DNA from: Alphaproteobacteria bacterium
GTDB lineage: Bacteria; Pseudomonadota; Alphaproteobacteria; UBA828
Length of the DNA stretch: 64,000 bases
Reading direction: 5' to 3'
Assembly: GCA_965214705.1 (NCBI GenBank)
Contig: OZ243972.1
Span: 2,656,001-2,720,000 of the forward strand
This document shows, one piece after another, positions 1-64,000 of the stretch. The notes beneath the pieces were generated by a model. The model searched no databases and had not been told where the DNA came from. It was given only the letters and a program-made list of their open reading frames with translations. Both the position numbers and the translations under genes were made by a program. The stretch's first letter is position 1. Every line of letters starts with the position of its first letter.

Positions 1-84
1 CGTCAGCCCGGCGGCCATCAGAAACAGCATGAAGCCGAACTGAAGGCCGTTCAGGAGCTGCTCGACGATGAGCGAGACCGTCAA
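1..84 (-). CDS. Branched-chain amino acid ABC transporter permease (LivH-like), 5' end only
   Basis: Reverse strand from TTG at 84 reads MTVSLIVEQLLNGLQFGFMLFLMAAGLT, a typical LivH N-terminus; runs off the window edge; same strand as the upstream binding protein. Confidence 0.8.
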   Translation of the reverse strand, partial: MTVSLIVEQLLNGLQFGFMLFLMAAGLT

Positions 85-278
85 GTTGGTGCCTCGGTCA
101 CGCGGATGGCCCGGCGACTGCTGACTCGCAACGAATGTCGGGAGCGGCCTTCCATGCCCATGCTTTCGACTTCGGACGCTTGCGGTCCACTTAGCATCTT
201 GAGTGACGAACTAGGTAGGGCTTGCGTTGAACGCATTCCCTGCAGACAATCTAGTCAGACTGGTCAGGATCATGTGAT

Positions 279-527
279 ATGGCGACATGGCAGGTGCAGG
301 AGGCCAAGGCGCGCTTCAGCGAGTTGATGCGCGGTGCCGACGAGGCCGGGCCGCAGACGATCACCGTGCGAGGGCGGCGTGCGGCCGTGCTCCTGTCCGC
401 GAACGATTACGACCGTCTCCGTAGCCGAAAGCCCTCGTTGACCGTGCTCATGCGCGCGTCTCCGCTGGCGGGTATCGAGCTCACCGTCGACCGAGACCAA
501 ACGCCGCCGCGCGATGTCGATCTGTGA
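279..527 (+). CDS. Phd/YefM family antitoxin
   Basis: MATWQVQEAKARFSELMR...GPQTITVRGRRAAVLLS Phd motif; 4-nt overlap with a PIN toxin. Confidence 0.9.
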   Translation: MATWQVQEAKARFSELMRGADEAGPQTITVRGRRAAVLLSANDYDRLRSRKPSLTVLMRASPLAGIELTVDRDQTPPRDVDL

Positions 528-937
528 GCTTCCTCGTCGACACTTGCGCACTCTCCGAGCTGGTCAAGCCGAAACCGTCGAGTGACGTCTGCGACTGGTT
601 CGACGCTGCACCGCCGGAAGTGCTGTTCGTGAGTGTTCTGACGCTCGGCGAAATTCGGAAGGGCGTGGAAAAGCTCGAAGGCGGTCGCCGACGCGCACTG
701 ATCGCCACGTGGCTCGAGACGGCGTTGCCTGCGTGGTTCGAAGACCGGGTCCTGCCGGTGGATGCCGGCGTCGCGGACGAATGGGGTCGTCTGGCGGCCC
801 GCCTGCCCAGGCCGATTCCCGCCATCGACAGCCTCATCGCCGCGACCGCTATCCGGCACCGCCTCGCGATCGTCACGCGCAACGAACCCGACTTCGCGAC
901 CACGGGAGTGGATATCTTGAACCCGTGGAAGACTTGA
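524..937 (+). CDS. vapC: VapC/PIN domain toxin
   Basis: FLVDTCALSE, SVLTLGEI and DSLIAATA...IVTRN.DF PIN motifs. Confidence 0.9.
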   Translation: MSFLVDTCALSELVKPKPSSDVCDWFDAAPPEVLFVSVLTLGEIRKGVEKLEGGRRRALIATWLETALPAWFEDRVLPVDAGVADEWGRLAARLPRPIPAIDSLIAATAIRHRLAIVTRNEPDFATTGVDILNPWKT

Positions 938-986
938 GTGGTCGGAGAGACCGGTCGTCTGCCACGGCATGAATCGCCAAGAGCAC

Positions 987-1017
987 CGGAACGGGCCGCG
1001 CTGAGCGGCCCGTTCCG
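987..1017. terminator. 13-bp stem hairpin between convergent vapC and ABC binding-protein gene
   Basis: CGGAACGGGCCGC-GCTGA-GCGGCCCGTTCCG perfect stem; no clear U-tract. Confidence 0.55.
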
Positions 1018-1031
1018 TCCGCTCCAGCAGG

Positions 1032-2171
1032 CTACATCTGGCAGACGTCGATATACGCGTTGGCGTGGTCGGTCATGGCCACGCCCACGATCTTGTTGGT
1101 GTAGACGTCACCTTCCTTGATCACTTCGCGGACGTAGATGTCCTGGATCGGGTGGTGGTTGGGGGCGAATGCGAAGTCGCCGCGCGTGGACTTGAAGTCC
1201 GCCGCCCTGAGAGCATCGCGGAACGCGTCGGCATCCGAGACGCTCGCCTTGCCCATGGCCGAGATCAGCAGGTTCGCCGTGTCGAAGCCCTGGCTCGCAT
1301 AGAGCGAGGGCAGGCGGCCGTACTCGGCCTGGAAGCTCTCGACGAAAGCCTTGTTGGTCGGATTGTCGATGTCCTTGTTCCACTGCGAGGTGTTCTTCAC
1401 ACCCATCGCCGCCTCGCCGACGGCCTGCAGGATGCCCTGGTCGAAGGAGAAGGCAGGGCCGACGAGCGGGATGTCGATACCGGCCTGGGCATACTGCTTG
1501 AGGAAGGCGATGCCCATGCCGCCCGGCAGGAAGAAGTACACGCTGTCGGCGCCCGAGGCCCTAATCTGCGCGATCTCCGGCGCGTATTCGTTCGCGCCCA
1601 GCTTGGTGTAGACCTCGTCGGCGACGGCGCCTTTATAGAAGCGCTTGTAACCGGTCAGCATGTCGCGGCCGGCGGGGTAGTTGGGCGCGAGCAGAAAGCT
1701 GTTGCTGTAGCCGGCGTCGTTCGCATAGCCGCCGGCGGCCTCGGCCAGATTGTCGTTCTGCCAGGCGACGTTGAAGTAGTTCTCGTGGCAGCGTTCGCCG
1801 GCAAGCAGCGAGGGCCCCGCGTTGGGCGAGAGGTAGAACTTGCCCTGCTGCACCACTGCCGGCACGACGGCGATGGCGAGGTTCGACCAGATGATGCCAG
1901 TCAGCACGTCGACCTTGTCGCTCTGCATCATCTTGTCGGCGAGCTGGACGGCGATATCCGGCTTGCGCTGGTCGTCCTCCACGATCACCTCGATGTCGGC
2001 ACCGGCTTGCTTGACGGCGAGCATGAAGGCGTCGCGCACGTCGATGCCGAGGCTGGCACCGCCGCCGGAGAGTGTCGTGATCATGCCGACCTTGAGCGTC
2101 TCGGCATGGGCGGCCGTTGCCAGCGCCATCGCTGCAACCGCCACTGTCAGCAGGCTGGGTAATTTTCTCAT
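1032..2171 (-). CDS. ABC transporter substrate-binding protein (LivK/LivJ-type)
   Basis: Signal peptide, KVGMITTLSG, EDDQRKPD and YASQGFD motifs of the periplasmic binding protein type 1 family. Confidence 0.9.
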   Translation of the reverse strand: MRKLPSLLTVAVAAMALATAAHAETLKVGMITTLSGGGASLGIDVRDAFMLAVKQAGADIEVIVEDDQRKPDIAVQLADKMMQSDKVDVLTGIIWSNLAIAVVPAVVQQGKFYLSPNAGPSLLAGERCHENYFNVAWQNDNLAEAAGGYANDAGYSNSFLLAPNYPAGRDMLTGYKRFYKGAVADEVYTKLGANEYAPEIAQIRASGADSVYFFLPGGMGIAFLKQYAQAGIDIPLVGPAFSFDQGILQAVGEAAMGVKNTSQWNKDIDNPTNKAFVESFQAEYGRLPSLYASQGFDTANLLISAMGKASVSDADAFRDALRAADFKSTRGDFAFAPNHHPIQDIYVREVIKEGDVYTNKIVGVAMTDHANAYIDVCQM

Positions 2172-2222
2172 GGGTCTTGGCCTCCCGTGGTGTGTCTTCG
2201 TCCAATCAGTCTAGGGGAGCAG

Positions 2223-3671
2223 TCACGCGCCCGCGTTGACCGGGGGCAAGCGATCCGCCCAGGGTTGCGCCTGTTCAAGCTGGCCGGCGAGGCGGAAGAG
2301 CAGCGCTTCGTCGAGGTCGCGCCCGACCAGCTGGGAGCCCACCGGCACGCCGTCGGCGGTCCAGTGCAGCGGCAGCGAAATGCCCGGAAGCCCGGTCGCG
2401 TTGAAAGGCTGGGTGAAGGCGCAATCCGGTCCCATGATGTTCGCGTTGTAGTCGTCACAATCGCGCGACATGTCGTAGTAGCCGATCTTGCGCGCCACCA
2501 TCGGCACCACCGGGCATAGCCATGCGTCGTAGGCGGCCATTCGCCCCACGATGTCGCGGCACATGGCGCGGAGCTGAGCCACGTCGTTGTGATGATCGAC
2601 GCCGGAGATGCCGCGGCCCCGCTGGATCGTCGTCCAGTAGAGGTTCTCGGTTTCGTCCTGCCTGAGCGTGTGGCCGACGAGCTCGGCCGAGCCATCGAAC
2701 CAGGCTGCCGTGACCACAGCGCCGATCCGCATGTAGCAGTCGTAGAGCGGCCAGAAGTCGTAGGGCGCGGTCTCGGGCGTGACCCGGTGGCCGAGGCTCT
2801 CCAGCAGCTTGCCGGTGTTCTCGATGCCTTCGCGCACCTCTGCGTCCACCGGGGTGCAGCCGTCGGGCGAGGCGGTGACCATGGCGATCGAGAGCGAGTC
2901 CGGATCCTTGCCGATCTCGTCGAGGTAGGGGGTCTCCGGCATGACCGCGTAGTAGGGATCGCCGCGCATGGGGCCGCCCACGGTGTCGAAGAAAGCCGCC
3001 GTGTCGCGCAGGCTGCGCGAGACGCAGAGGAAGGTCACGCCGCCGTACCAGAAGTCCGCACCCGGCGCCATCGTGATGCGCCCGCGCGCGGGCTTGAGGC
3101 CGACGAGGCCGGAATGGCAGGCGGGCGTGCGGATGGAACCGCCGCCGTCGCTTGCTTCCGCCAGCGGCAGCACGCGGGCCGCCACCGCCGCCGCGGAGCC
3201 GCCGGAGGAGCCGCCCGGCGTGCGCGTCGTGTCCCACGGATTGACCGTCGGGCCGTACATCTTGGGCTCGGTGGAGAGCGCCCAGCCGGCCTCGGGCGAG
3301 TTGGACTTGCCGAGCAGCACGAAGCCCGCCTGCTTGACGCGCCGGACCTGCTCGTTGTCGCTGGTCGAGACGACATCCTTGAAGTAGGGGCAGGCATTGG
3401 TGTTCTGCAGGCCGGTCCAATCGGTCGCGATCTCCTTCACCAGCCAGGGCACGCCCTTGAAGGGGCCGTCGGGCAGCGTCGGGTCGGCCGCCATCTTGCG
3501 GCCTTCCTCGTAGGCTTTGTAGGTGAGGAAGTTGAGCGTGCCGTTGACGGCTTCGGCGCGGCGAATCGCCTCTTCGAGCACCTCGCTCGGTGAAACCTCG
3601 CCTTGTTTGACCAGGGCGGCGAGCCCCACGCCGTCGAGTGAGCCGTAAACCTCGGAAATCCCGCCCGTCAT
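2223..3671 (-). CDS. Amidase (amidase-signature family)
   Basis: GVPWLVKE, TPGGSSGGSAAAVAA and SDGGGSIRTPA signature. Confidence 0.92.
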   Translation of the reverse strand: MTGGISEVYGSLDGVGLAALVKQGEVSPSEVLEEAIRRAEAVNGTLNFLTYKAYEEGRKMAADPTLPDGPFKGVPWLVKEIATDWTGLQNTNACPYFKDVVSTSDNEQVRRVKQAGFVLLGKSNSPEAGWALSTEPKMYGPTVNPWDTTRTPGGSSGGSAAAVAARVLPLAEASDGGGSIRTPACHSGLVGLKPARGRITMAPGADFWYGGVTFLCVSRSLRDTAAFFDTVGGPMRGDPYYAVMPETPYLDEIGKDPDSLSIAMVTASPDGCTPVDAEVREGIENTGKLLESLGHRVTPETAPYDFWPLYDCYMRIGAVVTAAWFDGSAELVGHTLRQDETENLYWTTIQRGRGISGVDHHNDVAQLRAMCRDIVGRMAAYDAWLCPVVPMVARKIGYYDMSRDCDDYNANIMGPDCAFTQPFNATGLPGISLPLHWTADGVPVGSQLVGRDLDEALLFRLAGQLEQAQPWADRLPPVNAGA

Positions 3672-3777
3672 GCGTCCTCTCCCTGCATCATGCGATCGCG
3701 CCCAAGCGCCGGCTTGTTATCGCACGCCGGGCGCAGGCGTGACACCCTCGGCCTGACTGGGGGCTCTTGCCGTTCCT

Positions 3778-6700
3778 TCAGGCCGGCGCCGGCTGGCGTG
3801 CCGCGCCGGAGCGCTCCGCGCGCAACTTGCGGGTCGCCTCCTCGTCGAGCCGCATCGGCTCGGGCTCGATCACGACGCCGTAGTCGTCCCGCGCGCGCTC
3901 GATAGAGGTGAAGCCGTCGAACACGTCCGAGAGCACCAGCGCCGGATCGCGCTCCAGCGGATCGCCGTAGCCGCCCGAGTTCGGCACCGTGATCTCGATG
4001 CTGTCGCCGGCGGCGAGTCGGAAGCCGGTGAACTTCGACGGCCACGCTTCTTCGTCCGCGCCGCCGCGGTTGCGCACGACGGAGGCGTTCAGCCCCGCCA
4101 TGCCGCCGAAGACTCCCCAGGGCTCGTCGGACTCGTGCCGCTCTCCTTCGCAGGTGACGATGGTCTCCACCAGCATCCTGTTGACCCGCACCATGCCGAT
4201 GCCGCCCCGCCACTTGCCGGCGGCGCAGGGCTCGTTGCGCAGCTCGTAGCGCTCGGTGCGGATCGGGAAGCGCCACTCCAGCTCCTCGATCGGGTTGTTG
4301 CGGGTGTTGGCGATGAGGCAATCCACGGCGTCCATGCCGTCGCGATCCGGGCGGCCGCCGTAGGAGCCTTCGTCGACCTCCAGGTAGACCCAGTACTCGC
4401 CCTGTTCCGCGTCGAAGCCGGAGTAGGAGATGAAGTGCAGGTGGGCGGAGTTGCCCGCGGTCACCCGCTCCGGCACCACCGGCGCGAGCGCGCGCAGCAC
4501 CAGATCGACCGCGCGCTGCACCTGGCAGAAGCGGGCGAAGCAGGAGCGCGGGAAGTTGGGGTTGAAGATCGAGCCCTTGGGCGCGATGACGTTGATCGGC
4601 CGGGTCATGCCCTCGTTCTGCGGCACGTAGACCGGGTGGGTCACGGTATCGAGGAAGATCATCCGCGTGATGAACGACATGGCGGAGCAGGTCGTGCCCT
4701 CGAAGGGCACGTTGTAGCCGGTCGGCACCTCATCGCTGGAGCCGGTGAGGTCGTAGGTGATCTCGTCGCCTTCGATGATGACCTTGACCTTGACCGGCAG
4801 CTTGCGGCCCCGGTTGACCCCGTCGTCGTCGAGATAACCCATAGCGGTCTCGTACTCGCCGTCGGGAATCCTGGCGATCTCGCGGCGCAGCATCTGCTCC
4901 GAATAGGTCATCCAGTGCTGGCCGGCCGCGTCGACGGCAGTCCGCCCGTAGCGCTCGATCAGGTCGAGGTAGCGCCGCTTGGCGAGCTCGCAGGCCGCGA
5001 TCATGGCCTGGATGTCGCCCTCGTTGGGCGTGGGCGTGCGCATGTTCTCCAGGATGTGCTTCCAGAGCCCGTCCTGCCGCACGCCTTTCACCGCGAGCTT
5101 CACGGCGCGGTAGATGTTGCCCTCGGCGTAAATGTCGACCGCGTTGATGTTGAGCCCCGGATAGGCGCCGCCGATGTCGAGCAGGTGGGCGGAGGCGCCT
5201 GCGAATCCCACCAGCTCGCCCCGATCGTAGATCGGCATCACGATGGCGCAGTCCGGCGAATGCGTGGCCCCGTAGTAGGGGTCGTTGTGGAAGATGATGT
5301 CGCCTTCGTGGATGTCGCCGTCGAGCAGCTCGATGACGTTCTGGACGATGCGCGGCATGGCGCCCATGAACATCGGCGTCGATTCAGACTCCGCCAGCAT
5401 GAGGCCGTCGCGGTCGAAGATGCCCGCGCCGAGGTCTTCGGATTCGCGGATGATCGAGGAATAGGACATGCGGTAGAGCACGCCTGCCATCTCCTGCGCG
5501 ATGGCGGTGAACGCACCGCCGATGACGCGCTGCATGATCGGCGCAGCCAGGTCGTGCCCGTGCTGCGCCACCGCGCCCGCGCAATCGATCACGATATTGC
5601 CGCGCGCATCGATCGCCGCCTCGCAGCGGGGCGGGATCACCACGGTCGTGTCGTATTGCTCGACGATGGCAGGGCCCGCGATGCGGTCGCCGGCGCGGAG
5701 CGCGGCGCGGTCGTAGAACGGCGTCTCGTGGGTCTCGCCCTTGCCCTCGACCTCGAACACCACCGGCTGGCGCAGCAGCGGCGTCGGCGCGCCATCACCG
5801 CTCTCGATCTCCGGCCAGTCGAGGTCCGGGATGCGGCCGATGGCGACCGCGCGGATGTTGATGATCTCGACGGGGGCATCGAAGCGATGGCCATACTCGG
5901 CATCGTGGGCGCGATGGAAGCGTTCGGCCAGCTCCTCGACCCAGGCGTCGTCGATCTCGCCCGCCGGTGCGTCGAAGCGCACCTCGTAGCCCTGGCCGGC
6001 GTAGCGGCAATCGGCGAGGCGGCGGATCAGGCGGTCGCCCTCCGGCACGCCGTCGGCCTCCAGCCGCGCCAGCGCCTGGCCGGTCAGTTCCTCGAAGCGG
6101 GCGGCGAGATGGGCGCGGTCGAGCGTCGCCAGCGGCTGGCGCTCGGTGGTGACGAACTCGTGCTGCATGTCGGTGGCCAGCAGCCCGGTGGCGGAGAGGA
6201 TGCCCGGATGCGGCGGCACCAGCACGCGCGGAATCTCAAGCTCCACCGCGATGTCGCAGGCGAAGAGCGGGCCCGCGCCGCCGGCGGCGACGAGGGTGAA
6301 GTCGCGCGGGTCGTAGCCGCGCCGCACGCTGTTGAGCTCGATGGCCTGCACCATGCTGAACTTCTGGATCTGGAGCGCGCCGAGCGCGGTCTCCTCCAGC
6401 GACATGTCGAGCGTGCCGGCGAGCCCTTGCAGCGCGTTCTGGGCGAGGTCCGCGTGCAGGGTCATGCTGCCGCCGACGAGGCCGCGGTCGGTGCGGAGCC
6501 GGCCGAGCGCCACCTGCGCGTCGGTGGAGGTGGGCTCGGCTCCGCCGCGTCCGTAGCAGGCGGGGCCAGGATCGGCGCCAGCGGATTGCGGGCCGACCCG
6601 GTAGATGCCGCCCTCGTCGACATAGGCGATGGAGCCGCCGCCCGCACCGATGGTGTCGATATCGACCATCGGGATCATGGCCTGGTAGTCGCCGACCTTG

Positions 6701-7641
6701 GTGTCGAGCAGGTGGCGCATCCTGAGCGCGCCGCCGGCGGCCACGCCGATGTCAGCGGACGTGCCGCCGATATCGAGCGTGAACACATTGTCGTAGCCGG
6801 CCATCTTGCCAGCCCAGATGCCACCGATCAGCCCTGCCACCGGCCCCGACATCATCAGGTTGACCGGGCCGCCGGTCGCGCTGTCTGCGGTCGTCATGCC
6901 GCCGGAGGACTGCATAAGGCGGACGCCGCGCGCGAGCCCCGCGTCCTTCAAGCCGGCTTCCAGCCGCCCGACATAGCTCCCTACGCGTGGGCCGACATAG
7001 GCGTTGAGGCAGGTGGTCGAGAAGCGCTCGAACTCGCGGTAGAGCGGCAGCACCTCGCTGGAAACCGAGAGGTAGGCGTCGGGGCACTCCTCCTGCAGGA
7101 TCTGCTTGATGCGCTGCTCGTGCGCCGGGTTGAGGTAGGCGTGCAGCAGGCAGACGGCGATGGCGTCCACTCCGGCCTTCCGAAGCACTCGCGCGCGCTC
7201 GCGCACCTCCGCCTCGTCCAGCGGCTCGATGATCTCGCCCCTGGGCGCGGTGACCCGTTCCTTGACCGTGAGCCGGTGGCGGCGCCTGACCAGCGGGCGC
7301 GACTGCCACGGCAGCTCCTGCTGCAGCGAGAAGTTGTGCGGCTTCTTGTGGCGCGCGATGTGGAGGATGTCGCGGAAGCCTTCGGTCGTGATCAGGCCGA
7401 CCTCGGCGCCCTTGTGCTCGATGGCGATGTTGGTCGCCACGGTGGTGCCGTGCAGCAGCAGGTCTACCGCCTCCAGGCTGACCCCGGCCTTGCCGCAGAG
7501 GGCGTCCACGCCCGTCATCACCGCTCGCGCTGGATCGTCCGGCGTGGACGGCACCTTGTCGACCGTGATCGCGCCTGCCGCCTCGTCGACCAGAATCAGG
7601 TCCGTGAAGGTACCGCCGACATCCACTCCGATGCGCCGCAT
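3778..7641 (-). CDS. Fused hydantoinase A/B (5-oxoprolinase/ATP-dependent lactamase family)
   Basis: GVDVGGTFTD, HGTTVATN, DIGGTS and SAGADPGPACYG (A part) followed by SYSSIIRESED, HNDPY, H.PD and GGYGDP (B part) in one 1287-aa ORF. Confidence 0.9.
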   Translation of the reverse strand: MRRIGVDVGGTFTDLILVDEAAGAITVDKVPSTPDDPARAVMTGVDALCGKAGVSLEAVDLLLHGTTVATNIAIEHKGAEVGLITTEGFRDILHIARHKKPHNFSLQQELPWQSRPLVRRRHRLTVKERVTAPRGEIIEPLDEAEVRERARVLRKAGVDAIAVCLLHAYLNPAHEQRIKQILQEECPDAYLSVSSEVLPLYREFERFSTTCLNAYVGPRVGSYVGRLEAGLKDAGLARGVRLMQSSGGMTTADSATGGPVNLMMSGPVAGLIGGIWAGKMAGYDNVFTLDIGGTSADIGVAAGGALRMRHLLDTKVGDYQAMIPMVDIDTIGAGGGSIAYVDEGGIYRVGPQSAGADPGPACYGRGGAEPTSTDAQVALGRLRTDRGLVGGSMTLHADLAQNALQGLAGTLDMSLEETALGALQIQKFSMVQAIELNSVRRGYDPRDFTLVAAGGAGPLFACDIAVELEIPRVLVPPHPGILSATGLLATDMQHEFVTTERQPLATLDRAHLAARFEELTGQALARLEADGVPEGDRLIRRLADCRYAGQGYEVRFDAPAGEIDDAWVEELAERFHRAHDAEYGHRFDAPVEIINIRAVAIGRIPDLDWPEIESGDGAPTPLLRQPVVFEVEGKGETHETPFYDRAALRAGDRIAGPAIVEQYDTTVVIPPRCEAAIDARGNIVIDCAGAVAQHGHDLAAPIMQRVIGGAFTAIAQEMAGVLYRMSYSSIIRESEDLGAGIFDRDGLMLAESESTPMFMGAMPRIVQNVIELLDGDIHEGDIIFHNDPYYGATHSPDCAIVMPIYDRGELVGFAGASAHLLDIGGAYPGLNINAVDIYAEGNIYRAVKLAVKGVRQDGLWKHILENMRTPTPNEGDIQAMIAACELAKRRYLDLIERYGRTAVDAAGQHWMTYSEQMLRREIARIPDGEYETAMGYLDDDGVNRGRKLPVKVKVIIEGDEITYDLTGSSDEVPTGYNVPFEGTTCSAMSFITRMIFLDTVTHPVYVPQNEGMTRPINVIAPKGSIFNPNFPRSCFARFCQVQRAVDLVLRALAPVVPERVTAGNSAHLHFISYSGFDAEQGEYWVYLEVDEGSYGGRPDRDGMDAVDCLIANTRNNPIEELEWRFPIRTERYELRNEPCAAGKWRGGIGMVRVNRMLVETIVTCEGERHESDEPWGVFGGMAGLNASVVRNRGGADEEAWPSKFTGFRLAAGDSIEITVPNSGGYGDPLERDPALVLSDVFDGFTSIERARDDYGVVIEPEPMRLDEEATRKLRAERSGAARQPAPA

Positions 7642-7856
7642 GGCTCCTCTCCCTCGAACGCCGGTATCGCCGCATCTTCGCCGACACCCGGCCGCACGAC
7701 AATCACTATGGGATTAGATCGTCGCAAACGAAGGAGTTGATGCATTTGCGCTCGGCATGAAATGGCACCTTGTAACAGGTTGATGCCGTCGCCACGTGAC
7801 GGTTGAAGGTCGCCTGCAAGCCAGCGGGTCTCCGCCAACGGGCGAGCATCGTCACG

Positions 7857-9257
7857 ATGTTCCTGAGCGTCTTCGACATCTTCAAGGTCGGCATCGGCCC
7901 GTCTTCGTCCCACACCATGGGGCCGATGGCGGCGGCCGAGGCCTTCCTCGCGCTACTGGCGGAGCGGGTCGCGACGGATCCGCCTCCCGATTCATGGCTG
8001 CGCATTCACGTCTCGCTCCATGGCTCGTTGGCCTTCACCGGCAGGGGCCATGCGACGGACCGGGCGATCGTGTTTGGACTGCTCGGCCATCGCGCCGGCG
8101 ACATCGACATCGACAAGGCCGAGGGCGACGTGGCGGTCCTCAGGCAGAGCAGACACCTGCCTCCACTCGGCGGCATCACGCTCGCGTTCGATCCGCATCA
8201 CCACATCTTTTTCGACTATGGCCCACCGCTACCGGGCCATCCCAACGGCATGGAGTTCCATGCAATCGATGCCGAGGGCGTGGGCTATCTGAGCCAGATC
8301 TACTATTCGATCGGCGGCGGTTTCATCGTGACGGCCGAGGAGCTCGCCGGCGGCCAGGCGGGCGTCGGCGACAATGCGGACGCGCAAGTGCCGTTCCCGT
8401 TCGAAAACGCCGCCTCCATGCTTCGAATGGCGGAGGAGAGCGGCAACTCCATCGCCCAGATGATGCTGGCGAACGAGCGCGCCCTCCGCTCCGACGCCGA
8501 GGTCGATGCCGGGCTCGCGGCACTCTGGGGTGCCATGGACTCCTGCATCGATCGCGGGCTCGCGCGGCAGGGCGAGCTCCCCGGCGGGCTTCGCGTGAAG
8601 CGGCGGGCGAGCGCGCTGTTCGAGCAGTTGTGCGACGAGCAGGGCTCCAACAGCGCCCAGCCTCACGTCTATGCCGACTGGCTCACCGTCTACGCCATGG
8701 CGGTCAACGAAGAGAACGCCGGCGGGGGCAAGGTGGTCACGGCACCGACCAACGGTGCCGCCGGCGTGATTCCGGCCGTGGTGCGCTACTACCTAGACCA
8801 TTGTATAGACGCCGAGAGAGTGCGGGTCGGGGAATTCCTGCTCACCGCCGCGGCGATCGGCGGCCTGATCAAGTCCAACGCGTCGATCTCCGGCGCCGAT
8901 GCCGGCTGCCAGGCGGAAGTCGGCTCCGCCGCGGCCATGGCTGCCGCCGGTCTCTGCGCTGTGCTCGACGGCACGCCGGCTCAGGTGGAGAACGCGGCCG
9001 AAATCGCGCTGGAGCACCATCTCGGCATGACCTGCGATCCGGTCGCAGGCCTGGTCCAGGTGCCGTGCATCGAGCGCAACGGCATCGGCGCGACCAAGGC
9101 CGTCACCGCTGCATCGCTGGCGCTGCGGGGGGATGGCACCCACTTCATGCCGCTCGACAACTGCATCCAGGCGATGCGCGAGACCGGGCGCGAGATGAGC
9201 GCCAAGTTCAAGGAGACCAGCCTCGGCGGTCTCGCCGTGAACATGCCGGAGTGCTGA
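7857..9257 (+). CDS. sdaA: L-serine ammonia-lyase (Fe-S)
   Basis: [25 protein letters not shown] and [20 protein letters not shown]; ATG at 7857. Confidence 0.95.
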
Positions 9258-9279
9258 ACCTATCCGCCTCTGTTGATCG

Positions 9280-10686
9280 TCACTCGGCCGCTTCGTCGGT
9301 CCGGGGCTCGACCAGTTCCTCCGCCTGAGCCTCGCGGGGGTCGAGCTCGACCGGCTCCAGCGTCGGGATCGAGGACGAAGCCGGCGCGACGCCCAGCTCC
9401 TCGAACTTGCGCGCCGCCGGCAGAACCCGGCTCTCGAGCGAGCCCACGCCCTTGTTGTAGCGGTCCACGGTCTGCCGCAGCGACCGGCCGAGGTCGCCCA
9501 TGTGCCCGCCGAAGACCTTGATCCGCTCGTAGAGGTCGCGGCCCTGCGCCGCCACGACTTGCGCATTCTCCGCGAGCTTCTCCTGCTGCCAGCCGTAAGC
9601 GATGGTCTTCACCAGCGCGATCAGGGTGGTCGGCGTGCTGATGAGGACCCGCTGGCGCGCGGCGCTCTCGAACAGCGCGGGGTCGCTCTCGATGGCCGCC
9701 GCGAAGAAGGATTCGCCGGGCACGAACATCACGACGAACTCGGGCGTCTCGGACAGGGCTTTCCAGTAGTCCCGCGATGACAGCATGCGCACGTGGTCCC
9801 GGACCTGGCGGGCGTGGTCGGCCATGAGCCGCTCGCGGGTCTCCTCGTCGGAGGCCTCCACGGCGCTGAGGTAGGCGTCGAGCGGCGTCTTGGCATCGAC
9901 GATGATCGACTTGCCGCCGGGAACGCGGATGATCACGTCGGGCCGCAGCCGGCCCTCTTCGCCCTCGATGGTCGACTGCTCGACGAAGTCCACGTGCTCG
10001 GTCATACCGGCCATGTCGAGCACGTTGCGCAGCTGGTATTCGCCCCAGCGCCCGCGGGTCTGGGGCCGCCTGAGCGCCTGCACGAGCCGGCTGGTTTCCG
10101 TCCGCAGGCCCGTCTGCCCCTCCGCCAGGCTCTTCACCTGTTCGCTGATGGCCCGGTAGGCGCCCTCGCGTGCCTTCTCGATCGCGTCCACCTTGTGCTC
10201 GAACTTGCTGAGGCTTTCGCCCAGCGGCTTGACCAGGGTTTCGATTGCAACGCGGCGCTTCTCCAGGTCGTCCTTGGCGCTCGCGCTGTGCTTCTCGAAG
10301 CGCTCGCTCACGAGCTTCAAGAATCCCTCGCTGTTCTTACCGAGAGCCTCGGCTGCGAGCCCCGCAAATTTCTTCTCGAGCTCGGCACCCATTCGCGTCA
10401 GCTCGGCGACGCGCGCCTCGTGGCTCTTGCGCTCGGCCTCCAGCGCTGCCTCAAGCGCAGCTTTTTTTCTGTCGATGTCCTGAAGCCGATCCCGGAGCGC
10501 GACGGTCTCCTCTTCGAGCCCAGCCACGCGCTCGGCGGCGGCGGTAAGGCGAGCGATCTCCGTTGCACGCGCCTCCCGCTCGCGCGCCGCTCTCCGTGTC
10601 GAAGGCAGCACGAAAGCGAAATAGCAGACCACCCCGCCCGCGAGCGCCGCCAGCACGATGACGATGATGGTCAGCCCGAGGCCCAT
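9280..10686 (-). CDS. rmuC: DNA recombination protein RmuC
   Basis: N-terminal TM and coiled coil, RGRWGE.QL, RPDVIIRVPG..IIVDAK and VVMFVPGE. Confidence 0.92.
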   Translation of the reverse strand: MGLGLTIIVIVLAALAGGVVCYFAFVLPSTRRAAREREARATEIARLTAAAERVAGLEEETVALRDRLQDIDRKKAALEAALEAERKSHEARVAELTRMGAELEKKFAGLAAEALGKNSEGFLKLVSERFEKHSASAKDDLEKRRVAIETLVKPLGESLSKFEHKVDAIEKAREGAYRAISEQVKSLAEGQTGLRTETSRLVQALRRPQTRGRWGEYQLRNVLDMAGMTEHVDFVEQSTIEGEEGRLRPDVIIRVPGGKSIIVDAKTPLDAYLSAVEASDEETRERLMADHARQVRDHVRMLSSRDYWKALSETPEFVVMFVPGESFFAAAIESDPALFESAARQRVLISTPTTLIALVKTIAYGWQQEKLAENAQVVAAQGRDLYERIKVFGGHMGDLGRSLRQTVDRYNKGVGSLESRVLPAARKFEELGVAPASSSIPTLEPVELDPREAQAEELVEPRTDEAAE

Positions 10687-10746
10687 GTCGTCGATCCGCC
10701 GTTCTCTCTCTGCAAGTTCAGGTGCGTCTGCGAGGGCGTGCGCGAG

Positions 10747-12324
10747 TCAGAAACTCAGGCGCTTCAGGTCGATGACCGCGGCGCGGGACCGGAGCCTGGC
10801 CACCACCTCGTCCGGAACCACAGAATCGACGCCGATGAGGCCGATGGCCGCGCCGCCCGGTTCCCTGCGCCCGAGATTGAAGGTGGCGATGTTGATTCCG
10901 GCCTCGCCCAGGATCGTCGCCACCGCGCCGATCAGGCCCGGCCTGTCCTCGTTGGTGAAGTAGAGCATGTGCGGGCCGAGTTCCGCCTCGATTTCAATGC
11001 CCTCGATTTCCACGATTCGCTGCCCGCCCCGGCCGATGAGCGTGCCTGCTACCGTCTGCGCGTGCTCTTGCGACAGCACTTCTACCCGCAAGAGGGTCCG
11101 ATAGTCCGCCGTCATCTCGCTCTTGACTTCGCGTACCGTGATGCCGCGCTCGCGAGCGATGAAGAGGGCGTTGACGATGTTGATATCGTCGAGGCGCGGG
11201 GCGAGCAGACCCTGCAGGGCGGCGGCGGTGAGCAGCCGCGAATCGAGCGCGCTGGCCTGGCCCTCGTAGGCGATCGTGACGCCGCGGATTCGGCCGTCCG
11301 CAATCTGACCGGCGAAGCTCCCGATCTGCTCGGCAAGGGTGAGATAGGGGCCGAGCTTCGCCATCTCCTCGGGCGACACCGAGGGGGCGTTGACCGCGTT
11401 GACGACGGTGTCGGTCAGCAGGTACTCGGCCATCTGCTGCGCGATCTGGAGCGCCACGTTCTCCTGCGCCTCGACCGTGGAGGCGCCGAGGTGGGGGGTC
11501 GCGATCACCTCGTCGAGCGCAAAGAGGGCGTTTTCCCGAGCCGGCTCCTCCTCGAACACGTCGAGCGCGGCACCGGCCACGTGGCCGCTTTCGATGGCGC
11601 TCTTCAAGTCGGCCTCTACGACGAGCCCGCCGCGGGCGCAATTCACGATCCGCACGCCGGGCTTGGTCTTGGCGAGCGCATCGGCGTCGATGATCCCCCG
11701 CGTCTCGTCGGTCAGAGGCACGTGCAGCGTGATGACGTCGGCCTCGCCGAGCAGCTCGTCCATCGTCGCCAGCGTCACGCCGAGGGCGGCGGCACGGTCC
11801 GGCGCGAGGTAGGGGTCGAAGGCGACGACCCGCATTCTGAGCCCCTGGGCGAGGGTCGCGACGATGGCGCCGATGGTGCCGCAGCCCACGACGCCGAGCG
11901 TCTTGTCGCGCAACTCGACGCCCATGAAGCGGCCGCGCTCCCAGCCGCCCTTGCGGGTGGAGCGGTCAGCCTGCGGGATTCGACGCGCCAGCGCGCACAT
12001 CATGGCGATCGTGTGTTCGGCCGCAGTCACGGAATTGCCGTGGGGCGTGTTCATGACCACGATGCCGCGCTTGGTGGCTGCGTTCATGTCGACGTTGTCG
12101 ACCCCGGTGCCGGCGCGGCCCACGACCTTGAGCCGAGCGGCCCGGTCCACCAGTTCCGCGGTCACTCTGGTCGCGGAGCGGACGACAAGGCCCTCATAGT
12201 CTCCAATGATCTCGGCCAGCGCCTCGGGCGCGAGCCCCGGCTGCACGCTGACCTCGATGCCGCGCTCGGCGAACGCCTGCACGGCGACTTCGCTCACCTC
12301 GTCTGCGATCAGGACTCGCGGCAT
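10747..12324 (-). CDS. serA: D-3-phosphoglycerate dehydrogenase
   Basis: GRAGTGVDNVD, GVVGCGTIG, NCARGG, TPHLGAST and C-terminal ACT domain. Confidence 0.95.
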   Translation of the reverse strand: MPRVLIADEVSEVAVQAFAERGIEVSVQPGLAPEALAEIIGDYEGLVVRSATRVTAELVDRAARLKVVGRAGTGVDNVDMNAATKRGIVVMNTPHGNSVTAAEHTIAMMCALARRIPQADRSTRKGGWERGRFMGVELRDKTLGVVGCGTIGAIVATLAQGLRMRVVAFDPYLAPDRAAALGVTLATMDELLGEADVITLHVPLTDETRGIIDADALAKTKPGVRIVNCARGGLVVEADLKSAIESGHVAGAALDVFEEEPARENALFALDEVIATPHLGASTVEAQENVALQIAQQMAEYLLTDTVVNAVNAPSVSPEEMAKLGPYLTLAEQIGSFAGQIADGRIRGVTIAYEGQASALDSRLLTAAALQGLLAPRLDDINIVNALFIARERGITVREVKSEMTADYRTLLRVEVLSQEHAQTVAGTLIGRGGQRIVEIEGIEIEAELGPHMLYFTNEDRPGLIGAVATILGEAGINIATFNLGRREPGGAAIGLIGVDSVVPDEVVARLRSRAAVIDLKRLSF

Positions 12325-12351
12325 CGCCCCCGGCCCCCGCGGCTGGGCGGG

Positions 12352-13512
12352 TCAGCCGGCCCCATGCCGGCGCACCTCGTCCCAGGCCCAATCGAGCCAC
12401 GGAGTCAGCGCTTCGAGATCGTCGCGCTGCACCGTGCCGCCGCACCAGATGCGCAGCCCCGGCGGGGCGGCCCGATGGGTCTTGATATCATATGCGGCGC
12501 CCTCCGCCTCTAGCAGCGCGCACATCCGCTTGATCGCGGCCCACTGCTCGTCGGTGTCGAGCATGCTGAACCAGGGATCGACGATGCTGAGGCACACCGA
12601 GGTGCGGGAGCGTGTCTCCGGCGCCCGTGCGAGGAAGTCGATCCATTCGCGTGCCGCGACCCAAGCGTCGATGACGTCGAAATTGGCCTGCGTCCGCGCG
12701 ATCATCCCGGTCTGGCCGCCGATGGAGTCGATCCAGCGCATCGCATCGAGCGCGTCTTCGATCGCCATCATCGAGACCGTGTTGATGGTCTCGCCCCGGA
12801 AAATGCCTTCGTTGAGCCGGCCATCGCCGGTGGTAAGGCGGAAGACCCTGGGCACCGGCCAGGGCGGCGATGCGCTCTCCAGCCGCTCCACGGCACGGGG
12901 ACCCAGGATCAGCATGCCGAACCCGGCCTCGCCGCCCAGCACCTTCTGCCAGGAGTAGGTGGTCGCGTCGAGCCTGGTCCAGTCCATCGGGTAAGCGAGG
13001 ATGGCCGAGGTGGCATCGCAAAGAGTGAGCCCAGCACGGTCGGCGGCAATCCACGCGGCATCGGGCACCCGCACGCCTGACGTGGTGCCGTTCCAGACGA
13101 AGACCGTGTCGCGGTTGGGGTCGACCTGCGCGAGGTCGGGCAGGCGGCCGTATGGCGCGTCGGTCACGCGCGCATCCAGAGGGCGCAGCTCGCGCTCGCC
13201 GTCGATGGCCCAGAGCGCGCCGAAATTGTCCCAGCTCAGAAAGTCGACGCCGCGCGGGCCGAGCAGCGACCACATAGCCATCTCGATGGCGCCGGTGTCG
13301 GAGCCTGGCACGATCCCGATGCGCCATTCGTCGGGTAGCCCCAGTAGCGCGCGCGAGTGCTCCAGCACCTCCTGGATTCGCGCCAGCGGCTCTTTCGCCC
13401 GGTGGGACCTGCCGAGCAGCGCACCCGACAGGACATCGACCGACCAGCCGGGGCGCTTGGGACACGGCCCGGAGGAGAAGAGCGGATATTGGGGACGGAC
13501 GGTGGGCTTCAT
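12352..13512 (-). CDS. serC: Phosphoserine aminotransferase
   Basis: FSSGPCPKRPGW, LGRSHR, WNGTTSGV and SWQKVLGGE; directly upstream of serA; ATG at 13512. Confidence 0.92.
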   Translation of the reverse strand: MKPTVRPQYPLFSSGPCPKRPGWSVDVLSGALLGRSHRAKEPLARIQEVLEHSRALLGLPDEWRIGIVPGSDTGAIEMAMWSLLGPRGVDFLSWDNFGALWAIDGERELRPLDARVTDAPYGRLPDLAQVDPNRDTVFVWNGTTSGVRVPDAAWIAADRAGLTLCDATSAILAYPMDWTRLDATTYSWQKVLGGEAGFGMLILGPRAVERLESASPPWPVPRVFRLTTGDGRLNEGIFRGETINTVSMMAIEDALDAMRWIDSIGGQTGMIARTQANFDVIDAWVAAREWIDFLARAPETRSRTSVCLSIVDPWFSMLDTDEQWAAIKRMCALLEAEGAAYDIKTHRAAPPGLRIWCGGTVQRDDLEALTPWLDWAWDEVRRHGAG

Positions 13513-13543
13513 GGGCGGTACGGCCGGCGCAGGCCTTTCGGGC

Positions 13544-14326
13544 TCAGACCGCGATCGTCCCTTCGAGATATTGCACGGCACGGCCGGCGAGCCGGACCCG
13601 GTCGCCTGCGACCGTGCAACGGACCGCCCCGCCGCGCGCCGAAACCTGATGGGCGTGGAGGTCCTCCTTGCCCAGGCGTTCGGCCCAAAAGGGTGCAAGC
13701 ATGCAGTGGGCGGACCCGGTGACCGGGTCTTCGGGGACCCCGAGTCGGGGGCTGAAGAATCGCGAGACGAAGTCCGCGCTCTCGCCGGGCGCGGTCACGA
13801 TGACCCCGCGTCGCTCGTCAAGGCGGGCCAACGCCGTCAAGTTGGGCTCGATTGCCCTGACGTCGGCCTCGGTCTCGAAGAGCGCGAGATAGTCCATGTC
13901 GGCGAACACCGCATCGGGCTCGGCTCCGAGACCCTCGGCGAGGTCGGCCGGCGACTCGACGGGGTGCGCGGCCAAAGCCGGGAAGTCCATGATGAGGCCG
14001 TCGTCGTCGCGGGCGACGTACAGGCGCCCGCTTCGGGTCTCGAAGGCGACCGACTCGGCATCCGGCTGCACGTGGCGAAACACGACGTAGGCGCTGGCGA
14101 GGGTCGCGTGGCCGCACAGATCGACCTCTGCCAACGGCGTGAACCAGCGCAATGCGTAGGCGCCGTTGGCCGGCACGAAAAACGCGGTCTCCGACAGGTT
14201 GTTCTCGTTCGCGATCGCCTGCAGCGTGGCGTCGTCGAGCCAGGACTCCAGCGGGCAGACGGCGGCAGGATTGCCGCCGAACACGGCATCGGTGAACGCA
14301 TCGATCTGGAATATCTTCAGGCGCAT
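13544..14326 (-). CDS. PhzF family isomerase
   Basis: QIDAFT...GNPAAV, NLSETAF, EVDLCGHATLA and EDPVTGSAH. Confidence 0.93.
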   Translation of the reverse strand: MRLKIFQIDAFTDAVFGGNPAAVCPLESWLDDATLQAIANENNLSETAFFVPANGAYALRWFTPLAEVDLCGHATLASAYVVFRHVQPDAESVAFETRSGRLYVARDDDGLIMDFPALAAHPVESPADLAEGLGAEPDAVFADMDYLALFETEADVRAIEPNLTALARLDERRGVIVTAPGESADFVSRFFSPRLGVPEDPVTGSAHCMLAPFWAERLGKEDLHAHQVSARGGAVRCTVAGDRVRLAGRAVQYLEGTIAV

Positions 14327-14422
14327 GCAACAGTTTATTGACGATCGCGGACAGGCATGCAAGGTGAGGCAGGGACTGCGGCGCTGTGCGCCGCGCTGCA
14401 ACGATCGGGTTCCGCCGACGGC

Positions 14423-15844
14423 ATGAACCGCGACTCCTTGCGAGATTTCCGGGCATTCATATCGGCCGCCTCAATGGGCGCGGCGGCACTTTGCTTGGCA
14501 GCGCTGACTGCACCAAACGCAGCGGCGAGCGATTTTTTTGACGGTTACGAGGCGTTTCAACGGGGCGACTACGACGAGGCGCGCGCCATCTGGTCCGAGC
14601 TCGCCTATGACGGCGACGTGGATGCGCAGTTCAACCTCGGCACGCTCTACGAGAACGGCTTCGGCGTTGAGGAGGACGCCGAGCAGGCAGCGCGCTGGTA
14701 CCGGGCAGCGGCAGCGCGCCGCGTCGACCTCGCCAGACTCGCGCTGGCGCGCCTGCAGCGCACGGGCGCGCTTGAGCCAGAACCGGATGAGGACCAAATA
14801 AAGCTGCTCGAGACCGCCGCCCGGCGCGGCCTGGCCGAGGCGCAGTACGAGCTGGGCGTGGCCTACGATCGCGGGCTCGGCGTCACACAGAATCATGCAA
14901 CGGCGGCGGGTTGGTATCAGCGCGCGGCCGAGCAGGGTCTGACCGATGCACAGTACAACCTGGCGACGCTCTTTGACGAAGGGCTGGGGACCCCGCGTGA
15001 TTTCGAGCAGGCGCGGGACTGGTACATGCGCGCTTCTGACGCCGGTGAGGCTAGGGCCATGAACAATCTCGGATACATTTATGAGAAAGGCCTGACCGGT
15101 CGACGGGACTATGGCAAGGCCGTCGTGTGGTATCGACATGCGGCCCAAACGGGTCTCGCCATCGCGCAGAGCAATCTCGCGGCGCTTCACTATCTGGGCC
15201 GCGGCGTGCCCCGTGACTTTGAACAGGCTTACCGCTGGTACAAGGCCGCGGCGGAGCAGGGCGACGCCGCAGGGCAGAACGGCCTCGGCCTGCTCTACGC
15301 CAACGGGCTCGGTGTCGAGCGCGATCTCGTCAAGGCGATGGCCATGTTCAGCCTTGCAGTCCACGGGGAAGGCTCGGCCGGCGCAGACGCGAAGACCTAT
15401 CGCGACCGGCTTGCACGCCTGTTGTCGGTGGAAGAGCGCGCATGGGCGGACGCGCTGAGCGAAGACATTCTGGCCCGAACAGCCACTGAAGAGGCGTCGG
15501 AGGAGCCCGTCTTCGGCGTGTCAATGCCGAGATCTGCGAACGGCTTCCGCGATTCCGCCATTTACGCACAAAGGCTTCTCAAATCGTTGGGCTACTATGA
15601 CGCGGCGGTGGACGGAGTCGCCGGTGAGTTCACCATCAAGGCGACGCGGCAATTTCTGAGAGAGAACGGGTTGAGAATGGAACCGCGGATCACCCGAGAG
15701 CTGGTGGAAGCGCTGGAGGCAGTGCGGACGGCCCGCATCGCTGCGGCTGCCGCCGCCGCTGCTGCCGAAGAAGCCGCAGGGCAAGAAAGCGTTGAAGAGC
15801 CGGCCGACGAGATGGTCGAGCATAACGGGCAGGGCCAATCATGA
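14423..15844 (+). CDS. SEL1-repeat protein with C-terminal peptidoglycan-binding-like domain
   Basis: Several AQ.NLG.LY..G.GV..D...A..WY..AA repeats; QRLLKSLGYYDAAVDGVAGEFT..A.RQF PG-binding motif; start uncertain (14357/14423/14474). Confidence 0.85.
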   Translation: MNRDSLRDFRAFISAASMGAAALCLAALTAPNAAASDFFDGYEAFQRGDYDEARAIWSELAYDGDVDAQFNLGTLYENGFGVEEDAEQAARWYRAAAARRVDLARLALARLQRTGALEPEPDEDQIKLLETAARRGLAEAQYELGVAYDRGLGVTQNHATAAGWYQRAAEQGLTDAQYNLATLFDEGLGTPRDFEQARDWYMRASDAGEARAMNNLGYIYEKGLTGRRDYGKAVVWYRHAAQTGLAIAQSNLAALHYLGRGVPRDFEQAYRWYKAAAEQGDAAGQNGLGLLYANGLGVERDLVKAMAMFSLAVHGEGSAGADAKTYRDRLARLLSVEERAWADALSEDILARTATEEASEEPVFGVSMPRSANGFRDSAIYAQRLLKSLGYYDAAVDGVAGEFTIKATRQFLRENGLRMEPRITRELVEALEAVRTARIAAAAAAAAAEEAAGQESVEEPADEMVEHNGQGQS

Positions 15845-16674
15845 GGCTTACGCGCGCAAAGAGTTCGACGTCCCTTGCGGCACTGGCTGCGTCGGTCGTG
15901 CTGGCATTGGCACTGCTTGCGGGCTGCGCGACAGAAGAAGAGGCCTACGTCGAACGCTCGGTCGAGGAGCTTTACAACGAGGCGATGGACAGCCTGCTGG
16001 ACGACGATTTCGACGCCGCCGCGGTGGGGTTCGCCGAGGTCGAGCGCCAGCATCCCTATTCCGTGTGGGCGACGCGGGCACAGATCATGTCGGCCTTCGT
16101 CTACTACCAGGGCAACCTCTACGACGAGGCTATCGCCGCAGCCAAGCGGTTCGTCGAGTTGCACCCGGGTCATCGCGATGCCGCGTACGGCTACTACCTG
16201 ATCGCCATGTCCCACTACGAGCAGATCTCGGATGTAGGCCGCGATCAGAGCACCACGGCGCGCGCGCTGCGGGCTCTTGAGGAGGTCACGCGCCGGTTTC
16301 CCGGCAGCGTCTACGCGCGCGATGCGCGCCTCAAGATCGATCTGGCGCGCGATCATCTCGCGGGTAAGGAGATGACCGTCGGCCGCTACTACCAGCGGCG
16401 CGGGAATCACGTTGCGGCGATCGGGCGCTTTCGCAAGGTCGTCGAGCTCTACCAGACCACGAGCCACACGCCGGAGGCGCTGCATCGCCTGACCGAAGCC
16501 TATCTGGCGCTGGGTCTGCCCAATGAAGCACAGACCTCGGCGGCGGTCCTCGGTCACAATTACCCCGGCAGCCGGTGGTACCAGCACAGCTATGCCCTGC
16601 TCCTCGACTCCGACCTCGAACCCGAGGCGGATGAGGGTTCATGGATCAGCCGGGTCTTCGGCGACGTGTTCTGA
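15841..16674 (+). CDS. bamD: Outer membrane protein assembly factor BamD
   Basis: Lipobox LAGC, EVERQHPYSVWA, DHLAGKEM.VGRYY and LGHNYPGSRWY; precedes recN. Confidence 0.95.
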   Translation: MRLTRAKSSTSLAALAASVVLALALLAGCATEEEAYVERSVEELYNEAMDSLLDDDFDAAAVGFAEVERQHPYSVWATRAQIMSAFVYYQGNLYDEAIAAAKRFVELHPGHRDAAYGYYLIAMSHYEQISDVGRDQSTTARALRALEEVTRRFPGSVYARDARLKIDLARDHLAGKEMTVGRYYQRRGNHVAAIGRFRKVVELYQTTSHTPEALHRLTEAYLALGLPNEAQTSAAVLGHNYPGSRWYQHSYALLLDSDLEPEADEGSWISRVFGDVF

Positions 16675-16683
16675 CGCCGCCAG

Positions 16684-21146
<4,463 letters not shown>

Positions 21147-21150
<4 letters not shown>

Positions 21151-21470
21151 TGGGCGCCGCGCGACAGATTGAGCCCGACCACGCCGATGATAATGAGGAC
21201 GATGGAGCCGATCCTGAGCGGCCCCATCGGCTCCTTGAACCAGATGTAGCCGATCATGGCGATCGCCGCCGTGCCGATACCGGCCCAGATCGCGTAGGAC
21301 AGGCCAAGATCGAGCTTCTTCAGCGCAAGCGCGAACAGCACGAAGCTGACCCCGTAGAGGACGAAGATCAGCACCGTGAAGACGGGCTTCGTCAGCCCCT
21401 CGCTGAGCTTCATGGAGGTCGTGCCGCCGACCTCGAATACGATGGCGAGGGCGAGATAGAGCCAGTGCAT
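21147..21470 (-). CDS. SMR/DMT family small multidrug efflux protein
   Basis: [25 protein letters not shown] and SYAIWAGIG; four TMs with the conserved Glu. Confidence 0.92.
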
Positions 21471-21667
21471 GGTGCGACTCCGCAAGTACCGACCGGGGCT
21501 CGTCATTCTTTGATGCGCGCCGCGGAGTCAAGGAATACGGGGCGTGTCATATTCCCGCCGGATAAGGCGACGGGCTACCTTGCGTGCGCTGGGGCGGACG
21601 GGGACAATCGCGTCGCCCGGCGCAAGAACCCGCGCTGCACGCGCCCACACGGCGATGGGACCATCCC

Positions 21668-22660
21668 ATGAGCGACCAATCCGACCTGTCGAAGCCGTTG
21701 AAGACCTGGAGCCACCTCGCCGGCAAACGGCGCAGGCCGAGCGAATACGAGATCGTCTCGACCAATCTGCTCTGGAGCACCGACGACGAGATGCCGTGGG
21801 CGCTTTCGCCCGACATCGACATGAACAAGTGGTATCTCCGATACCGCAACAACTCGCCGCTCAAGCACGACGACTGGGACGCGTTCCGCGACCCCGATGA
21901 GCTGGTCTATCGCTCCTACAACGTCATGCAGGACGGGCACGAGACCTACGTGGACGGGCTGATCCGCGACCATGCAAAGAACGAACACGACAAGGGCCTG
22001 AGCGCGGAATGGGTGGCGGCGTTGGCGCGGCTCTACACGCCGACGCGCTATCCGCTCCACTGCCTGCAGATGGGCTCCGCGTACCTGGTGCAGATGGTTC
22101 CGGCGAGCACGATCGAGAACTGCGCCATGTTCCAGGCGGCCGACCAGCTCCGCTGGGTCTCGCGCGTGGCCTACCGCACAAAGGAGCTCGCCAACACACA
22201 CGCCGATGCGGGCTTCGTCAGCGGCGAGCGCACAGCGTGGGAGGAGGATGCCTGCTGGCAGGGCTTCCGCGAACTGCTGGAGCGCGTCCTCGTCGCCTAC
22301 GACTGGGCCGAGCATTTTGTCGCGCTCAACGTCGTCGCCAAGCCGGCGTTCGACGAGGCCTGCGTCCGCCAGCTGGTCCGCTCGGCCCGGCGCAACGGCG
22401 ACACGCTGCTTGCCCAGATGCTCGACGCGCAATGGGAGGACAGCGAGCGCGCCAGGCGCTGGACCGGCGCGCTCGTCGCGTTCGCACGCGAGACCGAGGG
22501 CAACGCGGCCGTGATGGCGGACTGGGTCGCGAAATGGGTGCCCTTGGGCGATGCCGCCATCGACGCCTATTGCGCCGCGCTGCCGGCGGGAGCGGACACT
22601 GCGGCTGAGGCGAAGGGCGCAGCCAGCGCCTTCCGCGCCTCGCTAGGATTCGCTGGCTGA
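21668..22660 (+). CDS. Soluble di-iron monooxygenase hydroxylase beta subunit (TmoE/TouE-like)
   Basis: KPLKTWSHLAGKRRRPSEYEIVSTNL, DWDAFRDPDELVYR.YN..QDG and WQGFRELLE match toluene/aromatic monooxygenase beta subunits as recalled. Confidence 0.88.
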   Translation: MSDQSDLSKPLKTWSHLAGKRRRPSEYEIVSTNLLWSTDDEMPWALSPDIDMNKWYLRYRNNSPLKHDDWDAFRDPDELVYRSYNVMQDGHETYVDGLIRDHAKNEHDKGLSAEWVAALARLYTPTRYPLHCLQMGSAYLVQMVPASTIENCAMFQAADQLRWVSRVAYRTKELANTHADAGFVSGERTAWEEDACWQGFRELLERVLVAYDWAEHFVALNVVAKPAFDEACVRQLVRSARRNGDTLLAQMLDAQWEDSERARRWTGALVAFARETEGNAAVMADWVAKWVPLGDAAIDAYCAALPAGADTAAEAKGAASAFRASLGFAG

Positions 22661-22697
22661 GGCGCGCCAGCGCGGGCGCCATTTTCGGAGGAATGAC

Positions 22698-23897
22698 ATG
22701 CGCAAGGTGATGATCGGCGGGACCGGGATGACCCGGTTCGGCAAGTTCCTGGACACGAATCTGCGCGCGCTCGCCGCCGAGGCGGCGACGGCAGCGCTCG
22801 CCGATGCCGATACCACGGCCGACGAGGTCGGCATGGTCTTCTTCGGCAACGCGGCGGGCGGGCTGCTCGGCGCGCAGGAATGCGTGCGCGGGCAGGTGGC
22901 GCTGCGCCATTCCGGCCTGCTGGGCAAGCCGATCGTCAATGTCGAGAACGCCTGCGCCTCCTCGTCCACGGCGTTTCATCTGGCGGTGCTGGCCGTGGGC
23001 TCCGGCCAGTGCGACGTGGCGCTCGCGGTGGGTGCCGAGAAGATGAGCAACGAGGACAGGACCGTGCCGATCAAAGCGCTGGAGGCGGCGGCGGATCGCG
23101 ACGAGTTCGAAGAGCTGAAGAAGCGGATCGCCCCCGGCGGCGCCGGCACGGGCTCGGTCTTCATGGACCTCTATTCGAGCCTCGCGCGGGACTATGCGGA
23201 GCAGACCGGCGCCACGCCCGCCGACTACGCCCGGGTCTCGGTCAAGCAGCGGCGGGCCGGCGCGCTCAACGAGAAGGCGCAGTTCCAGGAGGAGGTCACG
23301 CTGGAAGACGTGCTGCAAAGCCGCATGATCGCGGAGCCGCTCACGCTGATGATGTGCTCGTCGATCGGCGATGGTGCCGCCGCGCTGGTGCTGATGAGCG
23401 AGGACTACGCGCAGCGCAAGGCGGCCCACCCGGTGGCGGTGCTCGCGAGCGAGCTGCGCTCCGGCCAGGGCGACGACCCCGAGGCCCCGCCGGTCGCTCA
23501 GGCCGCCGCCACGGCAGCCTACGAGACGGCGGGGCTTGGGCCCGAGGACCTCAGCGTCGCCGAAATCCATGACGCCGCGGCGCCGGCGGAGCTGATGCTC
23601 TCGGAGCAGCTCGGCTTCTGCCGTCCGGGCGATGCGGTCGGCCTGCTGCGCGACGGCGTCACCGCGCTGGATGGCCGTATGCCGATCAACCCGAGCGGCG
23701 GGCTGCTCAGCAAGGGGCACCCCATCGGTGCGACCGGCGCGGCGCAGCTCGTCGAGCTGGCCGACCAGATGCGCGGTCGCTCGGGCGCCCGCCAGAAGAA
23801 GGGCGCGCGCTTCGGCCTCGCCGAGAATGCCGGCGGCTGGATCGGCGCGGACGCCGCTGCCGCCTGCGTCACTATCCTGGGCTCGACTAGGCACTAG
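22698..23897 (+). CDS. Thiolase family protein (SCP2-thiolase type)
   Basis: GMTRFGK, NVENACASSS, EIHDA and NPSGGLLSKGHPIGATG. Confidence 0.9.
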   Translation: MRKVMIGGTGMTRFGKFLDTNLRALAAEAATAALADADTTADEVGMVFFGNAAGGLLGAQECVRGQVALRHSGLLGKPIVNVENACASSSTAFHLAVLAVGSGQCDVALAVGAEKMSNEDRTVPIKALEAAADRDEFEELKKRIAPGGAGTGSVFMDLYSSLARDYAEQTGATPADYARVSVKQRRAGALNEKAQFQEEVTLEDVLQSRMIAEPLTLMMCSSIGDGAAALVLMSEDYAQRKAAHPVAVLASELRSGQGDDPEAPPVAQAAATAAYETAGLGPEDLSVAEIHDAAAPAELMLSEQLGFCRPGDAVGLLRDGVTALDGRMPINPSGGLLSKGHPIGATGAAQLVELADQMRGRSGARQKKGARFGLAENAGGWIGADAAAACVTILGSTRH

Positions 23898-23994
23898 CGC
23901 GGCGACCACGAGAGGGCAGAACCAGAAGGGGCCGGGCCGTCAGGCCCGGAGCGAGCGCCCGGCGATTGAGAGAAATGGAAAAGAGGAGAAGGGC

Positions 23995-24777
23995 ATGAGC
24001 GAGAACGCCGTGCTGGTCGAGGTCGCGGGCAGGGCAGGGGTCATTACCGTCAACCGGCCGGAGAGACTTAACGCGCTCGACGTGCCGACCTGCGGCGCCC
24101 TCGACGATGCCGTGAGCCAGGTGGAGGCGGACGAGGCGGTGCGGGTCGTGGTGTTCACCGGCGCGGGCCGCGCGTTCGTGGCCGGCGGCGACATCGCCGA
24201 TCTCGACTCGCGCCGGGGCTTGGCCCACTACGAGGAGTTCGCCGCGCCGATCCACCGGCTGTTCCGCCGGATCGAGACCCTGGACAAGCCGACCATCGCG
24301 GTCGTCAACGGCTTCGCGCTCGGCGGCGGCGCGGAACTCATGCTCTCCACCGACATCCGGGTGCTCTCCTCGGTGGCCAAGATCGGCGTGCCCGAGATCA
24401 ATCTCGGGCTCTTCCCCGGTGCCGGCGGCTCGCAGCGCCTGATCCGCCAGATACCGCTCTGCTGCGCCAAGGAGATGATGTTCTCCGGCGCCCCCATCGG
24501 TGCGGAGGAGGCAGTGGCGCTCGGCCTCGCCAATCGGGTGGTCGAGCCCGAGGCGCTGATGGAGGAGGCGCTGGCCCTTGCCGAAAGGATCGCGGACAAG
24601 TCGCCGCTCGTGCTGCGCCTGCTCAAGCGCACCATCGATGCCGGCGCCGACATGCCGCTGCCGGCGGCGCTCGCCCACGAGCAGGCCATGATCTCGCTGG
24701 TGCTCGACAGCGAGGACGCGCACGAGGGCTGCCGGGCGTTCCTGGAGAAGCGCAAGGCCAGCTTCAAGGGCGCCTGA
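23995..24777 (+). CDS. Enoyl-CoA hydratase/isomerase
   Basis: NRPERLNAL, AFVAGGDI, NGFALGGGAEL and PEINLG.FPGAGG. Confidence 0.93.
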   Translation: MSENAVLVEVAGRAGVITVNRPERLNALDVPTCGALDDAVSQVEADEAVRVVVFTGAGRAFVAGGDIADLDSRRGLAHYEEFAAPIHRLFRRIETLDKPTIAVVNGFALGGGAELMLSTDIRVLSSVAKIGVPEINLGLFPGAGGSQRLIRQIPLCCAKEMMFSGAPIGAEEAVALGLANRVVEPEALMEEALALAERIADKSPLVLRLLKRTIDAGADMPLPAALAHEQAMISLVLDSEDAHEGCRAFLEKRKASFKGA

Positions 24778-24780
24778 GCG

Positions 24781-25953
24781 GTGGAGGTCCAGCTCTCCGA
24801 AGAACAGGCGCTGATGCTGGAGACGGCACGGCGCATCGGAGCCGCGTACGGTCTTGACTACTGGCGGGCGCTGGACGAAGAGGGCGCCTACCCGAGCGCG
24901 ATGTGGCAGGCGATTTGCGACGCGGGTTTTGGGGGCATCGCGCTGCCGGAGGAGCATGGCGGCGCCGGGCTCGGGATGCTCGACCAGGCGCTGGTGATCG
25001 AGGCGCTCTGCGAGGCGGGCGCGGGCAGCACGCTCGCTCAGATATTCATGGTCAACCCGATTTTCGGCGGCGTCGCCATCGCGCGCTACGGCACGGAGGC
25101 GATGCGCCGCGATCTGCTGCCGCCGCTCATCGCGGGCGACATCCAGTGCTGCATGGCGCTCACCGAGCCGGACGCCGGCACCAACAGCCTGGAGCTTCGC
25201 ACCTTCGCCGAGGCCCACGGCAACGGCTGGCGGCTCAACGGCCGGAAAATATGGATCTCGGCGGTGCCGACGGCTGACAAGATGCTGGTGGTGGCCCGTA
25301 CCAAGAAGGTCGAGGACTCGGAGCGCCGCACCGACGGCATCTCGCTCTTCCTCGTCGACGTGGAGCGCGAGGGGCTGACCCACTCCACCATCGAGAAGGC
25401 GGGCACCCACTGCGTGCCGGCGAGCAACGTCTATTTCGAGAACACGCCGGTGGCGGGCGACGAGCTGGTCGGCACGCTCCACGGCGGCTGGAAGGAGCTG
25501 CTCGACGTGCTCAACACCGAGCGCATCGTCACCGCCGCCGGCCTCGTGGGCACCGTGCGGCTGGCGCTCGGTCTCGCGGTCGACTACGCCAACGAGCGCC
25601 GCGTGTTCGGAGACCGGCCAATCGCCTCGTACCAGGGGCTGCAGTTCCCGCTCGCCCAGGCGAAGGCGGAGATCGAGTGCGCCGCGGTGATGAACCACAA
25701 GGCCGCTGCGCTGCACGATGCCGGCCTGCCCTACGGTTCCGAAGCTAACATGGCCAAGCTCATCGCGGCGCAGGCCGCCGCCGAGGGGCTGGAGCGCGCG
25801 ATGCAGGCCATGGGCGGCATGGGCTACGCCAAGGAGATGCACCTGGAGCGACTCTGGCGCGACGCGCGCCTCTTCCGCTTCGCGCCGATCTCGGAGGAGA
25901 TGATCCTCAACTACGTCGCCGTACACGACCTCGGCATGGCGCGGGGGTATTGA
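24781..25953 (+). CDS. Acyl-CoA dehydrogenase
   Basis: ALTEPDAGTN, LNGRKIWIS, R.FG.RPI..YQG.QF and GGMGYAKE...ERLWRDAR. Confidence 0.93.
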   Translation: MEVQLSEEQALMLETARRIGAAYGLDYWRALDEEGAYPSAMWQAICDAGFGGIALPEEHGGAGLGMLDQALVIEALCEAGAGSTLAQIFMVNPIFGGVAIARYGTEAMRRDLLPPLIAGDIQCCMALTEPDAGTNSLELRTFAEAHGNGWRLNGRKIWISAVPTADKMLVVARTKKVEDSERRTDGISLFLVDVEREGLTHSTIEKAGTHCVPASNVYFENTPVAGDELVGTLHGGWKELLDVLNTERIVTAAGLVGTVRLALGLAVDYANERRVFGDRPIASYQGLQFPLAQAKAEIECAAVMNHKAAALHDAGLPYGSEANMAKLIAAQAAAEGLERAMQAMGGMGYAKEMHLERLWRDARLFRFAPISEEMILNYVAVHDLGMARGY

Positions 25954-26113
25954 GGGGCGCCGGCCAGTCTTACAAGCAGCGGGGCGACGAAGGCACCCCC
26001 ACCTTGCATCTCGTCCACTCGCCGTCGGGGTTATTGTGATGGCGTTGGACGCGGGCGGGAGACCGATCCACCTCTGGTCTCGACATCGACGTGAGCCAAT
26101 CAGGGAGGCACCG

Positions 26114-27127
26114 ATGCGCATCTACAACTACAAGAAGGGGACGGCGCGACGGCTCGCGGTAGAGGATAACAAGGAGCTGGTCGACCCGATCGATGCGCTG
26201 GGCGGTCAGCGCAAGCTCGTTGCGCGGGACCGCGAGGCGCTCGCCGACACGATCTCTTTCATCGAATCCGGGGATCGGGGATTGCGCCTTGCGCGCAAGG
26301 CGATCCGCGAAAGCCGCGGCAGCGGCAAGGGCCGCCGCAGCCTGGCCCGGACCACGCTGTTCGCGCCCGTTGAGCCCGCGGTCATCCTGTGTTCGGGAGA
26401 GAACTACTGGGATCATCGGGACGAGAAGCCGGTGGTCGAGGGCAAGGAACCCGAGTTCTTCATCAAGCTCCAGCAATGCGCCAACGGGCCATACGACGAC
26501 ATCGTCTACGAGCCGAAGATCACCCGGAAGCTGGACTATGAAACCGAGCTTGCCATCGTCATCGGCAAGGGCGGGCGCCACATCGCCAAGAGGGATGCGA
26601 TGAAGCACATATTCGGTTTCACCGTCATGAACGATGTCACGGCCCGGGATCGGCAGGTCAAGATGCGGCCCGACGGCACCTCGCAATATGCGCTCGGACC
26701 GGGCAAGAACTTCGATACCTCCGCGCCGCTCGGCCCCTGCATCGTCACGACAGACGAGCTCGGCAACCCACAGAAGCTGGCGCTCCGCACCTGGGTCAAC
26801 GACGAGCTGCGCCAGAACAACACCACCGCGATGATGATCTGGAACGTCCGGGAGCTGGTCCACTTCTTTTCGGGCTTCGTCACCCTGAAACCTGGTTCGG
26901 TGATTTCGACGGGCACGCCCGGCGGAACCGCGTGGGGAACCGATCCCGAGCTGGGCGGGCGCGGTGCCCAGACCGAACGCGAAGACATCGAGCTCGCCGG
27001 GGGCTATCTCAAGGTCGGCGATGTGGTCACCTGTGAGATCGAAGGCATCGGCCGCCTGCGGGCCAGGGTCGTGCTATCCGGGCATTCGCGGAGAAAAACC
27101 TCGGCAAGAATCAAGCAAAATCAATGA
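26114..27127 (+). CDS. Fumarylacetoacetate hydrolase family protein
   Basis: LDYETELAIVIG, MNDVTARD, GKNFD and ISTGTPGG. Confidence 0.9.
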   Translation: MRIYNYKKGTARRLAVEDNKELVDPIDALGGQRKLVARDREALADTISFIESGDRGLRLARKAIRESRGSGKGRRSLARTTLFAPVEPAVILCSGENYWDHRDEKPVVEGKEPEFFIKLQQCANGPYDDIVYEPKITRKLDYETELAIVIGKGGRHIAKRDAMKHIFGFTVMNDVTARDRQVKMRPDGTSQYALGPGKNFDTSAPLGPCIVTTDELGNPQKLALRTWVNDELRQNNTTAMMIWNVRELVHFFSGFVTLKPGSVISTGTPGGTAWGTDPELGGRGAQTEREDIELAGGYLKVGDVVTCEIEGIGRLRARVVLSGHSRRKTSARIKQNQ

Positions 27128-27230
27128 ATTATCGTTCCAATCGGCATCCAATCTATGCGCCGATGAACAGCCATGGTCGGCCTGCGCCGACCGTGGCAGG
27201 TGAGAGGGCGGGAGGGGAAGCCGCCCTCCC

Positions 27231-27989
27231 TCAGTTCACATTCGCGGCCTCGCCCAGGGGCGGGCCGATTTCGCGGTTTATGACGAGGTCGGCGATACCG
27301 TCGAGGTCGGTGGGTTCGCGGTTCAGGATGACGAGGGTGGAGCCGGATTCCTTGGCGAGCATGGGCAACCCGGCGGCGGGGTAAACGACGAGCGACGAGC
27401 CGATGGCGAGGAAGAGGTCGCAGGCAAGCGTCTCGCGCTTCGCGCGATTCATCTCGTCCTCCGGCATCGCTTGGCCGAAGGAGATCGTCGCCGTCTTGAC
27501 CGGCGCTCCGCAGAGCGTGCAGGCGGGCGGCACGGAGTCCCTCTCGAACGCCTCCTTGATCGGAGCAAGCTCGTAGCGGGTCCCGCAGGCGACGCATTTC
27601 GCATAGCTGCCGTTGCCGTGGAGCTCGATCACCTTCTCCTTGGGCACGCCCGAATCCTGGTGCAGGTTGTCGATGTTCTGGGTGATCACACTCGAGACCT
27701 TGCCGATTCGGACCAGCTTGGCGACCGCTCGGTGCCCGCGGTTGGGCGTGGCGTCCACGATGTCCCGGTCGACCAGCAACTTGCGCCGCCAGGCCTCGAT
27801 ACGCGCGTCCTCGGAGGCGAGGAACTCCTGGTAATAGATCGGCTTGGTCTGCGACCAGATGCCGGTCGGGCTGCGGAAGTCCGGGATGCCCGACTCGGTC
27901 GATATCCCGGCGCCGGTAAAGACGACCGCCCGGCGCGCGTCCGCGATCATCCCAGCGAGGCGCTCGATATCGGCGCGGGCGCCCTCCAT
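27231..27989 (-). CDS. cobB: NAD-dependent deacylase (Sir2 family)
   Basis: TGAGISTESGIPDFR, ITQNIDNLH, ELHG, two CxxC and GSSLVVYPAA. Confidence 0.93.
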   Translation of the reverse strand: MEGARADIERLAGMIADARRAVVFTGAGISTESGIPDFRSPTGIWSQTKPIYYQEFLASEDARIEAWRRKLLVDRDIVDATPNRGHRAVAKLVRIGKVSSVITQNIDNLHQDSGVPKEKVIELHGNGSYAKCVACGTRYELAPIKEAFERDSVPPACTLCGAPVKTATISFGQAMPEDEMNRAKRETLACDLFLAIGSSLVVYPAAGLPMLAKESGSTLVILNREPTDLDGIADLVINREIGPPLGEAANVN

Positions 27990-28181
27990 CTCAGCCGCGC
28001 TCCGGGGTAGCCACGTCTCAGTCTTCCTTATTGCTGTCGTCGGTCACGCGCTCAAGGAGGTCCTACTGACAGGTCTCGTCAAGACCAGCATCAGCTTCGG
28101 GATGATCGGCCTACCCAATTGAGTAGTCCAGTTTTAATGTTGGTTGCGGCCTGTCGCCCGTCCGCTGAAAGCGGGCGGGCT

Positions 28182-29045
28182 CTACCGATGCTTCTCCAGG
28201 AAGGGGCCGACGGCGGCGTGGTAGCCTTGCGGGTTCTCCCAGAACGGCATGTGGGCGCAGCCGGGGAAGAAGGCATACTCCGAGTTTGGCAGATATTGGC
28301 ACGAAACGGCACAGAGCTCCGGCAGCACGTAGTCGTGCTCGCTGGCGACGACCAGAGTCGGTGTCGTCACGCGATGCAGGTCGCCCATACGGTCGAACCA
28401 CCGGAGCGTACCGGTACAGTTGAAGAGATGCGGCCCGAACATGCGCCGGAGCGGGCCGTAGCCGATATCGCTCAAGGACTTCTGCACTGGCTCGGGCCAG
28501 GTCTCCATCCGACACATGTGCCGGTAGAGCAGCATAGTTACGGCCGCTTGGTACTCCGGATGCTCGGTGGTGCCTTCGGATTCGCGGCGCGCCATCATGC
28601 GCACGGTCTCATCTCCGAGGTTCTGCTTGCAGCGGAGGAAGCCCGCCTGAACCTCACGGAAGTCGTAGGCGATGCTGCTGGAGACGAAGCACTTCACGTT
28701 GTCGGGATGGGCGAGGCAGTATTCGAGGCCGAGCATCCCGCCCCATGAGTTGCCCACCACGGCGACCCGGCCGAGGTCGAGGGCGCTACGCACCGTCTCC
28801 ATCTCTTCCACGTAGCGCTCCACGGTCCAGAGCGCATCGTCGTCCGGCCGGTCGGATTCGCCGCAACCGAGCTGATCCCACGAGACCACGCGGAACCCCT
28901 GCTCGGCGTAGCAGAGATGGGCGTCGCGCACGTAGTTGCACGGCACCCCCGGACCGCCATGGACTACCAGGATCACGTCATCGCCCGCGCCCTCGCTGAA
29001 CGCGGTGACGGAATGCGCGCCGACGCGCACCGGAATTCGCTCCAT
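28182..29045 (-). CDS. Proline iminopeptidase-like alpha/beta hydrolase
   Basis: HGGPG, DQLGCGESD and GNSWGG; C-terminal His. Confidence 0.88.
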   Translation of the reverse strand: MERIPVRVGAHSVTAFSEGAGDDVILVVHGGPGVPCNYVRDAHLCYAEQGFRVVSWDQLGCGESDRPDDDALWTVERYVEEMETVRSALDLGRVAVVGNSWGGMLGLEYCLAHPDNVKCFVSSSIAYDFREVQAGFLRCKQNLGDETVRMMARRESEGTTEHPEYQAAVTMLLYRHMCRMETWPEPVQKSLSDIGYGPLRRMFGPHLFNCTGTLRWFDRMGDLHRVTTPTLVVASEHDYVLPELCAVSCQYLPNSEYAFFPGCAHMPFWENPQGYHAAVGPFLEKHR

Positions 29046-29113
29046 CTCGTTCTCCCTGCCCGCCGTTGCAGACACCGTGTGCTACGCTCGGCTGCCGGCC
29101 ACAGGAGCAGCCA

Positions 29114-29941
29114 GTGCGCGTAGCCTTCATCGATATCGACGGTACCCGCACACGTTATCTTTATGAAGGCGATGCAGGCGAAACCTTGCTTCTCATTCAC
29201 GGATTCGGGCTGAGCGCCGACATCTGGGCGCATGTGCTCGACCCGCTGGCGGCGCATTTCTCCGTGTTTGCGCCCGACATCCTCGGTCACGGCTTCACCG
29301 ACTTCAAAGAGCCCGGCGCAGACGCCGCGCCGCTGGTGATGACCCGGCACCTCGAAGGCTTCATGGACGCGGTAGGGATCGAGCGCTGTGCCGTGCTCGG
29401 CAGCTCGCTCGGCGGCCTGCTGGCGCCGCTGCTCTATGCCGCGCGGCCCGAGAGCATCACGGCGCTGATCATCGACGGCTTGCACACGCCCGTCTCCGAT
29501 ACCGGCAAGCTGCCGCCGGAGACGATCAGGGCGACCATGGCCAACGGCACCACGGCGATGACCGACGTGACCTGGCAGTCGTGCATCGATCGCATGGGGC
29601 GAATCTGCCACGACCCCGCGCGCTCGCCCGCCGACATCGCGCTGATGCAAGTCACGGTCTACGCTCAGCCCGACCGGCTGCCGGCCTACCTCGCCTACGG
29701 TCAGAGCATGATCGACCACGTGGATGACGAGGCGGTGCGGATGCGGCCCGAAACCATCGCGGTGCCGACGCTCTTCCTCAGCGGCCGGCAGGACATCCGC
29801 GCCCCCATCGAGGTGATCGAGAAGAACTACCGGCGCGTTCCCGGCGCCAGCCTCAGCGTGTTCGAGGAATGCGGCCACCTGCCCGAGGTGGAGCATCCTG
29901 AAAAATTCGCGGAAACGGTGACGGCGTTCCTGCGGGGATAG
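29114..29941 (+). CDS. Alpha/beta fold hydrolase
   Basis: LLLIHGFG, PDILGHG, GSSLGG and CGHLPEVEHP. Confidence 0.88.
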   Translation: MRVAFIDIDGTRTRYLYEGDAGETLLLIHGFGLSADIWAHVLDPLAAHFSVFAPDILGHGFTDFKEPGADAAPLVMTRHLEGFMDAVGIERCAVLGSSLGGLLAPLLYAARPESITALIIDGLHTPVSDTGKLPPETIRATMANGTTAMTDVTWQSCIDRMGRICHDPARSPADIALMQVTVYAQPDRLPAYLAYGQSMIDHVDDEAVRMRPETIAVPTLFLSGRQDIRAPIEVIEKNYRRVPGASLSVFEECGHLPEVEHPEKFAETVTAFLRG

Positions 29942-30493
29942 CCCGGACCATGGTGCTTTGTCCGCCCGGACATTCGCAGCACCGGGAAGGTCAGGAGAGT
30001 GTACTATTATTTCTCTCTATATCAGTGCGTTGCAGTTCCCTCTCGATGAGCGCTGTCGCATTGTCCCAAACATCAGGCACCAAATAGGCGCAACTTGAAT
30101 TCGTATTCCTGCGTACACGATCCGCCTGTTAGTTGCGATTTATGGATATTTATTCCTAATATCGTAATCTGTGGCCGGCCCAGACACCGGCCCCAGGAGG
30201 CCAGCCGCGCTCACACTCCGCCAATCAAGGGGCAAGGGGGGGCGCTTTCGAGTTGTCCTCCCGCATCCTCACCGACCTGCCTTCCTCGCGGTGCCGACCC
30301 GCCCCGGCGGCGAGGCGCGCGGCGTTCCTTGAACACCGGCCACCCCCGACCGGGCGCCCATGATATCGACGCCTGGCCCGGGGCGACAGCTTCCGGGTGC
30401 TGCCCGGACTTCCTGTCTGCTCATCGCCATGCGAGGCCCGCGTCCGGTATATTCCCGTGCGCACGGGTGAAGCCCGCGCGCGATGACTACGGA

Positions 30494-31393
30494 ATGCACA
30501 GCATGGGTTCCGTTGCCGACAAGATCGCGAAGAAGATCATCGCGTCCCGCGGGTCGAAGGTCGTCGATCTCACGAGCTGGCGGGAAGGCAGAACGATGGC
30601 CCTCGAAGCCGGTTTCGATGGCGAGGGTCCGGTCCCCGACAAGTTCGCGGACCTTGACCCGTGCCACGGCATCTACGCGTTGGCGCAGAACATCGCCTCC
30701 CTCATGGCCGAATCGATTTCCGGGATGAGAGAGGCAAAGGGGTACGTCAGGATCGCCGGCGCCGCCGAGGACGAGTACCTGCCGGCCGGGCCGCCGATGA
30801 GCCCGTTGACGGTCAGCTACTTCACGATGTGGGCGCTGTTCGACGTCCGGTTCGGGAGCAGCCGGGAAACCATGGGCAGCTGCATCCTGCGCATCGCGCC
30901 CGAGTTCGATTCCCCGTCCTGGCTGATCGACACCGTCGAGCGGATGCAGCACTCGAGGATGGGCTTCTACGTCCACTGCGGCAGCGAGGACGAGGGGGTC
31001 CTGCTGCGCGAGGTCGGCACGCGGCAGATCGTTTCGTGCACGGTGCCGGCTGGCTATGCCGGCCGCGAGGGGGAGATCTGGTTCGTGCGCGTGCTTCCGC
31101 CGCCCCACCGCCTGTGCCGCCGGCATATCGTGATCAACACGCCCTACGTCATCCGGGACTGGCCCGAACGCGCCTTTGTCGACTATCTGGAGCGCGAGCT
31201 TGCGCGGATGATGGCGAAGAAGCCGCCCCGGACGGATGACGCACACGGTCATCTGATGAAGTACGGTCCGGAGCCCAACCACTGGAACGAATATGTCTTC
31301 TGCGCGTATTCGGGTCATCGGCATGAGGCGATCTTTCTGACCGGCATCCCGGACATCCGGCAGAGTCTTCCCCATGCCTCGCCGGTTCGGTAG
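30494..31393 (+). CDS. Hypothetical protein (~299 aa)
   Basis: Globular-looking ORF with GC3-biased codons (DEYLPAGPPMSPLTVSYFTMWALFD...GEIWFVRVLPPP); family not recognised. Confidence 0.7.
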   Translation: MHSMGSVADKIAKKIIASRGSKVVDLTSWREGRTMALEAGFDGEGPVPDKFADLDPCHGIYALAQNIASLMAESISGMREAKGYVRIAGAAEDEYLPAGPPMSPLTVSYFTMWALFDVRFGSSRETMGSCILRIAPEFDSPSWLIDTVERMQHSRMGFYVHCGSEDEGVLLREVGTRQIVSCTVPAGYAGREGEIWFVRVLPPPHRLCRRHIVINTPYVIRDWPERAFVDYLERELARMMAKKPPRTDDAHGHLMKYGPEPNHWNEYVFCAYSGHRHEAIFLTGIPDIRQSLPHASPVR

Positions 31394-31711
31394 CTCGGCG
31401 GTCATTGGGCATCGACGGCACGCGGCGGCGCCCTTATCGACATGGAGGCGCTGAAGGCAATCCCGGTCATGCAGCGCATTCCCGTCGCCAGCATTGCCGC
31501 CTGGCAGGCCGGGGAACGCGCCCTCGACGCCGGCGACCCGGAGAACGGCCGGCAGCCCTTCGACGATCAGCGGTCCTGCCGGCGGCTGGCCCGCCCCCCG
31601 GCCGGGAACAGGCCGCAGCTGCTTCCACGGACCGCCGCTTCCGACCTTGGCGGCCGTTCGGCGGCGTAGTATGCAGCCGGTCGTTCCACTGAGCATCAGG
31701 AGACCCCGGTC

Positions 31712-32053
31712 ATGCCCGCATCGACTCCCCGCAAGGCCACGGCGCTCAAGGAAGCGATGACCAAGAGCCAGATGATCGCCTCGCTTTCCGAATCCACGGG
31801 ACTGCCCAAGAAGGATGTCGCTGCCGTGCTCGACGACCTGGGGCTTCTCATAGAGCGTCACGTCAAGAAGCGCGCCGTCGGCACCTTCACGCTGCCGGGC
31901 CTGTTGAAGATCAGGCGCGTGCGCAAGCCTGCGCGCAAGGCGCGGACGATGATCTCGCCGCGCACGGGCGAAGAGATCGAAGTCCCGGCCAAGCGGGCCT
32001 CGACGGGGGTCAAGGTCCAGCCTCTGTCGGTCCTCAAGCGGATGGTCGAGTAG
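31712..32053 (+). CDS. HU family DNA-binding protein
   Basis: MTKSQMIASLSESTGL.KKDV, FTLPGLLKI and R...SPRTGEEIEVPAK; AGGAG RBS. Confidence 0.9.
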   Translation: MPASTPRKATALKEAMTKSQMIASLSESTGLPKKDVAAVLDDLGLLIERHVKKRAVGTFTLPGLLKIRRVRKPARKARTMISPRTGEEIEVPAKRASTGVKVQPLSVLKRMVE

Positions 32054-32176
32054 GCGGTCCGGCTCCGACTTCCTGGGACCGCGCCCGGGTTGCCGGGCTG
32101 CCTGCCGCCGCCAGAAGGGCCGCGCTCGACTTATGTCGGCGCATGCTGCGCCGCCGGCGGGCGCACGCGGCCAGCT

Positions 32177-32662
32177 TCACAACAGTTCGATGTCCATCGC
32201 CTGCGGGCCGCGCGCGCCCTGCGCCACCATGACGCACACCCGCTGGGCCGGCTCCAGGGCGCCCAGGCCCGCCCGGCCGAGCACATTCCCATGCACGAAC
32301 ACGTCCCGGCCGCCGCCGTCGGGAACGACGAAGCCGTAGCCCCTGGCGGCGTCGTAGAACTTGACGAAGCCGCGACGCTCCTCGGCCGGACCTGCCGGCT
32401 CGTCATGGCCAAGTCCGCGTTCGCGCGAACCGTGCCGTGGCTCATCGCGCCCCGCACGGGGAGCCGGCGCCGTCGATGTGTCGACGGCCAGGATGGGGCA
32501 CACCGCCGGGCCGCGCCGGTCCTCCGCCACCTCGCAGGTGACGCTCGCGCCCTTCGGAAGCGTGGCGTATCCGGCGTCTTCGACGACCGAAACATGACAG
32601 AACACGTCGGCCGCGCCGTCGACGGGCGTCAGAAAGCCGAAACTCCTCGACAGACGCATCAT
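32177..32662 (-). CDS. Tandem cold-shock-domain protein, first domain apparently N-truncated
   Basis: FGFLTP..G..DVFCHVS and VKFYDAARGYGFVVPDGGGRDVFVH; the first domain lacks its VKW strand. Confidence 0.75.
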   Translation of the reverse strand: MMRLSRSFGFLTPVDGAADVFCHVSVVEDAGYATLPKGASVTCEVAEDRRGPAVCPILAVDTSTAPAPRAGRDEPRHGSRERGLGHDEPAGPAEERRGFVKFYDAARGYGFVVPDGGGRDVFVHGNVLGRAGLGALEPAQRVCVMVAQGARGPQAMDIELL

Positions 32663-32907
32663 AGAGGGAGACTTGTCCGCGGCATGTCCGGCACCGCCAC
32701 GCTGTCCATTTCCTGTCGAAGCGCCACAGGCGCTCACCGCCGCTGGTCCGCCGTCCGTCGGCCAAGTCACCGCTGCGGGCGCGCTCCGCACCTGTGCCCG
32801 CGCGCCCTCAAGAGGGCGAGGCCGGCCGGGACCGGGGCGGCGGGGCAGGCGGCCCGGCGAAGATAGCGCGCCTGCCGCTCGCGATCACGAACCGCGGAGG
32901 GCCGACG

Positions 32908-33231
32908 ATGAGTACGGCGAGAACGATCCAGCGCGTTGCCAGCACGTACCTTGTGCACTTCTTTGGCGGCGGCCTCGAGGAAGAAGGCCGCTACGTGGTC
33001 GAGAGGTACGAGACTGCGGCCACGGGCGAGATCCGTCCGCTCAATGCCGGCAAGGAGAAGGGCACGGACCGGCGCAAGCGGCGCACGACCCTGTCGCGCG
33101 GCGCCGTCCGCCGACTGCGACCGGTGTCCAACGAGATCATCGTCGCCACCAGCGTCAGCCGCGACGCGGGCATGCAGCTGTTCGGCTCCGCCGCGGCCGG
33201 CATCGTACTGCGCGGCAAGTGGCGCTGCTGA
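32908..33231 (+). CDS. Hypothetical protein
   Basis: GGAGG RBS before ATG 32908; 107-aa ORF, no family recognised. Confidence 0.5.
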   Translation: MSTARTIQRVASTYLVHFFGGGLEEEGRYVVERYETAATGEIRPLNAGKEKGTDRRKRRTTLSRGAVRRLRPVSNEIIVATSVSRDAGMQLFGSAAAGIVLRGKWRC

Positions 33232-33315
33232 CCGGCGACCCGGCCGGGGGCGTCGCCGCAGCCGCCGCAGGCCGCCCTCCCGAGCCTCGGCTACCCCCAC
33301 GTCTTCGAGGTTGCC

Positions 33316-34113
33316 ATGCCCAGCAGTGACGAGCGCGCGCAAGGGCGCCAGCGTCGGCGTCATGCTGACCGAATCGCCCGCAACACCTGCACCCGGTGCG
33401 GAAGGTTCCCGCCCGAGCCCGGCCTCAAGCTGTGCCGGTCCTGCGGCGAGAAGCGGCGCGCCGCCGAGAAGGTCCGCCGTGCCAAGGCCCGGCAGCAGGG
33501 AAAGCCTTACGGCGGCCGCGATCCCGAACAGTGCCGCCGTGCCGACCGCGCCGGCGACAGGCGGCGGCGGAGGGCGTGGAAGGAGGCGGGGCTATGCACG
33601 TCCTGTGGCCTCCGTCGACCGGAGGAGAACCGCTCCGTCTGCGAGCCGTGCCGCGAGGCGCGGCGCGCCCTGGACCGCCGGCGCTATGACGCGCGTCGTG
33701 CTGCCGGGCGATGCGTGCGGTGCGGGCAGCCGGCGTTCCGCGGCTCGTCCCGCTGCGGCCGGTGCGCGGTGGTCGAAGCGGAGCGCGCGGCGCCCGAACG
33801 CAGAAGGGCGGCCAGCAGGAAGCGCTACGCCAAGCGCAGGGCGCAGACGAAGTGCGTGGATTGCTCGGTTCCTGTTGCCGGCACTGCCCGTTGTCCGGAC
33901 TGCGCCCGGCGCTCCAACTCTCGCGCCCTCGAACCTCACCGCCTGCCCGTGCCGTTCCCGGAGTACACCGTGGTCCGGCTCGATACCGGCGACGCGATCG
34001 AGAGCGTCGAGACCGAAGCGGAAGCCGCCGCGTGCCTGGTCTTCGCCGGCCTCCGCCCCGATCAGGTCGAGATATGCGCCAATGTCCCGTTGATGGCGCT
34101 CTGTCCCCCATGA
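33316..34113 (+). CDS. Arg-rich protein with four tandem C4 zinc-ribbon repeats
   Basis: CTRC..CRSC, CTSC..CEPC, CVRC..CGRC and CVDC..CPDC; GAGG RBS. Confidence 0.7.
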   Translation: MPSSDERAQGRQRRRHADRIARNTCTRCGRFPPEPGLKLCRSCGEKRRAAEKVRRAKARQQGKPYGGRDPEQCRRADRAGDRRRRRAWKEAGLCTSCGLRRPEENRSVCEPCREARRALDRRRYDARRAAGRCVRCGQPAFRGSSRCGRCAVVEAERAAPERRRAASRKRYAKRRAQTKCVDCSVPVAGTARCPDCARRSNSRALEPHRLPVPFPEYTVVRLDTGDAIESVETEAEAAACLVFAGLRPDQVEICANVPLMALCPP

Positions 34114-34867
34114 GCGCGGCATCGACGCTGTGGTCCGCACCTTCGACGGCGGCGAGCGCACCTTCGTCGCAACGTTCCACAAGGCGAAGGACCGCGACAT
34201 GCGGTCCGCGCGGCGGCGTCTGAAGAGGATCGGTCGGTAGGGAGGTTGGCGCCGGGCGGGTCGCCTGGCCCCGCGCTCTCCCGAAGGCATGAGGTCAGGG
34301 CGGAATGACTCCGGCGCCGCGCGGTATAGTGGGCCGCACCCCTCTCGGATTGCAACTCTGAACGCCCGGCCGCCGGGCTGCATTGTTCCCGCCGAATCGC
34401 ACCCCTCTGGCAGCCTCCATTTTACCGCCGTTGCAAGGGTCGTTCGGCGCCTCCAAATCTCCCGTTTCTCGGGGAGAACACCCACCCGACGGCCGCGATT
34501 CTTAAAGACTTCTGGCCACCGCCGCCGCGCGCCGCCCGACCGCCGTCGGCCCCGATCCCTTACTCACCGCCATCTTCCGGCTGATCCAGATTCACAACGA
34601 CTTCTGGCCGTCAACAGACGCGGGCAGCAGGCGATCAACGGGCGAGACCATCTTTGGCCTTCACGATCCCACGCCGCCGTGACCCCGTCGCCAGTGAAGC
34701 GGTCGCAGGTGCGGTCCGCCAGGTCGTCGATCTCCCGGCGGGCGTCGGGGAAGGCGGCAGCCGAGAGGAGGAGAGGAGCTTTCGAGGAGTGAACGGGAGG
34801 TGGATCGAGAGAGATCGCCCCGTTCGCCAACCTTCGTCATCAACTCGGAAGAACAGGAGACAAGACC

Positions 34868-35320
34868 ATGTCGTTCGGATTGAACCAGGCTCAGATCATC
34901 GGTCGGCTGGGTGCCGATGCGACCATCGGCAACCTCGCCTCCGGCGGGCGCGTCGCCAATATGAGCGTGGCGACCGACGAGGGGTATCTGGATCGCCAAT
35001 CAGGCCAGAGGGTGGATCGGACAGAGTGGCACCGGGTCGTCAGCTTCCAGAGCGGCCTGATCGACTTGCTGGAAAAGCACGCGAAGAAGGGCCGGCTCGT
35101 CTACGTCGCGGGCAAGATGCAGACCAGGAAGTGGCGCAAGGACGGCGAGGACTCGGACCGGTTCTCCACCGAGATCCTGCTCGTCCCTGGCTCGCGGATC
35201 CAATTTTTGGACAAGCCTGCCGGCACCAACGGCAACGGCACGGCGCCGGCCGACGGCGAGGCGGCGGAGGCCGCAACCGGCACCGGCGAGACCCACAACG
35301 GCTCGTCCTTGCCGTTCTAG
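34868..35320 (+). CDS. ssb: Single-stranded DNA-binding protein
   Basis: LNQAQIIGRLGAD, TEWHRVV, KGRLVYVAGKMQTRKW and C-terminal LPF. Confidence 0.95.
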   Translation: MSFGLNQAQIIGRLGADATIGNLASGGRVANMSVATDEGYLDRQSGQRVDRTEWHRVVSFQSGLIDLLEKHAKKGRLVYVAGKMQTRKWRKDGEDSDRFSTEILLVPGSRIQFLDKPAGTNGNGTAPADGEAAEAATGTGETHNGSSLPF

Positions 35321-35355
35321 ATTCCTGAGCGCGCTTCTCCCTCGCGCTCGCCCCG

Positions 35356-35400
35356 GGGCCGACCACGCGTTCCTCCCGCGCGTGGTCGGCCCTTTCTTCT
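35356..35400 (+). terminator. Intrinsic terminator after ssb
   Basis: 14-bp perfect stem GGGCCGACCACGCG/CGCGTGGTCGGCCC followed by TTTCTTCT. Confidence 0.75.
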
Positions 35401-35601
35401 GCAGTGTCTTCCGAGTCCCCCGCAGGCCGGACGGCGTGCCGTGCGCTTCGCGCGGAGCCCGCCGTCCCGGCGCCGGCGAGAGACCGGGTGGGGCCGGGAC
35501 CGGGGCGCGTCCCACGCAGCGGTCAGCGAGGTCCCCATGCTCTCCATCTCCTCTCACGGTCCCGGCTTCGCCGGTTCCCGCCCACGCCCGAGGTGTGCGC
35601 C

Positions 35602-36597
35602 ATGAACGCGGCCGCCGTCGCCGCAGCGCTGGCCGAGCGCGCCGAGGAGGTCTGCCGCAGATACCTGCCCTACGGGCGGCGCCGGGGCAGGTATTGGGTC
35701 GCGGGCGATCTCGACGGCGGGCGCGGCCGATCCCTCTACGTCCGTCTCGCGCCTCCGGGTGCGCCGGGGAAATTCACCGATGCAGCAACAGGCGAGCATG
35801 GCGATCTGCTCGACATCATCCGCCACCGCATCTGCGCGCCGACGCTCCGCGCGGCGCTCGACGAGGCTCGCGCCTTCCTCGCCCGGCCGGCTGCGCCGGC
35901 TGCGGGCTCGGGCAACGCCTACGACGCCACCGAGGCGGCGCGGCGCCTGTGGCGGCGTTGCCGCGCCATCGACGGCACCCATGCGGAAGCGTACCTCCAC
36001 GCTCGCGGGCTCGCGCGCTGCCGCTTCCCCGCGCTGCGCTACCACCCGGCTTTGCTCTACAGGGATGGCGGCGGCGTGCGCCGCCTGCCCGCGCTGGTCG
36101 CCGCCGTCACCGCTCACGACGGCGACATCATCACCGGTGTCCATCGCACATGGTTGGACCCTCGGCGCCCCGCGAAGGCAAACCTCTCATCGCCGCGCAA
36201 GGCGCTCGGACGCATCTTCGGCCATGCCGTCCGTTTCGGCGATCCCGCCGACGGCGCTTCGCTTCTCGTCGGCGAGGGCATCGAGACCGTGCTGTCGCTG
36301 GTGACCGCCTCACCCGAGATCACCGCCGCCGCGGCGCTCTCGGCCGGCAGCCTCGGCGCCTTCTCCCCGCCTGCCGGCACAGCCCGCCTCGTCATCGCCA
36401 GGGACAACGACGATGAAGGCGAGCGCGCGGCTCTCCGCCTCGCCCGGCGCTGCGCGCGGGCGGGCGTCGCTGCACTGGTCGTCGCGCCCGCGGGCGATGA
36501 CTTCAACAGCGATCTCGTCGCCCTCGGCGCGCCGGCGCTTCGCGCCAGGCTCGCCCCGATCTTCTGCCGCCCGGTCTGCGCCGGGGACCGCTGGTGA
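35602..36597 (+). CDS. Toprim-domain primase-like protein of alphaproteobacterial ICE/plasmids
   Basis: GDLLDII, AEAYL.ARG, GVHRTWLD, VGEGIET.LS and IARDND motifs. Confidence 0.85.
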   Translation: MNAAAVAAALAERAEEVCRRYLPYGRRRGRYWVAGDLDGGRGRSLYVRLAPPGAPGKFTDAATGEHGDLLDIIRHRICAPTLRAALDEARAFLARPAAPAAGSGNAYDATEAARRLWRRCRAIDGTHAEAYLHARGLARCRFPALRYHPALLYRDGGGVRRLPALVAAVTAHDGDIITGVHRTWLDPRRPAKANLSSPRKALGRIFGHAVRFGDPADGASLLVGEGIETVLSLVTASPEITAAAALSAGSLGAFSPPAGTARLVIARDNDDEGERAALRLARRCARAGVAALVVAPAGDDFNSDLVALGAPALRARLAPIFCRPVCAGDRW

Positions 36598-36695
36598 CGA
36601 TCGCCCGGCCAGAGACGGAGAAGAGCAGGCGCCGGGCGAGCGGCGCAGAGAGGGAGAGAGGTTTCTCCCCGCCGCCATCACGCCAGGAGCGCAGC

Positions 36696-36932
36696 ATGAG
36701 CAGCACCATCACCTTCACGCGCGTCGCCGACGACGAGGCTCGCATCCTCGACGGCGACGGCGACCACGTCGGCGACCTCTTCCGTCATCCCGACATCCTT
36801 CACCCGGGTTCGTCCTACTTCGTGATCCATCTCGACGAAGATCCCCGCGGCCCGGTGCGTGTGCACGACCGCTCCCGCATTCGCGAGGTGGCCGAGGAGC
36901 GCATCCGCTCACACCCGCTCTGGTCGTCGTGA
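36696..36932 (+). CDS. Small acidic hypothetical protein
   Basis: AGGAG RBS; 78-aa ORF with GC3-biased codons. Confidence 0.6.
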   Translation: MSSTITFTRVADDEARILDGDGDHVGDLFRHPDILHPGSSYFVIHLDEDPRGPVRVHDRSRIREVAEERIRSHPLWSS

Positions 36933-36983
36933 TGCCGGCAAGGACAACAGAAACGGGGGCCGTGCGTGGGGAGAGAATAGCCA

Positions 36984-37430
36984 CCCCGTCGTGATGGCCG
37001 AGTCTCACACACGTCCTCGTTCCAGCAACCCTGCGGGTCCTCCAGTCGCTGCGCTCCTTCCGGCCTTCCCCAAGACCTCCTAGGACCGGCCGTGAAGATG
37101 CCCGACCGTGAAGTCGGCTCGCCTGAACTCTCCAACGCCTCGTCTGAGGCGCACCGGCCCCTGAAGCGCGGGGCCGGCGCGTCGGCCCGGCGCTAGCAGT
37201 CCTTGAGAAGGCCTACTCGAAACGCGGCCAGTCACCGAGGCGGCGCGCCGGGCCTCCCAGGCTCACAGAGCGCCGACTTCCGCACCGACATCGGGCATCT
37301 TCCGCACCTAATCCGGTCCAAGGAGCTCTAGGGGAAGGTGCTTCCACTGCGCGCGCGTGAAGAGAAACGACATCACGAAGGGGCACTGGGCCCTGGAGGA
37401 TGAACATCCAGAGGGATGGAACAAGGGAGA
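36984..37430. promoter_or_regulatory. Large nested inverted-repeat structure upstream of the DUF2493 gene
   Basis: Nested stems 37064-71/37331-38, 37094-105/37291-302 and 37110-18/37272-80 plus internal hairpins; function inferred only. Confidence 0.55.
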
Positions 37431-37435
37431 TCGTC

Positions 37436-38365
37436 ATGATCGACACCGCCACCGCTACCCCGACCGCTTCAGCAACCGCAACTGTCTGCGAGGGCATGGC
37501 CCTCTTCGGTGCAGCACCCGAGCGCGGCGAGCTCGACAGCAGGGTCGTCTGGGACGAAGACGACGCCATCGACGCGCTGAACCAAGCCATCCGCGTCATC
37601 GTCGACGGCATCACCGTAGACGGCACACAGATGGCCGACGAGCGCGAGCCCCTCATGTGGGGCCTGACCAACATGCTGCACAGCCAGGTGCAGAGGCTGG
37701 ACCGCGCCGTCGACCGCATCGCGCCCGAGATGCGCGACCTCGAGAAGGCGCAGGATGGATCGGAGGTCAAGGCATGGGAGCTGCAGACCATGACCGACCG
37801 TGCGCAGAACCTCGGTGACAGGCGCGACGCCTTCGAGAAGCTCCGCGACCTCGCCGCCGACGCCTACCGCGTCGAGACCGGCGACACATGGCGCCCGAGG
37901 CACGGATCGCACACGAGCCAGACTGGACAGCTCACCTCCGCCGCCATCGACGCGCGCGATTTCAGGCGCGCACGCAAGGACCGCGAGACCCGTGCGCACC
38001 TGCCCGAGGGCACCCTGGTCGCCGTCACCGGCGGCAAGACCGTCAGCGATGCCGACGCGGTCTGGAGCACACTCGACATGGCGCGCGCCAAGTACGGCGA
38101 CATGGTGCTGCTACATGGTGGCGGTCCCGGCGTCGAGAAGATCGCCGCGAGCTGGGCCGAGGCCAGAGGCGTCAACCAGGTCATCTGCCGCCCCGACTGG
38201 AACGCGCACGGCAAGGCCGCGCCCTTCCGCCGCAACGACGACCTGCTCAACCTGCTGCCCAAGGGCGTCATCGCCTTCCCCGGCTCCGGCATCACCGGCA
38301 ACCTCGTCGACAAAGCGAAACAACTCGGCATACCGGTCATGCACGTTATGCCGAGCTCGGCATAA
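37436..38365 (+). CDS. DUF2493 / YspA-like SLOG domain protein; last codons replaced by RIT insertion
   Basis: VAVTGG, LLHGGGPGVEKIAASWA, AAPFRRND and AFPGSGITGNL; the original end MQMQAV* appears to resume at ~42102-42122. Confidence 0.85.
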   Translation: MIDTATATPTASATATVCEGMALFGAAPERGELDSRVVWDEDDAIDALNQAIRVIVDGITVDGTQMADEREPLMWGLTNMLHSQVQRLDRAVDRIAPEMRDLEKAQDGSEVKAWELQTMTDRAQNLGDRRDAFEKLRDLAADAYRVETGDTWRPRHGSHTSQTGQLTSAAIDARDFRRARKDRETRAHLPEGTLVAVTGGKTVSDADAVWSTLDMARAKYGDMVLLHGGGPGVEKIAASWAEARGVNQVICRPDWNAHGKAAPFRRNDDLLNLLPKGVIAFPGSGITGNLVDKAKQLGIPVMHVMPSSA

Positions 38366-38372
38366 CGTGCAT
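38339..38372. repeat. 34-bp perfect palindrome at RIT left junction
   Basis: ATGCACGTTATGCCGAG|CTCGGCATAACGTGCAT. Confidence 0.95.
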
Positions 38373-38459
38373 AATGCCGAGAAGGTTGTAATGCCGAGCG
38401 GGTCGCGGGGATCGGCTTAGTTCTGCCGTTTTCCTGCCGATTCGCTCGGCATTAATTGT
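38368..38459 (+). repeat. RIT left inverted repeat (92 bp)
   Basis: Reverse complement of 42015-42106 with one mismatch; contains repeated TAATGCCGA motifs. Confidence 0.95.
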
Positions 38460-38517
38460 TGGGGTCGGTTCTCCGACAAAGTCGTCCTCCCTTTCAATCG
38501 GATGGAGGACGACAAGA

Positions 38518-40092
38518 ATGTCTTCGACACCCAACCGCGGGTCGTTGCTGGAGACCACGGCGCTGGCCGGCTTCGATCCAATCATTCTTGAGTTCATCGA
38601 CGACCTTCGCCATCGAGGTGGAGTTGCCGAGGGTCAGCTCCCCAAGTACCGGTATGCCGCTCGTCACTTCCTGATCTGGCTTAAGCTCGCCGGCATCGAG
38701 CTCAAGATGGTCGACGGCACGGCCATCGAGCACTTTCTGCAGCACGATTGCCGTTGTGCCGAATCGTCCGCGCCCGTCCGGCTTCGCCGCTGGCGCAAGT
38801 GCCGCACGTCGTCCAGAGTCATGACGTTCATCCGCTTCCTTGAGCGGACGGGGCGCATCGAGACTCCCGGCGAGCTCGACGACAATTTCAGGCTGCTGGA
38901 TGCGTTCCTCGCGAGCTTGCGCCGCGATGGCTACGCGACCGCGACCATTGAGCTGTATGGCCACGGATGCGGCGGTCTCATTGTCTGGCTCCACCTCTCA
39001 CGGCTTCGCCTGTGCGATCTGTCGCCGGAGGTAATCGCACGTTTCCGGCGCAGGCAGATCGTCTGCTCGATCCCCGGGGTGTTTTGCGGCCAGGAATCGC
39101 GGTGCCCCGCAACCGCATACGAGACCGAGCTGCGCGGCTTCCTGAAGCATCTCGTCTCGATCGGGCGGATCGAACCGTTCGAACAGAACCCGGACGAGAA
39201 GACCCCGCCGCCCCCTCGCCTCGAGAGATTCGGCGACTGGCTTGAACGCCATCGTGCGATCAGCCCGGAGAGCATACGCCAGTATGTCCGATTGATCGCA
39301 GAGATGCTGCCTGACCTTGGGGACGATCCTGGGGCCTATGACGCGGCGCTGATCCGGCGGGCGTTGTTCGACCGTATGGAGCCCTGGTCGCAGGGCTACG
39401 CCCGAAGGCTGACCACCGCGATGCGCATGTATCTGCGGTTCCTGGTGTCGGAAGCCAGCATCGCGGCGAGACTGGTCGAGGCCGTGCCGACGGTGCCGCA
39501 GTGGCGATTGTCCACCTTGCCACGATACATCTCGGCCGACGATGTCGAGCGCGCCATCGCATCCTGCGGCGACGACCCCAAGGGCGTGCGCGATCGGGCG
39601 ATCCTGCTGCTTCTGGCACGGCTGGCCCTGCGGGCCGGGGATATCGTCGCTCTGCGCCTCGGCGATATCGACTGGGACAGGGCCGAGATCCGTGTCTCGG
39701 GAAAATCACGGCGGGAGACGGCTCTGCCTCTGCCCCAGGACGTCGGCGATGCGCTCCACGCCTATATCGCGACGGCGCGGCCAAGGGTGGATGAGGAGAA
39801 GGTGTTCTTCTGTGTGAACGCGCCCTGTCGGCCGTTCACCGACTCGAGTGTCGTCAGCGCCGTGGCGGAATGGGCTCTCGACCGCGCCGGGGTCAAGACC
39901 TTCGGCGGCCGCGGCGCGCATACATTCCGCCATTCCCAGGCGACAGCGCTGCTCAGATCCGGAGCAACGCTCCACGTCATCCAATCGCTGCTCCGGCACG
40001 CTTCCCCGAGCGCCACCATGATCTATGCGAAGACCGACGCGGTCATGTTGCAGGAGGTTGCCCAACCCTGGATCGGGGGGATCGATCGATGA
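38518..40092 (+). CDS. RitA tyrosine recombinase (long form)
   Basis: RDRAILLLLARLALRAGDI, GKSRRE, HTFRHS, LRH and TMIYAK. Confidence 0.9.
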   Translation: MSSTPNRGSLLETTALAGFDPIILEFIDDLRHRGGVAEGQLPKYRYAARHFLIWLKLAGIELKMVDGTAIEHFLQHDCRCAESSAPVRLRRWRKCRTSSRVMTFIRFLERTGRIETPGELDDNFRLLDAFLASLRRDGYATATIELYGHGCGGLIVWLHLSRLRLCDLSPEVIARFRRRQIVCSIPGVFCGQESRCPATAYETELRGFLKHLVSIGRIEPFEQNPDEKTPPPPRLERFGDWLERHRAISPESIRQYVRLIAEMLPDLGDDPGAYDAALIRRALFDRMEPWSQGYARRLTTAMRMYLRFLVSEASIAARLVEAVPTVPQWRLSTLPRYISADDVERAIASCGDDPKGVRDRAILLLLARLALRAGDIVALRLGDIDWDRAEIRVSGKSRRETALPLPQDVGDALHAYIATARPRVDEEKVFFCVNAPCRPFTDSSVVSAVAEWALDRAGVKTFGGRGAHTFRHSQATALLRSGATLHVIQSLLRHASPSATMIYAKTDAVMLQEVAQPWIGGIDR

Positions 40093-41021
40093 CGATGACA
40101 ATCAGCGAACAGGTCTCGCGCTTCGTCGCGATGAAACAGAAGCTCGGCTACCGGTTCGGGCGGTGCGAAGGGATGCTGCACAGCTTCGCCAGGTTCGCCG
40201 AGGACCGTGATGAAACATTCATCCATTCCACGACCGCCATCGAGTGGGCATCGTCGTCGAGAGCGGCATCGCAGTCCGAAGGAGTCAGAAGGCTGCGCGC
40301 GGTACATGACTTTGCCAGCTGGCTGCATGCCGAGGATGCGCGTCACGAAGTACCGCCGCGCGATGCGCTGGGCCGCCCGAACAAGCAGAGGCCGCGACCC
40401 TGCCTGATATCGGTCCCGGACATCGGGAAACTTCTGATGGCGGCGCTGTCCATGGGGCCTGCCGGCAGCATCGCCCCGCTGACCTGGCACTACCTGTTCG
40501 GGCTCATCGCCGCGACCGGCCTGCGCATCGGCGAAGCGCTCGCATTGACGATGGATGACATCACCGCTGACGGCCTCGTCATCCGAGACACGAAGTTCGG
40601 CAAGACGAGGATGGTCGCGCTGCACCCGACCACCTGGGATGCGCTGAACTGCTACCTGGGGTCACGGCTCAAGGAGAAAACGCCAGACACGCATCTCTTC
40701 GTGATCGCCACCGGCCTATGTCCGAGTAGAGGCTATGCATCGGCCGTCTTCCGCAGACTCGCGGAGCAAGCCGGAATCCGCGAACCCGGCGCGGCGCGAG
40801 GACCCACACCGCACTCGCTGCGGCATTCCTTCGCTGTGCGGTCACTTGAGAGCCTTGCTCCCGATATCGATCCGAGCCGCCATATGCTGGCGCTTGCGAC
40901 CTACCTCGGCCATGTCAACGTCTCAAGCACCTACTGGTATCTGGAATCGACCCCTGCCCTCCTGCGCGGCATTGCCGAAGCCGCGGAAGAGGCTCACGCG
41001 AATGGGGGTTCCGATGACTGA
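40089..41021 (+). CDS. RitB tyrosine recombinase
   Basis: TGLRIGEAL, TKFGKTR, HSLRHSFAV, LATYLGH and TYWYL. Confidence 0.9.
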   Translation: MTMTISEQVSRFVAMKQKLGYRFGRCEGMLHSFARFAEDRDETFIHSTTAIEWASSSRAASQSEGVRRLRAVHDFASWLHAEDARHEVPPRDALGRPNKQRPRPCLISVPDIGKLLMAALSMGPAGSIAPLTWHYLFGLIAATGLRIGEALALTMDDITADGLVIRDTKFGKTRMVALHPTTWDALNCYLGSRLKEKTPDTHLFVIATGLCPSRGYASAVFRRLAEQAGIREPGAARGPTPHSLRHSFAVRSLESLAPDIDPSRHMLALATYLGHVNVSSTYWYLESTPALLRGIAEAAEEAHANGGSDD

Positions 41022-42015
41022 TCTTGCCCCCCACCTGACGAGCTTCCTGGAGGAGCACCTTCCTAACGAGCGGCGCTTCAGCCGCCACACCGTGCAGAGC
41101 TATAAGGAGTGCTTCCGCCTCCTCGTCATCTACGCGGCGGAAAAGACCAGGGTGCGCCCCTGCATCCTGAAGATCGAGCACCTGACGGTGGCTCTACTGC
41201 TGGCCTTCCTCGAGTCTCTGGAGAAGGATCGCAACAACAGCATCGGCACCCGCAACAATCGCCTCGCCGCCATCAAGTCCTTCTTCCGATACCTGGAATA
41301 CCGTGTCCCGGGTTGTCTCGACCTCGCCTTGCAGGTGCGCGCCATCCCGCAGAAGCGCACCGACAAACCCCTGATCGACTGGCTCGACCGGATGGAGATG
41401 CAGGCGATCCTGGATGCGCCGGATACCGCGACGGTCGCAGGCCTGCGCGACCGCGCCATGCTGCATCTATGCTACGCGGCCGGGCTCCGGGTGTCGGAAC
41501 TGACCAGGCTCACTCTCGACAGCCTGTCGAGTCCCCATCTTGAGACTGTCCGCATCCTGGGCAAGGGGCGGCGCGAGCGCGAACTGCCGCTCTGGAAGGA
41601 AACGAGGGCCGTCCTCAATGAGTGGCTCGACGTCCGCCCGCCGGTCAACAATCGCTATCTCTTCCTCAGCGCCCGCGGGCGGGCGTTGAGCACGGACGGC
41701 TTCGCTTACATCCTCGACCAGCATGTCGCCACCGCGGCCTGCAAGGTCCCGTCCATCAAGAGCAAGCGGGTGACCCCGCACGTGCTCCGTCATTCGTCGG
41801 CAATGACCGTTCTGGATGCCACACGGGGGGACATCCGGAAGGTCTCGATCTGGCTCGGTCACGCCGACGTCAAGATTACCGAGGTGTACCTTCGTTCGAG
41901 CGCGGCCGAGAAGTTGAAAATCCTTGGGGCCAACACGCCGCCTTCCATCCGCCGCGGGACCTTCAACGGTGTGAAGGACAGCTTGATGATGGTTCTCGGC
42001 GGAAACTGGCCGTGA
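41014..42015 (+). CDS. RitC tyrosine recombinase
   Basis: TRNNRLAAIKSFF, GLRVSEL, GKGRRER, PHVLRHS, WLGH and TEVYL. Confidence 0.9.
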   Translation: MTDLAPHLTSFLEEHLPNERRFSRHTVQSYKECFRLLVIYAAEKTRVRPCILKIEHLTVALLLAFLESLEKDRNNSIGTRNNRLAAIKSFFRYLEYRVPGCLDLALQVRAIPQKRTDKPLIDWLDRMEMQAILDAPDTATVAGLRDRAMLHLCYAAGLRVSELTRLTLDSLSSPHLETVRILGKGRRERELPLWKETRAVLNEWLDVRPPVNNRYLFLSARGRALSTDGFAYILDQHVATAACKVPSIKSKRVTPHVLRHSSAMTVLDATRGDIRKVSIWLGHADVKITEVYLRSSAAEKLKILGANTPPSIRRGTFNGVKDSLMMVLGGNWP

Positions 42016-42106
42016 CAATTAATGCCGAGCGAATCGGCAGGAAAACGGCAGAACTAAGCCGATCCCAGCGACCCGCTCGGCATTACAACCTTCTCGGCAT
42101 TATGCA
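42015..42106 (-). repeat. RIT right inverted repeat (92 bp)
   Basis: Reverse complement of 38368-38459. Confidence 0.95.
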
Positions 42107-42140
42107 GATGCAGGCCGTGTAAGCAGCCCGCGCCTCGACG

Positions 42141-42177
42141 AAGCGGCCGGTGCCTCAAGGCATCGGCCGCTTTCTTC
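42141..42177 (+). terminator. Terminator, probably the original one of the DUF2493 gene
   Basis: AAGCGGCCGGTGCC-TCAA-GGCATCGGCCGCTT followed by TCTTC, about 20 bp after TAA at 42120-42122. Confidence 0.65.
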
Positions 42178-42364
42178 GTGTTTCACGACGGGCGTCATGA
42201 GCCTCGTCCGTCGCCGCCGCGCTTCGCGCTGGCGCCGCCCGCGCTCGAACCGGCGAGTGTTGTTCCCGCCGCGGCTTCGGCGTCGCAGCAGCGTGTTCGG
42301 CTGCGGTTCCGTCCCCGAAGACTTGCCTCCCTGCCGCGGTGCGCTGCTTCGGCCAGCGCCTCGA

Positions 42365-43090
42365 CCGCGCGCGCTCCCGCCTGTGCCGGTGATGATGTCC
42401 GTGGCGACGGCGCATCCACGAGTGCCACCGCCACCGCAGTGAAGCAACTCGCCTGCACGAGATGAACTGCACGCATCATGCGAACCCTCGGCGTCAGCGC
42501 CGTCGCCGATGGCGACGAGCGCCTCGGCACCTCGCCGGACAACGGTGCCGCCGCGCCTGAACGGCTCGGCGTACGGCTCGCCGTCACCCAGCCCGACACT
42601 CGTGACGATCATGGCGATCGGCACGCTGCGCCGATCCTGATCGCCAGCCTCTGCATGTCTTCCCGGTTGCCGTTCGTCAGACCGTCGCCGGATCGTTGCG
42701 GTCGAGTGTCCACCCTCCGCGAAAGCCGACCCCCGGCCCAGCCGCATGCCGACGTCGCCGAGTGCTGCACCGGTGCGAATGTCGCTGCGAGCGCCCCCGC
42801 CGCCGAAGATGACGATGACCATGACGATGGCAACGGCGTAGCGCCAAGTGCGACCGCCACCGCCGTGATGAACTTCACCTTCGCGAGACGAACTGCGAGA
42901 CCCCTGTGCAGGCTCCCCGTCAGTGCCGTCGCCGATGGCGACGAGCGCCGTGACACCTTGCCCGACGGCGATGCAGCCGTGACTGCATGACCCGGCGTCA
43001 CCCAGTCCGACACCGTCGATGACAGGCGTGACGAGCTCGCTGCGCCGATTGCGATCGCAAGCGTCTTCACCTCCTCCCGCTTGCCGTTCC
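42365..43090. repeat. Two degenerate ~310-bp direct repeats (period ~420-426 bp)
   Basis: Identical 25-mer GCCGTCGCCGATGGCGACGAGCGCC at 42499 and 42925 plus collinear shared blocks (ACCGCCACCGC, GAACTGC, CGTCACCCAG, CGCTGCGCCGAT, TTGCCGTTC). Confidence 0.8.
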
Positions 43091-43295
43091 ACCCTCAACA
43101 TTTCCTCGTCGCGACTGCTTCCTATGCTTGCAACTCGAAGCCGCGCAACGACCTGCAACACCGCTCCGCCGGATGCGTCGCGAGCGCTGACGCGAAGGCA
43201 TCGATCGACCCGATCGTTTGTCCTGCAACGAGTTGGGGCCCTGACCGTTTCTATATCGAACTTGTGTCCCCCTCGACGCTTGCGCGCTTTGGTTC

Positions 43296-43370
43296 TCACA
43301 CCTGACTCACCGATGGTGCAGGGCTGCAACCTGTCGTACGCCTGCGTAGTCCCGCGTAGTTGCGCGTAGA
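43296..43370 (-). other. Candidate MOBF-type oriT (nic-like site plus phased repeats)
   Basis: Minus strand GCACC-ATC-GGTGA-GTCAGGTGT^GAG resembles R388/pKM101/F hairpin+nic architecture; GCGTAG at 43344, 43354 and 43364 (10-bp period); upstream of an RHH gene. Confidence 0.55.
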
Positions 43371-43689
43371 TGTGACCTGTTAATCTGGGCCAATCCTGCG
43401 GCCAAGAGTGCCTCCGACACCCTGGGAACGCGTCCCTTTTTCGGGTGACGATCACAACCAGTTGATATACAACCGTTAATTGTCGGCGATACCAATTTGC
43501 GCCGCACGGCTCTTCCGCCATTGGGCCGGGCGAATGTCCAGCGAGCTTCGCCGGATTGCGCGCGCCAATCGACGAGGGCGCGGCTATGATCGGCCCTGCA
43601 GGCCGTTCCGGCGGGCGGTCCTCTTCCAAATTCCGTTGGTATGTAGCGGCGGTACGGCCCCGACTTGCGACGACCGAGAGAGGACTTCC

Positions 43690-44031
43690 ATGGGCAAGCC
43701 ACGCTTACAACGCTCTATCCGGTTCGCCGAAGGCGAGTGGGATGCAGTCGTCCGGGCGGCCGAACAGCGAAACATGAAGCCCGCCGAGTTCGTCCGGGAA
43801 GCTGCGGCGCGGGTCGCGGCCCGCGAGATCGACCTGGACGACGGCCGGCTGACGCCCGAGTTGATCGAGCTTGTCAGGCGAACCTTCCGCGGCATGCACC
43901 TTCTCGCATACCTGAAACGCGAAGAGTTGGTCGCGCAGGGCAGGGAAGACGCCTTCAGGCGCGCTGCCGAGGCCGGCGAACTCGCGGAAGCGCAGACGTT
44001 CGGCCGCGAAGAATCCAACGACGAAGACTGA
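43690..44031 (+). CDS. Ribbon-helix-helix relaxosome accessory protein (TrwA/MobC-like)
   Basis: RSIRFAEGEWDAVVRAAEQRNMKPAEFVREAA RHH pattern; GAGG RBS. Confidence 0.7.
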   Translation: MGKPRLQRSIRFAEGEWDAVVRAAEQRNMKPAEFVREAAARVAAREIDLDDGRLTPELIELVRRTFRGMHLLAYLKREELVAQGREDAFRRAAEAGELAEAQTFGREESNDED

Positions 44032-44493
44032 CGACGCCTCCTATTCTCGTCGAAGCCGGCTGTCTTCAGCGCTTCACGAACGACCCCGGACCGTGGCCGG
44101 CGCAACGGCCTGGCGAGCTTTTCCGCCAGCCTGGGCAGCCAGCCAGGCATGCCCGCGATTGCCAACCCGTCCGCCCTCGGCGATAAGAAAGCTCACCCAC
44201 TGCCACCGTCCCTGCGCCTGAACGTCGATGCCGCTGCCCGACAAGTGCCCTCGATTCAGCTTCGCGAACGACCCTCGGCGCGCGAGCGATGGGCGATGGC
44301 GGCCCGCAGCGCCTGCCTTGCGCGTCGCCATGAGGCTCGTCCTGAAGGCCGATGCGCCGCGTATCAGCCTGCCATCTATTTCCGGCGGCCGCTTCTGTAA
44401 CGGCTCAGGCTCGCACTACGGCCGCCAGTCATACCGATCTGCCGCCTTCCGGAAGCACCTTCGACCGCCTGCACATCAATCGGCGTCCGTCTC

Positions 44494-45915
44494 GTGAGCC
44501 AATCGCAGAGCGCTTCGCGGGAGACGCTGACCCGCCAGCAGCGCAACATGGCGCTGACCGAGCCCATCGCCCGGCTGTCCCGCGACCGCCGGGTGATCTT
44601 CAAGGACGATCCGGCGCTCGCCGAGAGGCTCGACGTTCAATACCTGGCGCTGAGCGCGATCGACTTCGTGATGGAGCGCTCGGCGATTGAGGCCGGCGCT
44701 GCACCGGACGATATCGTCGAGCATGTCGCAGGCGAAGCGGTGCGCATGAAGCCGGCCCTGACCGAGAAGCAGGGCCGCAAAGCCGGACAGGTTGTCCTGG
44801 ACCACCTTTCCAATGCGCGCGAGGGCCACAAGACCTTCCGCGTGGAGTACTACGACGCGGACCGGGGCGGCTTTTCGTTCCAGGATTTCCGTCTTCTGGC
44901 GCTTTCGGCCGCCGACGACGGGTCTCCCCGTTACAAGCTCGCACGGGGCGCGCAGACGCTGACGCTCGCGATGCTCGACATCGCGCCGGAGTTTGCGCAG
45001 GAGGCCGAGGCGATCATGATCCGCAAGGCGGTGGAGCGGGGGCGCTTCGAGGACGCGCGCACGCTGGCGCGGCGCTCGCGCATGCGTTCGATCCACTACC
45101 GGCAGTTCATCGAGGACCGTCTGTTCCAGGTGCGCCGCGCCGCCGATCGCGTGAAGTGGAGCGAGGACGTGCTGCCGGAGCTGGACGAGGCGAGAACACA
45201 CCTGGGGGAGCGGCGCAAGCACGAGGCCGCGATCGTGGATTCGATCCGCGAGCACATCGCGCATGCGGAGGGCGACACGCGCGACCACCTTGTCGAGCTG
45301 AAGACGACGATCGACGACTGCCAGCAGCGCCACGCGGCGCTGTTCGAGCGGGTGATGACGGCATCGGAGGAGTTCCGGCGGCTGCAGGTGAGCGCGTTCC
45401 GCGCGCGCCTGGTGCGCGACGTTCCCGACCTGGAGGACCGCATTCTCGGTCCGCTTCTGGCCGCGCCGATGGGAACGGTGGCCGGCATGGGCGACGAGAT
45501 TGCCGCCGCCTTCGCCGCTCCGTCTCCGCCGCCGCTGCTCGATCTGGCGCTTCTGTTCGAGACCGTCACGCAGCCGAGGTTCCGGCGCGACCCCGCCGGC
45601 GCGGAAGAGGAGCTCGATCTGGTGGCGATCGAGCGGGTTCCGCCCGAGTTCGACGCCGAGGATATCCGCGAGGCGCAGGACTGGCTGGTGCGCACGATCG
45701 CGGCGCGCACGCGGCTGGACATGCGTTCGGCCGTCGGCTTCGCCGAGGACGAGGGCATGGCGGTGTCCAGGCTGCGCTGCGTGCTGTTCCTGATGCTGCG
45801 TTCGTGGTGCCCGGAGGACGATCCGCTGGGGGTGATCGCCTCCATCGACGGCGCGATTGCGCATGAGCGCGTGGCGGGCGACAACCTGGTGCTCAAGAGC
45901 GATACCGAACGATGA
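44494..45915 (+). CDS. jetA: Wadjet JetA-like (MksF/kleisin-like) protein
   Basis: First gene of a coupled four-gene operon ending in SMC + Toprim; helical, ~470 aa; assigned mainly by context. Confidence 0.7.
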   Translation: MSQSQSASRETLTRQQRNMALTEPIARLSRDRRVIFKDDPALAERLDVQYLALSAIDFVMERSAIEAGAAPDDIVEHVAGEAVRMKPALTEKQGRKAGQVVLDHLSNAREGHKTFRVEYYDADRGGFSFQDFRLLALSAADDGSPRYKLARGAQTLTLAMLDIAPEFAQEAEAIMIRKAVERGRFEDARTLARRSRMRSIHYRQFIEDRLFQVRRAADRVKWSEDVLPELDEARTHLGERRKHEAAIVDSIREHIAHAEGDTRDHLVELKTTIDDCQQRHAALFERVMTASEEFRRLQVSAFRARLVRDVPDLEDRILGPLLAAPMGTVAGMGDEIAAAFAAPSPPPLLDLALLFETVTQPRFRRDPAGAEEELDLVAIERVPPEFDAEDIREAQDWLVRTIAARTRLDMRSAVGFAEDEGMAVSRLRCVLFLMLRSWCPEDDPLGVIASIDGAIAHERVAGDNLVLKSDTER

Positions 45916-46664
45916 CCGGCCTGACCCATCTGAGCGAGACCCAGAAGGCGGTCCTTCTCCTCAACAAGGGCCTCGCGCCGAGGGCGTCGGCGTTGCGGGG
46001 CGATACCGATTACCGCCAGCTGCTGGCGCACTGGCGTGCCGATCCCGAGTTCCGGACCCTGGTACACGAGCTCGCGCCCATGCTCGGCCTCCGGGTGGTC
46101 GACGCACTGGAGCACGCGATCGTGCTCGCGCCGCAGGGTCCGGAGAGCGCGTTCGCTGCGACGCTGACGGATCTGCGCAAGGATCTTGGTGAGATGCCGC
46201 GCGGCGCGCTCGCGCTCATCCACGTGGCGATCGCGGCGACCTTCTTTCCGACTGCGGCGGTGCTGACGGGAATGCAGGAGGATCGAGCGGAGGTATCGGC
46301 GACCCCGGCGCGGATCGCGTCATTGTTGCGCGAGCACTGCCGGCGTCTGGAAGAAGAGTCGGGCAGCGATCCCGAGCTGGAGGAAGCAGGTTTGGTGGAT
46401 GCCTGGCGCGAGCTCGCGCGCCTGCCGGAGACCAGGCCCGACGGCAGCCAGCGCGCAGGCCTGGGCTCGCTCGCCGGCATGGTCAAGCTGGTGCTCAACC
46501 AGCTTCACGAGCACGGGATGGTGCAGACCCTGGAGACGGCGGACGGCGAGACCTACATGGCGACGCCGCGCTACCGGCTGCAGGTGCGCGAGCTCGCGGC
46601 GCACGAGCTGTTCGAGCGCTGCGCCTCGGTCCTGCCGGGCTTTCTGGACGGCGGGAACCGTTGA
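45912..46664 (+). CDS. jetB: Wadjet JetB-like (MksE/KITE-like) protein
   Basis: 250 aa with winged-helix-like C-terminus (LNQLHEHGMV...YMATPRYRLQV); lies between jetA and the SMC gene. Confidence 0.7.
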   Translation: MTGLTHLSETQKAVLLLNKGLAPRASALRGDTDYRQLLAHWRADPEFRTLVHELAPMLGLRVVDALEHAIVLAPQGPESAFAATLTDLRKDLGEMPRGALALIHVAIAATFFPTAAVLTGMQEDRAEVSATPARIASLLREHCRRLEEESGSDPELEEAGLVDAWRELARLPETRPDGSQRAGLGSLAGMVKLVLNQLHEHGMVQTLETADGETYMATPRYRLQVRELAAHELFERCASVLPGFLDGGNR

Positions 46665-49600
46665 ATGCGGTGCATCACGCGCATCCACCTCTCCGACTGC
46701 GGCTGGCACGAGGCGTACTATCCGGGCACGACCGTCCATCTTGCCGATCCGCGCACGGGCAAGCCCGTGCACACGGTGTTCAGCCTGGAGAACACAGGCG
46801 GCAAGACGTCCTTCCTGTCCCTGGTGCTGAGCTGCTTCGACACCAGCGAGCGGCGCTTCCTGAAGACGCTGATCCGTTCGAACCAGAAGTTCGGGGACTA
46901 TTTCGGGGAGGTGCCGGCGTTCATCCTGGTGGAATGGGACCTCTCCGGCGGGCAGGCGGGCCTGCTGGAGACGGAGCGCCTGGTCACGGGTCAGGTGGTG
47001 GTGCCGCGGGGCGAGGGCCGCCAGCGCGAGCTGGAGCGCCGCTTCTTCACGTTCCGGAGCGCGCCGGGCCTCTCTTTCGACGCCATCCCCGCGCCGGGGC
47101 TCGAAGGGTTCGAGGAGCACGGCCGCCTGAGGGGGCATCAGGACGTGCAGCGCTGGCTGCACGAGATGCGCGCGGGTCATCCCGGCAACTTCCAGGATTT
47201 TTCGAAGCAGTCGGACTGGAAGCGGAAGCTCGCCGAAGAGAAGATCGACACGGAGCTTCTGGCGGCGCAGGTCGAGTTCAACCGCAGCGAAGGCGGCATC
47301 GAGGATTTCCTGGATTTCCGGAGCGAGGCGCAGTTCCTGCGGAAGTTCCTGGCGATGACGGTGCCGGACGGGGAGGCGGGTGCTGTGCGGGGTCTGCTTG
47401 CCGAGCACGTGGCGAAGCTCTCGGACCTGCCGCGCCTGCAGCGGCGGCGGGACGCGATGCGCCGTCTGCAGGAAAAATTCGCGCCGTTCGTGGACATCGC
47501 CGCCGGGGCGCACGCCGCGCAGGAGGAGGTCTCGCGGCGCAGCAGCGATGCGTCCTCCCTCAAGGCGGCGCTGGACGAACACGCGGATAGGGCCCGTCGG
47601 CTTGCAGAAGAGCGCGCCGGGGCTGCGGAAGAGCACGAGACAGCCGCCGGCGAAGCCGAGGCGGCATGCGGGAGCGCGAGAATCGAGCTCGCCTCCGCCG
47701 CCGTCGAGACGGCGCGGCGGAGGCACGAGGCCGCCGAAGCGGCCGCCGTTGCCCGCGAGGAGGAGCGCGGACAGGCGCTCGGGCACAGCCGTCTTCTCCA
47801 AGGCGCCGTGTCGATGCGCGGCATTCTCGACGACCGGGACCGGAGCAGGGCGCTGCAGGAGGCGATCGACGCGGAGCATGCCGACCTGCAACCGCGCCGG
47901 GATGCGCTTTGCGCGATCGGCGCGGATCTCGTTTCCACCCTCAATGGGCGCGCCGGGACGTTGCGCGAGCGCCAGCGCGCCCTGTCGGCCGAAGCCCGAG
48001 AGCTGAAGGGGGCGGCGCGCGCGGCCGACGCCGAGCGGGCGGCGGCATCTGAGACCGCGCAGATGGAACACCGGGAGGCGGCGCAGATCGACGTCGACCT
48101 GGGTCATGCGCGCGAATTCCGCGCCAAGCTCGAGGAAGAGCAAGTACTCGAGCCCGGCGAGGGCGCCGATGCGGCGGCGCGGCGCCACGCGGAGGCTGCA
48201 CGGGCTGCGGAAGAAGAGGCAGCCGCGTTTCGCCGTCGGGCCGAGGAGGCGGACCTCACCGCCGCGCGGCGCCGGGAGCGCCAGGGCGACCTCAAGGCCG
48301 AGGGCTCGGTTCTGGAGACCGAGGCGGCGCGGTTGCGGGAAGCCGCCCGCGAAGGCGAGGAGCGGCGCCGGGGCCTGGCCTTCGATCCGACCCTGCTCGA
48401 GCTCGGCGGCGAGAACGAGGTCGACCCGGACGCTGACGCCGCCGGTAGGATGCTGGCGGACGCCAGGAGCGGGTGCACGGCCAGATTGCGCAATGACGAG
48501 CGGCGGCAGGAGGTTCTTCAGGCCGACCGCGAGTCTCTCGAAGCGACCGGCCTCGCGTCTATCGACGCGGACGTGCGCACCGTCGCCGGGCGGCTCCGCG
48601 ACTCCGGCATCGCCGACGCCCAGCCCTATGCCGTCTACCTCTCCGACATCCTGCGTTCGCCGGGAGAGCTCCGCCGCTTCGCCGAGCTTGACCCGGCCCG
48701 CTTCGCCGGTGTCGCCGTTCCCAACCGGAATGCACTCGATGCGGCGCGCCGGATGCTGGAGTCCGTCCCTCCGCTGAGCCGGCCGGTGACCGTCGCGGTC
48801 GCAGGCGACTCGCCGGGAGAGGAGGCGCATGACCGCTTCGTGCTCCCCGTGGACGAGCCGGCCGCCTACGACCGGGCGGCCGCCCGCGACCTGCACCGCC
48901 GGATCGAGAACGATCTGGCCGGCGTGGCGTCGTCGATCGACGCGCAGCAGACGCGGATCGAGCACCTGGAGGCCGTCTTGCAGGAGATCCGGGCGTGGCG
49001 GGAACGCTTCGGCGACGGCCGGCTCGACGGGATGCGGCGGGACATCGAGCGCAAGGACACGCGGATCGCAGAGATCGCAGGCGAGATTGACGCGCTGTCC
49101 GGCCGGATCGAGGCCGCCGAGCGGGACGCCCGGGACTGCCGCAGCAGGGCGGGCGAATGCGATCGCCAGGCCCATGCGTCCGCCGAGCGCGCGCGCCGTG
49201 CCGCCGAACACCACGCGCAATGGGGCTCGCGGGTCGACGGCTGGCGCAAGGCACACCTCGCTCACCGGCAGCGGGCGGCTTCTGCCGAACGCCTCGCCCA
49301 CGAGAAGGAGGCGGAGCGGGATGGTCATACCAGGGAGGCTCGTGCCCGCGAGGACGAGGCGGCAAACGCCGCAAGCATGGCCTCGGACGTGGAGCGCGAG
49401 GCGGGCGGCGTCGCCTACTCGGGACCCGGCGGAAGGGCGGACGGCAATCTCGACACGTTGCGCGGCGCGTACGATCGCGAGCTCGAGGCGCTGACGGCCC
49501 TGGAGCAGGAGCGGGTGGGCGAGTTGCGCGGCCAGCGCCTGGAGATCGAGCGCGCCCTGGCCGAAAAGGAGGACCGCTTCGCGGAGGCGTTCGGCGATCT

Positions 49601-51032
49601 GGAACGCGCCGTGGTCGAGACCGAGGCGGCGCGCGACGGCCTGCGGGAGGCTGCCGCCGGCGCGGTGGCAGCGCTCGAAACGGCGCGCGAGGCTGCATCG
49701 GCCGCCCGTGCGGAGGCGGACTCCGCGGAGAGGGACTACCGCACGGAGAAGGAGAGGCGCACACGGGAGATCCGCCCCGAGCCGCTGACCGACCTGCGTT
49801 CGCTCGCTCCGGAGGCGCTTGCCGGCGTTGAACCACGGGCGGAGTTGGCCATCGTCGAGCAGGAAGCCGTCGCCTCGCGCGAGGCGGATGCCGCGCGGCG
49901 GGCGCGCGAAAAGGCAGCTGGACACGGGCGGACGGCCGCGTCGTGCGCAGACTGGGCCGCCACCCTCGCCGGCGTCCTGGGCGCCGACAGCGCTCCGGCG
50001 GAAAGGATGGAGCTCCCGCGCGAGGACGAGGTGGCCGCGCTGGTCAGCGACACCGTCGCCGCGCTCGGACGGGCTCGCGACGACCTTGGCGAGGCGCACA
50101 AGGCCGTCTACGAGAGCTACGACGACATCCGCAGGTTCACCAGCTCTGACGCCTTCAGGGAGCTCGAGAGCGAGCGGGAGGTCGCCGCGCACCTCGGCGC
50201 CAACGATCCGCTGGCCGCAGCGGAGAACGCGGAGAGGACGGCGGGCCTGATCGACGACCGCCTGAAGACCATCGAGCACGACCTCTCGCGCCTCGACGAA
50301 GACCTCGAGGCCTGCGTGGCGGAGCTGGAACGTCTGCTTCGGACTGCCCTGCACATCCTGCGCCGCATGGTCCGCGACGGGCGCATCCCGGACCACGTGC
50401 CCCGCTTCGGGGGGCAGCCGGTGTTCCGCATGAGCGCCGACCTCTCCCGGGTCGCCGCCGACCAGCGCAGGGAGATCCTCCGCAGCTACGTCACCGACCT
50501 GGCGGAGGCCGACCGGATCCCGGAGACGGGCCAGGACATCACCTCCGAGCTGGTCGAGCGCATGACCGCGGCGCTGGGCAGGGACTCCCTCGGCATCCGG
50601 CTGCTGAAACCCAAGGGCGAGGGCGACACCGAGCACATGCCGATCGACCGGGTGAGCGTCTCGGGCGGCGAGTTGCTGACGGCCGCCATGATGATCTACC
50701 TGGTGCTGGCGCGGCTGCGCGCGGAGGCGATGCACGTCGGCGCGGGCGAGGGCGGCATCCTCATCATGGACAACCCTTTGGGAAAGGCGAACAAGGCCCT
50801 GCTGCTGAAGACCCAGATCGGTCTCGCAGACGCCATGGGGATTCAGCTCTTCTACACGACGGGAGTGCAAGACACGAACGCGCTGGCCGAGTTCGAGAAC
50901 ATCGTGCGGCTGCGGCGCATCGGCCAGTCGCGCGGCTCGCGCCGCATCCATGTGGAAGTCGAGGCCATGCGCGCCCATATCGACAGGCGGGTGGTCGAAG
51001 ACACCGCAAGGCCGGCCGTGGCCGCCGAGTAG
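46665..51032 (+). CDS. jetC: Wadjet JetC SMC-like ATPase (type III-like)
   Basis: Walker A LENTGGKTS, long coiled coils with central hinge, signature SGGE and Walker B ILIMDNPLGKA. Confidence 0.85.
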   Translation: MRCITRIHLSDCGWHEAYYPGTTVHLADPRTGKPVHTVFSLENTGGKTSFLSLVLSCFDTSERRFLKTLIRSNQKFGDYFGEVPAFILVEWDLSGGQAGLLETERLVTGQVVVPRGEGRQRELERRFFTFRSAPGLSFDAIPAPGLEGFEEHGRLRGHQDVQRWLHEMRAGHPGNFQDFSKQSDWKRKLAEEKIDTELLAAQVEFNRSEGGIEDFLDFRSEAQFLRKFLAMTVPDGEAGAVRGLLAEHVAKLSDLPRLQRRRDAMRRLQEKFAPFVDIAAGAHAAQEEVSRRSSDASSLKAALDEHADRARRLAEERAGAAEEHETAAGEAEAACGSARIELASAAVETARRRHEAAEAAAVAREEERGQALGHSRLLQGAVSMRGILDDRDRSRALQEAIDAEHADLQPRRDALCAIGADLVSTLNGRAGTLRERQRALSAEARELKGAARAADAERAAASETAQMEHREAAQIDVDLGHAREFRAKLEEEQVLEPGEGADAAARRHAEAARAAEEEAAAFRRRAEEADLTAARRRERQGDLKAEGSVLETEAARLREAAREGEERRRGLAFDPTLLELGGENEVDPDADAAGRMLADARSGCTARLRNDERRQEVLQADRESLEATGLASIDADVRTVAGRLRDSGIADAQPYAVYLSDILRSPGELRRFAELDPARFAGVAVPNRNALDAARRMLESVPPLSRPVTVAVAGDSPGEEAHDRFVLPVDEPAAYDRAAARDLHRRIENDLAGVASSIDAQQTRIEHLEAVLQEIRAWRERFGDGRLDGMRRDIERKDTRIAEIAGEIDALSGRIEAAERDARDCRSRAGECDRQAHASAERARRAAEHHAQWGSRVDGWRKAHLAHRQRAASAERLAHEKEAERDGHTREARAREDEAANAASMASDVEREAGGVAYSGPGGRADGNLDTLRGAYDRELEALTALEQERVGELRGQRLEIERALAEKEDRFAEAFGDLERAVVETEAARDGLREAAAGAVAALETAREAASAARAEADSAERDYRTEKERRTREIRPEPLTDLRSLAPEALAGVEPRAELAIVEQEAVASREADAARRAREKAAGHGRTAASCADWAATLAGVLGADSAPAERMELPREDEVAALVSDTVAALGRARDDLGEAHKAVYESYDDIRRFTSSDAFRELESEREVAAHLGANDPLAAAENAERTAGLIDDRLKTIEHDLSRLDEDLEACVAELERLLRTALHILRRMVRDGRIPDHVPRFGGQPVFRMSADLSRVAADQRREILRSYVTDLAEADRIPETGQDITSELVERMTAALGRDSLGIRLLKPKGEGDTEHMPIDRVSVSGGELLTAAMMIYLVLARLRAEAMHVGAGEGGILIMDNPLGKANKALLLKTQIGLADAMGIQLFYTTGVQDTNALAEFENIVRLRRIGQSRGSRRIHVEVEAMRAHIDRRVVEDTARPAVAAE

Positions 51033-51033
51033 C

Positions 51034-52068
51034 ATGGGCTCGTTCGGGGAGGAACTGCGCGCGCTGGGCAAGCGGCGCATCCGCCTGCCCGAGCTGCGTA
51101 CCGCCTGGCTCCGCGCCCACCCCGAAGCCCGCGACCAGCCGGAGCAGAGGTGCCTGCTCCTCGACGCCCTGCGGGGCCTTGAGAGCGAGGGACTCGTCGA
51201 CCTTCCGAAACGGGGATGGGATACCTCGGGCTCGCCCGCGCTTCCGCGCACCGCCAGCCTCCGGCATGCGGCGCAGAACCGGTACACCCGGACACCTCAA
51301 TCCTGGCTTCCTGCCCTGGCCTTCGCCGCGGGCGAGCGCCACCCCGTGCGGCGTGCCGACCTACAGGCCGTCAACGCGTACCTTCTTTCCGTGCGCGGCA
51401 GGGAGCCCGTGCCGGCGCCGACGAGGGAACGCTCGCTGCAGATATTCGGGGACGAAAAGCGGCTCGACGACCTGCGCAAGGGCGATCCGGCCCTGTTCGA
51501 GGGCCGCGTCACGCTGGCCGATCTCCACTGCTATCCCGTCGCCCCGCCGCTGCCGCACGAAACGCCCCTGAAGCTTGAACCGGGTCGGCCGATCCTGGTG
51601 CTGGAGAACTATCACTCCTGGGACAGCTTCCGCCGATGGAACCGCGACGCTGCGCTCTACGCCGCGATCGCCTACGGCGGCGGCAACGCCTTCCGGCAAG
51701 GCGCCGGCAACCTGGACGATCTGGTGGAGAGTACGCTGGCGAAGGGCGCCATGTACCTCGGCGATCTCGATCCCGCCGGCGTCCGGATACTGATCGGGGT
51801 CAACCGGCGGCGGCAGTCGGAGGGGCGGGCGGTTCTGAACCCGCATCGCGGCCTCTATCGCTGGCTTCTCGCGCACGGCCGCCGGTGTCCCCTGGAGCGG
51901 ACAGCGGAGAATGCGGAGGTCGACGGTCTGGTCGACGTGTTTCCCGCCGACCTCGCGAGGGCGCTGGTGGGGCTCTGGTCTGCAGGGCAGCGCATTCCGC
52001 AGGAGAGCTTTGGCATGGCGCAACTCTCGGGAGTCGAATCCGAATTCGCCGCGCCTGATGCCGGCTGA
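51034..52068 (+). CDS. jetD: Wadjet JetD Toprim nuclease (DUF2220-like)
   Basis: ERSLQIFGDEK, ILVLEN, AYGGG and YLGDLDPAGVRI (Toprim E and DxD). Confidence 0.85.
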   Translation: MGSFGEELRALGKRRIRLPELRTAWLRAHPEARDQPEQRCLLLDALRGLESEGLVDLPKRGWDTSGSPALPRTASLRHAAQNRYTRTPQSWLPALAFAAGERHPVRRADLQAVNAYLLSVRGREPVPAPTRERSLQIFGDEKRLDDLRKGDPALFEGRVTLADLHCYPVAPPLPHETPLKLEPGRPILVLENYHSWDSFRRWNRDAALYAAIAYGGGNAFRQGAGNLDDLVESTLAKGAMYLGDLDPAGVRILIGVNRRRQSEGRAVLNPHRGLYRWLLAHGRRCPLERTAENAEVDGLVDVFPADLARALVGLWSAGQRIPQESFGMAQLSGVESEFAAPDAG

Positions 52069-52111
52069 CGCGTGGGGCGGAATGTTGCGGTGGGGACATT
52101 CCCGCCGATGA

Positions 52112-52126
52112 ATGCGTGGGGTGTGA
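52112..52126 (+). repeat. Left copy of 15-bp direct repeat containing an F-type nic core
   Basis: ATGCGTGGGGTGTGA, preceded by a CATTC/GAATG hairpin; identical to 58550-58564. Confidence 0.8.
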
Positions 52127-52355
52127 GACCTAAACGCCGCAGGGCGTAGAGAATCGCACTTCCTCCGTGCATCCGCGAGGCGCTGAAAGCCCCGTAGACA
52201 CAACGGCTTGCAGCCCGCGCGGCGTTTGAGCGCGGCACTTCCGACCCTTCCCATCTTCGGACCCGCCGCCGTTACCCGGCGTGTCCTGGGTGTTCCCCAA
52301 CGGGGACGCCCGCGACGCGCCGGTCGCGACCGAAACGAACGGGAGGGATCGGAAC

Positions 52356-53497
52356 ATGGCGAACAGAACGAAGATCACGATGGCGGGCGTGCGCGCCTTC
52401 GCGACTGCGGACGGACGCGAGGCCGTGCTGTGGGACAGCGCGGCACCGGGGCTTGGTCTGCGGGTGCGCTTGAATGGGCGCAAGACGTGGATCGTGCACC
52501 GGCGCTGCAACGGCTTGGTCGTCAAGCGGACGCTCGGCACGCTCGACGCGCTGACGGTCGAGGACGCACGGCACGCGGCGCGGGCGCTGCTCGCCGACGC
52601 CGAAACGGGCGGCGCGGCGGCGGCGGTCCCGACCGTGCGGACATTCGCGCCGGTGTTTCTTGCCGACTGCGCCGAACGCTGGAAGCCCTCGACGCGGGAA
52701 GCCTACGCGCATACCGTGCGGCGCTGGATACTGCCCGCGTTCGCCAACCGCCCGGTCGATGCGATCGGCGCTAAGGATGTGCGTCCTTGGCACGACGACA
52801 TCGCGGCCATGTATCCGGGCTCGGCGCACTGGGCGCTCGCGGCGATGTCGTCGATGATGAAGCACGCCGAGGCACTCGGCCTGCGGCGCGAGGACTCCAA
52901 CCCGTGCAAGGGACTGCGGCGGCGCAAGACCGGCTTCGAGGCGCACTACCTGACGGACGACGAGTTCGCCGCGCTCGGTCGGGCGCTCGACGGCGCGGAA
53001 GCGGATCATCCGGTCGCCGTCGCCGTGGTGCGCTTCCTGCTCTACACCGGCGCGCGCAAGTCCGAGGCGCTGCGGCTCAAGTGGGAGCATGTTCACGGCG
53101 ACCGCGCGGTGTTGCCCGACTCGAAAACCGGCCCGCGCACGATCTGGCTGGCGTCCCCGGCCCGCGCCGTGCTCGCGGCGCGGCTACGGCGCACCAATTG
53201 CCCTTGGGTGTTCGCTTCTCCCTGCGGCGGGCCTGCGACGGTGGACAGGGAATGGAACGCGATCCGCGCGGCGGCGGGCCTGCCGACGCTGCGCATCCAC
53301 GACCTCCGGCATAGCCATGCGGCGGTCGCGGTCAACGGCGGCGAGGGCCTGCGCGTCGTCGCCGGGCTGCTCGGCATGCCGACATCAAGACCACCTTCGG
53401 CTATGCGCACCTTGCCGAGGACTCCGTGTTCGACGCGGCCAACCGGGTGTCGCGCGGCCTCGCCGACATGCTCGACGGCGGGGAGGCGGGCCGATGA
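52356..53497 (+). pseudogene. Arm-binding-domain tyrosine integrase 1, frameshifted
   Basis: WDSAAPGLGLRV arm domain, TGARKSE, SKTG and HDLRHS; CTCGGCATGCC at ~53370-53380 lacks 1 nt of LGH; the shifted frame continues HADIKTTFGYAHL to TGA at 53497. Confidence 0.85.
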
Positions 53498-54654
53498 CCG
53501 AACGCGCCCGCCTGACCGATGCGCTCGCGCTCGCGGCTCGTCCGCGCGAGCGCGAATACGCAATCCACGATACCGCCCTGCAAGGCTTCATGCTCCGCGT
53601 CCAGCCGCACGGCGCGCGGTCCTGGGTGTTCCGCTTCCGCCGCGACGGCAAGCCGCGCCGCGTCACGCTCGGTAAGCCGGACGCGGTGAAGGCCGACCAG
53701 GCGCGGGCCGCCGCGCTCGCCTTCCTCGCCCGCGAGAAGGGCGGCGGGAGTCCCGTGCCCCTTCCCGCTTCCGGCCCGACGCTGGCGAAGTTCGCCGCGG
53801 AGTATGTCGAGCGGCGCTCGCCTTCATGGAAGTCGTCCACGGTGAAGGCGACCCTGAGTTACCTCAACAGCGCCATCCTGCCCGCGCTCGGCCATCTCCG
53901 CGTCGGCTCGGTCGTGCGCGCCGATGTCGCCCGCTTCTTCCACGAATACGGACGCAGAAAGCCGGGCGGCGCGAATCGAAGTCATGACATACTGCGCAAC
54001 ATGTTCGACTGCGCCATCGTGTGGGGCCATCGGCCCGAAGCCGCCGGGAACCCGTGCAAGGGCATCGTCCGCTACCGGCGACCGCCGCGCGGGCGGCTGC
54101 TCGGCGCGGACGATCTGGCGAAGCTCGGCGCGGTCCTGCGCCAGCGCGAAGACGAATACCCGGTTTGCGTTGCGGCGGTGCGGCTGCTCCTGCTGACCGG
54201 GTGCAGGCCGGGCGAGATACGCCGTCTGCGCTGGTGCGAGGTCAAGCCGGACCGGCTCGCGCTGATTGACGCGAAGACGGGACCGAGGCACGTTCTGCTT
54301 GGCGAGGCGGCGCGGGAGCTGCTGCATGGCCTCGCCGAAATGGCGTCTGGAGAGTGGGTGTTTCCGGGCGGCAAGGGAAACGGGCCGTTGAGTACGAATG
54401 ACCTTTGGGCGTTCTGGACCAAGGCGCGCGATGCTGCCGGTATCGTGGCGGATGCGCGGCTGCATGACCTGCGTCATGCGCACGCCTCGCACGCGGTCAT
54501 GAACGGCGAGAGTCTGCATGTCGCGGGGCGCTTGCTCGGGCATCGCCGGGCCACAACGACCAACCGCTACGTCCATCTCGACGACGCGACCCTGAGCCAA
54601 GCTGCAGAACGGGTAGCGGTGGCGATTCAACGGCGACTGTGGCACTCTCCGTGA
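53494..54654 (+). CDS. Arm-binding-domain tyrosine integrase 2
   Basis: HDTALQGFMLRV arm domain, TGCRPGE, AKTG, HDLRHAHAS and LLGH...TTNRYVH; ATGA overlap with integrase 1. Confidence 0.92.
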   Translation: MTERARLTDALALAARPREREYAIHDTALQGFMLRVQPHGARSWVFRFRRDGKPRRVTLGKPDAVKADQARAAALAFLAREKGGGSPVPLPASGPTLAKFAAEYVERRSPSWKSSTVKATLSYLNSAILPALGHLRVGSVVRADVARFFHEYGRRKPGGANRSHDILRNMFDCAIVWGHRPEAAGNPCKGIVRYRRPPRGRLLGADDLAKLGAVLRQREDEYPVCVAAVRLLLLTGCRPGEIRRLRWCEVKPDRLALIDAKTGPRHVLLGEAARELLHGLAEMASGEWVFPGGKGNGPLSTNDLWAFWTKARDAAGIVADARLHDLRHAHASHAVMNGESLHVAGRLLGHRRATTTNRYVHLDDATLSQAAERVAVAIQRRLWHSP

Positions 54655-55085
54655 TGGACAACACCAAACTCTATTCCGAGGGTTTCATGTACATTGAAGA
54701 AACGATTGCAACAATCCTTATATCTGCTCTGGTTTCTGGGTTGCTCGCAACCTGCGTTTCCTTCTACCTAAATCGCAAACACACCAAAGACTTGATAAAG
54801 CGGGACGTCCACCGACGTCTCGTAGGCAATCGTTCCGTTTTGACTAAACCGGGTGTCGGGGTCAAGGGCGAGCCCTTCATCGCCTTGAACGAGACGTTTG
54901 TAGTATACGCGGCACATCCGGAGGTCATTTCCGCCCTCCGCAAGATGCATGAGGAACTCGCCTCACCAGATCGAATGCCCGACAACCTAGTGAGTCTCGT
55001 CAAAGCTATGGCTAAGGCCGCGAAGGTGCCTATTCATCAGCTAAACGACGATTTTTTCCTGCGGCCATTCACTCCACCATCTTGA
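54654..55085 (+). CDS. Hypothetical protein with N-terminal TM helix (possibly DUF6680-like)
   Basis: IATILISALVSGLLATCVSFYL hydrophobic segment, ALNETFVVY; TGATG coupling to the integrase; lower GC. Confidence 0.65.
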   Translation: MDNTKLYSEGFMYIEETIATILISALVSGLLATCVSFYLNRKHTKDLIKRDVHRRLVGNRSVLTKPGVGVKGEPFIALNETFVVYAAHPEVISALRKMHEELASPDRMPDNLVSLVKAMAKAAKVPIHQLNDDFFLRPFTPPS

Positions 55086-55100
55086 GTTCTGGTGGTTTCT

Positions 55101-55586
55101 ATGGTGGATACTAGAACTCCAGAACAACGCCGACGCATTATGCAGGCAGTCAAGAGCGAAAACACCGCGCCAGAGCTGATCGTCCGACGACTGTTGCATG
55201 GAATGGGCTATAGATACCGACTTCATCGCACGGACCTGCCTGGGCGACCGGACATCGCCTTAATCTCGCGCCGAAGAGCTATCTTCGTTCATGGTTGCTT
55301 TTGGCATGGTCACGACTGCCGAAAGGGAAAGCTGCCCAAATCGCGCCTCGACTATTGGGGACCGAAACTAGAAAGGAACAAGGAACGCGATAAAGAAAAG
55401 GCGGAAATGCTAGAATCATTAGGTTGGGGGGTGCTCGTAGTGTGGCAGTGTGAAACGGTCGATCTTGTCGCACTTACGTCACGACTTCATGAATTTATTG
55501 GTAGCAGAGATTTCCGATTGAAACAAAAGGTAGACCTCCGCAATTCTGCCAACATTAGAGTCGAGAAACGAGAGGCGGCGTCATGA
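55101..55586 (+). CDS. vsr: Very short patch repair endonuclease
   Basis: R.RIMQAVKSENTAPE, DLPGRPDI, FVHGCFWHGH and VVWQCE. Confidence 0.95.
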   Translation: MVDTRTPEQRRRIMQAVKSENTAPELIVRRLLHGMGYRYRLHRTDLPGRPDIALISRRRAIFVHGCFWHGHDCRKGKLPKSRLDYWGPKLERNKERDKEKAEMLESLGWGVLVVWQCETVDLVALTSRLHEFIGSRDFRLKQKVDLRNSANIRVEKREAAS

Positions 55587-56914
55587 GACCTATCGGTGTA
55601 GACTTGTTTTCTGGCGCAGGTGGGCTTAGCTTGGGATTCGAGCAAGCGGGATTCGACATAGTCTCTGCCGTCGAGATCGATCCTGTGCACTGTGCGGCTC
55701 ACAAGTATAACTTTCCGCATACAGTTACCATTCCTAGATCTATCGAGGAAGTCTCCGGCAAACATATTCTAGAGATGTCGGGAGTCGGACAACGCGAAGT
55801 GGATTGCGTTTTCGGTGGCGCTCCCTGTCAGGGATTCTCGTTAATCGGTCACCGAGTACTTGACGATCCTCGTAATCGATTAGTTCGGGAGTTCGTTCGT
55901 ATTGTTGTTGAATTAGAAGCCCGAACGTTCGTATTCGAAAACGTGAAGGGATTGACGGTTGGCAAACACCGAGCGTTCTTGGATGAGCTAGTCGATGAGT
56001 TTTCACAGGTTGGCTACAGGGTACGGGTCCCTTGGAAGGTTCTGAACGCCGGTCACTTCGATACTCCACAAAGTCGGGAACGACTGATCCTCCTTGGTGC
56101 GAGAGTTGGAGAAGTTTTGCCTGAGTATCCCGCCATTCTGACCAATATCGCCGCTGGGCGCAATCACGTCGAGGGTCTGCCCATCGGGCCGACATGTACG
56201 GATGCTCTAGGGGACCTTCCCGACGCGGATCGATTTCCGACTCTGATTGGCTCGGATGCCGTGATTACGTCTTCGTTCCGCAAGCCGTCGATGTATGCGG
56301 CACGACTTCGATGTCTCACCAACGACGCTTGGCACTTCGGTTATGTGCGGGAGTGGAGGCCCGGGATGCTGACATCGAGTGCTCGAACGGCACACACTCC
56401 CATTTCGCGCAAGCGGTTTAGTCATACGAAGTCGGGGACAGTGGAGCCTATCAGCAGATTTTTCAAGCTTTGTGAATCGGGTGTCTCAAACACCCTCCGC
56501 GCCGGAACGGACGGGGCACGAGGCGCGTTCACGAGCCCGCGCCCTATTCACTATAGGTATGATCGCTGTATTACCGTGCGCGAGATGGCAAGATTGCACG
56601 GTTTCCCTGACTGGTTCCGCTTCAATGCAACGAAATGGCATGGTGCACGACAGATCGGCAATGCCGTACCGCCGCCGCTGGCGAGAGCTATAGCCGGAAA
56701 GGTGGTCGAGGCTTTGGGAGTTAGACCAAGCAGGCCGGTGAAGCCAATCCCGTTAGGCGATTCCGCGCTCCTTTTGTTCGATCTTTCCCAAGCTGCCGAG
56801 TTCTTCGGGGTGAAACCGTTACCCAGTCGCCGCGACAGAAAGAGCGGAGCGAAGAAACGCAAGCAAATTGAGATCGAGCGTGAACGCATGGCAGAGAGCA
56901 AGGCTCATGCCTAA
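55583..56914 (+). CDS. DNA (cytosine-5) methyltransferase
   Basis: DLFSGAGG, GGAPCQGFS, FENV, PQSRER and RQIGNAVPP. Confidence 0.95.
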   Translation: MRPIGVDLFSGAGGLSLGFEQAGFDIVSAVEIDPVHCAAHKYNFPHTVTIPRSIEEVSGKHILEMSGVGQREVDCVFGGAPCQGFSLIGHRVLDDPRNRLVREFVRIVVELEARTFVFENVKGLTVGKHRAFLDELVDEFSQVGYRVRVPWKVLNAGHFDTPQSRERLILLGARVGEVLPEYPAILTNIAAGRNHVEGLPIGPTCTDALGDLPDADRFPTLIGSDAVITSSFRKPSMYAARLRCLTNDAWHFGYVREWRPGMLTSSARTAHTPISRKRFSHTKSGTVEPISRFFKLCESGVSNTLRAGTDGARGAFTSPRPIHYRYDRCITVREMARLHGFPDWFRFNATKWHGARQIGNAVPPPLARAIAGKVVEALGVRPSRPVKPIPLGDSALLLFDLSQAAEFFGVKPLPSRRDRKSGAKKRKQIEIERERMAESKAHA

Positions 56915-57680
56915 ATCGCTAAACCGATATCAGGCACTCATCGAGAAGGTGTTCTTCGATCACTTTGAAGAAGGGCTGACCGAGTTCGAATTCCTGCGCG
57001 AAGAACTCGAAGAAGGTGCTGCGTCACTTGGATTCGCTCGTGTGAAGAATATTGGGGATGTTCCTTACTCTTTTCGATACCGGAACAAGCTACCTGACAG
57101 CGTTTTGGATACACAGTCGAAAGGCCGCGAATGGATAATCGAGGGCGCGGGTAAAGGACGCTATCGATTTCGGCTAGTTAAGCAAACGCGTATAGAGCCA
57201 CGGGCTGATCGAGTTGTCATAGATATACCGGACGCAACGCCGGAGGTAATTCGGGCATACGCATTGGATGATGAGCAGGCCCTCTTGGCGATTGTTCGTT
57301 ACAATCGGTTGATTGACATATTTCTTGGCCTGACGACCTATAGCCTCCAAAATCATCTTCGAACGACCGTAGAGGGCATGGGGCAAATCGAGATTGATGA
57401 ACTCTACATCGGACTCGATAAGAGCGGCGACCACTTCGTTATCCCTGTTCAAGCCAAAGGCGGGAAGGATCACATAGGTATCGTCCAGACTACGCAAGAT
57501 ATCCGGTTTTCCGAGCAGAGATTTCCTAATCTTGCGTGCCGGGCAATTGCGGTGCAGTTTATGGATGACCAGATCGTCGCACTATTCGAGCTAACCCTTC
57601 GAGGCGACGACATCAAGGTCGTGGAAGAACGACACTACAGGTTGGTTCCAGCCGAGGACCTGAAACGGGATACGAGATAG
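56907..57680 (+). CDS. Putative type II restriction endonuclease
   Basis: Overlaps the MTase stop; QIEIDELY...PVQAKGG PD-(D/E)xK-like motif. Confidence 0.7.
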   Translation: MPKSLNRYQALIEKVFFDHFEEGLTEFEFLREELEEGAASLGFARVKNIGDVPYSFRYRNKLPDSVLDTQSKGREWIIEGAGKGRYRFRLVKQTRIEPRADRVVIDIPDATPEVIRAYALDDEQALLAIVRYNRLIDIFLGLTTYSLQNHLRTTVEGMGQIEIDELYIGLDKSGDHFVIPVQAKGGKDHIGIVQTTQDIRFSEQRFPNLACRAIAVQFMDDQIVALFELTLRGDDIKVVEERHYRLVPAEDLKRDTR

Positions 57681-57741
57681 GCTAGGATGCACGCCCATGG
57701 TTTGAGACAAAGCCCCTTGGCGCGGGCGTCGGTGAAACAGA

Positions 57742-58323
57742 ATGCCTCTAACCACGTTGACAAGGCTGAAAGACGAGCTTCTGGACCTCTACGGAGAAGA
57801 CCAGATAGCGGTGTTCGCGACGACGACCGCGCGCAAGCAAGTGGATGACTGGTTGAAAGGCGGAGCGACCAAGGTCAACAACAGGCTGTCATTTGGGCAG
57901 GACGACCCCAATGAACCCGCAGCCGTTGCCGACTACTCGGTGACCTTCGCCGAGCTTCTTGCTCGATTAGATTCTGCCAGCCGACAGGCCAAGGCCGTGC
58001 GCGCAAGGTTGATCGTGTTCGCCTATACATTGTGGGAGAAGGTCTATCGACCGGCCATCAGTCGGGAGTGCGGCGTGGATCGCATAGACAGCGATGCGTT
58101 CGGAGATTTGCGTCTGTACCGACACGCCATCCTCCACCACAAAGGGAAGCTGGATACCGACACCACAGCTCTGACGGTGTTCGGCAAGGGCGACCTCATA
58201 GAACCGACCGCTGATCAGCTACGCGAGGTTTTCAAGCAGTTGGTGGTCGGACTCATCGACATAGGGGTACGCTACTACGGAGAGGACCCCGGTTTCGAGT
58301 GGGGACGCAAACTGAACCCGTAG
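57742..58323 (+). CDS. Hypothetical protein
   Basis: 193-aa ORF; contains R-HAIL-H (RHAILH), an Rx4H motif. Confidence 0.6.
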   Translation: MPLTTLTRLKDELLDLYGEDQIAVFATTTARKQVDDWLKGGATKVNNRLSFGQDDPNEPAAVADYSVTFAELLARLDSASRQAKAVRARLIVFAYTLWEKVYRPAISRECGVDRIDSDAFGDLRLYRHAILHHKGKLDTDTTALTVFGKGDLIEPTADQLREVFKQLVVGLIDIGVRYYGEDPGFEWGRKLNP

Positions 58324-58549
58324 GGCAAGTGTCGGCTCGGCTGTCAGAAAGTGTGCCAGCAATTCAGATTGAGCCATTACCTGAGATAGGCGAGGGGTGA
58401 CGGACATGCTAGGTTCGTGTCCTGAGAGTTGGGCGGGTACGGAGTAAGAGGAAGTCGGAATAAGGCTGCTGTGGGTTCTCAAGCCACTGAAATAGCATCC
58501 TTTTTTTCAGGCTAGGGTGCGAGGGCACGGGGCTAGTCTAGCATCCCGG

Positions 58550-58564
58550 ATGCGTGGGGTGTGA
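58550..58564 (+). repeat. Right copy of 15-bp direct repeat containing an F-type nic core
   Basis: GCATC-CCG-GATGC-GTGGGGTGT^GA hairpin plus nic architecture; identical 15-mer at 52112. Confidence 0.8.
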
Positions 58565-59068
58565 TGCTCCGGCCGCGTGCCCCGTATTGAGACCCCGAAG
58601 TGAAGCGCGCGGGCTGCTGATCGTCACAGTTCCAGTTCGAGCTCGTATTCGATCGTCTTGGGCCCGCGCTCCTTCACCGGCTCCGGCGCCTTCGCAGGTT
58701 CGGGTGCCCGCGCGGGTCGGGGTGCCGGAGCGGGCGGCTGCTCCCTCTCCGGTTCCGGCGTTCTCGCGGGCGTGGGCCGTCGTGTCCTTTCCGGCTCGTG
58801 GGCCGGCGCCTCGGGTCGGGACTCCGGTACCCGGTCCCTGGCGGGCGCAGGCGCCGTCCTTCTCCCGGGCTGTCGAGTCGGTGACTCCGGCCGTGCCTCC
58901 GTCCTCGGACTCCTTGCAGTTGCGGTCGGACGCATCGTCGCGGGTTCGCCGGCCAGCCCGTGCCGCTCGATCTCCCTTTCCCTGCTCGTGGCCGCTTCGC
59001 GTGCCTGCGCCTGCCTGGCCTGCTCCATCCTCCTCGCCAGTTCCGCCGCAGCGGCGACGCCCTCTAGT

Positions 59069-61228
59069 CCCAAGTTGGCACTTTTTCCGACCAGCCGAGC
59101 CTGTTCGAGCCAGTTTTGCGGCGCTGAACCACTAGATGTTGGGGTTGGAGGACACCTGAGACCCACATTTGCCATTCGTGGTCCTGGAAGCCAATTGTGG
59201 GGCCAGGACTTTGGAGTTGAGTCGATATCCCTCTTGCCAGATGCCGCGAACGCCGTGTATGCGAAACAGGCATCGCAGAAACGGCGCCGCCATGTACATC
59301 AAGGCAACCAGGACACACACCGACAAGGCCGGCCAGCCGGTCCGAAGCCATCGCCTCGTGCTCGCCCAGCGCGTCGGCGACAAGGTGCGCCACAGGACGC
59401 TGCTCAATCTCGGCACCGACTATCCGGTGCCGCGCGAGAAGTGGAAGGCCGTCACCGAACTCGCCGAGGCGCTGCTTCACGGCAAGCCGCCGCTGTTCGA
59501 GGGCGAGGCGGATGTGCGGGCCGCAGCCGAGGACATCGTCGCCAAGCTCAGGGCCAGGGGGTTCCGCGTCGAGGCGATGCAGGAAGAGGCGCGCAAGCCC
59601 GACATCGCCACCGTCGACCTCGATACCCTGGAGCACGAGAACCCGCGCACGGTCGGCTGCGAGCGCCTGTGCCTCAAGGCCCTCGACGCCCTCGGCTTCG
59701 CCGAAATCCTCCACGGCCTCGACATCAAGGGCCGCGACGGGCGCATCGCCAGCGCGCTGATCGTCGCCAGGATGGTCCATCCCGCCAGCGAGCGTGATAC
59801 CAGCCGCTGGCTCCGCCACGACAGCGCGGCCGCCGAGCTCCTGGGCCTGGAGGGCGACCGCAAGGCGCTGCGGCGCAAGACGCTCTACCGCATCGGCGAC
59901 CTGCTCTGGCGCCACCGCGCCGCCATCCAGCGGGAGCTGTTCAACCGTGAGCGCGCACTGCTCGACCTGCCCGAGACGATCGCCTTCTACGATCTCACCA
60001 ACGTCCACTACCACGGCCACACGGGCGGCGAGCTTCCCAGGTTCGGGCGCTCCAAGCAGAAGCGCGACGACTGTCCCCTCATCACGCTGGCGCTGGCGCT
60101 CGACGGCGCGGGCTTCCCGCGCAGTTGCGAGATCCTGCCGGGCAACGTGAGCGAGCCGGGCACGCTGCACGAGGCGCTGGCGCGGCTCGAGGCGGTGTGC
60201 GGCGGCACGGCGCCGAAGCCCACGGTGGTCATGGACGCGGGCATCGCCACCGAGAAAAACATCGCGTGGCTGGGCGAGCAGGGCTACGACTGGATCGCGG
60301 TCAGCCGCGGTGCCAGGCCTGCGCCGCCCGAGGGCGGACCCGAGGCCCTGCTGATCACCAGCGCGCGCCACGAGGTGCGGGCCTGGCGGCTTGCCAGCGA
60401 GGACGGCGAGGCGCGGCTCTACGTCGTCAGCGAGGGCAAGAAGAAGGCCGAGAACGCGATCATCGGCCTGAGGCGGAACCGCTTCGAGGCGGCGCTGGAA
60501 AGGCTCCACGGCGGCCTTGCGGTCAAGGGCCGCCTCAAGCGCTACGACAAGGTGCTGGAGAGCATAGGCCGCCTCAAGCAGCGCTTCTCCGCCGTCGCCA
60601 GGCACTACGAGATCACGGTCGAGAGGGCGAAAACCGGCCCCAATGCCACCGCCGTGCGCTTCAAGCGCAGGCCGCGATACGACGAGGCCGATGAGGGCGC
60701 CGGTGCCTATGTGCTGCGCACCAGCCACGTCGACTGGGACATCGAGACGGTCCTGCGGACGTACTGGCGGATCACGGATATCGAGGCGACATTCCGGAGC
60801 CTGAAATCCGAGCTCGGCCTTCGCCCGATCTGGCACCAGCTCGACCGGCGCATCGCGGCCCACCTGCTGATCGCCGTGCTGGCCTACCACGCCGTGCATC
60901 TGATCCGTACCCGGCTGGCCGCGCGCGGCATCCACAAGTGCTGGGCGTCGATCCGCGAGAGCATGCGGACCTGGGTGCGGATCACCACGCGCCTGCGCCA
61001 GACCGACGGCACCTTGATCGTCAACCGCCAGGACACGCGCCCGGCCGCCGAGGTTGCCGCAATCTCCTCGGCGGCGGGCGTGGACCCCGCCATCCACCGC
61101 ACGAGGACCCGTCTGATGAGCTGACAGAATCTCACAAAATGTGGGGCCATGTTGGAATCGACCGAGAAAAATATCGCGTTGAATCAAACCAATAGGGAAC
61201 ACAGGCAGCGGAAAAGTGCCAACTTGGG
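59069..61228 (+). mobile_element. IS1634-family insertion sequence (2160 bp)
   Basis: 17-bp perfect terminal IR CCCAAGTTGGCACTTTT; TAGT duplicated at 59065-68 and 61229-32; removal restores relaxase VSALEGVAAA. Confidence 0.92.
59292..61124 (+). CDS. IS1634 family DDE transposase
   Basis: FYDLTN, FGRSKQKR.D, VVMDAG, IEATFRSLKSELGLRPIWH and HLLIAVLAY. Confidence 0.92.
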   Translation: MYIKATRTHTDKAGQPVRSHRLVLAQRVGDKVRHRTLLNLGTDYPVPREKWKAVTELAEALLHGKPPLFEGEADVRAAAEDIVAKLRARGFRVEAMQEEARKPDIATVDLDTLEHENPRTVGCERLCLKALDALGFAEILHGLDIKGRDGRIASALIVARMVHPASERDTSRWLRHDSAAAELLGLEGDRKALRRKTLYRIGDLLWRHRAAIQRELFNRERALLDLPETIAFYDLTNVHYHGHTGGELPRFGRSKQKRDDCPLITLALALDGAGFPRSCEILPGNVSEPGTLHEALARLEAVCGGTAPKPTVVMDAGIATEKNIAWLGEQGYDWIAVSRGARPAPPEGGPEALLITSARHEVRAWRLASEDGEARLYVVSEGKKKAENAIIGLRRNRFEAALERLHGGLAVKGRLKRYDKVLESIGRLKQRFSAVARHYEITVERAKTGPNATAVRFKRRPRYDEADEGAGAYVLRTSHVDWDIETVLRTYWRITDIEATFRSLKSELGLRPIWHQLDRRIAAHLLIAVLAYHAVHLIRTRLAARGIHKCWASIRESMRTWVRITTRLRQTDGTLIVNRQDTRPAAEVAAISSAAGVDPAIHRTRTRLMS

Positions 61229-64000
61229 TAGTGCCGACACGCGCTCCCCGGTCGCGGCCTCCAGGCGGTCGCACAGCGCCTTCGCGTCGTCCGTCACCAG
61301 CTCCGTCCGGTGCCTCGCACGGCTGATCTCCACGTAGAAGCTCTTCTGTGTGGTCAGGTGGGGGTGATTGGCCTCCATCACCGCGATCACGTTGTCCACC
61401 GTGCGACCCTGGAACGCATGCACCGTCGATGCCCAGGCATGATCGAGATGGCGCAGCTGCGGGTCGTGGCGACCCAGCTCCAGCTTGCAGCCGTCCTCAA
61501 GCAGGAACGAGACCCGGTCGCCCCGCACCGCCGTCACCTCGGCCGCGTGGCTGTTCACCAGCCCGAGCGTGGCATCGTTGCGGGTCCAGCGGATGCGGTC
61601 GCCCGCCCGAAGTTCTATCGGCTCGCTCCGGTATACCTCCACCGCGCCGCGGCTCGCTCCTACCTGGCGCGGGCGCCAGGGCACAGCCTCGCCGTCCGCG
61701 CCTTCCAGCATGACAATGCCGCGCGCACCGTCGACCTCGCGCACCCGGCGCTCCTCGCCTTTCTCCACGCCGAGGCTCTTGTAGGCCCGGTGGAAGGCCA
61801 CCACGTCGCCCTGCGCGTAGTTGGCGGCCTGCATCTTTTCGGCCGCGGTGCAGCCGCGCGACACCAGCCGCTCGCCCTCCAGGGCCGAGCCGTGGATGAC
61901 GCCGTCACGGGCGAGGCGCTCGCGGATGTGCCCGTTGACCGTCTGGCGCAGCTCATGGCTCGGCGCCATCAGTCCGGTGTTCTCCCGCTCCTCAAGCGAG
62001 AGCTTCAACCATCGAGCGGCCGCAGCACCGGCGAGATTGTCGGGCTTCACCTCCGCGACACGGTCGCCTAGCCTGTCGAACGCGGCACGGACGTCGCCCG
62101 CCAGGCTGGCCCGCACCGCCTCCTTCAGCGCCGGGTCCTTCTGCCGCAGGATATCGTCCATCACCACGGTCTTCATGCCCGCTTGCTGAAGCTGCGCGAA
62201 GGGCTTGCCCGCATCCACGGCGTCGAGCTGCTTCTCGTCGCCCACCAGCACCACCCTCGGGATCCTGAGCCTGTCGGCGATCCGCAGCAGGTCACGGGCC
62301 TGGACGGTGGATGCCAGAGAGCCCTCGTCCACCACCAGCACCGTCTTGCGGAAGGCGGCCCGCATCTCGCGCTCGCCCCTGGCCGTCAGCCGCCCCTCGG
62401 CCACGCCTGCGTTGCGCGCCAGGAACCGCTGCAGGGTCTCGCTCCGGATGCCGGCCTCTGCTGCCAGCGTCGCCGTCGCAGACGCCGAGGGCGCCAGGCC
62501 GATCATCCGGTAGCCGCTCTTCTCCGCGAGCGAACGCGCGCGGTCCAGCATCGCGGTCTTGCCGGTGCCGGCATAACCCTGCACGCCCACCACCCGGTCC
62601 TTCGAGGAGAGGATCGCGGTGACCGCGTCTTTCTGACCCTCGGTCAGGCGGCCATTGTGCAGCAGCGGCTTCGCCATCCAGCGCCGCATCACGGGCTTCG
62701 ACCTGCCTTGCCCGCGCTGCATGAGCGCGACGGTCTCGGTCTCGTCGATGAGGGCCTTCTCGGTGGTGAGCGCGTCGCCCAGCACGGGCGTCCTCGCGGC
62801 ATGCAGAGTGCCCGCTTGCTCCAACCGCTGCACCGCTCCCTCGGCCTCGCCGATGGTGACCTTGCCGGGGCTCCAGGCAAGCGTGGCGGTGAGCAGGTCG
62901 GTGCGGGCGAACACGGCCTCGCGTTCCGAGAGGTGTGCCACCGCCCAGGCGGCGGCGCGGTCCGCATCGCTTGTCCTGCCGGGCTCCGCCTCACGGTTGT
63001 AGCCGGTAGAAGGTAGGGAGCGCGCCCGATGCGCCGCCTGCCGGTGCCGGGCCTCGTTCACGAGGTCCCGTGCGTCGAAGCCCAATTCCGAGGCCTGCCT
63101 CTGCCAGGTCTCCCGCAGCGCCTCCTTGTCTACGTCGCGCTTGTGCGAGCGGGTCATCAGCGCCGCGCGCTCGGCGACCCGCTGGTTGCTTGCAGGATCG
63201 CCCAGACCCTGCGCCTCCATCGCCGCCTCACGCGCCGCATCTCCGCTCGGCGCGTGGAGAAGGCCTCGACGACCTTGCGCGAAACCCCCGCAATCTCGAA
63301 GCGCCCGTCGGCATGGGTCTTCTCGACCGCGTAGCCCAGATCCTTCAGCCCGCGCGCCAGCTCGGCCCGGTAAACTGCGCCGATCAGCATCTTGGACGCA
63401 TAGAGCTTCTCGTTCGCCATCGTGCGCCACTTGCCGGACCGGGGCGCTCCCCTTTCGCCGCCCTGCACCATGTTGGCGATCACCGCGTGCGTATGCAGCT
63501 GTGGGTCCAGGTTGCGGGACGTGTCGTGCCGGAACGTGGCTGCCACGATCGACTGATCGCCGGCGCGCACCATGCGCCCGAGCTCGGGGTCCATCATCCT
63601 GGTCTCGGCCGCGTTGGCCTCGATCCAGGCCAGTGCCTTGCGCACGGCAGCGTCATGGGCACCGACGATGCGCTCGTCGCCGCCGACCAGCGCGGCAAGG
63701 GAGACGGACTTGGGGGCCGAGAAGGCGAGGTCCCTGCCGGGACGGTGGTCGATCTCGCCCTCCCTGTTCCTGCGGCCCAGGCGTAAGCCTGAGCCGTCGG
63801 GGACTTCGCCGGCGAGGACGTCGATGAAGATGTCCGGGTCGACGGAACCCTCCAGGCCCAGCGCCTCCGCTCCCTTGCCGAACCAGGCGCTGGCCTGCCG
63901 GTGCGCGGGATCGTCCTTCGCGTAGTATCCGTCGCGTTCGTAATAGGAGACGCCCTGGGAGGGCGAGGCAACTGCGCCGATCGAGACCACCATCAGTAGA

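Follow-up and report, generated by a model that had tools for sequence, protein, structure and literature searches.

The closest known systems to the cassette described here are the streptococcal IME_oriT, small integrative elements that a tyrosine integrase inserts into oriT of a host ICE (Libante et al., 2020, PMC7563843), and the iOriT islands, which are integrative, possess an oriT in the absence of genes for a relaxase or mating pore and were described from six nosocomial species (Ares-Arroyo et al., 2026, preprint 10.64898/2026.01.13.699239). Points of likeness to IME_oriT are a small integrative element in oriT, a host ICE that would also serve as helper and the presence of some copies in secondary chromosomal sites. 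Whereas each IME_oriT encodes a single integrase together with a Rep_trans-type relaxase of its own and is directed to MobT-type origins in Firmicutes, the cassette encodes a tandem pair of P4-type integrases, lacks a relaxase and appears to target a MOBF (TrwC/F-type) nick hairpin; moreover, its joined ends would copy oriT, its cargo is mostly restriction-modification (RM) and its hosts are labelled with many phyla. The iOriT islands are similar as proposed hitchers of ICEs with defence genes near oriT. In the cassette, however, the oriT-like sequence would itself be the attachment core, split between the ends in the integrated state, an arrangement that the abstract of the preprint does not describe.

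Tandem tyrosine recombinase genes also form the mobility module of Tn554-type and RIT multi-recombinase elements (PMC3414803), which differ from the cassette in the families of their recombinases and the structure of their ends; what is there called a "bipartite module" denotes one recombinase and an unrelated protein rather than two integrases, and the portions cited make no link to oriT. With regard to the nick itself, the published oligonucleotide for F nic reads TTTGCGTGGGGTGT^GGTGCTTT (PMC2504302), in agreement with the initial annotation, while that of R388 reads GCACC-GAAA-GGTGC-GTATTGTCT^A, a purine being required after the nick, and TrwC is reported, with reference to Draper 2005, to integrate DNA at nic copies (PMC2504302, PMC4176350). 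Unlike F or R388 nic, the predicted sites considered here are directly repeated on either side of an integrase cassette. The transferable segment of Agrobacterium T-DNA, which has no integrases and is destined for eukaryotic cells, is likewise bordered by a relaxase nick sequence in two directly repeated copies; the cassette is similar in having two direct repeats of a predicted nick sequence around a potentially transferable segment and differs in having two integrases.

Within the window, i.e., the whole 64,000-nucleotide stretch of alphaproteobacterial DNA that was analysed, the 15-mer ATGCGTGGGGTGTGA occurs as two exact + strand copies (52112-52126 and 58550-58564), which are spaced 6438 bp apart. 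No additional match was found in the window with up to two mismatches allowed, and shuffled sequences gave a mean of 0.16 matches, two being reached in 1 of 100 shuffles. Nor is the 15-mer common genome-wide, a possibility raised in the initial annotation, as the 7.9-Mb genome contains five exact copies and none of the reversed control. The left copy, designated the attL core from the exact repeat and the start of homology in 27 loci, lies 44 bp 3' of the jetD stop (52068), with a predicted nick between 52124 and 52125 (GTGGGGTGT^GA). The right copy, designated the attR core from the exact repeat and aligned right ends, lies 60 bp before the stop (58624) of a minus-strand relaxase remnant, with a predicted nick between 58562 and 58563, and together with position 58549 contains the proximal hairpin arm GATGC. 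Contigs of four runs span both junctions in the window arrangement and one contig (X2) has a loose end immediately before 52112; no contig of these runs, which as contigs are blind to rare forms, joined 52112 to 58564 as would a circle.

Comparison with relatives identified the cassette as an inserted mobile element. Thus, empty sites were found in G005 and G010, where the jetD stop is followed by approximately 115 bp and the relaxase stop, and in G014, where both window flanks are joined. The 15-mer is missing from all three empty sites (the segment is wholly absent in G005 and G010, and G014 matches at 10/18 positions), so that these sites give no precedent for the perfect 15-bp target of the window ancestor. 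Related loci (n = 43) were obtained with int1 from MAGs, the many phyla to which they are assigned being those in the titles of the MAG records. Arm homology was evident in 31 and began at window positions 52108-52120 in 27, the left flanks of which are all mutually unrelated. The motif was present beside homologous twin-integrase loci and, at 10 identified right ends, again after the cargo, which places the element boundaries at the core. In L035 and L059, neither the hairpin stem nor the left half of the core is the same in attL as in attR, and the two sites have only GG(G)TGTG plus downstream bases in common; identity between attL and attR thus narrows to GG(G)TGTG, as expected from a crossover region of 6-8 bp. 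A relaxase is encoded 0.4-1.7 kb to the left of cassette relatives in L036, L064, L066 and L072, and YAcAr, Toprim or SSB to the right in L038, L059, L065 and L058, i.e., the relatives sit precisely inside oriT positions, with the relaxase on one side and a leading region of SSB/primase-like type on the other. The hairpin was absent at 15 of 28 left junctions, indicating that many insertions lie outside complete origins.

The window copy, judged from its flanks, occupies a secondary site, with jetD on one side and the 3' end of the relaxase gene on the other, and not, as the initial annotation might be read, in the oriT of its host element. The native oriT-type site (43296-43319, -; GCACC-atc-GGTGA-GTCAGGTGT^GA, with one mismatch in the proximal arm) is orthologous in place to a G005 site (C4:2114586); the cassette is inverted with respect to this site and 8.8 kb from it. 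Leading-region genes for SSB, Toprim/DUF7146 and YAcAr (34868-38347, +; tblastn identity of 83-90% to L015 proteins, with Pfam assignments from paralogs) are all directed at the native site. The Wadjet type III operon jetABCD (44494-52068, +; PADLOC JetA3, JetB3, JetC3 and JetD3; 87% identity to G005) is cargo between the native oriT and the TrwC-family (MOBF) relaxase gene (58624-64000, -; PF08751, E 1.9e-75; AAA_30). The latter gene extends beyond the window end and is broken by an IS from approximately 59057 to 61229 (DDE_Tnp_1 ORF at 59169-61124, +), which has 99-100% identical copies elsewhere and corresponds to a gap in G005 homology, and by a frame change near 63157-63430; its open frame is 315 aa compared with approximately 1000-1100 aa in paralogs.

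Genes between the 15-mers, which agree with the list in the initial annotation, encode int1, int2, a 148-aa protein, Vsr, a C5 methyltransferase, a type II restriction endonuclease and a 193-aa protein. The P4-type tyrosine recombinase gene int1 (52356-53675, +; Pfam) is frameshifted after ...VVAGLLG at approximately 53374-53385, with loss of the HADIKTTFGYAHL end and a Pfam match that stops at HMM position 155 of 172. In six relatives int1 has 376-381 aa and the HADIKTTFGYAHL end, which in the window sits in another frame; an extra C behind 53374 is present in other contigs. The tyrosine recombinase int2 (53494-54654, +; 386 aa) appears intact, with Arm-DNA-bind_3, Phage_int_M and Phage_integrase (26-170/172) domains and 78-94% identity to relatives. 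With its frameshifted int1 and a broken relaxase gene next to it, the window copy is probably now immobile by its own means. Downstream of int2 are ORFs for the 148-aa protein (54639-55085, +), listed as a putative TM protein in the initial annotation, Vsr very-short-patch endonuclease (55092-55586, +; PF03852, E 1.5e-31; PADLOC Vsr, E 1e-28), the type II C5 cytosine DNA methyltransferase (55583-56914, +; PF00145, E 3e-60; PADLOC MTase_II, E 1.9e-169), the type II restriction endonuclease (56868-57680, +; PADLOC REase_II PDLC03404, E 3.6e-123), for which the nearest atlas clusters carry the automatic name "endonuclease", and the 193-aa protein (57742-58323, +). Neither the 148-aa nor the 193-aa protein had a match in Pfam, NCBIfam or PADLOC. 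Type II RM genes, different in each case, were present in 4 of 7 elements (window, L035, L048 and L040), a total that includes L055, whose cargo was left unscanned; the cargo of L059 is a Slam-like protein and a hypothetical 870-aa protein, and that of L053 a metallo-beta-lactamase-fold protein. The stretch of lower G+C noted in the initial annotation does continue up to approximately 58.5 kb but begins only at about 54.3 kb (50-58% G+C), the integrase genes having 70-72% G+C.

Both ends of the cassette have conserved arms. The integrase-proximal arm (P', 52127-52355, +) is 75-93% identical in the 27 loci and contains another small hairpin, CGCC-gcag-GGCG, with TAGAG after it. The distal arm (P, 58416-58549, +) has a layout common to all 8 aligned right ends, the other two of the 10 (L038 and L047) having been located through the CGTGTCCTG motif. 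This motif occurs in both window arms, at 52280-52288 in P' and at 58416-58424 in P; GTGTCCT is present at +161 to +171 in the P' arms of 26 of 27 relatives, and CGTGTCCTG is approximately 134 nt before the core, together with the hairpin, in every one of the 8 right ends that were aligned. In the window P arm, CGTGTCCTG is followed by an A-rich stretch, the distal hairpin arm GCATC (58541-58545) and the loop CCG (58546-58548). The resulting hairpin, GCATC-CCG-GATGC (58541-58553), is real, as first proposed, and conserved, whereas the proposed left hairpin (CATTC..GAATG) was absent from the minimum-energy fold (z -0.1) and was rejected as a part of the element, its distal arm being in flank DNA homologous to the empty sites. 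A larger hairpin over the right copy was only marginal (z -2.0), as 10 of 200 shuffles folded equally well. Among distinct motif sites, 32 of 100 had a perfect abutting stem compared with 0 of 52 in the reversed control, and the stems differ by compensatory changes (GCATC, GCACC, GCGCC, GCAG, GCACT).

These comparisons make it very probable that the core represents a MOBF nic, as it is identical to F nic at 13/13 bases and has the R388 geometry of a 5-bp hairpin, 9 nt and nick, with a purine to follow; L035 and L040 sites (GCACC-atc-GGTGC-GTGGGGTGT^G) share this geometry and also the R388 stem, GCACC/GGTGC. The core is found downstream of TrwC relaxase genes in this genome and in relatives, and relaxases adjoining the sites carry the TrwC domain. 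Thus, in G000 a site lay within 45 kb of 8 of 9 relaxases sharing 70% identity or more but of only 3 of 24 other relaxases, and in relatives a side-by-side comparison placed a listed relaxase start 3.6-11.6 kb upstream, with the strand unchanged, for at least 19 of the 63 places that have the motif. On the 3' side of the motif, YAcAr, Toprim/DUF7146 and SSB are encoded on the opposite strand and directed at the site, an orientation that fits the published strand rule for leading regions. The suggestion in the initial annotation that paired integrases use a MOBF nic as attachment core was supported by the empty sites, the boundary at the core in 27 loci and the conserved arms that share CGTGTCCTG, as well as by the motif being at the expected place of a MOBF oriT and cassette relatives being exactly there.

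An alternative that we consider unlikely is that the relaxase acts as recombinase, with TrwC-type nick-to-nick integration, excision and transfer, and that the integrases are accessory, e.g., in resolving or stabilising the product. Both core copies retain the reported TrwC requirements (proximal arm xATGC, 9 nt and, past the nick, a purine), the element boundaries are within 1-2 nt of the predicted nick, and integration of DNA at nic copies is the reported activity of TrwC noted above. Furthermore, TGC precedes GT at 21 of 28 left junctions, even without a distal arm, in agreement with the published indication that the proximal arm is essential and the distal arm dispensable. A relaxase-only route, however, would need neither the two conserved integrase genes that always adjoin the core nor the conserved arms of approximately 230 and 150 nt with their repeated motif; left-half core variants such as CGTTTTGGGGTGTGA or GTTCCGGTGTGA would be poorly used by any relaxase as selective as F TraI is reported to be (PMC2504302), and the tandem arrays of elements at one site in L035 are typical of integrase accretion.

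Lower still is the likelihood that the similarity to nic is incidental, i.e., that the hairpin and GGTGT are recognized by twin integrases and that "native" sites are island junctions or scars rather than transfer origins. This genome contains a second, larger family of twin-integrase islands whose ends also have the hairpin and GGTGT, separated by a variable 6-nt middle that no single relaxase would read, so the hairpin could be a feature of the integrases rather than of the relaxase. Thirty-four such ends read flank, then ACACC-N6-C-GCACC-NNN-GGTGC-TAAC (none in the reversed control), for at least 10 of which the same 10-11-mer recurs 14-58 kb away behind a conserved end, and the motif is often the very point at which homology between two sites ends. 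Against this, the core matches F nic at 13/13 bases with R388 spacing, motif sites are associated with one relaxase clade, polarity is fixed (relaxase 5' on the same strand; SSB, Toprim and YAcAr 3' on the opposite strand) and several site pairs are homologous for kilobases right through the motif. A chance repeat around an ordinary immobile gene cluster, for which only the G+C-rich sequence and the two loose matches in one of the shuffles could be cited, is already refuted by the empty sites and the boundary common to 27 loci, and is also at odds with the conservation of both arms and the reversed controls of zero.

The explanation that we favour, and regard as probable, is that 52112-58564 is a small integrative element with a transfer-origin nick region as attachment core. 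Members of this family are 3.7-6.7 kb in length and consist of the core, the conserved P' arm, two tandem P4-type tyrosine recombinase genes, swappable cargo (Vsr, C5 methylase and type II endonuclease in the window copy) and the P arm, which ends in the 5-bp hairpin followed by the core again. The core would be the nick region of co-resident conjugative or mobilizable elements of the TrwC (MOBF) type (hairpin, GT[GC][GA]GGTGT, nick, purine), so that the joined ends of the circle would resemble oriT on both sides of the nick. Integration and excision at the core would be catalysed by the two integrases, and nick-to-nick transfer by a relaxase may be a route of transfer rather than the explanation of insertion. 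As no relaxase is encoded within the cassette, mobilization would depend on the relaxase and mating apparatus of the host element, acting either on the circle after excision or on the two direct nick sites of the integrated copy.

The 15-mer ATGCGTGGGGTGTGA, which the initial annotation had placed on both sides of a twin-integrase and restriction-modification cassette, was confirmed on the plus strand at 52112-52126 (left copy, attL core) and 58550-58564 (right copy, attR core). No further copy was present in the window with up to two mismatches allowed, and shuffled sequences gave a mean of 0.16 matches, with two matches reached in 1 of 100 shuffles. The left copy begins 44 bp after the jetD stop and the right copy lies 60 bp from the stop of a minus-strand relaxase remnant. 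The gene list previously proposed for the DNA between these copies was borne out by Pfam and PADLOC searches, which identified two P4-type tyrosine recombinase genes, int1 (52356-53675) and int2 (53494-54654), each with Arm-DNA-bind_3, SAM-like and catalytic domains (Pfam), a 148-aa protein without a family match, Vsr (PADLOC Vsr), a C5 methyltransferase (PADLOC MTase_II), a type II endonuclease (PADLOC REase_II, E 3.6e-123) and a 193-aa protein to which neither search assigned a function. The methyltransferase, endonuclease and Vsr genes, side by side, constitute a type II restriction-modification system with Vsr. Pfam gave no matches for the endonuclease or for JetA, JetB and JetC, all four of which were recognised by PADLOC. 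Lower G+C (50-58%) was confined to the cargo at approximately 54.3-58.5 kb, the integrase genes being 70-72% G+C. No relaxase was detected among the cassette open reading frames by Pfam, NCBIfam or PADLOC, or in those cargos of relatives that were examined. In the window copy, int1 carries a frameshift near 53374-53385 and has lost the C-terminal catalytic part (Tyr region), while int2 is intact; int1 is intact in six relatives, and both integrase genes are intact among relatives. Since the neighbouring relaxase gene is also broken, the window copy is probably immobile at present, unless paralogs act in trans. The larger hairpin across the right copy (58515-58590), previously regarded as odd for a hybrid junction, has one arm in element DNA and the other in flanking DNA; its predicted energy of -18.2 kcal/mol, against -13.8 +/- 2.2 for shuffled sequence (z -2.0), marks it as probably a chance product of G+C-rich sequence.

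Cassette-free sites were sought by searching window positions 50600-60100, as one stretch, against 60 relatives and this genome (G000) itself. In two relatives (G005 and G010), only approximately 115 bp separate jetD from the relaxase 3' end, and the cassette is missing; in a third (G014), both window flanks are directly joined and read ...cgccaacggATGCTTCGG...ccggccgcgcccc. The empty sites anticipated by the initial annotation thus exist, but none of the three carries the 15-mer: the segment that contains it is missing from G005 and G010, and the G014 stretch agrees at 10 of 18 positions. The exact target of the ancestor of the window copy was therefore not recovered. The cassette has the make-up of a tyrosine-recombinase integrative element of the P4/lambda type: its integrase genes lie near one boundary, both boundaries carry a directly repeated core, and relatives have empty sites. 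Neither a 52112-58564 joint nor a circle junction at the core was found in Logan contigs, which drop rare forms, of four sequencing runs (X17, X18, X1 and X2). A backward joint from 57845 to 51075 at depth 3 in these contigs lies off the core, and run X2 contained a contig with a loose end precisely before 52112. Sponge, coral and marine metagenome runs, with small word shares (5-8%), were left out of this analysis.

The position of the core at the element boundary was evident from comparison with other genomes. A search with int1, limited to one genome per species, identified 43 loci at 28-89% identity (mostly 56-89%), with record titles of Alpha-, Gamma- and Deltaproteobacteria, Acidobacteria/Terriglobia, Nitrospinota, Gemmatimonadota, Binatia and Pedosphaera MAGs; at least seven sit on records of 3.8-6.0 Mb, so mis-binning is insufficient to account for the whole phylum spread. 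When window positions 52061-52356 were compared with these loci by blastn, homology began at 52108-52120 in 27 of the 43 (70-93% identity) and further inside the element in four, and the remaining 12 had no match or no upstream sequence. DNA to the left of the boundary was unrelated in every locus, and two relatives (G013 and G008) had an identical boundary at 87-89% DNA identity. Ten elements were also delimited on the right (window, G013, L035, L038, L040, L047, L048, L053, L055 and L059; L numbers are loci in other genomes), and the six mapped at both ends measured 3.7-6.7 kb. Eight aligned right ends have three features in common: CGTGTCCTG, approximately 134 nt ahead of the core, an A-rich stretch, and a hairpin of 5 bp that adjoins the core. 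The right ends of L038 and L047 were located through CGTGTCCTG. The same motif occurs at 52280 in the integrase-proximal (P') arm of the window copy, and GTGTCCT occupies the corresponding position in 26 of 27 relatives; both integrases have arm-binding domains, for which these copies are candidate arm-type sites. In L035 and L059, attL and attR have different hairpin stems and different left halves of the core, with GG(G)TGTG and some downstream bases in common. This pattern would fit hybrid sites produced by crossover within a 6-8 bp overlap, and a crossover at the nick would look alike.

Several observations concern integrases and core copies elsewhere. P4-type integrase genes occur in 63 clusters in this genome, including 39 pairs, so that its load of integrative elements is very heavy. 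The expectation that the motif would precede all of its twin-integrase pairs was rejected, as the motif was present within 900 nt upstream at the window pair alone and the remaining clusters belong to a different family. In L035 (3313, 9762 and 15850), L038, L058 and L059, integrase elements form tandem arrays in which a different twin-integrase pair (36-42% identical) lies head to head with a window-type pair over one hairpin and core site, with an additional site 6-9 kb upstream that has a P'-like arm (70% identical). Three more exact 15-mers occur in this genome, at C2:465504(-), C2:486176(+) and C2:552110(+), each with a GCATC-NNN-GATGC hairpin and within a repeated segment (up to 4.7 kb, 96% identical) that has Slam-like, DUF3187 and OMP beta-barrel genes to its left; two of these copies are mutually inverted and 20.7 kb apart.

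Comparison with characterised transfer origins indicated that the core very probably corresponds to a MOBF nick site. TraI studies employed an F oriT oligonucleotide that reads TTTGCGTGGGGTGT^GGTGCTTT (PMC2504302), and the core is identical to it at 13 of 13 bases (TGCGTGGGGTGTG). For R388, with the substrate GCGCACC-GAAA-GGTGC-GTATTGTCT^A, neither the proximal arm nor the 8-9 nt leading up to the nick can be dispensed with, a purine must follow the nick, and the distal arm and loop are tolerant of change (PMC4176350). The right copy (58541-58564) consists of GCATC-CCG-GATGC, GTGGGGTGT and GA, that is, an inverted repeat with its proximal arm 8-9 nt 5' of the predicted nick and a purine on the 3' side. 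Sites in L035 and L040 (GCACC-atc-GGTGC-GTGGGGTGT^G) equal that of R388 in stem and spacing. Among 100 distinct GT[GC][GA]GGTGT[GA] sites from this genome and loci of other genomes, a perfect abutting stem was present at 32, compared with 0 of 52 in reversed sequence, and the stem variants (GCATC, GCACC, GCGCC, GCAG and GCACT) carried compensatory changes. The 13-mer gave 75 matches in relatives and 6 in the reversed control.

In this genome, these sites are associated with one clade of relaxases. Approximately 33 TrwC relaxase homologs are present in G000, in identity classes of roughly 70-87%, 50% and 35%. Nine of them share at least 70% identity with the window relaxase, and eight of the nine have a hairpin and core site within 45 kb, six of these sites being downstream on the same strand; such a site was likewise found for three of the 24 others, and two of the three neighbour a member of the group of nine. 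Among 63 motif places in the 60 relatives, at least 19 share strand and contig with a listed relaxase match and follow its start by 3.6-11.6 kb; for a relaxase gene of approximately 3.0-3.6 kb, this puts them 0.3 kb or more beyond the stop. On their 3' side, native sites are followed by YAcAr/SLOG, Toprim/DUF7146 and SSB genes on the strand opposite to the motif and directed at it; plasmid leading regions likewise have SSB genes and a uniform orientation that permits transcription of the transferred strand (PMC11541004). The position and polarity of native sites, next to a relaxase gene and with a leading region 3' of the motif, fit those of an oriT, whereas both cores of the window cassette are oriented opposite to the relaxase. 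The host elements are referred to here as conjugative or mobilizable. A palindrome, GCGCGCATGCGC, occurs between relaxase gene and site, 15-20 nt (L036 and L072) or approximately 300 nt (L066) upstream of the hairpin; an accessory protein could bind to this palindrome.

A second, larger family of twin-integrase islands was noted in G000 outside the window (for example, at C1:2483543(+), C3:3018804(+) and C1:1456150(-)), with a 2.39-kb two-integrase module that is approximately 97% identical at six places. At 34 integrase-proximal ends the sequence is flank|ACACC-N6-C-GCACC-NNN-GGTGC-TAAC (0 in a reversed control), and in at least ten islands the same 10-11-mer (ACACC plus variable bases) is found again 14-58 kb downstream, following one of two conserved types of end; read on the opposite strand, these ends present a hairpin, 12 nt, GGTGT and flank, again resembling a relaxase nick. 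Such ends, with their 10-11 bp direct repeats, lend some weight to the view that hairpin and GGTGT are merely a signal for the integrases, but that view is opposed by the association of the sites with one relaxase clade, by their fixed polarity and by the match of the core to F and R388.

Insertion into the transfer origin of a host element was apparent at several loci. In L036, L064, L066 and L072, a relaxase gene of the same clade (55-72% identical) ends 0.4-1.7 kb left of the left core on the same strand; L059 and L038 have a YAcAr gene that starts 0.3-0.45 kb right of the right core and is aimed at it; and L065 and L058 have YAcAr, Toprim or SSB genes downstream. The first six of these loci thus have the element within a host oriT, whereas the window copy does not, the native oriT of its host being at 43296-43319. 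A perfect in-register hairpin was found at 13 of 28 left junctions, compared with 117 of 1084 control positions; the remaining 15, including that of the window copy, are hairpin-less secondary sites. If the relaxase itself had inserted the cassette, retention of the proximal arm and 9 nt at targets without a hairpin would make sense, but the conserved integrases and arms would be left unexplained. Type II restriction-modification systems were present in four of seven elements considered for cargo, of which all but L055 were scanned, and all four systems differ: Vsr, C5 methyltransferase and endonuclease in the window, N6_N4 methyltransferase and Mrr_cat in L035, Mrr/NOV_C and a large methyltransferase in L048, and an ApaLI-like endonuclease with a methyltransferase in L040. 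The cargo of L059 is a Slam-like protein and an uncharacterised 870-aa protein, and that of L053 a metallo-beta-lactamase-fold protein.

The host element in the window was delineated by synteny with G005, in which the order is relaxase (minus), Wadjet, a 514-aa gene, oriT on the minus strand and then YAcAr, Toprim and SSB genes aimed at oriT. The window has the same gene order, with SSB, Toprim and YAcAr at 34868-38347, the native oriT-type site at 43296-43319 on the minus strand (GCACC-atc-GGTGA-GTCAGGTGT^GA) and type III Wadjet JetA3-D3 (PADLOC) at 44494-52068, upstream of the cassette. A scan of window positions 26-64 kb for perfect stems of at least 5 bp skips the native site, which has one mismatch in the proximal arm; it was located by the synteny. 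Since the cassette lies 8.8 kb from this site and is inverted relative to it, it did not enter the native origin here. Wadjet lies between relaxase gene and oriT in both genomes (G005:C4:2122256-2130500, 87% identical) and would thus be among the last genes of a conjugative or mobilizable element to be transferred. The window relaxase gene is interrupted by a change of frame and by a 2.2-kb IS (approximately 59057-61229) with a 651-aa DDE_Tnp_1 open reading frame on the plus strand, copies of which (99-100% identical) occur at C3:3009987, C2:695913 and C1:2147823. A recombinase-in-trio (RIT) element at 38392-42015 (+), encoding proteins of 524, 383 and 426 aa, interrupts the leading region, separating YAcAr from the native oriT; an inverted copy, 99.97% identical over 3740 bp, is found beside a nic-type site at C1:4043992. 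A flank of the same kind (aagcgcgc.aagcgtcgag) directly follows a nic-type core at C1:4043994 and C3:50085.

In the mechanism that we favour, int1 and int2 would recombine the site formed by the joined element ends with an oriT or oriT-like target. At these joined ends, the hairpin, core, second small hairpin and TAGAG of native sites are all present, and from this shared layout we infer that the circle would carry a working oriT; once excised, it may be mobilised by the relaxase and pore of the host element. While integrated, the cassette is flanked by two direct nick sites, and a relaxase could start at the left one and finish at the right one. An extension of this scheme, which we consider unlikely as a whole, is T-DNA-like transfer directly from the chromosome, from left to right nick, followed by recircularisation. 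The sole non-coding region of the recipient circle would then be oriT and attP at once, the twin integrases would act on this site, perhaps with the DNA still single-stranded and folded, and the entire twin-integrase superfamily, with dozens of islands per genome here, would depend on relaxase nick hairpins.

To our knowledge, parasites of conjugative transfer origins have been tested experimentally in Firmicutes only, where they bring their own relaxase. Among streptococci, IME_oriT likewise integrate into the oriT of an ICE, but do so with one integrase, a relaxase of their own and MobT origins as target (PMC7563843); the cassette contains neither a Rep_trans relaxase nor a separate oriT of its own. 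The 'oriT-only' (iOriT) islands recently proposed from a few clinical species possess an oriT and lack a relaxase (10.64898/2026.01.13.699239). At the level of sequence, the cassette answers to their description, with a helper-like oriT and no relaxase or mating-pore genes; the coincidence of core and predicted nick seen here is not stated in the abstract on those islands. The 'bipartite module' (BIM) was rejected as a home for the twin integrases, as it pairs one recombinase with an unrelated protein (PMC3414803), and no description of twin P4-type integrases at a MOBF nick was found in the literature searched. In the present family, one short sequence appears to double as recombination core and nick site, such that neither a relaxase nor a separate oriT is needed. 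The cassette also offers concrete material on which to test whether, as has long been asked, relaxases recombine DNA from nick to nick in nature. By record labels, at 56-89% protein identity, the family ranges over Alpha-/Gammaproteobacteria, Acidobacteria, Binatia, Nitrospinota, Gemmatimonadota and a Pedosphaera-labelled genome, and its members differ in their restriction-modification systems; such elements would thus be a route for defence genes between phyla in one community.
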